DNA from: a virus
Direction: 5' to 3' (one strand)
Length of the DNA: 51,598 nucleotides
Virus record (IMG/VR): IMGVR_UViG_3300045988_159957
Shown: one piece after another, positions 1-51,598 of the stretch
Layout: each line of letters opens with the position of its first letter
How positions within the stretch are numbered: the first letter of the stretch is position 1
Position numbers and translations under genes: made by a program
Notes under the pieces: generated by a model
The model's database searches: none
Told to the model about the DNA's origin: nothing
The model's input: only the letters and a program-made list of their open reading frames with translations

Positions 1-55
1 AATTATGGAGTTGTGGCGGACATTTCTCTTGAGATGGAGGTGTAGTTGTGGCTGG
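1..55. repeat. Terminal direct repeat, copy A (identical to 51544..51598); overlap of a circular or circularly permuted genome
   Basis: 55 nt aattatggagttgtggcggacatttctcttgagatggaggtgtagttgtggctgg occur at both window ends and cut through the CDS 51223..51588 / 48..401 junction. Confidence 0.9.
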
Positions 56-401
56 TGGATCTAACTTTCACATAGATGCTTCTAGTCTTGAAGCTGGTCT
101 TGAGAAGTTAATGAAGCCAGCTGCAATTGTTATGTATGCAAAGACCCAATCAAAGAATCTTGAAGCCTATGCAAAAGAGCATAGACCTTGGACAGACAGA
201 ACGGGTGATGCAAGAAAGAGACTCACATCTTATGTAACAGATATTCCTCATGGGTATAGAATAAATCTAGCACATGGAGTTGATTACGGGGTTTGGCTTG
301 AGTTGGCGATGGAAAAACGATTTGCCATACTTGAACCTACTATCCGGCTGAAAGGACCAGATGTTGTAAGAGGGATGGAGCATTTGCTTGAAAGATTGTA
401 A
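48..401 (+). CDS. Head-tail joining / tail component, HK97 gp10-like
   Basis: GTG start 6 nt after GGAGG. 117 aa with an AKEHRPWTDRTGDARKRL motif resembling the HK97 gp10 family. Lies between connector genes and the major tail gene. Confidence 0.55.
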   Translation: MAGGSNFHIDASSLEAGLEKLMKPAAIVMYAKTQSKNLEAYAKEHRPWTDRTGDARKRLTSYVTDIPHGYRINLAHGVDYGVWLELAMEKRFAILEPTIRLKGPDVVRGMEHLLERL

Positions 402-410
402 GGAGGTAAC

Positions 411-776
411 ATGGAAAAGACAGTATGGGAGCTCTGCGCTGATGCATTAAAGACTCACAATATTGATGTGTATCCTCCTGCAAATAAGACAGGAGAATGC
501 AAAAGAGAGTATGTTGTTCTTAAGAAAGATGGAGCTGCTCAAGTTGGTGAATATTCTTCTCAGAGCAATTACTACACTTTTATGATGTATGTTCCAAAAG
601 CAATGTATACTCAGCTTGAGAGATTTAAGAAGATTGTAACTGACATTATTTCTACAGACCTGTATCCAATGCTGATGCCTACTGGTCAAGAGACACCTGA
701 TTTCTATGATGACTCTGTGAAAGCTCATATGGTGAGCGTGACATACAGGAATTCTGTAAGAAACAACCATTTATAG
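411..776 (+). CDS. Tail terminator / tail-to-head joining protein (putative)
   Basis: AAGGAGG RBS, 121 aa, immediately upstream of the major tail protein gene. Confidence 0.45.
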   Translation: MEKTVWELCADALKTHNIDVYPPANKTGECKREYVVLKKDGAAQVGEYSSQSNYYTFMMYVPKAMYTQLERFKKIVTDIISTDLYPMLMPTGQETPDFYDDSVKAHMVSVTYRNSVRNNHL

Positions 777-789
777 AAAGGAGAAAAAT

Positions 790-1368
790 ATGGCTGGAAA
801 AGTTAAGAAAGGAACTGAAATACCTACAATTGACGTTGTGCTCGTATCTATCAAACCTCAGGGTGTAGATGCTGATGAGATCATTCTCGATACAGCCAAT
901 AAAATTCAGGTCACTGTAGCAACAGAAACCACAGAGAAGCAGACTCTCGTAGTAAAAGGTCGTCTCATTGCCCAGAAGCCTGAGCAGACTACCATCACGG
1001 GTCACAGCATTGTGCTCACAGATAATGTGTTCAATCCTGAGCTGGTCAAGATCCTTCAGGGTGGTACAATTAAGTATGACAGTGGGGAACCTACAAAGGT
1101 TGTTGGGTACACTCCTCCCGTTGTTGGATCCACAGATAAAGGTCAGGTGTTTGATCTGAATGCTTACTCTGCTATCTATGATGCAGCCGGAATCATTCAG
1201 GGTTATGAGAGAATTAAATATCCCAACTGTCAGGGTGTTCCTATTGCCCTTAATTCTGAAGACGGTGTTTTCCGTGCTTCTGAGTACACGATCAATTCTG
1301 CACCCACAAACGGACAGGCTCCTTATGATATGGACATTGTAAAGACCCTGCCTACTGTTGAAGCATAA
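790..1368 (+). CDS. Major tail protein
   Basis: 192 aa, strong RBS. Sits directly before the chaperone pair and tape measure, the canonical siphovirus order. Confidence 0.7.
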   Translation: MAGKVKKGTEIPTIDVVLVSIKPQGVDADEIILDTANKIQVTVATETTEKQTLVVKGRLIAQKPEQTTITGHSIVLTDNVFNPELVKILQGGTIKYDSGEPTKVVGYTPPVVGSTDKGQVFDLNAYSAIYDAAGIIQGYERIKYPNCQGVPIALNSEDGVFRASEYTINSAPTNGQAPYDMDIVKTLPTVEA

Positions 1369-1378
1369 GGAGGACACA

Positions 1379-1780
1379 ATGACTGAAGGATTAAAGGTAA
1401 CATCTATTGAGAGCTTAATTGCTCAATCTAATGGTTCACTTGTAGAATTACCTCCTTTTTCACAGGGAGAAAAATTCGTTGCAAGATTAAAGAGACCGTC
1501 CATGATGGCTCTTATGAGAGCAAAGAAGATTCCCAATGCACTGATTGTTTCTGCAAACAAGATGTTCAAGAATGGTCCTGGCTCTTTGAATGTAGAAGAT
1601 GAAACCATGATGGATGATGTATTCCAGATCATGGATGTTCTGTGTGAAGCTGCATTTGTAGAACCTACTTATTCGCAGCTGAAAGAGGCAGGAATCCAGC
1701 TCACAGATGATCAGTACATGTTTATCTTCGGTTACACTCAGAACGGGGTGAAGCAGCTCCAGCCCTTTCGTACAGAGTGA
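1379..1780 (+). CDS. Tail assembly chaperone (G-like)
   Basis: ATG at 1379 lies 5 nt after AAGGAGG (track start 1358 precedes the RBS). Located upstream of the TMP. Confidence 0.65.
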   Translation: MTEGLKVTSIESLIAQSNGSLVELPPFSQGEKFVARLKRPSMMALMRAKKIPNALIVSANKMFKNGPGSLNVEDETMMDDVFQIMDVLCEAAFVEPTYSQLKEAGIQLTDDQYMFIFGYTQNGVKQLQPFRTE

Positions 1781-1784
1781 GGAA

Positions 1785-2012
1785 ATGCTGCGGTTGGTGG
1801 GTGTGTATAAGACTTTAGATCTGAAGATCAGACCCTCAGATTTTGTTGGATTGGAACAGGAAGATCCTTACACGAAGTATTGCTTCGATGAAGCCTTTGC
1901 GTTCATTATTTCTAAATTGAAAGATGGAGAAGAACCCATAATTCATAAGGAAGCACCAGCAATGTCTTATTCACGTCCATCAGATTACTACAAGAAATTC
2001 GAAGGAGGATAA
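1785..2012 (+). CDS. Second tail assembly protein (T-like position)
   Basis: 75 aa ORF between chaperone and TMP. ATG lies 4 nt after the upstream TGA, suggesting re-initiation or coupling. Confidence 0.45.
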   Translation: MLRLVGVYKTLDLKIRPSDFVGLEQEDPYTKYCFDEAFAFIISKLKDGEEPIIHKEAPAMSYSRPSDYYKKFEGG

Positions 2013-2015
2013 CAA

Positions 2016-4418
2016 ATGGCTGTAGATGTTGGGTCAGCAATTGCATACCTTGATCTTGACACCAGTGGTTTTACCAACGGAATCAGCGGTGCTGCTTCTG
2101 CTTTGAAGGATTTTGTCACCTCCTCTGACAGTATCTCCACAAAAGTAACAAATCTTGGTTCTTCTATGAGTGCAATGGGAGCGTCACTGAGTAAATCAGT
2201 AACACTCCCTATTGTTGGATTGGGAACGGCAGCCACTAAAACAGCAGCAGATTTCGAGGCAGCAATGTCCAAAGTAGAAGCGATCTCTGGTGCAACTGGG
2301 GATGAGATGTCTCAGTTGAGGGACAAGGCTATCGAGATGGGTGCCAAAACAAAATTCTCTGCAAAAGAGTCTGCTGATGCTTTCACTTACATGGCTATGG
2401 CAGGATGGGATGCAGGGCAAATGATTGATGGTATTTCCGGTATCATGTCCCTGGCTGCGGCAGATGGATTGGATCTTGCTACTACATCAGATATTGTAAC
2501 AGATGCCTTGACAGCATTTGGACTCCAAGCAAGTGATTCCAGTCACTTTGCAGATGTACTAGCACAGGCATCTTCTTCTGCAAACACAAATGTTTCCATG
2601 TTGGGTGAGTCCTTCAAATATATTGCACCTGTTGCTGGAGCTCTAGGAATGTCAGTTGAGGATGTTTCCCTTGCTCTTGGATTGATGGCAAACTCAGGAA
2701 TTAAAGGAACACAGGCAGGTACATCATTGAGAGCGTCTCTTACAAATTTGGTTAAGCCTACTGATGCCATGGCTACAAAGATGGAGCAATTGGGTATTGA
2801 GGTCACAAACAGTGATGGCTCTATGAAATCTCTTCGTGAGATTATGGATATCTTAAGAGAGAAATTCAATGGTTTATCCGAAGCAGAACAAGCAAGTGCT
2901 GCTGCAACACTATTTGGTAAAGAAGCTATGTCTGCAATGCTTGCCATAATAAACACATCCCAAGCTGATTATGATAAACTTGCTGAATCTATTGCAAATG
3001 CTGATGGTAGAGCTGACAGCATGGCAGAGACAATGATGGGAAATCTGTCTGGCTCTATTGAACAAATGAAAGGTGCAATTGAGTCTTTGATGATTAAGCT
3101 GGGGGAAGCTCTTATACCTACTATCAACCAAATCACACAGTTGATCACAAAAATTGTTGAAAAGCTGAACACAATGAGTGATGAACAGGTACAGCAAATC
3201 GTTAAGATAGGTGCTATTGTTGCTGCAATTGGTCCATTACTTATGGTTGTTGGTAAAGTAATCACTGTCATAGGATCTGTGCTTCATTATGGTGGATTGA
3301 TTGTAAGTGGAATACAGACCCTTGTGAGCTTCATAACAGGAGTGCTGATACCTGCTATTGCAGCAATTGGTTGGCCAATATTGGCTGTTATTGCTGCTAT
3401 TGCTGCTCTTATAGCAATAGGAGTTGCTCTTTACAAGAACTGGGATGAAATCTGTGACTGGGCTGATAGAACATGGTCAGCTATTAAAGAAGCAGTAGGA
3501 AATGCTGTAGATGGAATGCTTGAGTTTTTTGACAATTTCAAAGAGAGTGTGGGAAATGTTATAGAATCTGTAACAACTGCTGTATCTAATCTTTGGAGCT
3601 CCATAGGTGAGTTCTTCAGCAATCTATTCTCTAGTTTGTCAGGCTGGTTCAAAAATGTCACTTCCAGCATAGGAGGGTTCTTCTCTAATCTTGCTTCAAC
3701 TGTTGGAGGTGCCATCTCAAACATATGGGGAACCATAGTTGAATGGGGTTCCAGCATGGTAAGTAAAGCAGCTGAGATTGGCTCTGGGTTTGTAGAAAAC
3801 TTCATGGGGTTTTTCTCAAACTTTGTGAGTGGTGTAACAAATGCTATTTCAGGAGTCATTGAAGCAATAACAAGCTGGGGTTCAAACCTACTAACAAAGG
3901 CTTCAGAAATAGGTAGTAAATTCTATGAAGCTTTCATTGGAGGAATACAGAATGTTGCAGAATTTTTCACCAATATGTTTGAGAATGTTCTTAAGACAAT
4001 AACTTCTTTTGGCTCTAAGATGTTCAAGCTCGGAAAAGATCTAATGATGTCATTTTGGAATGGCATAAAGGAAGTTTTTTCATCCATATGGAAATGGGTA
4101 CAGGATAAGTTTCAACCTATAATTGATATGGTAGAGAAAATCTTTTCTCCTATCAAGTCTTTCATGGGTAGTGCTTTCTCATTCATTTCTGGTTCACATA
4201 GGAATGGACTTGACTACGTGCCTTATGATGGGTATGTGGCGGAGCTGCATAAAGGTGAAAGAGTTCTTACTGCAGAAGAGAATCAAGACTATCCTGATAA
4301 ACCTAGATCTGGCAGTGGAGGAGACACATTCATATTCAACAGCCCTGAAGCTATTGATGAATATCAAGCTGCAAGATTATTGAAACAGACAAAGAAAGAA
4401 TTGGATATGGATATTTAG
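2016..4418 (+). CDS. Tail tape measure protein (TP901-family core)
   Basis: 800 aa. Core motif AKTKFSAKESADAFTYMAMAGW, internal hydrophobic segments and repetitive FFSN/GxxxS helical repeats. Confidence 0.92.
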   Translation: MAVDVGSAIAYLDLDTSGFTNGISGAASALKDFVTSSDSISTKVTNLGSSMSAMGASLSKSVTLPIVGLGTAATKTAADFEAAMSKVEAISGATGDEMSQLRDKAIEMGAKTKFSAKESADAFTYMAMAGWDAGQMIDGISGIMSLAAADGLDLATTSDIVTDALTAFGLQASDSSHFADVLAQASSSANTNVSMLGESFKYIAPVAGALGMSVEDVSLALGLMANSGIKGTQAGTSLRASLTNLVKPTDAMATKMEQLGIEVTNSDGSMKSLREIMDILREKFNGLSEAEQASAAATLFGKEAMSAMLAIINTSQADYDKLAESIANADGRADSMAETMMGNLSGSIEQMKGAIESLMIKLGEALIPTINQITQLITKIVEKLNTMSDEQVQQIVKIGAIVAAIGPLLMVVGKVITVIGSVLHYGGLIVSGIQTLVSFITGVLIPAIAAIGWPILAVIAAIAALIAIGVALYKNWDEICDWADRTWSAIKEAVGNAVDGMLEFFDNFKESVGNVIESVTTAVSNLWSSIGEFFSNLFSSLSGWFKNVTSSIGGFFSNLASTVGGAISNIWGTIVEWGSSMVSKAAEIGSGFVENFMGFFSNFVSGVTNAISGVIEAITSWGSNLLTKASEIGSKFYEAFIGGIQNVAEFFTNMFENVLKTITSFGSKMFKLGKDLMMSFWNGIKEVFSSIWKWVQDKFQPIIDMVEKIFSPIKSFMGSAFSFISGSHRNGLDYVPYDGYVAELHKGERVLTAEENQDYPDKPRSGSGGDTFIFNSPEAIDEYQAARLLKQTKKELDMDI

Positions 4419-4429
4419 GAGGGGACAAC

Positions 4430-5380
4430 ATGATTTCGAAATTTACACTTATGAATATGAGTAGTAAGAATTCATTGACCTTTGGTCAGACCCCTGAAGA
4501 AGAGTGCTTATTCAAAGACGATGGGATTGACTGGGGTAAAGCTCCAGCATCCCATAGCACTTTCTCTTATCCTACTCAGCTGGGTGAATACATTGCTTCT
4601 ACCAGTGTGAAAGGCAGGGATATCAGCATAGAGGGATATGTATATTACATTCCTACAGATTTAGAAAAATCTCAGGTCTTACCTGAAGAATTGGAGGAAT
4701 ATTGCTATAAACAGATAAAGAAAAAGAAAGAGTTGTTGAATGGAATTGTAAATCCTGAACAAGTAGTCAGACTCACCATTGGAAGCTACTTCATTGAAGG
4801 AAAACCTGAACAATCAATTGTGTATGGTTCTGATGATGCAACGAATAACATGTTCTTTTGTAAGTTCTTGATTTCTCTGTTTTGTAGCAATCCTATGTTT
4901 AGGAAGACTATTCTTCCTAGCACTGTTCTGAGTGGTACTAAACCAGCATTCAGATTCCCTTTGATAATACCTCAGGGAGTTGGAATCAAAATGGGTATAA
5001 GAAGCAGCTACAGATTGATTGCTATAGAAAATGAAGGAAATGTTTCCACTGGCTGTGTGATAAGACTCAAGGCAAAAGGAACTATTGTAAATCCTACTAT
5101 CACGAATATTCAGACAGGAGAATTTATCACCATAGACAAGACTCTTGTCAATGATGAAGAAGTGGAAATAAACACAAACGATGGAAATGAAAAGGGTGTC
5201 AAAGGCTACATTGATGGAAAAGAATTCAACTACTTCAAATATTGGAATTTTGAGAGCACATGGCTCAAATTTCCAATAGGGACTTCACTCATTGGGTTTT
5301 CCCTTAAAGAAGGAGATGAAACTCTTTTAGATATAAGCATAACTGTCAATCCTTTGAAATATGCTCTGGAGGATATGTAA
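4430..5380 (+). CDS. Distal tail protein (Dit-like)
   Basis: 316 aa directly after the TMP, strong RBS. Confidence 0.65.
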   Translation: MISKFTLMNMSSKNSLTFGQTPEEECLFKDDGIDWGKAPASHSTFSYPTQLGEYIASTSVKGRDISIEGYVYYIPTDLEKSQVLPEELEEYCYKQIKKKKELLNGIVNPEQVVRLTIGSYFIEGKPEQSIVYGSDDATNNMFFCKFLISLFCSNPMFRKTILPSTVLSGTKPAFRFPLIIPQGVGIKMGIRSSYRLIAIENEGNVSTGCVIRLKAKGTIVNPTITNIQTGEFITIDKTLVNDEEVEINTNDGNEKGVKGYIDGKEFNYFKYWNFESTWLKFPIGTSLIGFSLKEGDETLLDISITVNPLKYALEDM

Positions 5381-5381
5381 C

Positions 5382-6524
5382 ATGATTCTTGAAGTATTCT
5401 CAAAAACAACAAGAGAGCGAGTGGGCATCATAAAGATGTTCAAGTTCTCCCAATATACCCGTGAATTTTGTGGTTCTGGGTCATTTTCAATTAAAGTATC
5501 TATAGAAGATACAATCATTAGATCTCTCAATCCGGAGCACATGATCTTATTTGACCAAGGAGTCATGGGTATTATAAAGAACGTTAAAATGTCCACTGAG
5601 GAATCCATCGTGACTGTGCAAGGATATCTGTTGAACAAATTATTGTATTACAGATCATTCCTTGTTACAAAAGTGTTCAAAGGGATGGCAGGATCGATTG
5701 CCAGAGACATGGTTGACTTTTTCTTTATAAGGAATTCTGATTCCAGAAGAAACATACCTGGAATGACCTTATCCACGGATGACAAGTACAATCCGATCCT
5801 TCCAAAGACATCTATTCAGGCTACAGGAAAGTCTGTTGGGTATGTGATGGAAAGTATGTTGGGTTCATTTAATAGTGGTTATGATATTGTTCCAATTATT
5901 ACAGCTTACAATGAATCAAGTGATAAACCTACTAACATATCAAGCTATGAATTCAGAGTATTGGCTCCTGTAAACAGGTCTATAGAAAACACTGATGGGA
6001 ATACTCCTGTCATATTCTCAAAGACCATGAACAACTTGTCTTCAGCGACATACGAAGAAGATGAAACAGAATATTGCTCTGTGGCAATCGTTGCCGGAGA
6101 GGGAGAGGGCACTGAAAGAATAATCCTTGAGGTCGGTGACACAGCAGCTTCCGGCATTGATCGTATTGAGTTATATGTAGATGCTAGAGATCTACAGAGT
6201 AGCTTAGAAGATGGCACAACAATGACAGAAGATGAGTATAGGCAAGTCCTGAAAAATAGAGGTGAATCTCACCTTGAGGACGCAAGATCATTCTTATCTT
6301 TTGACGGAACAATAATAGATGGAGCTTCATCTTATGTTTATGGAAAGGACTTTTTCCTTGGTGACTATGTCTCCGTTATTGATAATACTCTTGGCATCAT
6401 AGCAACGGTACAGATAAGCTCTGTCACAAAATCTCTTACTGAATCAGGTGAAAAGATTGACATTGTGTTTGGTAAAGAAAAAGTCTTAATTCAAAAAATA
6501 ATAAGAAAGAGAGGAGTAGTGTAA
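5382..6524 (+). CDS. Tail-tip protein, Siphovirus Gp37-like
   Basis: ATG 5382 lies 9 nt after GGAGGA. N-terminal pattern ILEVFSK...FKFSQYTREFCGSGSFSIKV resembles the Sipho_Gp37 family. Located after Dit. Confidence 0.5.
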   Translation: MILEVFSKTTRERVGIIKMFKFSQYTREFCGSGSFSIKVSIEDTIIRSLNPEHMILFDQGVMGIIKNVKMSTEESIVTVQGYLLNKLLYYRSFLVTKVFKGMAGSIARDMVDFFFIRNSDSRRNIPGMTLSTDDKYNPILPKTSIQATGKSVGYVMESMLGSFNSGYDIVPIITAYNESSDKPTNISSYEFRVLAPVNRSIENTDGNTPVIFSKTMNNLSSATYEEDETEYCSVAIVAGEGEGTERIILEVGDTAASGIDRIELYVDARDLQSSLEDGTTMTEDEYRQVLKNRGESHLEDARSFLSFDGTIIDGASSYVYGKDFFLGDYVSVIDNTLGIIATVQISSVTKSLTESGEKIDIVFGKEKVLIQKIIRKRGVV

Positions 6525-7501
6525 TGGAAAAAAGTGGTTTTTTCGATGCAGTATACAATGAATTTGATGAGACCTATGACAAAGAATATGCTGCAGAACA
6601 GTTTGCTTCGTACTTTGCTTTATTCATCAAGAATGGAGTATTTGGGTCACCTACTAATCAGCTCAAAGTCAGTGCCTCATCTGGTATGAACATTAAAATC
6701 TCTCCTGGGTGGGCATTCATAAATGGGTACTGGTATTATAATGATGAAGATCTTATTCTACCTGTTTCACAGAATCTTTCCTCTACTGTAAGAAAAGATT
6801 CAGTAATCTGCAGATGGAACAATTCTGACAGAAAGATTACTTCAGCTGTTAACACAGGGTCTACAGAAATTACAAGAACAGAATCCTATTATGATTTGAA
6901 ACTTGCAGAAATCTCTGTTGCCTCTGGTGCTGTTTCTATCACAGATAGTTCTATCACAGATACAAGAACAGATGAAAATGTTTGTGGTCTAGTAACCGGA
7001 CTCCTTAAGACTGAAACTACTGCAGATCTTTTTGCACAGTTCACTGCTGCATTCAATGAATGGTTTGAAGATGTCAAAGATCAGGTCACTGGTGATCTTG
7101 CTATTAAACTGCAACAAGAATTCACTGAACTCAGTAAAAGAGTAGAGGACTACCAAAAATCTACAGAAAAATCTATCAGTGAATTTGAGACTACTGTAAA
7201 CAATAAAATTAGTGACATTGAAGAAGTAGCAAATACAGCTAAGAATACTATACAGGACTTTGTTGATAAAGATTTTGTTATTGCTAAACAGTCACTTGTG
7301 TTTTCTAATAGCATATGTACAATAACAGATTCAAGAGTCACTGCAGGCAGTCTTGTAGATGTATATTTTACAAAAGAATCAACACCAGCTGCGGAAGCAG
7401 CAACAATATATGTTGATTCTGAAGACGGGAAAATTGTTCTTACAGCAACAACACAGCCTACAGGAGCTCTAGAAGCAATCATGAGAGTGAGGGTTAGATA
7501 A
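6524..7501 (+). CDS. Tail fibre / baseplate upper protein-like
   Basis: N-terminus YDKEYAAEQFASYFALFIKNGVF...GWAFINGYWY matches a pattern common in Firmicutes phage fibre proteins, followed by a coiled-coil middle region. Confidence 0.6.
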   Translation: MEKSGFFDAVYNEFDETYDKEYAAEQFASYFALFIKNGVFGSPTNQLKVSASSGMNIKISPGWAFINGYWYYNDEDLILPVSQNLSSTVRKDSVICRWNNSDRKITSAVNTGSTEITRTESYYDLKLAEISVASGAVSITDSSITDTRTDENVCGLVTGLLKTETTADLFAQFTAAFNEWFEDVKDQVTGDLAIKLQQEFTELSKRVEDYQKSTEKSISEFETTVNNKISDIEEVANTAKNTIQDFVDKDFVIAKQSLVFSNSICTITDSRVTAGSLVDVYFTKESTPAAEAATIYVDSEDGKIVLTATTQPTGALEAIMRVRVR

Positions 7502-8964
7502 TGAGAGGAAGAGTGAACATACCTCCTAGGACAGGAGGAATTGTTAATGGTGTAGTAAGAGAGTATCAAGTTGTAGAAGAAGGAGGAATTTCGACGGGTG
7601 ATTATGTTGAATTTGGAATACAAAATTCTAACATGCAATTAGTGGTTCCTTATAGTAGCATTGCAGATAGCCGTAAACATACAGGTTCTACTGTACTTGC
7701 TTGTGATGATAATGATGGACCAAGAAATAAACTTTTTGAGCTTTCTGATGGATCAAAAATTTCTTTTTACTGTGCAAAAGATGCTATCGGTGAGCCTATT
7801 ACTGTTGTAAGCTACCAAATATCCGAGGGACAATTAACTTTTTCTACAGTGACGATCCCTGTTCCACGAATGGGCTCTGCATATATCAACAAACCGATGA
7901 TTGCTGAGATTTCGACCAATAAATTTTTGTATATTGGTTATGATTTTAGTGCATCTTATGCAGGATATTACATTTTGAGCTATAATCCTTCTACTACAGA
8001 GTGGAGTTATGAAGAAGTTACTCTTATGACTAGTGTTGCCTCTAAACCAAGTAGCTGCAAGCAGTTTTTGAAAGTGGGACAAAATTTGTTTATGTGGGTT
8101 GAGTCTGCTAAGATGTGGCTTGCAGAGCTTGACACTTCAACAAAAGCATTGAAATTCATCAACCTTTTAACAATGAGCACGTCAGACTTTTTGGTTGTAG
8201 GAAAGTATGGGGATTACATATTGTGCACGAACAATACACTTCTTTGTACTCTTAAGTTAGAAAACAAAACGTTGAGTTTTGTCACATCTGCTTCGTTAGA
8301 TAGTACAATGTTTTATCATACGGGTTGGTTATTTTCTAAACAAAATGAGGATGAATGTTTGTTCATTACACAATCTTCGTATGATACATCAGGAACATCA
8401 GTAACGATTACTCTTGGTGCGCAAGTAATAAAGATCGTTGACGGTCAGATGCAATTTTATAATGTAGTCCAAAAGACATTTCAAGTTACTTTAGCATTGA
8501 GGTACAACTATAATAAAGCACTTTCAGTCACAGTAGATTATAAAAATGGCGTGTTATTTGGTGAGATTGTATATTCAGGTAGTTCATCATCTAGCTCCAC
8601 AACATATGCTACAGGCTACGTCGGGGTCTTCTCTATACCAATTGACATTTCATCTAGTGGTATTGTAACTTTTGGTACAGCAGATACTAAATCAACTGGA
8701 AAAGCCTACACAGCTTCAGCTTCAGCAGCTTTGAATGTTTCTTCTTGGTATGCACCAACTGAAATTTCAGATGGAGTGTATCTCTTCGGAGGTTCTCTAT
8801 ATTTACTTAAAGAATATAGAATGTATCTCTTAAAGCCAAATAAACTTGGTCTATCAAATTTATTCACACTGGATCTAATAAAGAAATATGCAACTAAAAT
8901 TTCTGGAATTGCAAAAACATCTGGCTCTTATGGGGAAACAATAGAAGTATATGCACCAGAATAG
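7501..8964 (+). CDS. Tail fibre / receptor-binding protein (putative)
   Basis: 487 aa, TAATG overlap with the upstream fibre gene, last large gene of the tail module. Confidence 0.5.
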   Translation: MRGRVNIPPRTGGIVNGVVREYQVVEEGGISTGDYVEFGIQNSNMQLVVPYSSIADSRKHTGSTVLACDDNDGPRNKLFELSDGSKISFYCAKDAIGEPITVVSYQISEGQLTFSTVTIPVPRMGSAYINKPMIAEISTNKFLYIGYDFSASYAGYYILSYNPSTTEWSYEEVTLMTSVASKPSSCKQFLKVGQNLFMWVESAKMWLAELDTSTKALKFINLLTMSTSDFLVVGKYGDYILCTNNTLLCTLKLENKTLSFVTSASLDSTMFYHTGWLFSKQNEDECLFITQSSYDTSGTSVTITLGAQVIKIVDGQMQFYNVVQKTFQVTLALRYNYNKALSVTVDYKNGVLFGEIVYSGSSSSSSTTYATGYVGVFSIPIDISSSGIVTFGTADTKSTGKAYTASASAALNVSSWYAPTEISDGVYLFGGSLYLLKEYRMYLLKPNKLGLSNLFTLDLIKKYATKISGIAKTSGSYGETIEVYAPE

Positions 8965-8979
8965 AAAGGAGGAGAGAAT

Positions 8980-9249
8980 ATGAGTGCAATATCAATCATT
9001 GGTTGTGCTGTAGGAGTGATCGGCTGTGTAGTGGGTGTTGCGACATTTATTTCAGCTCAGATTACAAAAGCAAAACAGGATGGCATGTTAATTTCTAAGA
9101 TTGATCAATGTGTTAATGGCATTGAAGAGATTAAGAAAGACATGAAAGAAAAGAACAGAGAAATTGATGTCATTATTGACAATCATTCTCAAAAGATTGT
9201 TCGCTTAGAGACAGAAATGAAAGCAATAAAAGAACACTTAAATGTGTAA
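8980..9249 (+). CDS. Small membrane protein (N-terminal TM plus coiled coil)
   Basis: 89 aa with a hydrophobic N-terminus IIGCAVGVIGCVVGVATFI followed by a charged helical region. Strong RBS. Confidence 0.6.
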   Translation: MSAISIIGCAVGVIGCVVGVATFISAQITKAKQDGMLISKIDQCVNGIEEIKKDMKEKNREIDVIIDNHSQKIVRLETEMKAIKEHLNV

Positions 9250-9261
9250 GGAGGAAATGAA

Positions 9262-9429
9262 ATGGCAGCAAAAGATGATGCACTTGAACAATCTCAGGCA
9301 TTGAATCAGCTCTTACTTGAGATGACTAGAACACAGAAGATGCAACAAAAAGAACTTATAAAAGTCTATATTGTTACGGTTGTGTGCTTCACAGCTCTTC
9401 TTATTTCAATGATTATCGGGTTCTTCTGA
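9262..9429 (+). CDS. XhlA-like small membrane protein (coiled N-terminus, C-terminal TM)
   Basis: 55-aa ORF below the track cutoff, read by hand: MAAKDDALEQSQALNQLLLEMTRTQKMQQKELIKVYIVTVVCFTALLISMIIGFF. AAGGAGG RBS at 9248-9254. Confidence 0.55.
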   Translation: MAAKDDALEQSQALNQLLLEMTRTQKMQQKELIKVYIVTVVCFTALLISMIIGFF

Positions 9430-9575
9430 TATGAGAGCCAGTTTGAAACGACTACTCAAACCACAGAAAAAATTGTGACTCAGGAAGTTTCTGGCACGGA
9501 TTCCGAAATCAACAATGTAGAAGGAAATCTATACAAAGATAATGCTGTGCATAATGATGAGAGGGGAGATAACTA

Positions 9576-15274: not shown

Positions 15275-16680
15275 CCCTCCTTGACCACATAGTCAACGAT
15301 TTTTTTCTTTGCTTGTAGGGCTTCAAGCATTTTTTCATCTATACTCTTACCCTTTCTGAGTTTCGCCAGCATTATGTAATAATACACGGGTCTTGTCTGA
15401 CCTGGACGATGTATTCTTTTTCTCGATTGCTCATATAGAGCTAATCTCCTAGGTAAGCTGTAGTATATACAATATCTAGAACGGGTGAGATCAATAGACT
15501 CTGAACCTGAGCTGTATTGAACAGCAAGCACTCTTGTCTTACCTGCTTTCCAATCATTCATGGTATCTTCTTTTCCACTCAGCTCACTACACTTCACACC
15601 CATCTTTCTACAGATTAATCTTATATTCTTAAGATCTTTTCTGTAAGCTGCAAAAACAACAATGGGTTCTTTCTCTGGAAATTGTTCAAGCAATGAAAGA
15701 AATTCCTCTCTCCTAGCATGATCTACATTGACTACAGATTTCTCCTTTGTGTCAAAATCTTCAACAACAAGATACCCAGAAGTGAGCTGTTGAAGCCTGA
15801 GAACAAGTGTTAGAGCATTTGAGGATTCCATGTATTTCCCGTTCAGTTCTGCAATTTTTTCTTTCACTATGCTATGATAGAGCTTTTCAGATTTAGTAGG
15901 TAATGTAAAGCTCCATTCAATATCTGTTTGCTCTGGAAGTTCTACAGAAGACTCAATATAGAAAGCACAGCTGTACATCTTCTCCCTTAACTTATCAAGA
16001 TTCTTGTACGGATTCTTCTTATCCAGCATTCTGAATCCCATTGCTGCAGAAAGGTCAACATCTACATTTTCATATTCATTTCTGAATTCTGTGAAATTTG
16101 TACCGAATATCTTTGGATCCAGGAATCTATATTGTGCATACACATCCACAGGGTTTTCAGCTAAAGGGGATCCTGTTACAAGATATCTGTGAGGAACTTT
16201 CTGTCCTAGCATGCTAAGATATCTTGAGCAATTGCTCCTGGGAGACTTTATTCTATGGCTCTCATCACAAATTACACAATCAATACCAAGTGTTTTTCTA
16301 AGAAACATCCGGTCAATACCATGCCTCCACACCTTTTCGTAGTTTATAATAAATACATAGATCTTATCCTGGGAAGCTGTGGTCGTGATTTTAGGAATTG
16401 TTTTAAGTTTATCAATAACTTTTGCCGTGGAAAGGTTGTTGAGCCTGTATACGTCAAATAACCCATCTATTCCGTGTATAGATATTTGCTGTTCCCACAC
16501 TTCACAGGCTTTATACGTGGCAACAACAAGAACTCTTTTGAATCTTCTATTCTGCATTAGATCTATCATGACTTTTGTTTTTCCTGTTCCCATGTCAGTA
16601 TACAAGGCAGCAGCATCCCTTTTCATGAGGTATTTTAGAGCCTTTTTCTGATGTTCCCATGGTTTTGTTTTGAATCTCAT
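15265..16680 (-). CDS. SNF2-family DEAD/H helicase
   Basis: Motif I DMGTGKT, motif II CDESHRIK, and C-terminal helicase motifs (IHRPGQTRPV). Confidence 0.9.
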   Translation of the reverse strand: MRFKTKPWEHQKKALKYLMKRDAAALYTDMGTGKTKVMIDLMQNRRFKRVLVVATYKACEVWEQQISIHGIDGLFDVYRLNNLSTAKVIDKLKTIPKITTTASQDKIYVFIINYEKVWRHGIDRMFLRKTLGIDCVICDESHRIKSPRSNCSRYLSMLGQKVPHRYLVTGSPLAENPVDVYAQYRFLDPKIFGTNFTEFRNEYENVDVDLSAAMGFRMLDKKNPYKNLDKLREKMYSCAFYIESSVELPEQTDIEWSFTLPTKSEKLYHSIVKEKIAELNGKYMESSNALTLVLRLQQLTSGYLVVEDFDTKEKSVVNVDHARREEFLSLLEQFPEKEPIVVFAAYRKDLKNIRLICRKMGVKCSELSGKEDTMNDWKAGKTRVLAVQYSSGSESIDLTRSRYCIYYSLPRRLALYEQSRKRIHRPGQTRPVYYYIMLAKLRKGKSIDEKMLEALQAKKKIVDYVVKEGWE

Positions 16681-16688
16681 AAAACCTC

Positions 16689-16844
16689 CTAGAAATACCC
16701 ATCAATGTGCTTTTCGGTATACTCTTTCCATAAGAGATGGAATTTTTCTTTATCAGACAAAGATTCAAAGAATTTCTTGTTCTTTTCTATTCTTTCTTTT
16801 CTTTCTCTGTCCTCTTGCTCTTCAACTTCTTCCAAATAACTCAT
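16689..16844 (-). CDS. Hypothetical acidic 51-aa protein
   Basis: Hand-read ORF MSYLEEVEEQEDRERKERIEKNKKFFESLSDKEKFHLLWKEYTEKHIDGYF. AGGAGG RBS and ATGA overlap with the upstream stop. Confidence 0.5.
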   Translation of the reverse strand: MSYLEEVEEQEDRERKERIEKNKKFFESLSDKEKFHLLWKEYTEKHIDGYF

Positions 16845-17173
16845 AGTCCTCCTCCTTTTCCATTTGATTGCTTGTAGAGTCTTATCACGTGTCTTGCTAT
16901 CTGTTTGAGATATCTACGTTGAGATTTCTTTAATCTGTGATAAAGTAAAAACCCTGTGGAACCGTCAAAATCATAGATTGCTCTATAATACTCACTGTTT
17001 TCTGTTTCCTCAGGGTATTTCTTCATCAGCTTCACAAGATGAGCTGCTTTCTTGTCAAAAAGCTTATCTGAAATAACAGATTCATTAAGCTCATAATAAA
17101 TAATTGAATGAACTATGATATATCTTGCTGCATAATCTATCTTTTCTTGTGGTGTAAGCTCTTTAAATTTCAT
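16841..17173 (-). CDS. Hypothetical protein; weak resemblance to the NAD-ligase Ia N-terminal helix pattern
   Basis: 110 aa with YYELNESVISDKLFDKKAAHLVKLMKKYPE. The resemblance is weak and unverified. Confidence 0.5.
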   Translation of the reverse strand: MKFKELTPQEKIDYAARYIIVHSIIYYELNESVISDKLFDKKAAHLVKLMKKYPEETENSEYYRAIYDFDGSTGFLLYHRLKKSQRRYLKQIARHVIRLYKQSNGKGGGL

Positions 17174-17174
17174 G

Positions 17175-17420
17175 TCAACTCCTAAACATTGTACATGTGA
17201 CTACTTTTCTGTTGATGACCATGTTAGGCTTCTGAAAGCAATTTCCCAAATCACCTCTGCTACACTTTACACAGAGATGCTCCTTTTCTTTTGCAGAGAT
17301 AGCTGCATTGAGAATACTCTTGATCTCACACAGTTCTTTCTTAGATTCCATGTTACCAGTTGCATCTGCATAAGCAATTTTTCCATCAATTTCTAGGATA
17401 GCTTCTTCAATCTTGGTCAA
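17175..17420 (-). CDS. Hypothetical Cys-containing protein (TTG start)
   Basis: TTG at 17420 lies 9 nt after AGGAGG. Confidence 0.45.
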   Translation of the reverse strand: MTKIEEAILEIDGKIAYADATGNMESKKELCEIKSILNAAISAKEKEHLCVKCSRGDLGNCFQKPNMVINRKVVTCTMFRS

Positions 17421-17694
17421 TTTTCAATACCTCCTTTACATCTTCTATGGAGTAGCAGATACCAACAAGAGCTCCGGCTGCTTGCCATTTCTTTAAATAC
17501 AACTTTTGCTGTTTAGTAGGTTGATACCCTGTATCTGGGCTTTTAAGTTCTATCTTGAAACATCTTCCTTTGTAGCAGCCATTGATATCTGCTCTCCCAC
17601 TCTGCTTTGCATTCCCACTTACATTCTCTGCTACACATTGAGGGAGAGAATTCAGATATCTGAGGACTTTACTCTGCAATACTGACTCTACCAT
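17407..17694 (-). CDS. VRR-NUC domain nuclease
   Basis: GRADINGCYKGRCFKIELKSP...QQKLYLKKWQAAGA gives the D...ExK core typical of VRR-NUC. Confidence 0.75.
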   Translation of the reverse strand: MVESVLQSKVLRYLNSLPQCVAENVSGNAKQSGRADINGCYKGRCFKIELKSPDTGYQPTKQQKLYLKKWQAAGALVGICYSIEDVKEVLKIDQD

Positions 17695-18083
17695 ATCTCA
17701 TCATCGTCATCATTCTTTACAAGAATAGACTCTGTGCGACAGAACCCTGCTATTGCTTTGTCATCCCAGTATTCATTTGCATACACCTTTCTTGTACTAT
17801 TGTTGAAGAGAATCTTACACTCATCAAGATTATCATTGATAGCATCAAAATGCAATCCTCTCTCCGTGCAGAACTCAACTGCAGCTTTCAGTCTTTCATT
17901 GTCTCTGCTAGTCCAGAGAATTATCTTTGCACCCTTATCAATGGCTTCTCTCACCATACCCCAAGTAGCTTCAATGGGTTCTCCAATCTCAGGAAATCTG
18001 TCCTCAACCAGAGTACCATCAAAATCAACCGCAATGATGTATGGTAACTTGTTCATTTGTTCTTTAGAAACATTCTTCTCCAT
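17688..18083 (-). CDS. HAD-superfamily phosphatase (candidate dNMP nucleotidase)
   Basis: N-terminal DxDGT motif IIAVDFDGTLVED, 131 aa. Confidence 0.65.
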   Translation of the reverse strand: MEKNVSKEQMNKLPYIIAVDFDGTLVEDRFPEIGEPIEATWGMVREAIDKGAKIILWTSRDNERLKAAVEFCTERGLHFDAINDNLDECKILFNNSTRKVYANEYWDDKAIAGFCRTESILVKNDDDDEIW

Positions 18084-18426
18084 AAATATTCAATTCCTCC
18101 TTCATTTTTCTTGTCAGCCATACTCTTAACCAGCCCTGACGATCTGTATTGCTCTCAATATACAACTCAGGGTGAGCTCTCCTGTAGAAATCTTTCACCA
18201 ATTCCTTGAGAACTTTTATATCATTCTTAGAGGACATAGCCAGATGAATATTGAAATCTTCCTTTGCCCATCTTGAAATGATATCATTAAGATCCGTAGT
18301 TTCAAGAGTTTTTTCTCTCATAAATCTCTTGTACAGATCGTCATCAATGTAAGAGATGTGCGTCCATTCTGCTCTATCATGTTCTTCATTGACAACTTTT
18401 ATGATCACTTTTCCCAACTTTGCCAT
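18064..18426 (-). CDS. Hypothetical protein (120 aa)
   Basis: ATG 18426 lies 7 nt after AGGAGG (track start 18513 is inside the upstream gene). Confidence 0.5.
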   Translation of the reverse strand: MAKLGKVIIKVVNEEHDRAEWTHISYIDDDLYKRFMREKTLETTDLNDIISRWAKEDFNIHLAMSSKNDIKVLKELVKDFYRRAHPELYIESNTDRQGWLRVWLTRKMKEELNIYGEECF

Positions 18427-19213
18427 TGATATCCTCCTGAGATTCAGTAACTTCTCTGTTCTTGAGTGATGTGTTGTAATCTCTCTCATATAAATGAAGA
18501 GATGCAGCAACATGAGTATATGTTCCCAGTTCTACTCCAAGCCGCATTGCAAGATAGATCTGAATGCAAGTGAACTGGAACACATCATTCGGGAAGCCCA
18601 TCCAAAGGTCATTGCTCCGCATGTAGGTTGTCATGCACAGTCTTCCGTCTCTCAAAAGGAACTGAAGACATACGGTACAGTTCAGATCTTTAGTAGGATT
18701 CTCAATGATATTTGTTGCTTCCTTGATGTGAATCACCGCCTGACGTGTATTCGGATCTCTCCGGAGGAGTTCTTCACACATCTTGAGCTGATCAAAAGAA
18801 CCAGTCCCATGCTTCCAATCAACAGCATTCTGTATCTTTTCTCCATAGTTGCTGTTAACAACCTCTCCATCATCACTCATTCTGTCCCAAGCCCTAGTAT
18901 AGAGCTGAATAGCTTTCAAGGTAGGAATTCCAGAAAGATACCAAAGGAGTTCACCGATACAGTATCTCATCGGCAGCTTTCTTATAGGACTTTTCAGGAT
19001 GCATCTTGTAGGATCCTCTATGGTGGTTACTGCATTGATGATTTCACCAATCACAGCCCCATCTCTGCTAGAGTCTACACCTTTGCTTTCCTGAGCTATG
19101 CACTCAATTTCATCATACCAGAATTTCCAGGCTTCATCTATATCTTTTGCGTATTTTGTTATGTTGTATGCTGTATTCACGGTTCTACAATGCCTCCTTT
19201 TGATGTGTCCCAT
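18386..19213 (-). CDS. ThyA-family enzyme (thymidylate synthase or predicted dUMP hydroxymethylase)
   Basis: YMRSNDLWMGFPNDVFQF (compare YQRSxDxxLGxPFN), NCTVCLQFLL (catalytic Cys region), SLHLYE. An alternative GTG start at 19180 overlaps the kinase stop. Confidence 0.8.
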   Translation of the reverse strand: MGHIKRRHCRTVNTAYNITKYAKDIDEAWKFWYDEIECIAQESKGVDSSRDGAVIGEIINAVTTIEDPTRCILKSPIRKLPMRYCIGELLWYLSGIPTLKAIQLYTRAWDRMSDDGEVVNSNYGEKIQNAVDWKHGTGSFDQLKMCEELLRRDPNTRQAVIHIKEATNIIENPTKDLNCTVCLQFLLRDGRLCMTTYMRSNDLWMGFPNDVFQFTCIQIYLAMRLGVELGTYTHVAASLHLYERDYNTSLKNREVTESQEDINGKVGKSDHKSCQ

Positions 19214-19644
19214 ACAAGGACATTTGGTGCTATCAAAGATTTCTCAAACATGATTGATTCAAATCTACCCTTGACTTCACTTATTGTCAGTCCATTGATG
19301 AGTGTTTCACCCCTGTCAGAAAGCCTTTCTTCAATATCCTTCTTATCTGCTGTTACATAGATCACTTTTGCACTGAAAGCCATCATTTCAACTTCCAACT
19401 TGTGAAGATTCTTGATAGAACCCAGAGGTCTTTCCTTTTCTTCCTGATACACAAACTGACCGTAACAGAATCTGTCAGCAATAACATTCTTCTCTCTTGA
19501 AGCCATGATCAGTTCATGAAAAAACCTCATGTCATTTGGTGTAAGAGTGGTACAATGAATGATGTCTGCATTCATCACTTTTGCAAGGTTATTTGCAACG
19601 GTTGTTTTTCCAGCCCCATCACATCCTTCTAATACAATCAGCAT
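19177..19644 (-). CDS. Thymidylate-kinase-like dNMP kinase
   Basis: P-loop IVLEGCDGAGKTT and a DRFCYGQFVYQ motif (the Tmk DRY/F..S..YQ pattern). Confidence 0.75.
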   Translation of the reverse strand: MLIVLEGCDGAGKTTVANNLAKVMNADIIHCTTLTPNDMRFFHELIMASREKNVIADRFCYGQFVYQEEKERPLGSIKNLHKLEVEMMAFSAKVIYVTADKKDIEERLSDRGETLINGLTISEVKGRFESIMFEKSLIAPNVLVWDTSKGGIVEP

Positions 19645-19802
19645 TTTGTTTCCTCCCTCTTTATATCAATTCTTATTACATCACGAACTCTGTATACAGA
19701 TATCTTCCCATCGGTAACTTTCAAGTCCATTCTGGGTATAGCTTTATTCTCACAGAGCAACTTATATGCATTACTTATCCATTCCAAATAATCTCTTTCC
19801 AT
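19638..19802 (-). CDS. 54-aa hypothetical protein, translationally coupled between the rSAM and kinase genes
   Basis: Hand-read MERDYLEWISNAYKLLCENKAIPRMDLKVTDGKISVYRVRDVIRIDIKREETKC. GGGAGGA RBS lies inside the rSAM 3' end. Its stop overlaps the kinase ATG. Confidence 0.5.
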   Translation of the reverse strand: MERDYLEWISNAYKLLCENKAIPRMDLKVTDGKISVYRVRDVIRIDIKREETKC

Positions 19803-19804
19803 GA

Positions 19805-20770
19805 TCATTCCTCCCATTTCTGCTTATGCCAGTTATCACCACAGAGCGGTTCACTTGTCTCTGACACTGATTTTGCAAACTCTTCGATCTTTTTAGTAGG
19901 TTCAGGCATCGTCTCTTTTCCAAGCTGATCCGGAAGCAATCCAACTCTATGAGATAATGCATTACAGCCAAGACAAGGAGTGAAGTTTCTCTTTCCAGCA
20001 TAGAGCAATATTCTTGCAGCTTTGAATTTCTTATCCTGCCAAATATCATCTATGCCTCTCTTCAGGATATTTCCGATAGGGTATTCTCCTCTAAAGTCAT
20101 TACAGCACAGAGCAACTGAACCATCATACCGGAATGTCATCTCTCTGAAAGGTCTTGCACAACGCTTACCATCATAAGAATAATCTAAAGGGGCAGCAGC
20201 ACCACAGTGATTACACAGGTGCCGATTGATTGCAGCACCCTCATCTGTCTGAATGGGTGGATTGAAGAGAATTCTGAACTTTTTATGACTAGAGCTGTAC
20301 AATGGAATACCTTTACCAAGAATTTCATACTCAAAGTCTTTGTTATCTTTGATATACTCAAGAATTTGGTGTCCATCATCTTTAGGGGTATACATGTCTA
20401 TGATCAAGTCATTAAGTCCTGCAGATTTGAGCTCAGCAATCTTGGCTTCGATGCCATCGGAATGTACAATGCCATATCCGTTGGTCATCATTGACAACAC
20501 AGCTTTGGGAAGCCTTTTTCTAAAGAGCTTTACCAATCGAACACAGTTCTTGTTAAGCGTAGGTTCTCCATGCATGCTGAAGATTATTCTGCTATTCCAT
20601 CCAACTCTAACAATTTCATCTGCTATTCTCTCTGCTGTTTCTTTTGTCATGAAATAGAATGGTTCTTTTCCTTTCTCTCTCATGCCTCTCAAACCACAGA
20701 ATCCACAGCCACGATTGCACCCCTCAGTGAACTCTACCTGAATTGAGAAAGGTCTTTCTTGAAGCTTCAT
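19805..20770 (-). CDS. Radical SAM enzyme with a C-terminal SPASM/twitch-like Cys cluster
   Basis: CNRGCGFC (CX3CX2C), plus a C-terminal CNHC...CARP...CCNDF...CLGC. ATG 20770 lies 6 nt after GGGAGGA. Confidence 0.85.
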   Translation of the reverse strand: MKLQERPFSIQVEFTEGCNRGCGFCGLRGMREKGKEPFYFMTKETAERIADEIVRVGWNSRIIFSMHGEPTLNKNCVRLVKLFRKRLPKAVLSMMTNGYGIVHSDGIEAKIAELKSAGLNDLIIDMYTPKDDGHQILEYIKDNKDFEYEILGKGIPLYSSSHKKFRILFNPPIQTDEGAAINRHLCNHCGAAAPLDYSYDGKRCARPFREMTFRYDGSVALCCNDFRGEYPIGNILKRGIDDIWQDKKFKAARILLYAGKRNFTPCLGCNALSHRVGLLPDQLGKETMPEPTKKIEEFAKSVSETSEPLCGDNWHKQKWEE

Positions 20771-20772
20771 TA

Positions 20773-21717
20773 TCATTCCTCCCAATATTCTTTGATTGCT
20801 TTTGTTCCTCTTATCTTATGGAGCTTCCGGTAGTCGATATCACCCCACATGTAGTTACCCTCTTCATCTCTGAATGAAATTCTGAGGTAATCACGAATAG
20901 GATACTTCTGCAGCATTCTATATTCATAAGCATGGAGCTCTTTCTCTGTTTCCGGAGTTCTTATAACACTATCACATTTTTCACTCACATAGTCATATGT
21001 GAGACAAGGGATATTAAAAAGAGATCCTCCGGCTTTCAGAATAACTGCACAGAACCCAATATCATCACCATGACGGTCAAATCTCTTCACATCACGGTCA
21101 ATACCAGCCTTGTGAAGCCCTTTCACATTTATAAATGTCACCTGCCTAGGAGTAGGTCCAGCATTGATGATGTACTTGAGTTTAGCATTATCCACTGCCT
21201 GACTGAGTCTCTGTCTTCTAATGTTTCCAAGATACACATCAGGGTAGTTCTTAAACACTTCTCTTGACAGCTTTGCAGCCATGAGTAACACTTTCTGCTC
21301 AAGCAGAGGATCCTTTTCTCTATCAATTTGGATCGTGTGTTTTGAGCAAAGATGACCCGTTCCGGATACCCCATCATACATGTATGCAACGTACTTGATG
21401 TCATCATCCATATCAATTATCATGGAATATTTATGCTCAACTGCATATTCATATATGAATTGACGTGTGCTCGCAAGACCATTGATCGGGTAATCCTCCG
21501 GAATCGGAAGAACATGGAATTCGGGGTTCTGTTTCTTGTAAGCTTCATATTGTTCACTCCTTACAACAATATGGATCTTTTTCTTCACTTCTTCAGAGAA
21601 TGTTCTAAAGAGCTTTGCACTCACAAAATCAGGTCTGTTATAGGACGGGCAAAATATATGTGGCATGGAGCTTACATCAAGCTCATCCAGCAGTCTTTTC
21701 ATTTTCTTTTTCTTCAT
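20773..21717 (-). CDS. GT-A-fold glycosyltransferase-like protein (DxD), function unknown
   Basis: IFCPSYNRPDF...IHIVVRSEQYEAY...MIIDMDDDIKY pattern resembles small phage DNA-glycosyltransferase/TAGT-like GT-A enzymes. Assignment by eye only. Confidence 0.4.
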   Translation of the reverse strand: MKKKKMKRLLDELDVSSMPHIFCPSYNRPDFVSAKLFRTFSEEVKKKIHIVVRSEQYEAYKKQNPEFHVLPIPEDYPINGLASTRQFIYEYAVEHKYSMIIDMDDDIKYVAYMYDGVSGTGHLCSKHTIQIDREKDPLLEQKVLLMAAKLSREVFKNYPDVYLGNIRRQRLSQAVDNAKLKYIINAGPTPRQVTFINVKGLHKAGIDRDVKRFDRHGDDIGFCAVILKAGGSLFNIPCLTYDYVSEKCDSVIRTPETEKELHAYEYRMLQKYPIRDYLRISFRDEEGNYMWGDIDYRKLHKIRGTKAIKEYWEE

Positions 21718-21730
21718 ATACTGTCCTCTT

Positions 21731-21755
21731 ACAAAAGGGGAGCAATTCGCTCCCC
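21731..21755 (-). terminator. Rho-independent terminator (minus strand) between the DUF669-like gene and the GT-like gene
   Basis: Minus-strand GGGGAGC-gaatt-GCTCCCC followed by TTTTG. The stem is 21737-21755. Confidence 0.65.
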
Positions 21756-21771
21756 CTTATTCAACTACATG

Positions 21772-22512
21772 TTATTCCTCATCCCAGTCATCATCGTCAT
21801 CTTCGTCGTCATCATCTTCCGGCTCAGGCTTCTTTTTTGCGGGAGCTTTCTTCGCAGGAGTCTTCTTTGCAGGAGCAGCCTTTTTCACAGGTTTCTTCTT
21901 GGGTGCAGGCTCTTCCTCTTCGTCATCATCCTCATCTTCGTCATCCCAATCATCGTCGTCATCATCCTCATCTTCATCCTCAGGAGGATTCATGGGAGCC
22001 TTTTTCTTGGTAGCTGTCTTGGCAGATGCTTTCTTAGTAGGTTTCTTTTTAGGAGCTTCCTCCTCTTCATCATCTTCATCGTCATCAGAATCATCTTCCT
22101 CATCCTGATCCTCATCGTCATCTTCTTCATCAGCTACAGCTGCCAGCTTCTTACATTCCTGGACTCTGGAACGGATTTTACCCTCATACTCTTCATCAGA
22201 CACGGTGATGATGCAGACCTTTCCGATCAGCTTATCCAGATCCAGTCTTACCTTGCCATCACACTTCATACCGATTGCCTGGAGCAGTCCTTTCAGCTTC
22301 CACAGAGCATTCTCAGCCAGAGGATAATTCTCGATACATCTTGCTCCCTTGTCAGATCCCTTGGTCACTTCATAAGTGACAACAATCATATCATTTCCAC
22401 CCTGAGACTGTTTCATATCAGCAGATACGATCTTTACTACATGCTGCCCCTCACTAGGACGATTGAAACTCTCAACTCCGGTGAAATCAACGTTTACTTT
22501 CTTACTTGCCAT
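21772..22512 (-). CDS. DUF669-like ssDNA-binding protein with a long Lys/Asp/Glu low-complexity tail
   Basis: The N-terminal ~125 aa (FNRPSEGQHVVKIVSA...ALWKLKGLLQAIG) look DUF669-like. The tail has APKKKPxKK blocks alternating with D/E runs and ends DDDWDEE. Confidence 0.55.
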   Translation of the reverse strand: MASKKVNVDFTGVESFNRPSEGQHVVKIVSADMKQSQGGNDMIVVTYEVTKGSDKGARCIENYPLAENALWKLKGLLQAIGMKCDGKVRLDLDKLIGKVCIITVSDEEYEGKIRSRVQECKKLAAVADEEDDDEDQDEEDDSDDDEDDEEEEAPKKKPTKKASAKTATKKKAPMNPPEDEDEDDDDDDWDDEDEDDDEEEEPAPKKKPVKKAAPAKKTPAKKAPAKKKPEPEDDDDEDDDDDWDEE

Positions 22513-22562
22513 AATTATGTTCCTCCTTAAATTTATGCAAATGCTTATAGCACATTGCTCTT

Positions 22563-23294
22563 CTACTCACCCTTTACAATACTCATGATCTTGTCATAAG
22601 TAGGGTTTACAACGATTGCAGGGATCTTTATGCTAGGATCAGTTTGGAGCTTTGTCCAATAGTAGGAATTTGCTCCAAGATGTGCGATATACCGCACAAC
22701 TTCTTTCTCTTCTCCGTTCTTCCCAACTACAGTCTTTTTCATTTTTGCCATGTGAATGCCATAATTCGCCATACCCTCAAGATATGTTCTGGCACCCTTT
22801 GTTGTGTTGGGTCTGAAGTCAGGAATAATTTCATCCTCCATACCCTCTATTGTATCATTACTCTCATGGCATGTAAGAGCAACAATATGAGTTGATGCCA
22901 CCTGATGGAAGATCTTAATCAGTTCCTCTGTTTCAACTTTCAGATCTCCCCATGCTTGCTGCGTCATCTTCTTCTTTTTCTGGATGATGTTTTGATCTAT
23001 CCAGACATTCGTGATCATGCTGAATGTATCAACAGCAACACTCTTGAATTTTCTATCTTTGATCAGCTCTTTTCCAATCTCTTTTAATTGTTCAAGAGTT
23101 TCAACACGGATAGCCTTTATTCCATCAGTGTTGGCAATAGTATTTGAACCATCATCACCAATACAGAGATACAGCATAGGCTTGGGAAGAGTTGACAGGA
23201 AGTTTGTCTTTCCAGTACCACTCTTTCCCCAAGGAACCCACAGATTCCTCTGCCCAAGATCACTTATATCAACAGCCTGTGACAGATAACTCAT
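22563..23294 (-). CDS. Sak4-like / AAA_24 RecA-fold ATPase
   Basis: Walker A GKSGTGKTNF. 243 aa, positioned between a Cas4-like nuclease and a DUF669-like gene. Confidence 0.7.
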   Translation of the reverse strand: MSYLSQAVDISDLGQRNLWVPWGKSGTGKTNFLSTLPKPMLYLCIGDDGSNTIANTDGIKAIRVETLEQLKEIGKELIKDRKFKSVAVDTFSMITNVWIDQNIIQKKKKMTQQAWGDLKVETEELIKIFHQVASTHIVALTCHESNDTIEGMEDEIIPDFRPNTTKGARTYLEGMANYGIHMAKMKKTVVGKNGEEKEVVRYIAHLGANSYYWTKLQTDPSIKIPAIVVNPTYDKIMSIVKGE

Positions 23295-24274
23295 TTCTTC
23301 ACCTCCTTGCTGGCTCTCTGTTCTCTTGTTGTGAATTCTTTTTCTAAGACGTACTCTCTACTTCCACCGCTCATTTCTGCAAGACATATGCTTCGATAAG
23401 TGCACCAAGCACAATCTCTAGTGAGATTTTTTGTCTTATTCTCATGACCTCTTCTGACAATATCCTTACAAGTATATAAGAAGCCTGCAAAAACATCATC
23501 AACCATCTGAGGGTACACATCCTGTTGGACACGAAAGAAAAAGTTGTTTTCATTCCCCCTGTACATTTCTCCTTGCGCTAGGATTGATGGGTCTGTTATC
23601 CCTTTTTCTTTACAAGCTCTTTTCCAGCTTTCTACCGTAATCTCTTGTGATTTTGAAGCACTGAATCTCTTAGATTTTTCCAACCAGATAGGATATTTTG
23701 CGGGAGTACTCTTTATGTAGTCCCATCTTACTGCTCGAGGTAACATACCCCAGATCATTTGAGCTGCCTTGCAGTATAAACTCTTCTGAGTATTCATGAC
23801 AAGAGTATTCATGTCCGGAGGTCTGGAGAATGTTTTATGCTCACCGATCTCTATAGACTTGTTTCCATTCTTGTCAATATACTTGTACAGCTCATCTATG
23901 ACCCCTACAAAAATGATATCCTCATTTCTGTAGTACCCTATGTTCAGTTCAAATGGCTTCTCAGTCACTTTCGGCAGCGGTGTACCTTTCCACATCTTTT
24001 GGTAATCCATGAATATGTCCTTGAGATCTTGGGGGTAATCTATTCCGAGCTCTGATTGCCAGCTTGATGGCATCTCATAGAACTCATCTCTCATTCTCCT
24101 CCATTCTCTCTTAACTTGTTCAGGATCTTTTCTAACCTCAAGAAGTTTATGAAAATCACTGCCGAAGTGCAACGGTCTTGCTGGTCGGATGCTCTCTAGT
24201 CCTTCGATGTACCTAAGATAATGCAGATATGGGCATCTCAAGTAGGAACTCTCTCTGGAATAGCTTATATGCAT
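23291..24274 (-). CDS. PD-(D/E)XK (Cas4/RecB-like) exonuclease
   Basis: N-terminal YLRCPYLHYLRY, core VIDELYK...IGEHKT, C-terminal Cys cluster CAWCTYRSIC. Confidence 0.8.
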   Translation of the reverse strand: MHISYSRESSYLRCPYLHYLRYIEGLESIRPARPLHFGSDFHKLLEVRKDPEQVKREWRRMRDEFYEMPSSWQSELGIDYPQDLKDIFMDYQKMWKGTPLPKVTEKPFELNIGYYRNEDIIFVGVIDELYKYIDKNGNKSIEIGEHKTFSRPPDMNTLVMNTQKSLYCKAAQMIWGMLPRAVRWDYIKSTPAKYPIWLEKSKRFSASKSQEITVESWKRACKEKGITDPSILAQGEMYRGNENNFFFRVQQDVYPQMVDDVFAGFLYTCKDIVRRGHENKTKNLTRDCAWCTYRSICLAEMSGGSREYVLEKEFTTREQRASKEVKK

Positions 24275-24283
24275 CCCGATCTC

Positions 24284-24802
24284 TTACTCCATCTCTTCGA
24301 AGTCATCTTCGTCTTCGTCAACAGACTTCTTCTTTGCAGGCTTCTTTGCCACTTTCTTGGCAACTTTCTTCACAGGCTTTTTCTTGGGGGCTTCCTCTTC
24401 CTCCTCGTCATCCTCGTCCTGCTCTTCCTCTTCTTCCAGCTCCTCTTCCTCTTCAGGTTCGGGCTTCTTTTTCTTCTTAGCTGCTTTCTTCGCAGCCTTT
24501 TCCTCAGCCTTTTTGGCTGCCAGCTTCTCTGCTCTTGCTACTCTTGCATTCTCTTTCTTAGCAACTTCTTCAGCTTCTACATCAGCATCATACTCCTCGA
24601 TGTAGTTTGCGTATGCCTCCGTCTTGGGAGCCGGATCGATCATCTTACCAGTTTTTCTGGAAAACTTGCTCATGCCTTTTCCGGTTGTGAAATAGATGAA
24701 ATTGGCATCTGCCTTTTCAACTACCTTGACTCCACTGAATGCACCAGTGAAGAGTCTCATGATGACTTTGTCACCTTTTTTGATGTTCTTTAAATTTGCC
24801 AT
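24284..24802 (-). CDS. Small globular N-domain plus histone-H1-like Lys/Glu tail, hypothetical
   Basis: 172 aa. AAKKAEEKAAKKAAKKKKKPEPEEEEELEEEEEQDEDDEEEEEAPKKKPVKKVAKKVAKKPAKKK. Strong RBS. Confidence 0.6.
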   Translation of the reverse strand: MANLKNIKKGDKVIMRLFTGAFSGVKVVEKADANFIYFTTGKGMSKFSRKTGKMIDPAPKTEAYANYIEEYDADVEAEEVAKKENARVARAEKLAAKKAEEKAAKKAAKKKKKPEPEEEEELEEEEEQDEDDEEEEEAPKKKPVKKVAKKVAKKPAKKKSVDEDEDDFEEME

Positions 24803-25069
24803 CTTTTTCCTCCTTTATATAATTGAGATGTTGGTGTATGATATCCACATTATGTGGGAATATCCTTTTGGCAGTCCTTATATGTCTCTTGCTGAATTTG
24901 CTCAGCCTGCATAACATTGCGCCCATACATTCAGGTCTCACTGGCTTCTTATATAAGGTTTTATGATTGCCAGAACTGCCCTGTCTAAAGTTCTCCGGGG
25001 TGAACAATAGAACCATCAGTATTTGTAAGAAGTTTTAGAATTGCCACTCATCAACTACCTTACAAGTTC

Positions 25070-25098
25070 ATCATACTACAGATTCGTCCAAAAGTAAA
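25070..25098 (-). promoter_or_regulatory. Phage consensus promoter P3 (minus: TTTACT-N17-TATGAT)
   Basis: Plus strand shows atcata (25070-25075) and agtaaa (25093-25098) with 17-nt spacing. Downstream minus leader GAACTTGTAAGG. Confidence 0.7.
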
Positions 25099-25107
25099 GC
25101 ACTTTTT

Positions 25108-25129
25108 ATAAATTTTTATAAAAATTTAT
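25108..25129. repeat. Perfect 22-bp A/T palindrome just upstream of P3
   Basis: ataaatttttataaaaatttat is its own reverse complement. It overlaps the stop of CDS 25126..25767. Confidence 0.8.
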
Positions 25130-25767
25130 TCCCTTTTGAATCGTACTTCACTGAAGGACGGAATATGCTTAATCTTACAGCTCATTTCTCTGCATTCTTC
25201 AGGAACTTTGCCATAGAACAGCACACCTTTTGGTGACAGCTCTTTAAGCATTTTTTCATAACCATTTAAGAATAGCTGCTTTGAAGTTTTACCGGAAAGA
25301 GCACCAGTGGAGCTTACAGTTACCCAGCTATCCTTGGGTTCTCCATCAAAGCACCATTCAAATGAATATTCATCACTCCAGCATATAGTAGGTATTACAA
25401 TAATTCCTTTACTCTGCATATAAGCAGCGAGCCAGTGCTTTCTATAATGATTGTACATTTGAAGTGGTAATGGATAATCTGTAAACAAACTAAAATCAGG
25501 TGATGCTACAACTGCATATCTCTGAAGAATACTGCAATATTTATCAGGATCATTCCAAACTCTTTCGAATTGATAATCATCAAGATAGAAATGAACTCCT
25601 GTTGCTTCACCATTCCTTGATTGTTTAGTGGAATAATTGAAGCCAATCCACTCCTTTACTTTAGGTAAGTGCCTAGTAGGTTCAATCACAGGAAAGTCAT
25701 ATTCTGTTCTCTGAAAATCTGACCATCTCTGCAGATTCTGATAATTTCTCGTCTGTTTATGAGTCAT
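25126..25767 (-). CDS. DUF4417-like protein
   Basis: 213 aa. GVHFYLDDYQFERVWNDP...VASPDFSLFTDYP...NHYRKHWLAAYMQSKGIIVIPT pattern recalled as DUF4417. Assignment unverified. Confidence 0.4.
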   Translation of the reverse strand: MTHKQTRNYQNLQRWSDFQRTEYDFPVIEPTRHLPKVKEWIGFNYSTKQSRNGEATGVHFYLDDYQFERVWNDPDKYCSILQRYAVVASPDFSLFTDYPLPLQMYNHYRKHWLAAYMQSKGIIVIPTICWSDEYSFEWCFDGEPKDSWVTVSSTGALSGKTSKQLFLNGYEKMLKELSPKGVLFYGKVPEECREMSCKIKHIPSFSEVRFKRE

Positions 25768-25780
25768 CTAGTCACCCCCA

Positions 25781-26227
25781 TTATTTCTTGGGATATCTTA
25801 CACTGCTGAATGTGATGAACTGTGTTGTTCTCCACACATCAGTACTTCCCTTGCTGGAAATGGACTGAGCAGATATTTGAGCTGGTGTGAAACTTTGAGG
25901 ATAGTGTACTCTGTTTACAAGTCTTCCTCGTGAAACAGCCGGATAAGTTTGTTCCATCTTCCACCCATCTTCAAATTTCACATAAGTACTTCCATCACTA
26001 TCTTCATAATAGTTATTGTAACTGCGAACTCTTGTGCCAACAGGCATAGCATTTAGAGCCGAAATTCTTTCTTTTTCATTCATAGCAGTCAGCTCAGATG
26101 CTTTTACAGGGTTGCTTGCAGAACCTTTCTGTTTTTCAGAAGCAGCAGAGGATCCTCCTCCACCTCCTCCACCCCCACTGTGACTAGAACCTCCTCTTCC
26201 TCCAAAGAACTGTAAGTTGAATTTCAT
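25781..26227 (-). CDS. Hypothetical protein with an L27/Prp-type N-terminal motif MKFNLQFFGG and a poly-Gly linker
   Basis: ATG 26227 lies 8 nt after AGGAGG (the track start 26305 overlaps polA). The N-terminus is MKFNLQFFGGRGGSSHSGGGGGGGGSS. Confidence 0.6.
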   Translation of the reverse strand: MKFNLQFFGGRGGSSHSGGGGGGGGSSAASEKQKGSASNPVKASELTAMNEKERISALNAMPVGTRVRSYNNYYEDSDGSTYVKFEDGWKMEQTYPAVSRGRLVNRVHYPQSFTPAQISAQSISSKGSTDVWRTTQFITFSSVRYPKK

Positions 26228-26289
26228 AGAAACTTCCTCCTTTCTTTTTACTACATAAGTATACCATAGGCAAGCATAAATGTAAAGAG

Positions 26290-28011
26290 CTAATGTGTTC
26301 CCCACTTTCCAACTCCTACATCACAATCTAACTCTACCTTGAGCTCTACTCCAAATTCATCCATCAGTGCAGGATGTTTCATGATCCTACGAATCTGATC
26401 TACAAACCAGTCTTTCTCATCCTCTGGAAATTCTCCAAGGATTGAGTCATGAACCGTTCCTACAATACATAAGCCATATGGACTGAGCTCCTTATGCACC
26501 TGAATTGCAGCACTCAAAAGAATATCAGACCCTGTGCCCTGCACTGGTGTGTTTATGGCTACACGCTCCGCAGCACCCTTATCCTTCCAGTTCTGTGAGT
26601 ATATCCCAGGAGTCTTTCTAAACCGACCAAACAGATTCGGTACACCACCCAAGGCTTCAGCAAGTCTCCTCTGTTCTTCATGCCAAGGCAAGAGTCTAGA
26701 ATATTTGGCAAAAAACAGCTCACGGAATTTCTCTGCCTCTGGAAGAGTGAAGACAACCCCATATGAATCGAAAGCATAATCAACGAATTTCTTAGCACCC
26801 ATTCCGTACAAGAATCCAAAATTCACAGCTTTTGCTTTACCTCTCTCCTCTTTAGTAGGTTCTCTTCCACCGGTCATCAGTTTTGCTGTCTCTGTATGAA
26901 TGTCACCATTCTCATGATAAATTCTTAGCATAGTAGGTTCATTTGCATAATGAGCAGCAATTCTCAACTCCAGCTGGCTGTAATCTGCTTCGAAGAAACA
27001 TCTTCCCTCCGGTGCATGATATAATCCTCTTACATCCTTTGTTCTGGGAACTTGCTGTAGATTTGGATCTGTACAGCTTGTTCTACCAGATACAACATTT
27101 GTGAGATTAAATGACGGGTGTATTCTTCCATCATAACTGCTGTCATCTCCCCATCGTTTCAGAAACATCTTATTGAGGGTGTTTGCAGCGGTGTATTCAA
27201 GCATAAGAGTAGGGAGTTCATAACCTTTCGATGCCAGCCTTTTAAGAGTTCCTGCATCTGCACTGGGTGCTCCTGTCTTTGCACTTCTCTTAAGAACAGG
27301 AAGATTCTCCCCATCTTTATCAAGGAATAACACCTGAGCCTTTTGCTGAGGACTATTCCAATTTATATCATAATGTTTCTTGAGCTCTTTGAGTTTTTGA
27401 ACTTCAATTCTTGCATATTTTTCTTTTACAACTTCATATTCCTCTTTATCAAAGAATATTCCTGTTCTTTCTATATCTCTGTACATAAGATAAGCTGGTC
27501 TTAGTAACTTTCTGTAGATCTTCTCTTGTTGAGCACTTAAATGATTCACGAAAAAGCAAAAGAGCTTCCATGTGTACTTGAGATCCTTTTTAAGATATCT
27601 CTTAAGAATAGATTTATTCCCTTTTCCGAGCTTGTCCTTTTTACTTATGTCCCAATCTTCCACACCAAGGTATCTTCGTGCCATTTTCTTAAGACCGTGC
27701 TCCTCTGCAAGATCATAAGCTGTACCCATCAACAAGATATCTTCTGAAATGGGTAGCTTTATCCCATATTTGATCTCCAAGAACAGAGTATCAAACTTAC
27801 CATTCTGGAGAACAGTCTTAGCTTTTTTTCTTTTGAGCTTCTCAAAGATTGATCGTAACTTATCAATACTCTCAGTAATGCTCATGTCAAGAATATACTC
27901 TTTGAAGAATGGCTCATCAACAGCATGAGAAAGTCCTATTCCAATGTATGTGATCTTATCTATATATCTATTCAGTCCAGTTGTCTCTATATCTATCGTT
28001 GCATACAGCAT
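26290..28011 (-). CDS. Family A DNA polymerase with 3'-5' exonuclease domain
   Basis: Exo I TIDIETTGL, motif A DYSQLELRI, motif B KAKAVNFGFLYG, motif C TVHDS. ATG 28011 lies 7 nt after AGGAGG (alternative start 28041). Confidence 0.95.
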   Translation of the reverse strand: MLYATIDIETTGLNRYIDKITYIGIGLSHAVDEPFFKEYILDMSITESIDKLRSIFEKLKRKKAKTVLQNGKFDTLFLEIKYGIKLPISEDILLMGTAYDLAEEHGLKKMARRYLGVEDWDISKKDKLGKGNKSILKRYLKKDLKYTWKLFCFFVNHLSAQQEKIYRKLLRPAYLMYRDIERTGIFFDKEEYEVVKEKYARIEVQKLKELKKHYDINWNSPQQKAQVLFLDKDGENLPVLKRSAKTGAPSADAGTLKRLASKGYELPTLMLEYTAANTLNKMFLKRWGDDSSYDGRIHPSFNLTNVVSGRTSCTDPNLQQVPRTKDVRGLYHAPEGRCFFEADYSQLELRIAAHYANEPTMLRIYHENGDIHTETAKLMTGGREPTKEERGKAKAVNFGFLYGMGAKKFVDYAFDSYGVVFTLPEAEKFRELFFAKYSRLLPWHEEQRRLAEALGGVPNLFGRFRKTPGIYSQNWKDKGAAERVAINTPVQGTGSDILLSAAIQVHKELSPYGLCIVGTVHDSILGEFPEDEKDWFVDQIRRIMKHPALMDEFGVELKVELDCDVGVGKWGTH

Positions 28012-28131
28012 ATCATTCCCTCCTGATACAAATTTCATCAATTCCCATCATGTAAAGAATTGATGTTGGTGTGATTGCTATTGTCAGTATGAGTATAACA
28101 TCTTCTAAGATCCTATTTGCTTTATTCCAAT

Positions 28132-28614
28132 TCAACAACAGTACCTCCAATCCTCACATGTCCTTGATTGCTGCTGTGAGTTATTAAGTATCTCTCCTGT
28201 GACCTCACAGCAGATGCTAGAAGAATGGTGATTGTTAAGATACTTACAATAGGAACAGCTGTAAATTTCTCTAGTAGGTTCCAGCTCTTCACAGGCATAC
28301 CCATTTCTATTGAACCATTCTCTTATGATATCTCTGTGACAATGCTTTCCAGGCTTTTCCCAACACAACAAGACTTTTCCATTCAGCCTGTTGTAGAATT
28401 CTTTGACATCTAGAGCTTTCAGCTTCTTGATGTAAGCTTTCCTGAATTCCTTCCAAGTGATCACCCCGTCTTTATAGCTTTTCACCATCTTCCAATCTGG
28501 CTTCAGCTCTTCGCACACCTCATATTCTGTTCCTTTGGGCACACTATTTGCTACTGATACACCACAGGATCCCCTGTAGTGAGCAAAATATCCAGTAAAT
28601 ACCATATAAATCAC
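28132..28614 (-). CDS. DUF488-like protein with a Cys-rich C-terminal extension
   Basis: VLLCWEKPGKHCHRDIIREWF resembles the DUF488 signature. The tail is CSYCKYL...ICCEV...CEDWRYCC. The start is uncertain (GTG 28614 or ATG 28605). Confidence 0.45.
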   Translation of the reverse strand: MIYMVFTGYFAHYRGSCGVSVANSVPKGTEYEVCEELKPDWKMVKSYKDGVITWKEFRKAYIKKLKALDVKEFYNRLNGKVLLCWEKPGKHCHRDIIREWFNRNGYACEELEPTREIYSCSYCKYLNNHHSSSICCEVTGEILNNSQQQSRTCEDWRYCC

Positions 28615-28785
28615 CTACACTCTAAGAGCCTTTGCTACAGCCTTGCAGCACTCCTGATATTGATGTGAATCTGCACACAAGATGCCAAGCCTTTGAGTGT
28701 ACTCTGTGTACACTCTATAATCGCCTTTTCTTCTATCAGCTTTTGCATCAGCTACAATTGTATCTGGTGTTTCAATAATCATCAT
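28615..28785 (-). CDS. Hypothetical protein (56 aa)
   Basis: ATGATGA overlap with the primase stop. AAGGAGGG RBS. Confidence 0.45.
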   Translation of the reverse strand: MMIIETPDTIVADAKADRRKGDYRVYTEYTQRLGILCADSHQYQECCKAVAKALRV

Positions 28786-30713
28786 CTTCTTCCCTCCTTC
28801 TTGAGTCCTATTCCTTTCCAACAATATTCTCTTGATTTAGAATCTCTTACCTCTGTCACTCCTTGTGACCTGATATTTCGCATGAATCCTTGCTTCTTAT
28901 GAGCTTCTCTTCCAACATCATTACAGAATCTAACATATGCTTCATACAGATCATTCTTGGGTATTCTCTGTCCTTCTCCTAAGACACATTTCTTAGCAAT
29001 AAACGCATGGATACTATCTGAATCCTGACGAAGATCTTCTACCAATCGATCTGAAGCTGATGTCCTCGGTATATCTTTCAAAGGCAGCAAAGTTAGTAGG
29101 TAAGGAATCACTTCCTCAACCCCATTTGTGCAGAGATCATTTACATAGTCATCATTCAAAAACAACTCTGTTTCCATGCTAAGAATTCTCATACGCTTAT
29201 AGAATGCATTTGACTTCTCCTCCAACTGCAATGGCATCTGGTTGAAAGAGAATATCAACTTTGAGAATGGTACGAAGAAGAATGGCTCTTTTCCTTTCTT
29301 CTCATGCATGATTAAATCTCCACCAGTGATCTTCTTCAAGGTGTCAATGCTGCTCAAAGGGAGAGAGTTGTTATCTGCACAAGCATTCAGCAGTCTTCCA
29401 TACAACTGAGCCGGATAGAACCTCATGTTCAGCTCATGCATACTCAGAGCAGATGTGTTCTGACTGCCAACCAAATTCTCAAAGAACCTTATAAGTACCG
29501 ATTTACCCGTGTTCGACTTTCCCAAAAGAACCATGAATGTCTTCAAACCATGCTTGAGTGTCATACAGTATGCCATGTATTTGAGAATCATCATGATATC
29601 TTCTTTCCTGAGCTTCGTCTGCTTGAAGAACCCATACAGCCTTGTCTCTTTGAAAGGAGTATATTCTCCAACCTCATGTGGAATCTGAATTGTCTGAAGA
29701 TATTTGCTGTCATGCTGATAGAGCTTCCTATCCCTAATGTTCCATACCCCGTTCTTGAAATTGATAAGATCTGTATCAGGATTGAGCTCATCTGATGTCT
29801 TGCGTATCCGGTAATCATCAACCAAGAGCTTGTACACGCTCATTATTGTTTCTTGTGTGATGAATCTATCAAGCATGATCATATCTTTTATCAAGCTACG
29901 AACATAGCTGCTTGCCTCAACATATACACCATCCTGATATCGATAGCAGTCACTTCCTAGTACGAACACCTCACCTTGATTGACAAAGTAGTCCACAATA
30001 GCTCTGCTGTTTACTTTAGTAGGTGATCCTTCACTGTTGTATATGAGGTAAGGGTTTTCTCCCTGATCTTGAGCTTCATACTTATGAACATTATCTATGA
30101 TCTTGCTCAGCTCTGACTCTTTCATAGGCTGATCAAACACAATATCATTGATAGCTCTAGCCATCTCCTCTATTTGGTCATCATCTGCTCCTCTGTTCTT
30201 ATATGCCATCAACTGACTAAAGAGAGATGCATTCCTGCCATCTCCCTCTTTCAGATTCAACAGGCTTTCTCTTTTGGGCATAGGAGTAAACTCAAGAGGC
30301 AAGTCAGCAATCTTTCTTGTCTTGTTGAACTTTCGGTCATTAGTCCCAAAAGGAAGAACAACATACCCTTTGTTTGCGCATCGGAAGTCACATCTAAGAC
30401 CACAAGGTAAGGTCATTCCCACTCTTTGAGGAAAGTCTTTCTCTGTCTTAAAATACATATGAACACCATGAGGTGTCTGAGCCATAAGAGTCTTTATTCC
30501 AAGTCTCTTGATCACTTTGAGAGCTTCCTGTTTGCCCTCATCTATGTCTACAATGATGTAGCCACTCTTCACCCACCAGCCAATCTGACCACCATTCTCT
30601 ACATGGTTCGCTGCTCTTTCAGCATTCACGATTGCTGTGTCTATTCTCTTTTTTCCATGGCACCTGACATAGCTGTCTTGACCGATCAGATCATTGAATT
30701 CTGAAAATTGCAT
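28782..30713 (-). CDS. Primase-polymerase / D5-P4-type primase-helicase
   Basis: N-terminal prim-pol pattern (IIVDIDEGK...HGVHMYFK) and a C-terminal P-loop LLGKSNTGKSVL with a D5_N-like region. Confidence 0.88.
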   Translation of the reverse strand: MQFSEFNDLIGQDSYVRCHGKKRIDTAIVNAERAANHVENGGQIGWWVKSGYIIVDIDEGKQEALKVIKRLGIKTLMAQTPHGVHMYFKTEKDFPQRVGMTLPCGLRCDFRCANKGYVVLPFGTNDRKFNKTRKIADLPLEFTPMPKRESLLNLKEGDGRNASLFSQLMAYKNRGADDDQIEEMARAINDIVFDQPMKESELSKIIDNVHKYEAQDQGENPYLIYNSEGSPTKVNSRAIVDYFVNQGEVFVLGSDCYRYQDGVYVEASSYVRSLIKDMIMLDRFITQETIMSVYKLLVDDYRIRKTSDELNPDTDLINFKNGVWNIRDRKLYQHDSKYLQTIQIPHEVGEYTPFKETRLYGFFKQTKLRKEDIMMILKYMAYCMTLKHGLKTFMVLLGKSNTGKSVLIRFFENLVGSQNTSALSMHELNMRFYPAQLYGRLLNACADNNSLPLSSIDTLKKITGGDLIMHEKKGKEPFFFVPFSKLIFSFNQMPLQLEEKSNAFYKRMRILSMETELFLNDDYVNDLCTNGVEEVIPYLLTLLPLKDIPRTSASDRLVEDLRQDSDSIHAFIAKKCVLGEGQRIPKNDLYEAYVRFCNDVGREAHKKQGFMRNIRSQGVTEVRDSKSREYCWKGIGLKKEGRR

Positions 30714-30719
30714 TTGTTA

Positions 30720-31184
30720 TCAACCTTTCTTGTAGAATGGCTTTACTCCTTCAACTGCTTCTGCACTGTAGCATATATCACATCTACCATATTCATGGTT
30801 CTTTGAGTATACACATGTCTCACAGCCTTGAGCTTCTTTAGTAGGCTCAACAGATCTATCAACAGTAGTTTGCTGCATACTATCGCTTGCATCAAGCCAT
30901 CTCTTAAGTCTACCTATCTTTCTTTTCATTCTGTCAAGAACCTCTTCATCTGACAGCTCAAATATATTCTGCACGTGATCAAGAATGATCTTGACATCTG
31001 ACACTTCATCAAGAACTGCATCTACAAGTTTTGCTCTTGCTTCTTCCTCATTATCATAGCGAGGAAATTTTGCTAAAACACAGGCAAGCTCATTGAGCTC
31101 CTCTATGCACACGAGAATTTGATTCTTGTTGCCATAGGTGTCTCTGGCTTGTTTTAAGATCTTACTCATTTCTTCATTACTCAT
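30720..31184 (-). CDS. MazG-like nucleotide pyrophosphohydrolase with a C-terminal Cys motif
   Basis: EELNELACVLAK and DEVSDVKIILDHV (EExxE...ExxD), plus a C-terminal CETC...CDIC. Confidence 0.7.
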   Translation of the reverse strand: MSNEEMSKILKQARDTYGNKNQILVCIEELNELACVLAKFPRYDNEEEARAKLVDAVLDEVSDVKIILDHVQNIFELSDEEVLDRMKRKIGRLKRWLDASDSMQQTTVDRSVEPTKEAQGCETCVYSKNHEYGRCDICYSAEAVEGVKPFYKKG

Positions 31185-31195
31185 GATTTCACCCC

Positions 31196-31672
31196 TTATG
31201 AATTATTGTCTTCAGCATTCCAAGCTGCATGAATTGTTTGCACACCGGCTTCATCAAACATCCTTTGAGTCATAGGAGAGACACTTTCTCTTCTTCCATA
31301 GATCACTTCCTTTATCCCTGCCCGAATGATAGCTCTTGCACAAGCTTCACAGGGATATCTTGTAATGTAAATTGATGATCCATAGAGGCTTATTCCAACT
31401 CTTGCTGCAATAGAGATAGCGTTGACCTCACTGTGAATTGCCACACAATCACTAGGTAATCTGTGATTTTTAGAATCTTCTCCATACAGTTCAACTCTAT
31501 GACATCCCTCTTCTTTACAATTTCTTCCTATTCCCTCATTAAATCCCCATACCAAGTCTTCTCCATCCTTATCTGTGATGACACAACCGACGTGGACTTT
31601 AGCACAGGTAGAAAGGCTGTCTGCTTTTCTCTGTACTCTATCAAGCCAATCATTGATGTTATAATCCTGCAT
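31196..31672 (-). CDS. dCMP deaminase
   Basis: HSEVNAI and PCEACARAI zinc motifs. ATG 31672 lies 6 nt after GAGGAGG. Confidence 0.85.
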   Translation of the reverse strand: MQDYNINDWLDRVQRKADSLSTCAKVHVGCVITDKDGEDLVWGFNEGIGRNCKEEGCHRVELYGEDSKNHRLPSDCVAIHSEVNAISIAARVGISLYGSSIYITRYPCEACARAIIRAGIKEVIYGRRESVSPMTQRMFDEAGVQTIHAAWNAEDNNS

Positions 31673-32057
31673 TGTCTTCCTCCTCAATCTGGTATAAAAA
31701 TTCTATTGCTTCTGGAAGATCCTCTACCAGAATAGATGGGTTTCCATTTCTATCCAAGTATGTGAATCTCTTATTCTTCTTTTCCTTTCTCTTTTCAGCT
31801 ACAGAGGTTCTCACATAGAATCGATGTGCCTGTCTTAATGCAAGACAAGTCCAGATAAGGAATAGGGAAAGCATCAACAAGCCATCAGATCGACATAAAA
31901 CACTGTAGCTATATAAGGTGAGAATGCATATTGCAATAATATCTCTGAGCACGTAGAAGAGCTCAAGAAGAGCTCTTGTAAGAGCCTTTACTCCTTTTGC
32001 AATCCCTTTAGAAAGACCAATCATTGCTTCCTTAAATGTATTCTTCATATCTCTCAC
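31659..32057 (-). CDS. Membrane protein (two or three TM segments), hypothetical
   Basis: 132 aa with hydrophobic stretches IIAICILTLYSYSVL and LLMLSLFLIWTCLAL. Confidence 0.5.
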   Translation of the reverse strand: MRDMKNTFKEAMIGLSKGIAKGVKALTRALLELFYVLRDIIAICILTLYSYSVLCRSDGLLMLSLFLIWTCLALRQAHRFYVRTSVAEKRKEKKNKRFTYLDRNGNPSILVEDLPEAIEFLYQIEEEDNAGL

Positions 32058-32641
32058 ACTCCATACACTTTACTTGCAAACATGTCCGCTGTATGAACAA
32101 ATAACACATTTGGATATTCTCTTACAGCAGCATCATAACTGTTCCAGAAATCTTTCTCATAAGCTCCCATGTGATGAACAATGCAAATTTTTTCTTCCTC
32201 TGTAAGATCTACATATCGTTCAGCAATAAGTGCAGAAGCAACCCCATGACCAGGGATGATAGGTGTCCTGTATTGCCAAGTGCCCTCATGATCTTTCTCA
32301 TAGGTTTCCAACTTGCAAAGATCATGGAACAGTCCTATGATTATCGGAGATTCCGGTCTTTCCCATTTGAGATCAAGATTAACTGTCAACTCCAGCAGCT
32401 TATGCACCACAGCCAGGCTATGATCAAAAAGTCCTCCATCATAGGCACCATGATATTTAGTGCTTGCAGGGTTCAAACAGAAGTCTCTGTCAATAAGACT
32501 TCTTAAGATAGGTTCACTCAAACAAGGGAGATCACTAAAGTTACTGAGTAGAAAATCTATTCTTTCTCCAACTGTGTGATATCTATTGTCAAGGTATTCT
32601 TCTAATTCCTTCATTATTCCTTCATAGTATCCAGTTCTCAT
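32054..32641 (-). CDS. HD-domain phosphohydrolase
   Basis: YHGAYDGGLFDHS...LFHDLCK...IVHHMG. ATG 32641 lies 8 nt after AGGAGG. Confidence 0.75.
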   Translation of the reverse strand: MRTGYYEGIMKELEEYLDNRYHTVGERIDFLLSNFSDLPCLSEPILRSLIDRDFCLNPASTKYHGAYDGGLFDHSLAVVHKLLELTVNLDLKWERPESPIIIGLFHDLCKLETYEKDHEGTWQYRTPIIPGHGVASALIAERYVDLTEEEKICIVHHMGAYEKDFWNSYDAAVREYPNVLFVHTADMFASKVYGV

Positions 32642-32642
32642 T

Positions 32643-33692
32643 TTATATTCCTCCTCTATATTTATTCTTGGGTCTTCCTGTCCCATTCACAGCCTTTACA
32701 TACTTACTCAATTCACACATGCAATTCTCAATAGACATCACATTCATAAGCCTGTCATATTTGGGTAAATCATGAAACAACTCTACTGGAACATACATTG
32801 GATGCCCATAGTCATATTCAAGCAGCTCTGATGCATCAAACAGACTTCTATAGCCCTCAGCATTTATAGCGTCTCTCAGCCAGAATATACACTCTTCATA
32901 AGTCATTCCATCTTTATCCTTAAAGATGAGATCAAGTCCTCTCTTACACCCAGGACCAGCTACCGTGAATTCATTCTCACTGAAAGGGAATTCTGGTATA
33001 TAGGTCAGATCTACAAACACCTGATATGCAAGAAAATCAGCAAAGCCTTTAATAGACTTTATGATCTCAAAGCATTCTTTCTGGTCATGTGCATTTAGAA
33101 GTTTATTCACAATGCCATACTTTCCAAGCCACACCCCTACATGGAACGGTCTCAAAGGAATGTCTTGTTCCTTATCAATGGGGTGTTCCATGTCACTTGA
33201 CCTCCAGGCTTGTTTTGTTCCACCCTGATTGTAAGCATTTGACCACCACAACCTCCCAGGATCAGCAGCCTGGAGTCTTTTATATATAGGACGGACAAAT
33301 TCCTTTAGATCAGAATGGTACAGTGTTTCGGCTGAATAAGGGAATCCAAAGGAATCAAGAGTGCTCCAATTATTCCAACATCGAAACATGAAACAGTTTA
33401 CGATCTTATCTTCGAGGGTAAGATCAGCATTGTTGACAATACTCTTTATGAGATACCTTGTCTGTCTGTCATGCTCTCTACGAACATTTGTAAATTTGAA
33501 CTCTCTCAATACAGGGTTATCAGTCCAAGGAGCTGGAAGCCCTTTCAAATCTTTCCTTTTATGAATTCTGTATCGATCAACAACAAATCTTTTGAAGTGA
33601 TACACATTCTCCCAGTCAAGAATGGGTTCTGCTGAATCTATGACTTCTTCTCTTACTCCACAATAAAGGACATCAGCTTTCTTTGTTCTCAT
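32643..33692 (-). CDS. aGPT-Pplase-like protein (alpha-glutamyl/putrescinyl thymine pyrophosphorylase family), DNA base hypermodification
   Basis: RYRIHKRKDLKGLPAPWTDNPVLREFKFTNVRREHDRQTRYL matches the remembered PWT.DP.L..(Y/F).F.NV.RE.DR.T signature of the family. Not verified by search. Confidence 0.55.
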   Translation of the reverse strand: MRTKKADVLYCGVREEVIDSAEPILDWENVYHFKRFVVDRYRIHKRKDLKGLPAPWTDNPVLREFKFTNVRREHDRQTRYLIKSIVNNADLTLEDKIVNCFMFRCWNNWSTLDSFGFPYSAETLYHSDLKEFVRPIYKRLQAADPGRLWWSNAYNQGGTKQAWRSSDMEHPIDKEQDIPLRPFHVGVWLGKYGIVNKLLNAHDQKECFEIIKSIKGFADFLAYQVFVDLTYIPEFPFSENEFTVAGPGCKRGLDLIFKDKDGMTYEECIFWLRDAINAEGYRSLFDASELLEYDYGHPMYVPVELFHDLPKYDRLMNVMSIENCMCELSKYVKAVNGTGRPKNKYRGGI

Positions 33693-33996
33693 TCAAATAC
33701 TCCTTTCTATAATATTGTGCTGCTGAACAAATGAACTCTTTTGTCTTAACACTTGAATGAGAATAGATCTTATCATAATCCTCTTTACTCATGTTCTTAA
33801 GTGCCTGAGACTTTGCCAATCTTACAGCCTTTTCGATGCAAGCATAGCTCTTTCCGATCTCTTTCTGCAGGTGTGTGTAGAATGAAGAATCTCCATCATG
33901 CTCTACCACGTACTGAATAGCTTTACAAATGTAGGAAAATCCTGTAAGATTTGTAGGAACTTTCAGTATACTCCAAACAAAATTCGAAATAGACAT
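33673..33996 (-). CDS. Spo0A C-terminal (DNA-binding) domain-like protein without a receiver domain
   Basis: LKVPTNLTGFSYICKAIQYV / IEKAVRLAKSQAL / KTKEFICSAAQY align by eye to B. subtilis Spo0A [20 protein letters not shown] / VERAIRHAIEVAW / PTNSEFIAMVAD. ATG 33996 is preferred over GTG 34008. Confidence 0.55.
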   Translation of the reverse strand: MSISNFVWSILKVPTNLTGFSYICKAIQYVVEHDGDSSFYTHLQKEIGKSYACIEKAVRLAKSQALKNMSKEDYDKIYSHSSVKTKEFICSAAQYYRKEYLNENKES

Positions 33997-34039
33997 TAAA
34001 CTTTTCACCCCTTTCTATTACTTTTTACAACCCACAAGT

Positions 34040-34068
34040 ATTGTACTACATGGGCTGTAAAAAGTAAA
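34040..34068 (-). promoter_or_regulatory. Phage consensus promoter P4 (minus: TTTACT-N17-TACAAT)
   Basis: Plus strand shows attgta (34040-34045) and agtaaa (34063-34068). Confidence 0.65.
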
Positions 34069-34077
34069 GCAAAATTT

Positions 34078-34512
34078 TTATGATCTCCGTCCCCAACCTG
34101 TTTTACTCTGTTTGGGATGTTTATATCGGGTCAGCTCAATAGGTTCCATTTCCGTTCCGGCAAAATATTCCTTTATATAAGGTAAAGCCTGTTTGATCCA
34201 GGTACTGTCATGACAGCCAAGGAATTCTGCCACAGGATAGAAACAGTCATCCTCAACCACAACCAAGTAGTGATTCCAAGTCATTTCACTCCTCAATTTG
34301 AAGATATCCATCACCCAATACAATCCAGGCTCTACTAAAGCAGGCTTGTCATCGTAAATCTGTATCAGCTCATCCTTCAGATGGTATTCATACACATCTC
34401 TATCATTCAGTTTTCTGATGCCTTTGGGACTGATGATCTTATTCACCAGTCCACAGGTCATAGGCATCGGAAGCCTGAGTTCCTTGTAGAAATCAATCTC
34501 TAATCTGTTCAT
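34078..34512 (-). CDS. Hypothetical protein (144 aa)
   Basis: TAATG overlap with the upstream gene. Confidence 0.55.
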   Translation of the reverse strand: MNRLEIDFYKELRLPMPMTCGLVNKIISPKGIRKLNDRDVYEYHLKDELIQIYDDKPALVEPGLYWVMDIFKLRSEMTWNHYLVVVEDDCFYPVAEFLGCHDSTWIKQALPYIKEYFAGTEMEPIELTRYKHPKQSKTGWGRRS

Positions 34513-35345
34513 TATCTATTTCCTCCTTTTTTCTCAATAGATCTTCCCTTTACAGCTTTCTTTCCTTCTTCAAAACCCTGCTTGTACAGATCTCCATTCA
34601 CAGAGTATACAGAAGCGGATCTTGACTGCTTGAAGTTTGTGGAGAAAGAACTCCAATCCTCTTCAACCTCTTTAGGGGTAACAACCATAAGAGCAGTACA
34701 CTGTTCTTCAAATGCAGCCTTTACACCGTGAAGGAATCCCAACGCTACACTATTATATGCACCCTTTCCGGATCCGGTTTCCTCCAGCTGTTTTCCATAA
34801 GCCTTGCTGCCAAGAGCATCACCAACATTGTACAGCATAAGGTATACTTCAAGAGCCAGCTGAGCATCTTCCTTGTAACCTCTGAACACGATATCCTTTC
34901 CATTAATGTAGCATTTGCATCTGAATGCGTTTGCCACTACCAGTCCCAGCTGCTTTCTCCAATTGTGGAGATTAGAGTTATGCTTCTGTTCACTGAAGAT
35001 AGAAACGATGTCGTCTTTGACTTCTTCAAGAGATACATCATCTTCATGGATGTTGTACTTGACCATCAGCTTATGAGCCTGAAGTGCAGCTGCAAGGGAT
35101 TCTTCCTCAGAGGGATTATTCTCAGCCAGAGCCAACATCTTCTTGATCTTTTCGATCATCTTTTCACGCTTCTCATCAGATACAGGCTCAGCAGATTCTT
35201 TCTCAACAATCTTGTAGTATCTCTTGAAAGTGCTCTCACGAAGCTTCTTGTACTTCTCACCGTCCTGGGTGTAAATCTGATACCCACCATCGATAGCTTC
35301 TGCTCTCAGCTCAACACCAGTTTCTCTCTCAATAACTTTCATCAT
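34512..35345 (-). CDS. DUF2786-like domain protein
   Basis: KIKKMLALAENNPSEEESLAAALQAHKLMVKYNI matches the DUF2786 signature. ATG 35345 follows AAGGAG (track start 35411 lies inside the promoter -10). Confidence 0.6.
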   Translation of the reverse strand: MMKVIERETGVELRAEAIDGGYQIYTQDGEKYKKLRESTFKRYYKIVEKESAEPVSDEKREKMIEKIKKMLALAENNPSEEESLAAALQAHKLMVKYNIHEDDVSLEEVKDDIVSIFSEQKHNSNLHNWRKQLGLVVANAFRCKCYINGKDIVFRGYKEDAQLALEVYLMLYNVGDALGSKAYGKQLEETGSGKGAYNSVALGFLHGVKAAFEEQCTALMVVTPKEVEEDWSSFSTNFKQSRSASVYSVNGDLYKQGFEEGKKAVKGRSIEKKGGNR

Positions 35346-35409
35346 GACTCTAATCTCCTTTTCATATTTGACTTGTTTTCGTGTTATGTATTTCTCACCT
35401 TGTAAGTTC

Positions 35410-35438
35410 ATTGTACTCTCTTTACTGTGAAAAGTAAA
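35410..35438 (-). promoter_or_regulatory. Phage consensus promoter P5 (minus: TTTACT-N17-TACAAT)
   Basis: Plus strand shows attgta (35410-35415) and agtaaa (35433-35438). Leader GAACTTACAAGG. Confidence 0.7.
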
Positions 35439-35488
35439 GAGGTTTTTTCAAATTTCTTTTGCCATCGTAACCTCCGTGGCGGGAATTC

Positions 35489-35719
35489 TTAAAAGTTGTT
35501 GATGAAACTCAACTTCTTGGTATAAATCTCATTCATCTTCAGAGCTTCGTCATAATCCACAAGACCGTCTTCTACATTCTGAAGCAGGTGTCTTCTCAAC
35601 CAATCTTCAGTGACAATTTTGCCCTTTTCTCTTGCTGTTGCAATGACCATATTAGTGTATCTAGATGTCCCATTGATAGTGTTAAGTGCTGCTTCCAATT
35701 CAAAATTTCTTGCTCTCAT
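35489..35719 (-). CDS. Hypothetical protein (76 aa)
   Basis: AAGGAG RBS 8 nt upstream. Confidence 0.55.
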   Translation of the reverse strand: MRARNFELEAALNTINGTSRYTNMVIATAREKGKIVTEDWLRRHLLQNVEDGLVDYDEALKMNEIYTKKLSFINNF

Positions 35720-35762
35720 ATGCTTTTCTCCTTTTCTGAAGTTTTTCTTTCCTTCTGATATT

Positions 35763-35791
35763 ATAATACTCTCACCTCTCTGAAAAGTAAA
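35763..35791 (-). promoter_or_regulatory. Phage consensus promoter P6 (minus: TTTACT-N17-TATTAT)
   Basis: Plus strand shows ataata (35763-35768) and agtaaa (35786-35791). Confidence 0.6.
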
Positions 35792-35823
35792 GAGAAAATT
35801 TCAAAATCTGTGAAAAATTTCTG

Positions 35824-35852
35824 CAATAGAAAAGAGCTCATTTCTGAGCTCT
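35824..35852 (-). terminator. Rho-independent terminator (minus)
   Basis: AGAGCTCA-tttc-TGAGCTCT perfect 8-bp stem (35833-35852) followed on the minus strand by TTTCTATT. It contains the stop of CDS 35838..36077. Confidence 0.65.
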
Positions 35853-36077
35853 CTTATAAGTGTGTTTGTGAGTGAATATCACTCTATCACATTTAGAATA
35901 CAGGTCACCAGCAACAGAATTGTTATATTGATAAGACCTGAGGAAATATCTCAACCTCCAATGTACTGTGCTTCTCTTCATATCATGCTTGTCAGCAACC
36001 TGTTGTAGAGTTAACTGGTTCTCATACATGTCTTGAGCGATCTCAAGTGTTTGATTGAATCTTTCTTTATGACTCAT
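35838..36077 (-). CDS. Small HTH DNA-binding protein
   Basis: LTLQQVADKHDMKRSTVHWRLR helix-turn-helix pattern, 79 aa. Confidence 0.55.
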   Translation of the reverse strand: MSHKERFNQTLEIAQDMYENQLTLQQVADKHDMKRSTVHWRLRYFLRSYQYNNSVAGDLYSKCDRVIFTHKHTYKRAQK

Positions 36078-36330
36078 TCTTCATTGCCTCCAATGCTTTC
36101 TCATAATCATAGTATAGATAGCCTTTCTTGCTTATTGTCTTAGTAGCTTTCAGAGCGAGATACAGTCTATTCCCATAATCCTTTGTAACCGGAACAGAAA
36201 ACATGCCATTTGGATTCTCTATTGTCCCGTGCATATGCCGTGCTCCCACATAGGGCTGATCTCCTTGGGTGTAGAAAACAATCTCATAATTCATCATCCC
36301 ATGATAGATCACGTGCTGTATGGTCTTCAT
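36067..36330 (-). CDS. Hypothetical protein (87 aa)
   Basis: AAGGAGA RBS. Confidence 0.5.
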   Translation of the reverse strand: MKTIQHVIYHGMMNYEIVFYTQGDQPYVGARHMHGTIENPNGMFSVPVTKDYGNRLYLALKATKTISKKGYLYYDYEKALEAMKNES

Positions 36331-36506
36331 GTGTTCTCCTTAACTGTGGTCACAATCTTACCAATGAATCCACTCTGCTGATACAAACGCTCACCAATCT
36401 CTTCATACAGAATCTGTAGTGGTATAGCCTTTGCGACATATCTCTGCTCCTCTTCTGTCATTGCAGATACTCTTTCTCTTAAGATCTCTTCACTTCCTGT
36501 CATCAT
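36327..36506 (-). CDS. Hypothetical protein (59 aa)
   Basis: ATG 36506 lies 8 nt after AGGAGG. Confidence 0.45.
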   Translation of the reverse strand: MMTGSEEILRERVSAMTEEEQRYVAKAIPLQILYEEIGERLYQQSGFIGKIVTTVKENT

Positions 36507-36882
36507 TCTTTTCACCTCCTGCTGATACATGATATGTCTTTAGAAATTTCTCAAGTCTATTCACACAGCTCTCTGCGTCCTCTGATGCTTTTTTGAGTTC
36601 TTCAATGGCTGATTCTTTTGGAGCTCTAGTCACTGCATAAGGTCTTGTGAAAGATTTCTCTTCCTGATCTTTCAATTCTTTTATCTTAGCATCAACCTGT
36701 CTGAGCTGATAGAGTGTTTCAGCAATAATCCCAAGTGAATTGATATCCATGGCTCTCCTCTCATTCTTATTTTTAATGAACTGGCACTGATTAGTTAATA
36801 CAAACAGATGATCACACACAGAATCATACTCTTTGCAATGAGGACATATGTTTGTCATTCTATCATGAAGTGTATCTTTCAT
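36490..36882 (-). CDS. Hypothetical protein with an N-terminal Cys motif and coiled coil
   Basis: 130 aa with CPHC...C. TAAGGAGA RBS. Confidence 0.5.
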   Translation of the reverse strand: MKDTLHDRMTNICPHCKEYDSVCDHLFVLTNQCQFIKNKNERRAMDINSLGIIAETLYQLRQVDAKIKELKDQEEKSFTRPYAVTRAPKESAIEELKKASEDAESCVNRLEKFLKTYHVSAGGEKNDDRK

Positions 36883-36921
36883 ACATTCTCCTTATCTAAT
36901 TCATGTGGTGGTTCCCGAGTA

Positions 36922-37089
36922 TTAAAATACTAATTTAGCAAAATCTAATCCTCTGATGAGTGCTTTACCAGTTGCAACATTCACAATTGCCATTTCTGTC
37001 TCTTTCACATAAACCTCACCATTGTGCTTAAATCTTGCACCAGTCTTTATCATTCTCATTGCATCTTCTAAATTGTTAAAATTCTTCAT
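36922..37089 (-). CDS. Hypothetical 55-aa protein
   Basis: Hand-read MKNFNNLEDAMRMIKTGARFKHNGEVYVKETEMAIVNVATGKALIRGLDFAKLVF. AAGGAGA RBS. First gene after P7. Confidence 0.45.
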   Translation of the reverse strand: MKNFNNLEDAMRMIKTGARFKHNGEVYVKETEMAIVNVATGKALIRGLDFAKLVF

Positions 37090-37131
37090 ATCTCTATCTC
37101 CTTTTCGGTTGCTTTACTTAACTACAAGATA

Positions 37132-37160
37132 ATTGTACTCTCACTATTCAGAAAAGTAAA
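37132..37160 (-). promoter_or_regulatory. Phage consensus promoter P7 (minus: TTTACT-N17-TACAAT)
   Basis: Plus strand shows attgta (37132-37137) and agtaaa (37155-37160). Confidence 0.65.
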
Positions 37161-37186
37161 GAGCTTTTAGAAAAATTTTCAAAATT

Positions 37187-37747
37187 TTATTTGCTGAAAT
37201 AATGATCATCCTCTTTGAACAGCGGTGTGCCAAAAGGATGGTAGTGTGCCGTTCTGAAATAGAGTACTTCTGTGTTTGTCTGATTCTCCAGTTCCTCTAC
37301 TACAATTCTGTATGTATCATCAGTAGGATTTACTGTCTCTATAGAGCCATTTTCTACGACCTTGAATTGATTGGGTTCATCTATTACTTCAAAATAGCTG
37401 CTGTATTCTCCCTGATTGAACCTGTTAAGAATCACATCACACACCAGTCTTTTACCTAACTCTGACTGATTTCCGGCTTCTGCTTCTACACAGCAAGCAA
37501 TGTACTCAAGGGAATCATTGTATTCTTCCTCCTGCAGCAGATCCCCAGTGACCTCCTGGACGATCACAGCTTCTGCAGATGATTTAACTTCCGGTGTAAA
37601 GCTGTAGACCCTTACTGGATCTACATAGGTCAACTCATTGCTGTCCCAGCTTAATACATATAATAAGGCAATAACTGCCACAGCCAACGCACTGTACAAG
37701 TAGGTCTTGCACAAAAACACAAGACACTCAACTGATATGTCTTTCAT
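37187..37747 (-). CDS. SleB/CwlJ-type cell wall hydrolase (Hydrolase_2) with an N-terminal TM anchor
   Basis: ACCVEAEAGNQSELGKRLVCDVILNRF...NQF...EVLYF matches the Hydrolase_2 signature. The N-terminal hydrophobic segment is LYSALAVAVIALLYVL. Confidence 0.7.
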   Translation of the reverse strand: MKDISVECLVFLCKTYLYSALAVAVIALLYVLSWDSNELTYVDPVRVYSFTPEVKSSAEAVIVQEVTGDLLQEEEYNDSLEYIACCVEAEAGNQSELGKRLVCDVILNRFNQGEYSSYFEVIDEPNQFKVVENGSIETVNPTDDTYRIVVEELENQTNTEVLYFRTAHYHPFGTPLFKEDDHYFSK

Positions 37748-38269
37748 TTATTGTCTCGCCCCCTCATTCTCCATCTCTTGTATCATAGAATATCCCATCT
37801 CTTGTATCATAAGATGGTCAAACTTCACCAGGACCTTGCTCCATTGATCCTCCGGAATCGCTCCACAATCATACTTCTCCTGTAGATTATGAAAGCACTG
37901 AATTAGATATCTGTAATTGTGCCAAGACTCATACAGGTTTTTGCATGGATCCTCACATTCCTCATCAAGTGTGTACCAAGGATTGATCTTCCTGAACACA
38001 CCATTGTTGCTTGCCTTACATAAGTTCTTGTAGAATTGATCTAAAGACTTCTTATTTACTTTGAATCCTCTCTTCTCGATCTCATTGATGACTTTGTTTG
38101 TGTAATATAAAAATGATGTCTCATCATACTCAATGAGTCTATTCACGAGAATATGGTTCGGTCCTCCTTTCTCTGCCATATTCTTCGCTATACAGCAACA
38201 TTCTCTCCATTGAGCAATGAGCTGTCGATTGGGTAACACATCAATCAGATCCTTATGCCACATTCTCAT
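37748..38269 (-). CDS. DenV-like pyrimidine-dimer DNA glycosylase family protein (TIGR02328-like)
   Basis: MRMWHKDLIDVLPNRQLIAQWRECCCIAKN matches the MRLWHxxLIxxLPxxQLLGQxRE signature. An alternative GTG start lies at 38275. Confidence 0.6.
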   Translation of the reverse strand: MRMWHKDLIDVLPNRQLIAQWRECCCIAKNMAEKGGPNHILVNRLIEYDETSFLYYTNKVINEIEKRGFKVNKKSLDQFYKNLCKASNNGVFRKINPWYTLDEECEDPCKNLYESWHNYRYLIQCFHNLQEKYDCGAIPEDQWSKVLVKFDHLMIQEMGYSMIQEMENEGARQ

Positions 38270-38283
38270 CTTCACTTTTCCTC

Positions 38284-38439
38284 CTATTTCACTTCCTCTA
38301 TTCTTACTATATGAACATTAGAACCTTTCTTTTTGTAGAACTTTTCTTTTGCTGCTTCTTCATCAGTAGCATAGAGGAAATAATCAATATAGTATGCATT
38401 TACTGCATACACTATCATATATCTCTTTATATAAAACAT
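38284..38439 (-). CDS. Hypothetical 51-aa protein
   Basis: Hand-read MFYIKRYMIVYAVNAYYIDYFLYATDEEAAKEKFYKKKGSNVHIVRIEEVK. GAAAGGAGA RBS. First gene after P8. Confidence 0.4.
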   Translation of the reverse strand: MFYIKRYMIVYAVNAYYIDYFLYATDEEAAKEKFYKKKGSNVHIVRIEEVK

Positions 38440-38460
38440 CTCCTTTCTAGTGATAGATTC

Positions 38461-38489
38461 ATTATACTACATATTGTGAGAGCTGTAAA
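38461..38489 (-). promoter_or_regulatory. Phage consensus promoter P8 (minus: TTTACA-N17-TATAAT)
   Basis: Plus strand shows attata (38461-38466) and tgtaaa (38484-38489). Confidence 0.7.
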
Positions 38490-38499
38490 GAGTAAATTT

Positions 38500-38934
38500 T
38501 TAACACTTATCTCTTGCTCTATGAAACGCTGTCTTCTGGTTTCCAAGAGGGTTTGTGTTCACCTTTATTCTGATCTCATTTGTGAAACGGTTTATTCTAA
38601 TGTCTATCTCTTTAGTAGGTACCACATCTCTCGTTGGATAGGGCTTTCTAATAGTCTCAGCCAGATCTTCAAATGTTTCTGTAAGATTCTTAATACAAGG
38701 TGAAAGAGCAGTTGCAATTTCATCAAATGCTTCTTTGATGCTATTTATTGCATTGCTTAATAAGGAGATAGACAATTTCGTGTTGCACGCCAGCATGGTA
38801 AGATATTTGTAGTCTATTGCCTGATATAATGGCTCTGATGTCCGCAGATTTCTTAAGAATCTCTTACATTCTACAATACTGCCAAAGCTTCTTTCAATAG
38901 GCTCTCTGTATCTTTCTTCAAATGAGAATATCAT
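38500..38934 (-). CDS. Hypothetical protein (144 aa)
   Basis: TAATG overlap with the upstream small ORF. Confidence 0.55.
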   Translation of the reverse strand: MIFSFEERYREPIERSFGSIVECKRFLRNLRTSEPLYQAIDYKYLTMLACNTKLSISLLSNAINSIKEAFDEIATALSPCIKNLTETFEDLAETIRKPYPTRDVVPTKEIDIRINRFTNEIRIKVNTNPLGNQKTAFHRARDKC

Positions 38935-39083
38935 TAGATCTCCTTTCCGGTGAAATCACAAAGCCTTGATTTCACTCCCATAGCAGATAATCTAGTCATT
39001 GTTGATTCGGCAGCTTCCAGAGTGGGATACTCCACTCTAGATAGCTTCCAATGACCTCTGTAGCAAACCTTTAATCTGTACAT
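38934..39083 (-). CDS. Hypothetical 49-aa protein
   Basis: Hand-read MYRLKVCYRGHWKLSRVEYPTLEAAESTMTRLSAMGVKSRLCDFTGKEI. GGAGGAAAGG RBS. Confidence 0.45.
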   Translation of the reverse strand: MYRLKVCYRGHWKLSRVEYPTLEAAESTMTRLSAMGVKSRLCDFTGKEI

Positions 39084-39095
39084 AACCTTTCCTCC

Positions 39096-39491
39096 TTATA
39101 CATGACCATTATGTCTCATAGCATAGCCACCAATGACATCTTTCATGAACTTGTAGTCATTGTATTCAGCATACACAACTCCTCTAGAATCTTTCGGACC
39201 AAAGTCAAATTTTGCTAGAGCATCGTTATACTTCTCAAGACATTCTTCAGCTTCTTCAATTCCAACTCCATTTTCTCTTGCATCAAACAAGCTATTCTGA
39301 GCTCTGTCTACTGCATTGTAGAACACGTGCTGATTTCTCTCCCAGCTTGCTACAGGGTAGAGCTTTACAGTTTTGATGAGGCTATATCCTCTCTCCTTTA
39401 TTTGCTGCAGGGCTTTATCTGCCTTTTCTCCTGACTTATGAATGGTTATCTGTTTGCCATTAGCTTCAAATACAATTCTTAACATTGACAT
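39096..39491 (-). CDS. Hypothetical protein (131 aa)
   Basis: ATG 39491 follows AAGGAGG. Confidence 0.55.
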   Translation of the reverse strand: MSMLRIVFEANGKQITIHKSGEKADKALQQIKERGYSLIKTVKLYPVASWERNQHVFYNAVDRAQNSLFDARENGVGIEEAEECLEKYNDALAKFDFGPKDSRGVVYAEYNDYKFMKDVIGGYAMRHNGHV

Positions 39492-39504
39492 GATTTTCTC
39501 CTCC

Positions 39505-39726
39505 TTAATCAATATACTCTATGGTCTTAGCAGAATTGAAGATTCTTACTGCTTCTTCATCTGAAATCTTACTGTTCCAATACACTTCCTCAGGGGCATC
39601 TACAGATGCATACACATATCTTCCTCCAGAAGCAGTTCCGAGAACCATCGTTCCATCTAAGAGAAGAGCTTCAGCATCAAGCTCATCCATTTTGTCAATA
39701 ATCATCTGATCAATAGGTTTCTTCAT
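39505..39726 (-). CDS. Hypothetical protein (73 aa)
   Basis: ATG 39726 follows AAGGAGA. First gene after P9 with a ~190-nt leader. Confidence 0.5.
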   Translation of the reverse strand: MKKPIDQMIIDKMDELDAEALLLDGTMVLGTASGGRYVYASVDAPEEVYWNSKISDEEAVRIFNSAKTIEYID

Positions 39727-39921
39727 AGTAGTTATCTCCTTTTCTATCAACTTATTTTATAATGTAAGGAAGCGACTCACCATCCCAGTGTAGATTCACG
39801 ATACTCTTTGACTTCTCTGTCCTCCGCTCCGTTCATCAAGTCTTGACGTTATCTCTGACTTTTCACTTTGAATTGATTCGATACTGTCTTTCTCTCGTTG
39901 TCATTTCTTCCTTACAAGTTC

Positions 39922-39950
39922 ATAATACTCCTATTACTTCAAAAAGTAAA
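39922..39950 (-). promoter_or_regulatory. Phage consensus promoter P9 (minus: TTTACT-N17-TATTAT)
   Basis: Plus strand shows ataata (39922-39927) and agtaaa (39945-39950). Leader GAACTTGTAAGGAAG. Confidence 0.65.
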
Positions 39951-40052
39951 GAGTTTTTTAAAAGAATTTTCACACAAATTTCACAGAGTGACATAATTGT
40001 GTATGAAAACGGTTTTACGTTCATAAATTTTATAAAATAAAAACTCCATTTT

Positions 40053-40785
40053 ATACCTATTTTTGCACCTATTTTTAGGTATTATTTCTCAAAATTTTTT
40101 ATTTTTGGTGTAAAAATTTACTGTACAAGGTAAAGCAAAAACAGGTATATTTATCACAAAAATAGGTATAAAAATAGGTATTTTTAGCATTTTGTATGAG
40201 TAGCATTTTGACAAAAATAGGTATAAAATTTTTGAAGAATTCACTATTTTACTCTACTTGTCATGATTTTAAAAATACCTATTTTTGTTTTTATCCTGTG
40301 CTTTTGTGGTCAACTGAATTTTGTGTAAAAATTAAGTGTCTTTGCGAAATGTGAAAATTTTGACAGTTTACTCTCAGTTTACTTTATAAGGTAAAATAGA
40401 ATAGGTTTTTTATTGATCAAAATAGGTATTCTCTTTCAAAAATAGGTATAAAAATAGGTATTTTTGTGTAAAATCTATGAGTGTGCAAACACAAAAATAG
40501 GTATAAAATTTTTTCAGAATGTTGTATTTTACTCATAAAACTACTATTTTCAAAATACCTATTTTTATTTATATTGTTGTAGGTACAATAAAAAATAATA
40601 GTATAATTTACATATAGACATATATAATATATATAAAATAAATGCACACAAAAATAGGTATAAAAATCGCCAAAATCGCTTGAATTGCTCTCTCGAATGG
40701 CATTTTCAGAAAAAACAAAAATAGGTATACGATCGTGCAAACTTCATCATTTTACTCATCCAGTCACGATTCGCAAAAATAGGGT
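40053..40785. repeat. Iteron array: AAAAATAGGTAT motif, at least 9 forward and 3-4 inverted copies (candidate replication origin or operator array)
   Basis: Forward copies start at 40158, 40170, 40213, 40419 (11-mer), 40438, 40450, 40493, 40650 and 40717, with a degenerate copy at 40775. Inverted copies (ATACCTATTTTT) start at 40053, 40275 and 40555, with a degenerate copy at 40066. The block 40156-40290 is re-used at +280 bp. Confidence 0.85.
40561..40650. other. Extremely A/T-rich stretch inside the iteron region (candidate DNA unwinding element)
   Basis: atttttatttatattgttgtaggtacaataaaaaataatagtataatttacatatagacatatataatatatataaaataaat. Confidence 0.5.
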
Positions 40786-40907
40786 TTTTTTATTAAATAT
40801 TTGCATACGGTTTTACGTTTTTATCTCAAGCATTTTTGCTCATTACTTTTGCTTCTGGGGCATGCTCCCTGGGCTGTGCTTCGCACAAAAAACTTTGGCA
40901 AAAGAAA

Positions 40908-40928
40908 AGAGCCACGCTGGGTGGCTTT
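40908..40928. terminator. Bidirectional terminator hairpin after CDS 40934..41230
   Basis: AGCCAC-gctgg-GTGGCT stem flanked by aaaagaaaag (left) and ttatttttt (right). Confidence 0.6.
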
Positions 40929-40933
40929 ATTTT

Positions 40934-41230
40934 TTATTTACCAAACTGTTCATTGAGTTCTTTGTTCGTCATTATCAATTCTATTTCATTTGCTTTCTGC
41001 AATACAGATCTTGAACTGAATGTTTCTCTGTTTTTAATGTACAGAGCAGCATCATCACATTTTTCAAAGCAATCCAATAACTCTTCTTTACATTTTTCAA
41101 ATGCTTTAATGGTACGCTCGTAAGATTTCACATTTGTGGCTTTCATTCTATCAATATTGCGCTGTAAAGCATCAAGTGCGGTTTTCTGAATATCTTCTGC
41201 CCATGCGATTTGCTTTTCTGTTCCTTTCAT
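40934..41230 (-). CDS. Hypothetical helical protein (98 aa)
   Basis: ATG 41230 follows GAAGGAGG (the track start lies upstream of the RBS). Confidence 0.55.
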   Translation of the reverse strand: MKGTEKQIAWAEDIQKTALDALQRNIDRMKATNVKSYERTIKAFEKCKEELLDCFEKCDDAALYIKNRETFSSRSVLQKANEIELIMTNKELNEQFGK

Positions 41231-41260
41231 TTCTGTTACCTCCTTCAACCTTATGAGCTT

Positions 41261-41289
41261 ATCATACTCTCATTTTCATGAAAAATAAA
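41261..41289 (-). promoter_or_regulatory. Phage consensus promoter P10 (minus: TTTATT-N17-TATGAT)
   Basis: Plus strand shows atcata (41261-41266) and aataaa (41284-41289). Confidence 0.55.
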
Positions 41290-41295
41290 GAGTTT

Positions 41296-41565
41296 TTAGA
41301 ACTTTTTATTCTTAGAATATCTGCCACAACTTCTTAGTTTAGACTGAATGAATGCATTTGCTTCTTCTTTTGAATCAAAATCTTTTGTGAAGCAATGTCT
41401 TCTAGAACTTACCTTTACAACACAATTTTCACCTTTCTTGAAACAAGTGTATGTTGTCGGTGCCATCCATTCATTAGAGCTTTCATATTTCTTCCATGTT
41501 GTGTATTCTGCTACAATTCTATACCCTTTATTGAGAAGTGCTGTTGTATTCATCTGAAGTGTCAT
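41296..41565 (-). CDS. Hypothetical protein (89 aa)
   Basis: ATG 41565 follows AAGGAGG (track start 41607 falls inside promoter P11). Confidence 0.55.
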   Translation of the reverse strand: MTLQMNTTALLNKGYRIVAEYTTWKKYESSNEWMAPTTYTCFKKGENCVVKVSSRRHCFTKDFDSKEEANAFIQSKLRSCGRYSKNKKF

Positions 41566-41588
41566 ATCTGTTACCTCCTTACAAGAAT

Positions 41589-41617
41589 ATTCTATATCAA
41601 TTTTCATGAAAAGTAAA
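41589..41617 (-). promoter_or_regulatory. Phage consensus promoter P11 (minus: TTTACT-N17-TAGAAT)
   Basis: Plus strand shows attcta (41589-41594) and agtaaa (41612-41617). Confidence 0.6.
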
Positions 41618-41656
41618 GAGAAAAATGAGAAATCTATGAAAAATTTTTCGAATCCT

Positions 41657-41680
41657 CGTGCATGTGTATGTACATGTGTA
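41657..41680. repeat. 24-nt perfect alternating pyrimidine-purine tract
   Basis: cgtgcatgtgtatgtacatgtgta alternates Y-R without a break and contains the palindrome atgtacat. Confidence 0.8.
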
Positions 41681-41827
41681 AATTATTGTAAGGATATGTC
41701 CCTGTGGCATTGCTGGGTGCCCACTGTGCTGTGTAAAATTGTGTGGGCTATACTTTGTTCCTGCAAAGCATTTATGAGGTCCAAGGACGATTTTATGCAA
41801 TAATTTTATAAACTTTAAAAGTAACTA

Positions 41828-41856
41828 TTTACATTTTTCACAGTCTGATTTATGGT
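41828..41856 (+). promoter_or_regulatory. Phage consensus promoter P12 (TTTACA-N17-TATGGT) for the packaging/late operon
   Basis: -35 at 41828-41833, -10 at 41851-41856, 45 nt upstream of terS. Confidence 0.6.
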
Positions 41857-41874
41857 TGCTTTAGGTTGACAATT

Positions 41875-41891
41875 ACAACGCAAAGCGTTGT
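41875..41891. promoter_or_regulatory. Perfect 7-bp inverted repeat ACAACGC-aaa-GCGTTGT in the terS leader (operator-like)
   Basis: Read directly from the sequence. Lies between a TTGACA hexamer (41866-41871) and the terS start. Confidence 0.4.
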
Positions 41892-41900
41892 AAATAAGGG

Positions 41901-42629
41901 ATGGTGAGTATGGGAAAAAAGGAAAAAACGCTGAAAGTTCGGGTTCCTGACACAAAATACAGAAGATGGAGAATGGCAGAGCCGGAAAATGAAGAGAGAA
42001 ATGGAAGAGTGATACTTATCGATTTTCGATGTATTCGAAACGTTCCATTCAAGAGTGTTGACTATGGTAGCAGGAGAAGAATTAAGTGGAATTCTCCTGC
42101 ACATTTGCAATCTCTGGTAGATGAATATTTCGCCAGCTGTGAAGGAGTTATCTACAATCCTAAGACAGGAATGCCTTTCTATGATGACTATGGCAGACCT
42201 AGAATGGGTCAGATCAAACCTTATACAATAAGTGGGTTGGCATGCTACATTCACATTGATTCCAGCTCTATCAAGAAATACACGAATGAACAAATTGATG
42301 AGCTGGGATATCCAACAGGAGATGAATATGTCGGTCCACAATACTCTGAAATCATCATTGAAGCCAGAAAGAAGATCGAAGCATTTGCAGAAGAAAGACT
42401 CTATGACAGAGATGGGTTCAATGGTGGCAGATTCGTTCTGAACTGTGCTTTCGGTTGGCAGGAGAGACGTGAAGAAGCAGAGATCAAAAACATGAAGAAG
42501 ATGCAGAAATTAAGAGAGAAAGAGCTGAAGATGAAGCAATCTCTTATTGAGGGCGAAGATGGTGATGAACCTGTTACCATCAATATCGTTAGGGCTGAGA
42601 GAAAGGAGAATACAGATGGAAAAAATTGA
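41901..42629 (+). CDS. terS: Terminase small subunit
   Basis: PYTISGLACYIHIDSSSIKKY HTH-like segment and a C-terminal GGRFVLNCAFGWQE, typical of Terminase_2-type TerS. Directly upstream of terL. Confidence 0.7.
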   Translation: MVSMGKKEKTLKVRVPDTKYRRWRMAEPENEERNGRVILIDFRCIRNVPFKSVDYGSRRRIKWNSPAHLQSLVDEYFASCEGVIYNPKTGMPFYDDYGRPRMGQIKPYTISGLACYIHIDSSSIKKYTNEQIDELGYPTGDEYVGPQYSEIIIEARKKIEAFAEERLYDRDGFNGGRFVLNCAFGWQERREEAEIKNMKKMQKLREKELKMKQSLIEGEDGDEPVTINIVRAERKENTDGKN

Positions 42630-42864
42630 GATTTCAAGTATCCTTTCTAAAAAGATGGCTTCACAGGAAAAGATTTGTCCTCTCTGTAAGAGATCATTTC
42701 TCGTTCAGAACTGTGATAACTGGAGCTACAAGGTGTATGTCGGTGGAAGAAGAAAAGTCTTATGCAGCTGGCATTGCATGAGAGAATATGAAAAGACTCA
42801 TGCACTGAAATCTGATGCAAAGAAAAAGAGAGCCATAGAGAACCAGCTCAGAGGAGGATATTGA
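42616..42864 (+). CDS. Small zinc-finger-like protein between terS and terL
   Basis: ATG 42616 follows AAAGGAGA. Contains CPLC...CSWHC. Confidence 0.5.
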   Translation: MEKIEISSILSKKMASQEKICPLCKRSFLVQNCDNWSYKVYVGGRRKVLCSWHCMREYEKTHALKSDAKKKRAIENQLRGGY

Positions 42865-44198
42865 TGCCTGTCATAACAAAAGCTGTGAATCCACGGTTTG
42901 AAAATTTCATATTTGACTGGCAGTACAAGAAATATCTCCTTGTGGGAGGATATGGCTCTTCAAAATCCTATCACATTGCTCTCAAGCTGATTCTCAAGTG
43001 TCTGGCAGAAAAGAGAAAAGTCCTTGTTGTGAGAGAAGTGTATGATACACATAGAGATTCTACTTTTTCTCTGTTCAAAGAGATCCTTGAGGATATGAAT
43101 CTCCTTGCTGACAGCCCCAAACAGAAGAAAAAGAAAGTCATAGCCAAAGAAAGCCCATTCAAGCTCACATTCCCTAACAAGAGTGAGATCATCTTCAAGG
43201 GTATGGACAAGCCGGAGAAGTTGAAATCTATCAATGGAGTCACAATCGTATGGCTGGAAGAGTGTAGCGAAATCAAATACTCCGGTTACAAGGAGCTGCT
43301 TGGTCGTTTGAGACATCCCTATTTGGACCTGCACTTTATATTAAGCACGAACCCTGTCGGCACAGATAACTGGGTGTACACGCACTTCTTCAAGAGTGTT
43401 GATGACCAAGGCAATGAACATGTCGTGCTGGATGACAACTTATTATATAAGCTCCACACGATCGTGAGAGGAGACACTTACTATCATCACTCTACTGTAG
43501 ATGACAATTTCTTTGTACAGCAAGACTACATAGATCAGCTTGAGGAGATGAAGAACTTTGATAGAGATCTTTATAGGATTGCTAGAAAAGGAAGATTTGG
43601 TGTCAATGGACTGAGAGTTCTTCCTCAATGGGAAATCATGGATGCTGAGCTTGTTGAAAGAGAAGTAAGAGGAATTCCTAAGAGATTCCATCGTATAGGT
43701 ATGGACTTCGGTTTTGAGACATCTTATAATGCTATTGTGTGGATGGCTATTGATGACAAGAGAAAGTGGCTATACATTTATAAAGAGTATTACAAGAACA
43801 AGATGACAGATGATAAAACAGCAGAAGATTTGAGAAGTGATCCGAAATATGAGGGAATTGAGAAAGAGGAGATCATTGCGGACTGTGAAGATCCCAAGGC
43901 AATTCAGTTCTACAATCAAGAGGGCTTCACAATGAGAAAATGCCGGAAATTTGCTGGTTCAAGGCTTGCCAACACTAAGAAAGTAAAGAGATTCAAGCGT
44001 ATCATCTGCAGTAGTGATTGCCCTAACACGAATAGAGAGTGTAGCACCCTTACGTACTTTAAAAAACCTGATGGAACACTTGTTCTTGATGAATTCAATA
44101 TCGATCCACATACCTTTTCTGCTATCTGGTATGGGTTAGATGGATATACTGTAGCAAATGTAAAAGAAAGAGCTTCTAACAGTAAGAAAGGAGGATGA
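42861..44198 (+). CDS. terL: Terminase large subunit (PBSX/Terminase_3-like)
   Basis: Walker A region LLVGGYGSSKSYH, Walker B VWLEE, C-terminal nuclease region. 445 aa. Confidence 0.9.
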   Translation: MMPVITKAVNPRFENFIFDWQYKKYLLVGGYGSSKSYHIALKLILKCLAEKRKVLVVREVYDTHRDSTFSLFKEILEDMNLLADSPKQKKKKVIAKESPFKLTFPNKSEIIFKGMDKPEKLKSINGVTIVWLEECSEIKYSGYKELLGRLRHPYLDLHFILSTNPVGTDNWVYTHFFKSVDDQGNEHVVLDDNLLYKLHTIVRGDTYYHHSTVDDNFFVQQDYIDQLEEMKNFDRDLYRIARKGRFGVNGLRVLPQWEIMDAELVEREVRGIPKRFHRIGMDFGFETSYNAIVWMAIDDKRKWLYIYKEYYKNKMTDDKTAEDLRSDPKYEGIEKEEIIADCEDPKAIQFYNQEGFTMRKCRKFAGSRLANTKKVKRFKRIICSSDCPNTNRECSTLTYFKKPDGTLVLDEFNIDPHTFSAIWYGLDGYTVANVKERASNSKKGG

Positions 44199-44203
44199 TA
44201 GAG

Positions 44204-44431
44204 ATGGAAGTAGAGTATTACACTATGGGAAAATCAAGAGTTCCGCCTTGGGCAGGAGATGCTCTTGAAAACATCACATACACTCAGGATGGTAGAGTTG
44301 AATCTGCTACAGTTAACTCAGCGGATGGCTCTGTGCTGGCAAAAGCCGGAGATGTGCTTTTGAAAATTCCCAGAAACAAGTTACCCGTTGTCGTGAAAAA
44401 GAAGGATGCTGAAAAATTCGGTATAAAATAA
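44204..44431 (+). CDS. Hypothetical protein (75 aa)
   Basis: ATG 44204 lies 9 nt after AGGAGG. Confidence 0.5.
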   Translation: MEVEYYTMGKSRVPPWAGDALENITYTQDGRVESATVNSADGSVLAKAGDVLLKIPRNKLPVVVKKKDAEKFGIK

Positions 44432-44443
44432 GGAGGAAGACAT

Positions 44444-44716
44444 ATGTTTAGAAATTGTGTGTTCAAAGTATCTGTAAATACTAAGAAGTGGGCGAAAGCT
44501 GCTGCTGTAAGAGCTGTGAAGACCATGGCTCAGACGTTCGTTGCTATGATTGGCACCGCTGCTGTGATGGGTGATGTGAACTGGACGATGGTAGCTAGCG
44601 CATCTGTTCTTTCCGGTATCATCTCTGTGGCAACTTCTATCGCTGGTATTCCTGAGGTGGCAGACGGAGAGGATATGGGATTCAACGGAACGGAAGGAGT
44701 AGATGAAGATGAGTGA
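44444..44716 (+). CDS. Holin
   Basis: 90 aa. KAAAVRAVKTMAQTFVAMIG motif, two hydrophobic segments and an acidic C-terminus. Overlaps the endolysin start. Confidence 0.75.
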   Translation: MFRNCVFKVSVNTKKWAKAAAVRAVKTMAQTFVAMIGTAAVMGDVNWTMVASASVLSGIISVATSIAGIPEVADGEDMGFNGTEGVDEDE

Positions 44717-45467
44717 TCTTGTGATCAATAAGATGATTACCAACGTGAATCGCTCAATCTCCAACAGAGGTGTTGGCAAGATCAAATATCTTGTCAAGCA
44801 CTATGTTGGAGCAACAGGAGGAGCTCTCGCAAACTGCAAGCACTTCCGAGATACTTATATAGGAGCATCTGCTCATTATTTCGTTGGTCATAATGGAGAG
44901 ATTTGGCAATGCGTTGAAGATAAGGACGTTGCCTGGCATGTTGGAGCTAAGAAATACAAGCACAGATATTGCAGAAATTCTAACTCTATCGGAGTTGAGT
45001 TGTGTGTGAGAAGAGATGCCTCCGGTCGTTGGTATTACACTGAAGCTACCAAGAAAGCAGCAATTGAGCTCTTTGCTTACCTTATGAAAAAGTACAACAT
45101 CCCTATCAGCAATGTGCTGCGACACTATGATGTAACCGGAAAGGTCTGTCCTGAGCCCGATGTGTCGTCTGCACCCGTTTGGGATACATTCAAGACAGAA
45201 TTACAGATTGCTGTCAATGGGACGTCTGTATCCGGACCACAGGACGCTACAGGTACATCCGGTGTCCCTTATAAAATAAAGGTTGCCCACGTGGCAAAGG
45301 GTGATGTTCTCTGGATCAGAAAGACTCCCTCTGCAAAGGCAGCTTCTACTGGGTGCCTGCAGTATAATGATAACAATGCATACACGATCGTAGCAGAACA
45401 GAATGGATGGGGTAAGCTGAAGAGTGGAATCGGCTGGATCAACCTCAAGTACACCAAGAGAGTGTAG
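44703..45467 (+). CDS. Endolysin: N-acetylmuramoyl-L-alanine amidase (Amidase_2/PGRP) plus a C-terminal SH3-like domain
   Basis: AHYFVGHNGEIWQCV..DVAWHVGA...NSIGVELC...RHYDVTGKVCPEP, with C-terminal GDVLWIRKTPS...GWGKLKSGIGWINLKY. Confidence 0.9.
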   Translation: MKMSDLVINKMITNVNRSISNRGVGKIKYLVKHYVGATGGALANCKHFRDTYIGASAHYFVGHNGEIWQCVEDKDVAWHVGAKKYKHRYCRNSNSIGVELCVRRDASGRWYYTEATKKAAIELFAYLMKKYNIPISNVLRHYDVTGKVCPEPDVSSAPVWDTFKTELQIAVNGTSVSGPQDATGTSGVPYKIKVAHVAKGDVLWIRKTPSAKAASTGCLQYNDNNAYTIVAEQNGWGKLKSGIGWINLKYTKRV

Positions 45468-45484
45468 AAAGGAGGAGAGATTAA

Positions 45485-47002
45485 ATGAGAGCCAGATCAG
45501 ACATTGATGGAAAAGTCACACAAGTAACAGCATACACCCAGATTCCTTATAGTGTGTTTGGAACAGAGCTTGAGGGATCCTTAAAGAATGATTTCAATCA
45601 GGAAGTCAGCGAAATCATGGGATTCTATGATGACTACTATCTCGGTGCAGAATTTTCCACAGAGGGTACATCCGGTGATTATGTTGCTTCTTGCCTTGCT
45701 TATAAGAAAGCAGCGGATCTTATCAATAAGGAAGCGAGATTCTTATTCAGCATACCTCCTACCTTTACAATCAATCCTGACACCTCTAACATGAGTGACA
45801 AGGAAAAGGAAGAGAATACCAAGCTAAATGATTTTCTCAGCTGTGCTCTCAAGAGATTGAAAATCAATTCAAAGCTCGTAAAGGCAGCAAAAGACTGTTT
45901 TATCGGTAAGAGAGTTGCTTGTATGCTGAATTTCAGTGATACAGAAGGAATCACAGCTACATTCCTGAGCTCTACAGAATTTCTCTATCAGTTCAAAGGA
46001 GATACACTTGATAGAATTGTTGCTATATACATTCTTCAGGATGCTACAAACAAATCAGATCAGGTCATTAAGAAAAAGATATATGAGATGGGAGAAGACG
46101 GGTATTGCTATGTAGAGGAATCCCTCTATTCTGGTACAGGAGAACTCAAAGAAGAGGGAAGAATTGAGAAGACGAAGACACTTTTCAAGAGAATTCCTGC
46201 TGTTGTTATTCTCAATGATGGATTAAGCAATGATACAAGAGGTTGCAGTGACATTGCAGATCAGGTAGATTATGAAGCTTATTACAGCAAGTTGGCAAAT
46301 GCTGATATGGACTCCGAAAGAAAGAGCATGAACCCTATTAGATATGCTATTGATGCAAGCCAGAGCAGCACCAAGAATTTGAGCTCCTCTCCTGGATCTT
46401 TCTGGGATATTCAGTCCGAACAGAATGCTTCTGATCCTAAAACAGCTCAGGTGGGCATGCTTGAAGCTGGGATGAATTATTCCAATGCTCTTAAGACTAC
46501 TCTGGATAGAATTGAGAATACAATGTACAGCAGCCTTGAGATTCCTAACATCAACAGTGAGAAGTTGCAGGGTGTGATTACCTCTGGCAAGACTCTCAAG
46601 GCTCTCTATTGGAGCTTGATTGTTCGGTGTAATGAAAAGATGCTTACCTGGACTCCGGCTCTTGAATACATTGCCGAAATCATCATTGAGGGTTCAAAGC
46701 TCTATCCCAAGAGTGCGGATGTACTTATGAGATACGATCAACACAACTATGAGATTCCCGACATTCCCTATGAAATCAGGGTTGAGAACAACTATCCTCT
46801 CCCTGAAGATGAGCAGGAAGAAAAGACAATTGATCTTTCTGAAGTTGCAGCTCAGACAATGAGTAGAAAGTCTTACATGAAGAAGTGGAGAAATCTCACA
46901 GATGAAGAAATTCAGGCTGAATTGAAACAGATTGCTCTTGAACGGCAGATGCTTGAAGATACTTACATGCCTACAACAAATGGTGATATGGTGGAGGTGT
47001 AG
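45485..47002 (+). CDS. Portal protein
   Basis: 505 aa, located between terL and the MuF-like gene. Acidic C-terminus. Confidence 0.8.
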   Translation: MRARSDIDGKVTQVTAYTQIPYSVFGTELEGSLKNDFNQEVSEIMGFYDDYYLGAEFSTEGTSGDYVASCLAYKKAADLINKEARFLFSIPPTFTINPDTSNMSDKEKEENTKLNDFLSCALKRLKINSKLVKAAKDCFIGKRVACMLNFSDTEGITATFLSSTEFLYQFKGDTLDRIVAIYILQDATNKSDQVIKKKIYEMGEDGYCYVEESLYSGTGELKEEGRIEKTKTLFKRIPAVVILNDGLSNDTRGCSDIADQVDYEAYYSKLANADMDSERKSMNPIRYAIDASQSSTKNLSSSPGSFWDIQSEQNASDPKTAQVGMLEAGMNYSNALKTTLDRIENTMYSSLEIPNINSEKLQGVITSGKTLKALYWSLIVRCNEKMLTWTPALEYIAEIIIEGSKLYPKSADVLMRYDQHNYEIPDIPYEIRVENNYPLPEDEQEEKTIDLSEVAAQTMSRKSYMKKWRNLTDEEIQAELKQIALERQMLEDTYMPTTNGDMVEV

Positions 47003-47005
47003 TCT

Positions 47006-47968
47006 ATGCCAGAGATACGATTGCTGACTGCAGAAAAAACTCGTTCAAGGCTGACAATTCAGCAACAGAGATATATAAAAAAGCTCTATCAGCAAGCAGT
47101 AGAAGATGTGAAGGACTGGGAAAAATCTCTTCAGGGTAAAGACAATGTTTCCTCTGTCATTAGAAGAGAATACCTCAATCAGATGAGAAAAGACCTAAAT
47201 GAAGAAATGGAAAAGATTGGCTCTGATGTAGAGAGCACAATAAAATCCAATATTTCTGCTACTGCTACAGCGGTCGTAAAAGACGCAAATTCCGTCCTTA
47301 ATGGTTTAGGGATAAGTGTAAAAGGGGCTTACAGTTTTGTTCCGTCAGACGTCGTCCAGGCAATCACAACGGGACAGGTGTATGACGCAAGCTGGACGCT
47401 GTCAAAAGCTATTTGGGCACACACCAAAAAGTCTCAGCAGGATATCTATGACATCATTGCGAAAGGTGTGGCAGAAAACAAGAGTTCTTATGAGATTGCA
47501 AAACAGCTTGAGATTTACGTCAATCCCTCGGCATTAAAACCCTGGGATTGGGGTAAGCTCTATCCTGGATCCTCTAAAGTGGTTGATTACAATGCTCAAA
47601 GATTGGCTAGAACCCTTGTCAGCCATGCTTATCAGCAGAGTTTTGTGAGAACAACAAAAGATAACCCGTTCTTTTTAGGGTATCGATGGCTCACATCTGG
47701 TCATAATGTGTGCCCGATTTGTATTGGATATGCAGAAGATGTACATGACAATTCGCTTCCGGCTGGAGTGTTCCCTAAAGATGAGTTGCCCATAGACCAT
47801 CCCAATGGGAGATGTACTTTTTCCATTTACATGGAGGATAGCACTGATCAAATTGTTGACTCTTTAGTTGCGTGGGCACATGGTGAGGATAGTCCTGAGC
47901 TTGATAAGTTTGCTGAAAGCCTTGGGTTCCCCATTTCTGAGGTGAAAAGAGCTGTGAAAAAGTATTAA
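47006..47968 (+). CDS. Head morphogenesis protein (SPP1 gp7 / Mu F-like)
   Basis: YNAQRLARTLVSHAYQQS and C-terminal CPICIGY...HPNGRCT motifs. Confidence 0.85.
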   Translation: MPEIRLLTAEKTRSRLTIQQQRYIKKLYQQAVEDVKDWEKSLQGKDNVSSVIRREYLNQMRKDLNEEMEKIGSDVESTIKSNISATATAVVKDANSVLNGLGISVKGAYSFVPSDVVQAITTGQVYDASWTLSKAIWAHTKKSQQDIYDIIAKGVAENKSSYEIAKQLEIYVNPSALKPWDWGKLYPGSSKVVDYNAQRLARTLVSHAYQQSFVRTTKDNPFFLGYRWLTSGHNVCPICIGYAEDVHDNSLPAGVFPKDELPIDHPNGRCTFSIYMEDSTDQIVDSLVAWAHGEDSPELDKFAESLGFPISEVKRAVKKY

Positions 47969-47977
47969 AATTTTCGC

Positions 47978-48006
47978 TTTACTTTTTTGTAGGATAGTAG
48001 TATACT
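47978..48006 (+). promoter_or_regulatory. Phage consensus promoter P13 (TTTACT-N17-TATACT)
   Basis: -35 at 47978-47983, -10 at 48001-48006, directly upstream of CDS 48026. Confidence 0.6.
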
Positions 48007-48025
48007 ATCCTAAAGGAGGTTCGTC

Positions 48026-48400
48026 ATGAACACAAATAACCCTAAACCTGTTATTGTCTGTGACGCTTGCAGCCATGAGTTTGATGCCAAGAAGATTGAA
48101 TTCAAAACTGCAAAAACAAAGATCGACGGGAAAGAGCTTGAGGTTACGTTTTACAAATGTCCCAATTGTGGGCAGAACTACGTCATCTCCATCATGGATT
48201 ACTGGGGCAAAAAACTCCAGCAGCAATACATTGATGCAGAGAGCTCTTATAGAAAACTATATCACAGTTCTCTCCCTAACAAAGACAAGCTGAGACAGAA
48301 ACTCGATAAAGCTGAACAGCTGAAAGATAAAGCTCTGTCTTATGTCAAAGATCTGTTACAGAAATACGGAGACCTCTTACCAGAGGAGATCTTCCGATAG
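48026..48400 (+). CDS. Zinc-ribbon protein with a helical C-terminal half, hypothetical
   Basis: CDAC...CPNC, 124 aa, AAAGGAGG RBS. Confidence 0.6.
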   Translation: MNTNNPKPVIVCDACSHEFDAKKIEFKTAKTKIDGKELEVTFYKCPNCGQNYVISIMDYWGKKLQQQYIDAESSYRKLYHSSLPNKDKLRQKLDKAEQLKDKALSYVKDLLQKYGDLLPEEIFR

Positions 48401-48456
48401 GTAAAAATTCTGGATTGAAAGACACCATGTCTATAACTGGAGAAAGGAACAGCAAT

Positions 48457-51598: not shown

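Follow-up and report, generated by a model that had tools for sequence, protein, structure and literature searches.

A predicted DNA-hypermodification cassette pairing a TAGT-family glycosyltransferase with a radical SAM enzyme in an uncultured phage

Seven adjacent genes of an uncultured phage, at 17688-21717 of IMG/VR record IMGVR_UViG_3300045988_159957, raise the question of which DNA base they modify and with what. The window analyzed was the whole 51,598-nt stretch of this record. The initial annotation had proposed a module for thymidine hypermodification. Family searches upheld its domain calls (glycosyltransferase, radical SAM enzyme or rSAM, Tmk-like kinase, ThyA-family enzyme and HAD phosphatase) and supported a module for base hypermodification of DNA, and the genes are described here as a DNA-hypermodification cassette. 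We favor, at a probability of roughly 0.6, a two-stage pathway in which a hydroxymethylpyrimidine, probably a cytosine, is made first, and a sugar is then added in DNA and tailored by the rSAM.

Organization of the gene cluster

Re-reading of the sequence confirmed the seven minus-strand ORFs and the ATGA, GTGA and embedded ribosome-binding-site junctions by which they had been described as coupled. The stop codon of the glycosyltransferase gene (TGA, 20775-20773) is adjacent to two possible rSAM starts, an ATG at 20770 (2-nt gap) and one at 20776 (ATGA overlap), and the rSAM ribosome-binding site GGGAGGA is embedded in the final glycosyltransferase codons (W-E-E-stop). The rSAM stop (19807-19805) is followed by the ATG of a 54-aa ORF at 19802, and GGGAGGAATGAT is common to both junctions. 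The 54-aa ORF and the kinase gene overlap by 7 nt (ATGCTGA, 19644-19638), and the kinase and ThyA-like genes are joined by a GTGA overlap (GTG at 19180, TGA at 19179-19177) with AAAGGAGG upstream. A 41-nt overlap with an embedded AGGAGGA connects the ThyA-like gene to the ORF of a 120-aa protein, which in turn shares a 20-nt overlap, with AAGGAGGA embedded, with the HAD gene. The ORFs and junctions of the proposed operon were therefore real, but the coupling was not confined to seven genes. A VRR-NUC/resolvase-like gene at 17407-17694 comes next and overlaps the stop of the HAD gene via ATGGTAG, and the gene beyond it overlaps its neighbor too. Since the overlaps run on past the HAD gene, tight coupling characterizes the leftward early/replication unit as a whole rather than these seven genes. 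The interval between the glycosyltransferase and DUF669 genes contains a terminator-like, GC-rich hairpin with a U-tract (21734..21758, minus strand). Its 10-bp stem is followed by UUUUG (-19.9 kcal/mol, z = -4.0; 0 of 200 shuffles folded as well), and the hairpin may bound the cassette upstream or act as its attenuator.

The 54-aa ORF (19638..19802) belongs to a small-protein family of close relatives. A search of 1.84 billion representative proteins gave ∼14 small homologues of it, and it had no match in Pfam, PHROG or NCBIfam. It had been considered a conserved partner of the rSAM; in related phages, however, the slot between the rSAM and kinase genes is empty (35-36 nt) or filled by unrelated ORFs of 49 or 101 aa, and the ORF does not qualify as such a partner. 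The conserved 120-aa protein (18064..18426) likewise had no family match in these three databases. Its 26 homologues are all on related phage contigs, and its positional homologues in the window's relatives (group A, arranged glycosyltransferase-rSAM-kinase-ThyA) are 25-28% identical. The AF2 model (pLDDT 87.7) predicted a beta-hairpin and four helices, and Foldseek found no match to it in the PDB (best E = 0.24). The 131-aa HAD phosphatase (17688..18083) was assigned to the BT0820 family based on NF046079 (E = 2.7e-28, 99 bits with a cut-off of 165), phrog_24386, phrog_1238 and PDB 2obb (E = 1.5e-15). It is 51-55% identical across group A and would act as a pool-clearing dNMP nucleotidase or as a sugar-phosphate phosphatase.

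The hydroxymethylase and the modified base

The ThyA-family enzyme (264 aa, GTG start, 18386..19180, minus strand) matched PF00303 (E = 7e-23) and is a predicted pyrimidine hydroxymethylase. All its scores against the NCBIfam thymidylate synthase equivalogs were far under the cut-offs, and its best PDB match was the CMP hydroxymethylase MilA (E = 2e-31, versus 4.5e-17 for the best thymidylate synthase). This agreed with the earlier view that it is not a bona fide thymidylate synthase. At the column of E. coli thymidylate synthase Asn177, Asp is present in the window enzyme and in every close relative, and in the window enzyme Thr follows the catalytic Cys. Both residues are also found in T4 gp42 (D179), MilA and the enzyme of the cultured Microbacterium phage Luna18, whereas SPO1 gp29, M6 gp58 and the enzymes of a distantly related locus group (group C) have Asn at both specificity positions and the E. 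coli enzyme has Asn at the 177 column and His after the catalytic Cys. Overall similarity favored the dUMP enzyme SPO1 gp29 (35% identity, E = 1.5e-27) over T4 gp42 (27% identity, E = 4e-13), and the assignment to cytosine is based on the two alignment columns and MilA. As the Asp at the specificity position is shared with the T4 dCMP hydroxymethylase and MilA and the dUMP enzymes of SPO1 and M6 have Asn, we predict a dCMP 5-hydroxymethylase whose product is probably 5-hydroxymethyl-dCMP, not hmdUMP, and a cytosine-derived base is a likelier target than the thymidine proposed earlier.

The adjacent gene encodes a short Tmk-like P-loop dNMP kinase (155 aa, 19177..19644, minus strand), which matched PF02223 (E = 7.5e-10), phrog_761 (E = 6e-16) and, in the PDB, best of all SPbeta YorR (2axp, E = 1.5e-12); against TIGR00041 it scored 55 bits, under the 83-bit cut-off. 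PF18748, which represents 5-hmdU DNA kinases, gave no match to it. The profile searches found no such P-loop kinase in the window, as had been noted before, and no PF18724 amino-acid:DNA transferase (ADDT). Because both enzymes are absent, the cassette does not follow the pathway of Lee et al., to which it had been likened, and the SPL-like M6 gp53 is no relative of its rSAM. The kinase-independent context pointed out in the initial annotation is real.

Family searches also verified the distal minus-strand genes at 30720-33692. A MazG-like nucleoside triphosphate pyrophosphohydrolase (154 aa, 30720..31184; phrog_2245, E = 1.6e-14; no at-threshold Pfam MazG match) is a candidate for the exclusion of canonical dNTPs. 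At higher coordinates lie the genes for a dCMP deaminase (31196..31687; PF00383, E = 6.7e-18; phrog_174, E = 3e-30) and an HD-domain phosphohydrolase (210 aa, 32054..32686; PF01966, E = 4e-5; phrog_28876, metal-dependent phosphohydrolase), which would hydrolyze canonical dNTP or dNMP and clear the pool. M6 also has an HD protein, gp59. The aGPT-Pplase-like gene (32643..33692) encodes a stand-alone HMUDK_hel protein of 349 aa (PF18723, E = 6.9e-61) of clade 1, the M6 gp55/ViI gp160 type, and M6 gp55 likewise matches PF18723. Along its entire length it shares 39% identity with orf156 of the ViI-like phage Cba120 and with counterparts in related phages. The protein has an invariant Cys326-Glu327 and the motif E322-N323-x-x-C326; the Cys is proposed to be catalytic on the basis of a weak local alignment (E = 0.027). 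The AF2 model (pLDDT 88.7) was all-alpha and had no fold match in the PDB, solved Pplase2 included. M6 gp55 and ViI gp160 are without assigned function, and M6 gp55 was dispensable for the first, glycine-transfer step reconstituted from lysates (PMC8989533).

HMUDK_hel has hitherto been described in hmU-modifying phages only, among them M6, ViI, PhiW-14 and SP10 (PMC5889632), which favors a thymidine pathway in which the glycosyltransferase, rSAM and HMUDK_hel would build a glycosylated or C-C-extended hmU from a 5-hmdU precursor. The ThyA homologue would then accept dUMP despite its Asp, or the dCMP deaminase, which could in principle convert hm-dCMP into hm-dUMP, would supply the Tmk-like kinase, a fold that usually handles uracil-type nucleotides. 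SP15-like phages, with a glycosylated, C-C-extended T, were reported to have aGPT-Pplase1 without 5-HMUDK (bioRxiv 10.1101/2025.03.26.645540), and group C joins the glycosyltransferase, rSAM and HMUDK_hel to M6-gp58-like, Asn-type (uracil) hydroxymethylases. The cytosine signature and the absence of 5-HMUDK and ADDT from the window argue against this pathway, as does Luna18. A single Luna18 cluster contains HMUDK_hel, an Asp-type, T4-gp42-like hydroxymethylase, a TAGT-like glycosyltransferase, Tmk, a second glycosyltransferase and MazG, and no dCMP deaminase was found within the non-structural half of the genome. Cytosine-type enzymes thus do occur together with HMUDK_hel and Tmk-like kinases, and we consider a thymidine product in this phage possible though rather unlikely. 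Given the group C enzymes, the modified base may differ among lineages.

The glycosyltransferase and radical SAM pair

The glycosyltransferase (314 aa, 20773..21717, minus strand) is a GT-A-like member of the TET-associated DNA glycosyltransferases (TAGT family). It matched PF20691 with E = 8.5e-13 (49.1 bits, cut-off 27.5) over the N-terminal half of the model only (positions 2-96 of 205), as well as phrog_4519 (glycosyltransferase, E = 5.9e-26) and phrog_842 (beta-glucosyl-HMC-alpha-glucosyltransferase, E = 2.3e-15). It is homologous to glycosyltransferases of Microbacterium phages, and its DDD motif (D104-D106) is kept across the locus groups. The TAGT match supports the earlier placement of this predicted enzyme in a DNA pathway and sets it apart from peptide or cell-wall glycosyltransferases.

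The rSAM (321 aa, 19805..20770, minus strand) matched PF04055 (E = 5.8e-17) and PF13186 (SPASM, E = 8.8e-13). It has the CX3CX2C motif at C18/C22/C25 and a BtrN-like Twitch/abridged-SPASM auxiliary-cluster domain with ligands C204, C222 or C223, C266 and C269. BtrN (4m7t/4m7s) was its sole sequence relative in the PDB; the four auxiliary-cluster cysteines of BtrN align with those of the window enzyme (CX12GX4C...CX2C), and the invariant cysteines were identified in the homologue alignment. The substrate of BtrN is an aminocyclitol rather than a peptide. The putative substrate of the window enzyme is read only from gene linkage and this distant similarity (E = 7e-12). None of its 878 homologues is named.

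A TAGT-like glycosyltransferase gene was present in 65 of 67 distinct rSAM loci and lay ≤300 nt from the rSAM gene in 61, even at loci without a nearby kinase or ThyA gene. The pairing spans at least three unrelated genome architectures: group A; group B, where the rSAM gene is followed by that of a 228-aa protein placed in TAGT by hhalign (P = 96%, E = 3e-9); and group C, exemplified by L088 with the order SNF2, 276-aa ORF, TAGT, rSAM, HMUDK_hel, Asn-type ThyA and HD (YfbR-like). As the module's third recurring component, HMUDK_hel adjoins the rSAM in L071, L072 and L088 and is 8-9 kb away in group B. At L081, one of the two loci where no TAGT-like gene was present, a GT-B-like gene lies upstream of the rSAM gene (a weak Glycos_transf_1 match, E = 5e-4, under the Pfam cut-off). 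The APS kinase gene downstream of the rSAM in L073 suggests glycan tailoring.

A DNA glycosyltransferase survey noted "annotated viperins" near GT/ThyS genes (bioRxiv 10.1101/2023.12.21.572611), and the window rSAM and kinase matched the PADLOC pVip (E = 3.8e-5) and VakA (viperin-associated kinase, E = 1.7e-13) models, respectively. The DNA could accordingly carry ordinary T-even-like glucosyl-hmC, with the rSAM outside DNA modification, perhaps as a viperin-like nucleotide-modifying or counter-defence enzyme working with the kinase. We regard this as quite improbable: the weak pVip match is limited to the generic rSAM core (residues 10-104), the Twitch/SPASM domain aligned to BtrN makes up the C-terminal half, and the rSAM keeps its glycosyltransferase neighbor where kinase and ThyA genes are missing. 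Maturation of a RiPP-like peptide, in which the rSAM and glycosyltransferase would act on the 54-aa product, is very hard to sustain, for although SPASM-type enzymes often mature small peptides encoded alongside them and this ORF directly follows the rSAM gene, the ORF is missing or supplanted by unrelated ORFs in related phages, the glycosyltransferase is of a DNA-modifying family, BtrN has an aminocyclitol substrate, and the cassette lies amid nucleotide-metabolism and replication genes and is elsewhere linked to HMUDK_hel and ThyA genes.

Proposed pathway and distribution

For the favored two-stage hypermodification, family membership and the specificity residues suggest a first, pre-replicative stage. 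The ThyA-family enzyme would hydroxymethylate a pyrimidine dNMP, predicted from the Asp/Thr signature to be dCMP, and the Tmk-like kinase would phosphorylate the hydroxymethyl-dNMP on the way to a triphosphate for incorporation by the phage PolA. The MazG-like, HD and HAD hydrolases would remove the competing canonical nucleotide, while the dCMP deaminase would supply dUMP/dTTP synthesis. The conserved gene linkage points to a second, post-replicative stage, in which the glycosyltransferase would draw on a host NDP-sugar and attach its sugar to the 5-hydroxymethyl group in DNA. Through radical H-abstraction, the rSAM may remodel this sugar or the NDP-sugar donor. The likeliest reaction, judged by analogy to BtrN, would oxidize a C-OH to a ketone or continue from there to an epimerization or deoxygenation. 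HMUDK_hel may present the hydroxymethylpyrimidine in DNA to both enzymes, or its invariant Cys-Glu may carry out C5/C6 chemistry with no kinase step. The expected product would be a glycosylated, radically tailored 5-hydroxymethylpyrimidine, and such a base would be expected to shield the DNA against host nucleases.

The conserved rSAM-glycosyltransferase pairing is confined to uncultured phages and has never been studied, in support of the earlier claim that the combination is uncharacterized. The rSAM family is essentially absent from deposited phages and cellular genomes: 50,697 deposited phage records gave a single weak match, and in the genomes of 185,579 species the family was carried by just four contigs, which all came from MAGs of gut Bacteroidales or Clostridia. 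The host of the phage is probably a member of the anaerobic gut Clostridia.

Organization of the cassette

The minus-strand genes at 17688-21717 constitute a real, recurrent and uncharacterised DNA-hypermodification cassette, which is a variation on the theme of a hydroxymethylpyrimidine and a glycosyltransferase. All seven ORFs of the initial annotation were found as stated, and reading of the minus strand confirmed the claimed translational coupling at every one of the junctions. The glycosyltransferase (GT) gene (20773-21717) ends in ...TGG GAG GAA TGA and the ATG of the radical SAM (rSAM) gene (19805-20770) follows 2 nt on, at 20770; an alternative in-frame rSAM ATG at 20776 gives an ATGA overlap with the GT gene. 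This GGGAGGAATGAT junction was repeated at the boundary between rSAM and the 54-aa ORF (19638-19802). The other junctions were overlaps of 7 nt (ATGCTGA), 4 nt (GTGA), 41 nt and 20 nt, and at each of these a GGAGG-type site was situated inside the upstream gene. In the two cases read, GT and rSAM, the C-terminal codons TGG GAG GAA TGA also supply the GGAGGA ribosome-binding site for the gene that follows, and the recoding constraint was also visible in the rSAM homologues as an invariant C-terminal W-E (alignment A2). Several genes end in W-E-E, W-E or W-D-E-E before the stop codon (20773-20785, 19805-19817, 15265-15275 and 21772-21785). As the coupling continued past 17688 into a VRR-NUC-like gene and further, it characterizes the leftward unit as a whole. 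Upstream of the GT gene lies a strong hairpin with a U-tract (21734-21758; -19.9 kcal/mol, z = -4.0). The 4-kb region gave no match by blastn against deposited phages.

The radical SAM-glycosyltransferase pair

The GT reached the gathering score of the TAGT family (PF20691; 49.1 bits vs 27.5, E = 8.5e-13) with a match that covered only model positions 2-96 of 205, and the full model was matched by its homologues in the related loci L088 and L073. It also matched the PHROG of the T-even beta-glucosyl-HMC-alpha-glucosyltransferase. A GT-A type acidic DxD motif (D104-D105-D106) was at least 90% conserved in groups A and C, two of the rSAM locus architectures described below. From its gene context the acceptor of the GT is predicted to be a 5-hydroxymethylpyrimidine, or a sugar on it, in DNA.

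The rSAM protein matched PF04055 (62.8 bits vs 29.5) and its CX3CX2C motif (C18-x3-C22-x2-C25) was invariant. PF13186 (SPASM) was matched with 48.8 bits, but the full seven-Cys SPASM motif (CX9-15GX4C ... CX2CX5CX3C ... C) was not found in the protein, since no CX5CX3C follows and the auxiliary cysteines comprise only C204-x12-G217-x4-C222 and C266-x2-C269. The sole solved relative by sequence was BtrN (E = 7e-12). In the HMMER alignment to 4m7s/4m7t, C204, C222, C266 and C269 align with the cysteines that bind the auxiliary cluster of BtrN. As CX12GX4C...CX2C occurs here without the rest of the SPASM signature, the phage enzyme is Twitch-like. Three more cysteines, C186, C189 and the second Cys of a CC pair, were invariant or nearly so in the phage proteins.

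Two other assignments of the rSAM protein were rejected. A prokaryotic viperin (pVip) was indicated by a PADLOC match (E = 3.8e-5), which spans only residues 10-104, i.e., the rSAM core, and the NCBIfam viperin score was 20 bits vs a cut-off of 180. Peptide maturation by a RiPP rSAM-SPASM system lacks a conserved adjacent precursor gene, as the slot next to rSAM is variable or empty. The initial annotation had regarded the 54-aa ORF in this slot as a conserved partner; this did not hold, because the slot in related phages measures 35-36 nt or contains unrelated ORFs. About 14 small homologues of the 54-aa ORF were found.

The linkage of the two genes was analyzed by an HMM-based census of 67 distinct loci, drawn from 80 IMG/VR loci with 10-kb flanks. 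A TAGT-like GT was present in 65 of the 67 and lay at most 300 nt from rSAM in 61. Group A, to which the relatives of the window belong, has the order DUF669, TAGT, rSAM, variable slot, Tmk, ThyA(Asp), homologue of the 120-aa protein and HAD. Group B, on contigs of 50-100 kb, shows a Mu F-like head protein, rSAM and a 228-aa protein that hhalign placed in TAGT (P = 96%, E = 3e-9), with HMUDK_hel 8-9 kb upstream. Group C is exemplified by L088 with SNF2, a 276-aa ORF, TAGT, rSAM, HMUDK_hel, ThyA(Asn) and HD. Together, the three architectures and the census identify the rSAM-GT pair as the invariant core, beside which HMUDK_hel and a hydroxymethylase of either specificity type recur. TAGT-like GT and Twitch rSAM thus form a new conserved pair, shared by dozens of separate lineages of phages in anaerobic habitats.

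The group B pair is situated in the head-morphogenesis and not the replication module, after the portal and Mu F-like (HPYCRC) genes (loci L002/L003 and others, ∼9000-11650). The 310-aa upstream neighbour in group B was considered as a divergent form of GT, ThyA or HMUDK_hel and rejected (hhalign probability ≤7%); the HPYCRC motif at its C-terminus points to a Mu F-like head protein, and hence not to a partner. In another locus (L081, 8667-12150), a GT-B-like protein precedes rSAM in the place of TAGT (Glycos_transf_1, E = 5e-4, weak and below the Pfam cut-off), and rSAM is followed by an IS605 OrfB/TnpB gene with a Cas12f1-like TNB domain. L073 (8386-11559), like L086, encodes TAGT, a 260-aa protein of unknown function and rSAM, followed by an adenylylsulfate (APS) kinase (E = 1.6e-57), which hints at sulfation of a DNA-linked glycan in this lineage.

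On phage-sized contigs 878 rSAM homologues were found, none of them named. The gut-virome record IMGVR_UViG_3300045988_132478 has an rSAM gene with 99% identity to that of the window. The family gave one weak match only among 50,697 deposited phage records, and among the genomes of 185,579 species it was carried by four contigs only, all of them gut Bacteroidales or Clostridia MAGs. Oxygen-labile rSAM chemistry would suit the anaerobic gut hosts and may account for the absence of the family from cultured phage collections. Given this absence, the product is very likely one that has chemically never been seen before.

The predicted hydroxymethylase and the probable modified base

The ThyA homologue (18386-19180) scored below the cut-off in all eight NCBIfam thymidylate synthase (TS) equivalog models (best NF002497, 71 bits vs 327). 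The Asn that reads O4/N3 of uracil at the E. coli Asn177 position was absent and replaced by Asp, in the motif GFPNDVF. By both the score and this residue, the protein is not a bona fide TS. Its closest relative in the PDB was the CMP hydroxymethylase MilA (E = 2e-31), followed at a distance by the best TS (E = 4.5e-17) and T4 dCMP hydroxymethylase (E = 7e-10). The catalytic Cys, equivalent to E. coli C146 and T4 C148, is C168 of the window protein and occupies an invariant column (alignment A1).

At the Asn177 column, the window protein carries the same Asp as T4 gp42 (D179) and, by HMMER alignment, MilA. Every group A relative shares it, as do the enzymes of Agathobaculum phage AB434P2 and Microbacterium phage Luna18; Asn occupies this column in SPO1 gp29, M6 gp58 and the enzymes of group C. 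A parallel split was seen one residue past the catalytic Cys, with Thr in cytosine enzymes, Asn in dUMP hydroxymethylases and His in TS. In mutagenesis of TS and dCMP hydroxymethylase, N177D/N229D and D179N swap the base specificity. In light of these swaps, the Asp-type residues predict dCMP as the substrate and the window protein as a cytosine-type dCMP hydroxymethylase, although, taken as a whole, its sequence is closer to SPO1 gp29 than to T4 gp42. Of the proposed new thymidine hypermodification module, the kind of system and the novelty were upheld, whereas thymidine is probably not the base modified in this phage.

The closest hydroxymethylase from a cultured phage was that of AB434P2 (locus L004), which is 57% identical, Asp-type and annotated as a dUMP enzyme. 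It has no linked GT or rSAM gene. Upstream of it (L004, 1314-5582) are a choline-kinase-like protein (weak, E = 7e-4, under the Pfam cut-off), a cytidylyltransferase-like protein and an unannotated 328-aa ORF, which suggests a different hypermodification using a CDP-activated group.

The 349-aa window protein at 32643-33692 belongs to PF18723 HMUDK_hel (clade-1 aGPT-Pplase; E = 6.9e-61). Its full-length identity is 39% to Cba120 orf156 and to counterparts in ViI-like phages, all annotated as hypothetical. In M6, Pfam assigned gp55 to HMUDK_hel, gp54 to the kinase PF18748 and gp51 to ADDT (PF18724). ViI gp160 has been given as aG/PT-PPlase1, and in SP10 the domain is fused to a kinase (Lee et al., PMC5889632); the glycine-transfer step could be reconstituted without M6 gp55 (PMC8989533). 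The top 120 homologues of the window protein were all stand-alone, without domain fusions. Its invariant Cys-Glu and E-N-x-x-C motif resembles E243-T244-x-x-C247 of PaMx11 gp46, in which the Cys attacks C6 (PMC11472151), and a weak local BLAST alignment was obtained (E = 0.027). We propose a putative active-site kinship on the basis of this motif and match. A sequence search of the PDB was empty, and Foldseek of the AF2 model (pLDDT 88.7) against the PDB, solved Pplase2 8Z2M included, returned no relative (best E = 0.9).

The kinase (19177-19644) is a short Tmk-like protein with Tmk-like NMP-binding motifs (DRF...VYQ), and its best PDB match was SPbeta YorR. A split 5-hmdU DNA kinase was rejected, as only the P-loop is shared with M6 gp54 (tblastn against the window, P-loop only, E = 0.08). 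PF18748, which M6 gp54 matches, was not among the 19 Pfam families matched by the window kinase, and no PF18748 protein was found in the window, in agreement with the earlier remark that a P-loop 5-hmdU DNA kinase is missing. The HAD phosphatase (17688-18083) belongs to the BT0820 family. The 54-aa and 120-aa (18064-18426) proteins matched no family, and the confident model of the latter had no fold relative in the PDB. Distal genes encode, besides HMUDK_hel, a MazG-like protein (30720-31184), a dCMP deaminase (31196-31687) and an HD protein (32054-32686).

Relation to known systems and proposed pathway

The T-even hmC pathway comprises the dCMP hydroxymethylase gp42, the dNMP kinase gp1, the dCTPase gp56, the dCMP deaminase cd and alpha/beta-glucosyltransferases, and T6 has a second, TAGT-type glucosyltransferase. 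The window resembles it in the cytosine-type (Asp) ThyA-family hydroxymethylase, the dedicated dNMP kinase, the dCMP deaminase, the dNTP-clearing hydrolases and the proposed glycosylation of DNA after replication, by a GT that falls in both the T-even glucosyltransferase PHROG and Pfam TAGT. However, its hydroxymethylase is just 27% identical to gp42, its kinase is Tmk/YorR-like rather than gp1-like, and its hydrolases are of the MazG, HD and HAD types rather than of the dUTPase fold. T-even phages also lack the radical SAM enzyme and HMUDK_hel, both of which the window has.

The thymidine pathway of M6, ViI, PhiW-14, SP10 and PaMx11 (Lee et al. 2018 and 2021) uses a dUMP hydroxymethylase, 5-HMUDK, the amino-acid:DNA transferase aGPT-Pplase2/ADDT and tailoring by PLP, rSAM or FAD enzymes. 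As in that pathway, a ThyA homologue in the window is predicted to supply the hydroxymethylpyrimidine precursor, and tailoring would come after replication; HMUDK_hel of the M6 gp55/ViI gp160 type, HD, MazG-like and dCMP deaminase genes are likewise common to the two. In contrast, the window hydroxymethylase is Asp-type, decoration would proceed via a glycosyltransferase instead of an amino-acid transferase, and its rSAM is a BtrN-like Twitch enzyme and not an SPL-like isomerase as M6 gp53. ADDT (PF18724) was absent among the window ORFs scanned, and tblastn of M6 gp51 against the window gave a best E of 0.17.

The TET/5mYOX-associated phage DNA GT systems (Burke et al. 2021; bioRxiv 2023.12.21.572611) employ the same GT family (TAGT/GT-A) on 5-hydroxymethylpyrimidine in DNA, but there the hydroxymethyl group is introduced by a dioxygenase, as opposed to the pre-replicative ThyA homologue of the window, and pairing of the GT with a Twitch rSAM is not described in those papers. 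GT-A genes beside ThyS genes were already noted in the GT survey (bioRxiv 2023.12.21.572611), which places "annotated viperins" in the vicinity of GT/ThyS genes as well; radical SAM was not found to be mentioned there. As our rSAM matches pVip weakly and in the core only, these may be the same genes, left uncharacterised.

BtrN, the 2-deoxy-scyllo-inosamine dehydrogenase of butirosin biosynthesis, shares with the phage rSAM the CX3CX2C core and a single-cluster Twitch domain with four aligned Cys ligands. Similarity is low, the substrates must differ, and BtrN has, unlike the phage enzyme, no link to DNA or nucleotide metabolism.

The nearest toolkit in cultured phages is that of Microbacterium phage Luna18 (SEA-PHAGES isolates, Neferthenavirus). 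One replication-module cluster encodes an HMUDK_hel homologue, an Asp-type hydroxymethylase, Tmk, MazG, a TAGT-like GT (30% identical to the window GT) and a second GT, showing that Asp-type enzymes do occur together with HMUDK_hel and Tmk-like kinases. It differs in having no radical SAM gene and an aerobic host, and the non-structural half of the genome yielded no dCMP deaminase. Literature searches returned no papers on Luna18 DNA modification, on the TAGT-rSAM pairing or HMUDK_hel with glycosyltransferases, on radical SAM and glycosyltransferase joined with hmC or aGPT-Pplase, or on Microbacterium phage and hydroxymethyl.

Family membership and the parallel with T4, SPO1 and M6 point to a first stage in which a hydroxymethyl-dNMP would be synthesized and phosphorylated and the pool cleared. 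In a second stage, suggested by gene linkage, the TAGT would glycosylate the hydroxymethyl base in DNA and the Twitch rSAM would tailor the sugar or the sugar donor; by analogy with BtrN, its reaction might be a C-OH oxidation or a related radical transformation. We tentatively combine three proposals, which as a whole we consider about 40% probable: that uncultured gut-anaerobe phages carry a chemically new hypermodified pyrimidine, cytosine-derived here and uracil-derived elsewhere; that the BtrN-like rSAM rebuilds the TAGT-installed sugar or the C5-methylene linkage; and that HMUDK_hel performs kinase-independent chemistry on the hydroxymethyl base.

If true, the phage rSAM would be the first member of its superfamily with a dedicated role on a glycosylated DNA base. 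The cassette also provides a functional context for the orphan HMUDK_hel/clade-1 aGPT-Pplase, here with glycosyltransferases and without the kinase; its presence beside cytosine-type hydroxymethylases indicates that the family extends outside thymidine hypermodification. Hypermodification determines which enzymes can act on phage DNA, be they restriction enzymes, CRISPR nucleases or those used in sequencing and cloning, and it has been a source of tools: hmC can be mapped with T4 beta-GT and hmU with 5-HMUDK. Sequencing of gut viromes may under-represent or mis-call DNA modified in this way.

Other genes of the phage

The window is a phage and encodes PolA, a D5-type primase-helicase, SNF2, DUF669, PDDEXK, a cell-wall hydrolase and other phage functions. 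In the DUF669 (SSB-like) protein (21772-22512), poly-Asp/Glu blocks alternate with Lys/Pro/Ala-rich ones along an extended C-terminal tail, which gives rise to long spurious ORFs on the opposite strand. The replication module also contains a DUF4417 protein (25126-25767, E = 7e-54) and a DUF488-N3a "active subclade" protein (28132-28614, E = 3e-10) that matches PADLOC PDC-M45C as well (E = 2e-11); both could serve in counter-defence or in a further modification of nucleic acids. A T4 endonuclease V-like pyrimidine-dimer DNA glycosylase (37748-38275; Pyr_excise, E = 1.3e-17) adjoins a SleB-type cell-wall hydrolase (37187-37747). At 40001-42000 the GC content falls to 0.31 and coding strand and GC skew change sign; this is probably a divergent promoter or origin region between leftward early and rightward structural genes. 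The small gene directly upstream of HMUDK_hel (33673-34008) encodes a Spo0A C-terminal DNA-binding domain (E = 7e-7), which is consistent with a Firmicutes host.

What the first reader, a model, noticed from the sequence alone, without database searches (positions are those of the whole stretch)
30720..33692. aGPT-Pplase-like gene with a full dTTP-exclusion / dUMP-supply set (HD hydrolase, dCMP deaminase, MazG) plus a membrane protein
CDS 32643..33692 carries the PWT-D-P-L...F-x-N-V-x-R-E-x-D-R-x-T signature. I recall this from alpha-glutamyl/putrescinyl thymine pyrophosphorylase (aGPT-Pplase) proteins, which replace the pyrophosphate on activated 5-hmdU in DNA with an amine or amino acid. The neighbouring genes fit the same pathway:
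- An HD phosphohydrolase and a MazG pyrophosphohydrolase could act as dTTP/dUTP clearance.
- A dCMP deaminase would supply dUMP.

With the ThyA-like operon at 17.7-21.7 kb, this makes a coherent two-locus pathway for replacing and then decorating thymidine. The 132-aa membrane protein inside this gene set is unexplained.
Basis: partly seen in the sequence, partly recalled or inferred. Interest (0 to 1): 0.7.

Follow-up and report, generated by a model that had tools for sequence, protein, structure and literature searches.

The report
Kinase-less thymidine-hypermodification module of a phage
A gut-type phage carries a gene of the little-understood "clade 1 aGPT-Pplase" family next to enzymes that look able to swap thymidine for 5-hydroxymethyl-deoxyuridine, but it lacks the DNA kinase and amino-acid transferase of known pathways, so it probably decorates its DNA by an undescribed route.

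Summary
The five minus-strand genes are real. The 349-aa protein matches Pfam PF18723 (E 6.9e-61). PF18723 is now named HMUDK_hel; it is the family formerly called aGPT-Pplase clade 1. The protein is 38% identical to Salmonella phage ViI gp160. Amine or amino-acid transfer has been shown only for clade 2 (PF18724, ADDT), acting on 5-hmdU that a 5-HMUDK kinase has phosphorylated. The window encodes neither enzyme.

The neighbours are:
- a dCMP deaminase with intact zinc motifs;
- a MazG/YpjD-like NTP pyrophosphohydrolase with the EExxE and ExxD motifs;
- an HD hydrolase of unknown substrate;
- a real, fast-evolving 129-aa membrane protein that always sits just upstream of the deaminase gene.

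PF18723, deaminase, MazG and primase are linked in 41 related contigs. Nine of these also carry the second operon: TAGT, radical SAM/SPASM, dTMP-kinase-like, ThyA-like and HAD phosphatase. Distant phages have a contiguous PF18723–TAGT–rSAM–ThyA cassette. Enterobacteria have ThyA–dNMP kinase–PF18723–TIR–Nmad2, which is the validated NTTI defence system.

PF18723 keeps an invariant Cys-Glu dyad that aligns weakly with the ADDT catalytic site. I read this as a kinase-independent variant of 5-hmdU hypermodification.

The parts
32643..33692 (-). 349-aa PF18723 protein (HMUDK_hel, the former aGPT-Pplase clade 1; ViI gp160-like). Predicted all-alpha fold with an invariant Cys326-Glu327 dyad.
   Evidence: Pfam 6.9e-61 and no other Pfam hit at E<=10. 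38% identity to ViI orf00160 and CBA120 orf156. AlphaFold2 pLDDT 90.4. Foldseek: SP10 gp186 6.7e-13, PhiW-14 C9DG43 1.9e-7. Invariant residues.
32054..32686 (-). HD-domain metal-dependent phosphohydrolase. 210 aa from the first ATG; 195 aa from ATG 32641, as called in relatives. Substrate unknown.
   Evidence: PF01966 24.3 bits, PHROG 5889/28876. 4585 homologues with invariant H64, H74, H106-D107, H132, H157, H183-D186 in 195-aa numbering. AlphaFold2 pLDDT 95.7; best PDB neighbour is the YhaM HD domain, E 2.7e-3. Present in 25 of 41 related IMG/VR loci (about 60%), at variable positions.
31659..32048 (-). 129-aa membrane protein: two hydrophobic helices plus a conserved acidic C-terminal motif, KRFTxLDxNGNPxIxxEDLPEIIEYLYxLEE. 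Its stop overlaps the start of the deaminase gene.
   Evidence: Hydropathy. 17 synonymous against 3 non-synonymous codon differences compared with L104. 21 representative homologues of 83-136 aa plus one weak hit in a 1067-aa protein, 29-49% identical; alignment A3. Same position, directly upstream of the dCMP deaminase, in 4 of 4 contexts examined. Found in only 1 of 41 IMG/VR clade loci.
31196..31687 (-). dCMP deaminase (158 aa from ATG 31672): supplies dUMP.
   Evidence: PF00383 6.7e-18, PHROG 174 3e-30. HxE and PCxxC conserved in 48 sequences. Linked to the PF18723 gene in all 41 clade loci.
30720..31184 (-). MazG/YpjD-like all-alpha NTP pyrophosphohydrolase (residues 1-115) with a non-conserved C-terminal CxxC...CxxC tail. 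Candidate dTTPase/dUTPase.
   Evidence: PHROG 2245 1.6e-14. E28, E29, E32, E60 and D63 invariant. Profile hit to YpjD (2gta), E 0.0029, aligning both acidic motifs. Linked to the PF18723 gene and the primase gene in 40 of the 41 clade loci.
20773..21717 (-). TAGT-family DNA (hydroxymethyl-pyrimidine) glycosyltransferase; first gene of the second locus.
   Evidence: PF20691 8.5e-13, PHROG 4519 5.9e-26. Operon conserved in 13 IMG/VR contigs.
19805..20785 (-). Radical SAM + SPASM enzyme; its start overlaps the end of the TAGT gene.
   Evidence: PF04055 5.8e-17 and PF13186 8.8e-13. 44% identical to the rSAM of the distant cassette in L087. Only one weak hit in 50,697 GenBank phage records.
19177..19644 (-). 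155-aa dTMP-kinase-like P-loop kinase (P-loop GCDGAGKT). Candidate 5-hmdUMP kinase, not a 5-hmdU DNA kinase.
   Evidence: PF02223 7.5e-10, TIGR00041 7.7e-15. It is the only small P-loop kinase candidate in the window. No similarity to 5-HMUDKs beyond the P-loop.
18386..19213 (-). ThyA-like enzyme, probably a dUMP hydroxymethylase.
   Evidence: PF00303 7.2e-23. Catalytic Cys present, and Asn at the position of E. coli N177, which indicates uracil specificity. Shares SDDG, KDxxC and RSNDL motifs with the ThyA-like enzymes of hypermodifying phages. Best phage hit is 57% identical and annotated deoxyuridylate hydroxymethyltransferase.
18064..18513 (-). 149-aa protein of unknown function, conserved within the operon.
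   Evidence: No family hits. Conserved in 12 of the 13 related loci; the 13th locus ends before the gene.
17688..18083 (-). HAD-type phosphatase (BT0820-like). Candidate dNMP (dTMP) phosphatase.
   Evidence: NF046079 2.7e-28, PHROG 1238. Conserved in the operon.

Best explanation
The region is the nucleotide-pool half of a two-locus system that probably builds phage DNA with 5-hydroxymethyl-dU in place of T and then modifies that base in the polymer. It would do so without the DNA kinase and the amino-acid:DNA transferase of the known pathways.

Inferred steps before replication:
- dCMP deaminase makes dUMP.
- The ThyA-like enzyme makes 5-hmdUMP.
- The dTMP-kinase-like enzyme makes 5-hmdUDP, and host NDP kinase makes the triphosphate.
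- The MazG-like pyrophosphohydrolase removes dTTP and dUTP, possibly helped by the HD and HAD hydrolases.
- The phage PolA incorporates 5-hmdU.

Inferred steps after replication:
- The 349-aa PF18723 protein binds DNA, flips out 5-hmdU and acts on it through its invariant Cys326/Glu322/Glu327/Asp228 pocket. The chemistry would resemble the cysteine attack on C6 used by its clade 2 relatives.
- It works together with the TAGT glycosyltransferase and the radical SAM/SPASM enzyme.

Shown here: family memberships, motif integrity, gene linkage, and the absence of a kinase and of ADDT. Inferred: every enzymatic specificity, the identity of the final base, and whether PF18723 is catalytic at all.
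For: - PF18723 membership and homology to ViI gp160, SP10 gp186C and PhiW-14 gp72.
- No ADDT or 5-HMUDK anywhere in the 51.6-kb window, by Pfam, tblastn and a P-loop scan.
- C326, E327, K330, D228, Y223, G246 and G248 are 100% conserved, and E322 99%, in 81 sequences. The same motifs are kept in archaeal-MAG and enterobacterial homologues.
- Profile-profile alignment places DRxxN(4)ENxxC of PF18723 on DRxxN(4)ETxxC of ADDT, which carries the catalytic Cys and the metal-binding Glu. Residue roles come from PMC11472151, PMC13458397 and PMC8989533.
- Foldseek's top PDB hit is PaMx11 gp46 (E 0.095). An ADDT-domain protein in BFVD scores E 0.022, TM 0.46-0.48.
- PF18723, dCD, MazG and primase are linked in 41 related loci, with HD in about 60%.
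- TAGT-rSAM-TMK-ThyA-o149-HAD is conserved in 13 contigs. Nine of these also carry the PF18723 locus, and none shows a kinase or ADDT.
- A contiguous PF18723-(X/TAGT)-rSAM-ThyA cassette occurs in distant phages.
- A ThyA-dNMP kinase-PF18723 core occurs in the validated NTTI defence system.
- The active-site motifs of dCD, MazG, HD and ThyA-like are intact.
Against: - There is no chemical evidence for any modified base in this phage.
- Similarity between PF18723 and ADDT is weak: hhalign probability 20%, Foldseek E 0.02-0.1.
- Clade 1 proteins were dispensable for the kinase and transferase steps reconstituted in vitro, and Pfam now labels the family only a 'helical domain'.
- In the window the PF18723 gene sits with nucleotide-metabolism genes, 11 kb from TAGT and rSAM. 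A role on free nucleotides is therefore not excluded.
- Some sister lineages do carry a 5-HMUDK (L029, L060) or a PF18723-kinase fusion (L040, L074), so a very divergent kinase here cannot be ruled out completely.
- The HD enzyme's nearest structure is an exonuclease domain.
Confidence: 0.55

Rival explanations
1. The 349-aa protein is an aGPT-Pplase in the functional sense: it displaces (pyro)phosphate from kinase-activated 5-hmdU in DNA with an amine or amino acid.
For: - It belongs to the superfamily, and a Cys-Glu motif aligns with the ADDT catalytic site.
- In the table of Lee et al. 2018, SP10 has only the clade 1-type domain (gp186C) and no second Pplase, yet it makes alpha-glutamylthymidine (Foldseek). 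This hints that clade 1 can be a transferase.
Against: - No 5-HMUDK in the window. The only small kinase has a dTMP-kinase P-loop.
- No PF18724 match even at E<=10.
- No PLP, FAD or acetyltransferase tailoring genes were found.
- Transfer activity has been shown only for clade 2, and M6 gp55 was not needed.
Confidence: 0.1
2. PF18723 is a non-catalytic DNA-binding or base-recognition adaptor, the 'helical domain' of the Pfam name. It targets partner enzymes to 5-hmdU sites: the DNA kinase in other phages, TAGT and rSAM here, and TIR/Nmad2 effectors in NTTI.
For: - The Pfam name.
- Fusions or adjacency to 5-HMUDK in SP10, L040, L074, M6-like phages and Nachito.
- Dispensable in vitro.
- It occurs with very different partner sets.
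Against: Strict invariance of a Cys-Glu dyad and several polar residues down to 23% identity, in a motif that aligns with the ADDT active site. This is more typical of an enzyme.
Confidence: 0.2
3. PF18723 is the missing polymer-level enzyme that converts 5-hmdU, or an activated form of it, back to canonical thymine at sites that are not hypermodified.
For: - SP10, PhiW-14, M6 and ViI virions contain no 5-hmdU. Each 5-hmdU becomes either the hypermodified base or thymine after replication (PMC8989533).
- I did not find this enzyme assigned in the papers read.
- A clade 1 protein is present in all four phages.
- ADDT plus borohydride yields thymidine through the exocyclic methylene, which shows the chemistry is accessible to this fold.
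Against: - No reductant-binding domain is evident.
- There is no kinase here to provide a leaving group.
- The role in the NTTI defence system is hard to reconcile.
- The argument is purely inferential.
Confidence: 0.12
4. An ordinary nucleotide-salvage module. The ThyA-like enzyme is a normal thymidylate synthase, dCD/MazG/HD simply boost and sanitise the dNTP pools, and the DNA carries canonical T.
For: dCD, thymidylate synthase, dNMP kinase and MazG are common auxiliary genes in phages. All the thymidylate-synthase-family matches score below the equivalog cut-offs, so specificity is unproven.
Against: - In the records examined here PF18723 sits beside ThyA-like/5-hmdU-pathway genes or in the NTTI system. 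The contexts of the DPANN/archaeal-MAG homologues were not resolved.
- A TAGT DNA glycosyltransferase and an rSAM enzyme sit in one operon with ThyA.
- The ThyA-like protein shares motifs with the ThyA-like enzymes of hypermodifying phages, lacks the thymidylate synthase C-terminus, and is 57% identical to a protein annotated as dUMP hydroxymethyltransferase.
Confidence: 0.08

Closest known systems
Clade 1 aGPT-Pplase / HMUDK_hel proteins of thymidine-hypermodifying phages (ViI gp160, M6 gp55-type such as ZC01 gp13, SP10 gp186 C-terminal domain, PhiW-14 gp72)
   Same: Same Pfam family (PF18723), same signature motifs and invariant Cys-Glu dyad, same predicted fold. They occur in genomes with a ThyA-like dUMP hydroxymethylase. 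In ViI and CBA120 the gene also lies next to a gene annotated MazG-like.
   Different: Those phages also encode a 5-HMUDK (fused or adjacent) and, except possibly SP10, a clade 2 ADDT. The window phage has neither. Its partners are TAGT, rSAM/SPASM and a dTMP-kinase-like enzyme. The function of clade 1 was not established in any of the papers read.
Clade 2 aGPT-Pplase = ADDT/AADT/DADT/PUGT (PF18724): M6 gp51, ViI gp247, PaMx11 gp46 (PDB 8z2m), YuA and phage 15599 Pplase2
   Same: Distant fold and sequence relationship. DRxxN(4)E-x-x-x-C aligns with the catalytic Cys and metal-binding Glu, and an FGxxxxY/F..D segment also aligns.
   Different: No PF18724 match. Foldseek TM is only 0.27-0.48. 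No phosphorylated substrate can be made here. No amino-acid tailoring enzymes were found.
SPO1/SP8-type 'hmU phage' nucleotide rewiring, and the dTTPase/dUTPase of Acinetobacter phage 15599
   Same: The same logic: dCMP deaminase, dUMP hydroxymethylase, 5-hmdUMP kinase, dTTP/dUTP pyrophosphatase and dTMP phosphatase (PMC8989533 introduction; PMC13458397).
   Different: The enzymes here are only distantly related or not related: a MazG/YpjD-like protein with a Cys-rich tail, an HD hydrolase whose nearest structure is YhaM, and a BT0820-like HAD phosphatase. None has been assayed.
NTTI (DS-3) anti-phage defence system of E. coli (DefensePredictor, Science 2026, PMC13092281)
   Same: Shares the core of ThyA-like enzyme, dNMP kinase and PF18723 protein, with no 5-HMUDK and no ADDT. 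The enterobacterial PF18723 proteins are 34-37% identical to the window protein and keep all motifs.
   Different: It is a chromosomal defence operon with TIR and Nmad2 genes. It has no TAGT, rSAM, dCD or MazG. Its biological role is defence rather than protection of phage DNA.
TET/JBP-associated glycosyltransferase (TAGT) systems
   Same: The second locus encodes a PF20691 glycosyltransferase expected to glycosylate a hydroxymethyl-pyrimidine in DNA.
   Different: The hydroxymethyl base would come from a ThyA-like enzyme acting before replication, not from a TET/JBP dioxygenase. TAGT is coupled to a radical SAM/SPASM enzyme and to PF18723.

Membership tests
PF18723 HMUDK_hel (former aGPT-Pplase clade 1) | Profile match above the curated cut-off over the whole domain | tested here: met
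   206.5 bits against a cut-off of 25; profile positions 5-275 of 281. PHROG 2396 5e-80.
PF18723 HMUDK_hel (former aGPT-Pplase clade 1) | Family signature residues: PWT, FxNxxRExD, FLAYQxFVD, GPGC, ENxxCExxKY | tested here: met
   All present. 19 positions are at least 97% conserved in 81 sequences.
PF18723 HMUDK_hel (former aGPT-Pplase clade 1) | Same fold as the SP10 gp186 C-terminal domain and PhiW-14 gp72 | tested here: met
   Foldseek against BFVD: E 6.7e-13 (TMq 0.70) and E 1.9e-7. Model pLDDT 90.4.
PF18723 HMUDK_hel (former aGPT-Pplase clade 1) | Fusion, adjacency or co-occurrence with a 5-hmdU DNA kinase (PF18748), as the family name implies | tested here: not met
   No PF18748 or 5-HMUDK homologue in the window. 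Absent from the 9 relatives where both loci were read.
PF18723 HMUDK_hel (former aGPT-Pplase clade 1) | Co-occurrence with a ThyA-like dUMP hydroxymethylase | tested here: met
   ThyA-like gene at 18386-19213 with uracil-type Asn. Hydroxymethylase activity itself was not tested.
PF18724 ADDT (aGPT-Pplase clade 2, amino-acid/amine:DNA transferase) | Profile match | tested here: not met
   No hit at E<=10. The control protein ZC01 gp09 hits PF18724 at 4e-27.
PF18724 ADDT (aGPT-Pplase clade 2, amino-acid/amine:DNA transferase) | Essential catalytic Cys with a nearby Glu (E-T-x-x-C) | tested here: inconclusive
   E322-N-C-M-C326 aligns with E-T-I-L-C, but only in weak alignments: E 0.047, and E 2.3e-4 at 20% probability.
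PF18724 ADDT (aGPT-Pplase clade 2, amino-acid/amine:DNA transferase) | Metal-dependent HhH-containing fold of PaMx11 gp46 and YuA Pplase2 | tested here: inconclusive
   8z2m is the top PDB hit, but at E 0.095 and TM 0.27-0.31. An ADDT-domain protein in BFVD scores E 0.022, TM 0.46-0.48.
PF18724 ADDT (aGPT-Pplase clade 2, amino-acid/amine:DNA transferase) | Transfer of an amine or amino acid onto 5-PmdU in DNA | not testable with these tools
   Needs an enzyme assay. The genome also lacks the kinase that makes 5-PmdU.
MazG-like all-alpha NTP pyrophosphohydrolase | EExxE ... ExxD acidic metal-binding motifs on a four-helix core | tested here: met
   E28, E29, E32, E60 and D63 invariant in 14 sequences. 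Both motifs align to YpjD 2gta. PHROG 2245 1.6e-14. The only Pfam hit was DUF7018, below its cut-off.
MazG-like all-alpha NTP pyrophosphohydrolase | Specificity for dTTP/dUTP while sparing 5-hmdUTP | not testable with these tools
   Needs an assay. Precedent: phage 15599 gp18.
HD-domain phosphohydrolase | H...HD...D metal-binding residues and the HD fold | tested here: met
   PF01966 24.3 bits against 22. Invariant His and Asp residues. HD-domain neighbours in the PDB.
HD-domain phosphohydrolase | dNTP or dNMP hydrolase rather than nuclease | tested here: inconclusive
   Best neighbour is the YhaM exonuclease HD domain (E 2.7e-3). SAMHD1 and YfbR score E>0.2.
dCMP deaminase (PF00383) | Profile match plus HxE and PCxxC zinc motifs | tested here: met
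   64.9 bits against 25. Motifs conserved. Below the NCBIfam equivalog cut-offs.

The most novel reading that the evidence does not exclude
PF18723 (clade 1) proteins are enzymes in their own right. They would activate 5-hmdU in DNA without prior phosphorylation: Cys326 adds to C6, and acid-catalysed loss of the 5-hydroxyl gives an exocyclic methylene. In this large clade of uncultured phages they would cooperate with a TAGT glycosyltransferase and a new radical SAM/SPASM enzyme to make a thymidine hypermodification that has not been described, and possibly to regenerate thymine at sites left unmodified. The same chemistry would underlie the NTTI defence system.
Probability: 0.15. Interest if true: 0.85.

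Novelty: new variant of a known kind. Interest (0 to 1): 0.6.

Why it matters
The clade 1 paralogue has been present in the hypermodifying phages examined (ViI, M6, SP10, PhiW-14) since it was predicted in 2013. It has no assigned activity, and Pfam now labels it only a 'helical domain' of the DNA kinase.

This phage clade and two other contexts show the protein conserved without that kinase and without the clade 2 transferase:
- the window's own clade, with 41 related IMG/VR loci (about 1,200 homologous protein clusters family-wide);
- a contiguous cassette in distant phages;
- the validated NTTI defence operon.

In all three it sits with a ThyA-like enzyme, in NTTI and this phage with a dNMP kinase, and in the phages with a DNA glycosyltransferase and a radical SAM/SPASM enzyme that has almost no counterpart in sequenced phages. 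This gives a minimal, testable setting in which to find out three things: what clade 1 does, what base these phages carry, and how NTTI works. It would also add DNA-modifying enzymes of possible use for labelling 5-hmU.

Tried and rejected
- **Nucleotide search.** Megablast of the region and of 25 kb around it against GenBank phages found nothing.
- **Sequence search of solved structures.** Searches with the 349-aa protein and with its family profile found nothing. Only fold search gave a lead.
- **Single-sequence hhalign.** Against one ADDT it was too weak (probability 1%). A richer profile raised the E-value to 2.3e-4 but the probability stayed at 20%.
- **Literature access.** The 2013 paper by Iyer et al. 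that defined the clades is not held, and one literature query was wasted. The Pfam renaming was therefore inferred from annotations and UniProt names, not read from Pfam.
- **Membrane protein.** The word-index homology search found nothing. The exhaustive search did find homologues.
- **Agathobaculum phage AB434P2.** It shares only the ThyA-like gene, so I rejected it as a relative.
- **Sister lineage with a kinase.** Extending the sister lineage that carries a kinase (L060) gave only the same contig.
- **The 155-aa kinase.** I considered it as a 5-HMUDK and rejected that. It has a dTMP-kinase P-loop and a TIGR00041 match, and only the P-loop resembles known 5-HMUDKs.
- **The rSAM enzyme.** I considered it as a homologue of M6 gp53 or SP10 gp185 and rejected that at E<=1e-5.
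- **Uninformative scans.** Promoter/terminator, tRNA and Rfam scans gave nothing useful.
- **Model coordinates.** I could not inspect them, so the clustering of the conserved residues in space is untested.

Full report
**1. What is there**

The window looks like a phage genome of about 51.6 kb. Structural and lysis genes lie on the plus strand, and a replication and nucleotide-metabolism module lies on the minus strand from about 14 to 40 kb. It has no close nucleotide relative among GenBank phages.

Between 33692 and 30720, on the minus strand, five tightly packed or overlapping ORFs sit directly upstream of a primase/D5-type helicase and a family A DNA polymerase. Gene calls on near-identical metagenomic contigs give sizes of 349, 195, 129, 158 and 154 aa.

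**2. The 349-aa protein**

[quoted passage not shown] Nothing else appears even at E<=10.
- PF18723 is the family formerly called aGPT-Pplase clade 1. A Bacillus phage Nachito protein annotated 'aGPT-pyrophosphorylase clade 1' hits PF18723. The M6 gp55-type protein of phage ZC01 hits it too. The PaMx11 gp46-type protein hits PF18724, now named 'ADDT, amino acid:DNA transferase'. BFVD entries named 'Pplase1 ... clade 1' match the model.
- It is 38% identical over its full length to ViI orf00160 (gp160) and CBA120 orf156.
- An AlphaFold2 model (pLDDT 90.4) matches the SP10 gp186 kinase fusion (E 6.7e-13) and the PhiW-14 homologue (E 1.9e-7).

**3. Why the proposed mechanism is not supported**

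The literature assigns the displacement of phosphate by glycine, serine, putrescine or diaminopropane to clade 2 enzymes. These act on 5-hmdU that a P-loop DNA kinase has phosphorylated, through an essential Cys and Glu (PMC8989533, PMC11472151, PMC13458397).

M6 gp54 plus gp51 were sufficient without gp55. The SP10 kinase domain works without its clade 1 domain. Clade 1 therefore has no demonstrated activity.

In this window I found no ADDT and no 5-HMUDK by Pfam, tblastn with known examples, or a Walker-A scan. The only small kinase has a dTMP-kinase P-loop and matches TIGR00041.

**4. Is clade 1 an enzyme?**

Across 81 sequences down to 23% identity, C326, E327, K330, D228, Y223, G246 and G248 are invariant and E322 is 99% conserved. 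Archaeal-MAG and enterobacterial homologues keep the same motifs.

Profile-profile alignment places DRxMNVMSxENxxCE on DRPVNIQEVETILCK of ADDT. That segment carries the catalytic Cys and the metal-binding Glu. The alignment also places FLAYQVFVD on WIGFKVADM.

The statistics are weak: E 2.3e-4 at 20% probability. Foldseek ranks PaMx11 gp46 first in the PDB, but at E 0.095, and finds an ADDT-domain protein in BFVD at E 0.022 with TM 0.46-0.48. I take this as a real but distant relationship and as a hint of related cysteine-based chemistry, not as proof.

**5. The neighbours**

- **dCMP deaminase.** Solid assignment: PF00383, with HxE and PCxxC motifs.
- **154-aa protein.** A MazG/YpjD-type all-alpha pyrophosphohydrolase by PHROG, by invariant EExxE/ExxD motifs and by a profile hit to YpjD. 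Its Cys-rich tail is not conserved.
- **HD protein.** It has the full metal-binding site and a confident model (pLDDT 95.7). Its nearest solved neighbour is the HD domain of the exonuclease YhaM, and SAMHD1 and YfbR are not significant, so its substrate is open.
- **Membrane ORF.** It is a real gene: 17 synonymous against 3 non-synonymous codon differences. It belongs to a small family with variable paired hydrophobic helices and a conserved acidic C-terminal motif. It lies directly upstream of, and overlaps, the deaminase gene in all four further contexts examined. It is restricted to the sub-clade nearest the window. Its role is unknown. Its coupling to the deaminase gene suggests a role in the same process, but I would not go further than that.

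**6. Conservation of the system**

- Of 80 IMG/VR loci encoding a PF18723 relative, 41 belong to the window's phage clade. All of them link PF18723, the deaminase and the primase, and all but one also the MazG-like gene. HD is present in about 60%, at varying positions.
- A contig binned with a Candidatus Avilachnospira MAG has the same arrangement.
- The second locus is conserved as an operon in 13 contigs. It comprises TAGT, radical SAM/SPASM, dTMP-kinase-like, ThyA-like, a 149-aa unknown and a HAD phosphatase. Nine of the 13 are the same contigs that carry the first locus, and none shows a kinase or ADDT.
- The ThyA-like enzyme has the catalytic Cys and the uracil-type Asn, and it shares motifs with the ThyA-like enzymes of hypermodifying phages.
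- Some more distant sister lineages do have a 5-HMUDK (L029; L060, next to TAGT) or a PF18723-kinase fusion (L040, L074). The module is therefore combinatorial.

**7. The same core elsewhere**

In very distant phages, where PF18723 is about 25% identical, the genes are contiguous: PF18723, then an unknown 346-429-aa protein and/or TAGT, then an rSAM/SPASM enzyme 44% identical to the window's, then ThyA-like. L087 adds a YfbR-like HD. The rSAM enzyme has only one weak match among 50,697 GenBank phage records.

In Enterobacterales chromosomes, PF18723 (34-37% identical) sits in the operon ThyA-like, dNMP kinase, PF18723, ThsB-type TIR, Nmad2. This operon is present in 16 of 5,426 complete E. coli genomes. 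It is the experimentally validated defence system DS-3/NTTI of DefensePredictor, whose third protein is listed as PF18723.

A ThyA-like enzyme plus PF18723 without a DNA kinase is thus a recurring unit (with a dNMP kinase in NTTI and the window's clade).

**8. Interpretation**

The best-supported reading is a kinase-independent variant of 5-hmdU-based hypermodification. The region under study rewires the nucleotide pools and supplies the PF18723 protein that acts on DNA. The second locus supplies the hydroxymethylase, the nucleotide kinase, a DNA glycosyltransferase and a radical SAM enzyme.

The main rivals are:
- a non-catalytic adaptor;
- the unidentified enzyme that turns 5-hmdU in DNA back into thymine. 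SP10, PhiW-14, M6 and ViI all need such an enzyme;
- plain nucleotide salvage.

No modified base has been shown for this phage, and every specificity is inferred.

**9. Verdict**

The gene is a new member of a known family of unknown function. The system is a new variant of a known kind.

Noticed in passing
window 40040-40800: At least ten copies, in both orientations, of CAAAAATAGGTAT(A). They lie in the low-GC (0.31), ORF-poor region where gene orientation switches. They look like iterons or operator sites, so this may be an origin or a regulatory region.
   Followed up: no
window 17688-21717 (- strand): A six-gene operon with overlapping genes: TAGT glycosyltransferase, radical SAM/SPASM, dTMP-kinase-like, ThyA-like, a 149-aa unknown and a BT0820-like HAD phosphatase. 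It is conserved in 13 IMG/VR contigs. The rSAM enzyme has almost no counterpart in GenBank phages.
   Followed up: partly
L087 5260-11555; also L077, L079, L085, L086: Distant uncultured phages carry a contiguous cassette: PF18723, then an unknown 346-429-aa family and/or TAGT, then rSAM/SPASM, then ThyA-like. L087 adds a YfbR-like HD. No DNA kinase or ADDT was detected within 10 kb.
   Followed up: partly
L123 4357-8198 (Erwinia chromosome); 16 E. coli genomes: The operon ThyA-like, dNMP kinase, PF18723, ThsB-type TIR, Nmad2 lies beside SLOG and TIR genes. It corresponds to the validated NTTI (DS-3) defence system.
   Followed up: partly
L112-L119, L124 (DPANN and Methanosarcinales MAG contigs): PF18723 homologues 37-42% identical (53% over the partial match in L124) occur on archaeal-MAG contigs of up to 224 kb. 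In L119 the gene is next to a phage-type integrase. I did not resolve whether these are viral or cellular.
   Followed up: no
L040 4644-6521; L074 1469-3295; L060 17638-18793: Two loci (L040 at 39% PF18723 identity, L074 at 31%) fuse PF18723 to a 5-HMUDK kinase in one ORF of 609-626 aa (stop to stop). In L060 a 5-HMUDK lies directly upstream of TAGT.
   Followed up: partly
window 33673-34008 (- strand): A 111-aa protein resembling the Spo0A C-terminal DNA-binding domain (PF08769, 6.8e-7). Its end overlaps the start of the PF18723 gene, and it is conserved at that position in relatives. This fits a Clostridia-type host.
   Followed up: no
window 30720-30860 (C-terminus of the MazG-like protein): A CxxC...CxxC tail (CETC...CDIC) that may bind zinc. 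It is not conserved among relatives, whose C-termini differ.
   Followed up: partly
window 25126-25767 and 28132-28614 (- strand): DUF4417 (7e-54; the PHROG calls it a nuclease) and an 'active DUF488-N3a' protein flank the DNA polymerase gene. Both are uncharacterised families that may relate to nucleic-acid or nucleotide metabolism.
   Followed up: no
window 37748-38275 (- strand): A pyrimidine-dimer DNA glycosylase resembling T4 endonuclease V (PF03013, 1.3e-17), next to a cell-wall hydrolase gene. The pair is conserved in relatives.
   Followed up: no
L008/L088 (IMGVR_UViG_3300045988_132478): The closest relative is 100% identical in the TAGT protein but only 83% identical in the PF18723 protein. 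This indicates recent mosaic exchange between the two loci.
   Followed up: no
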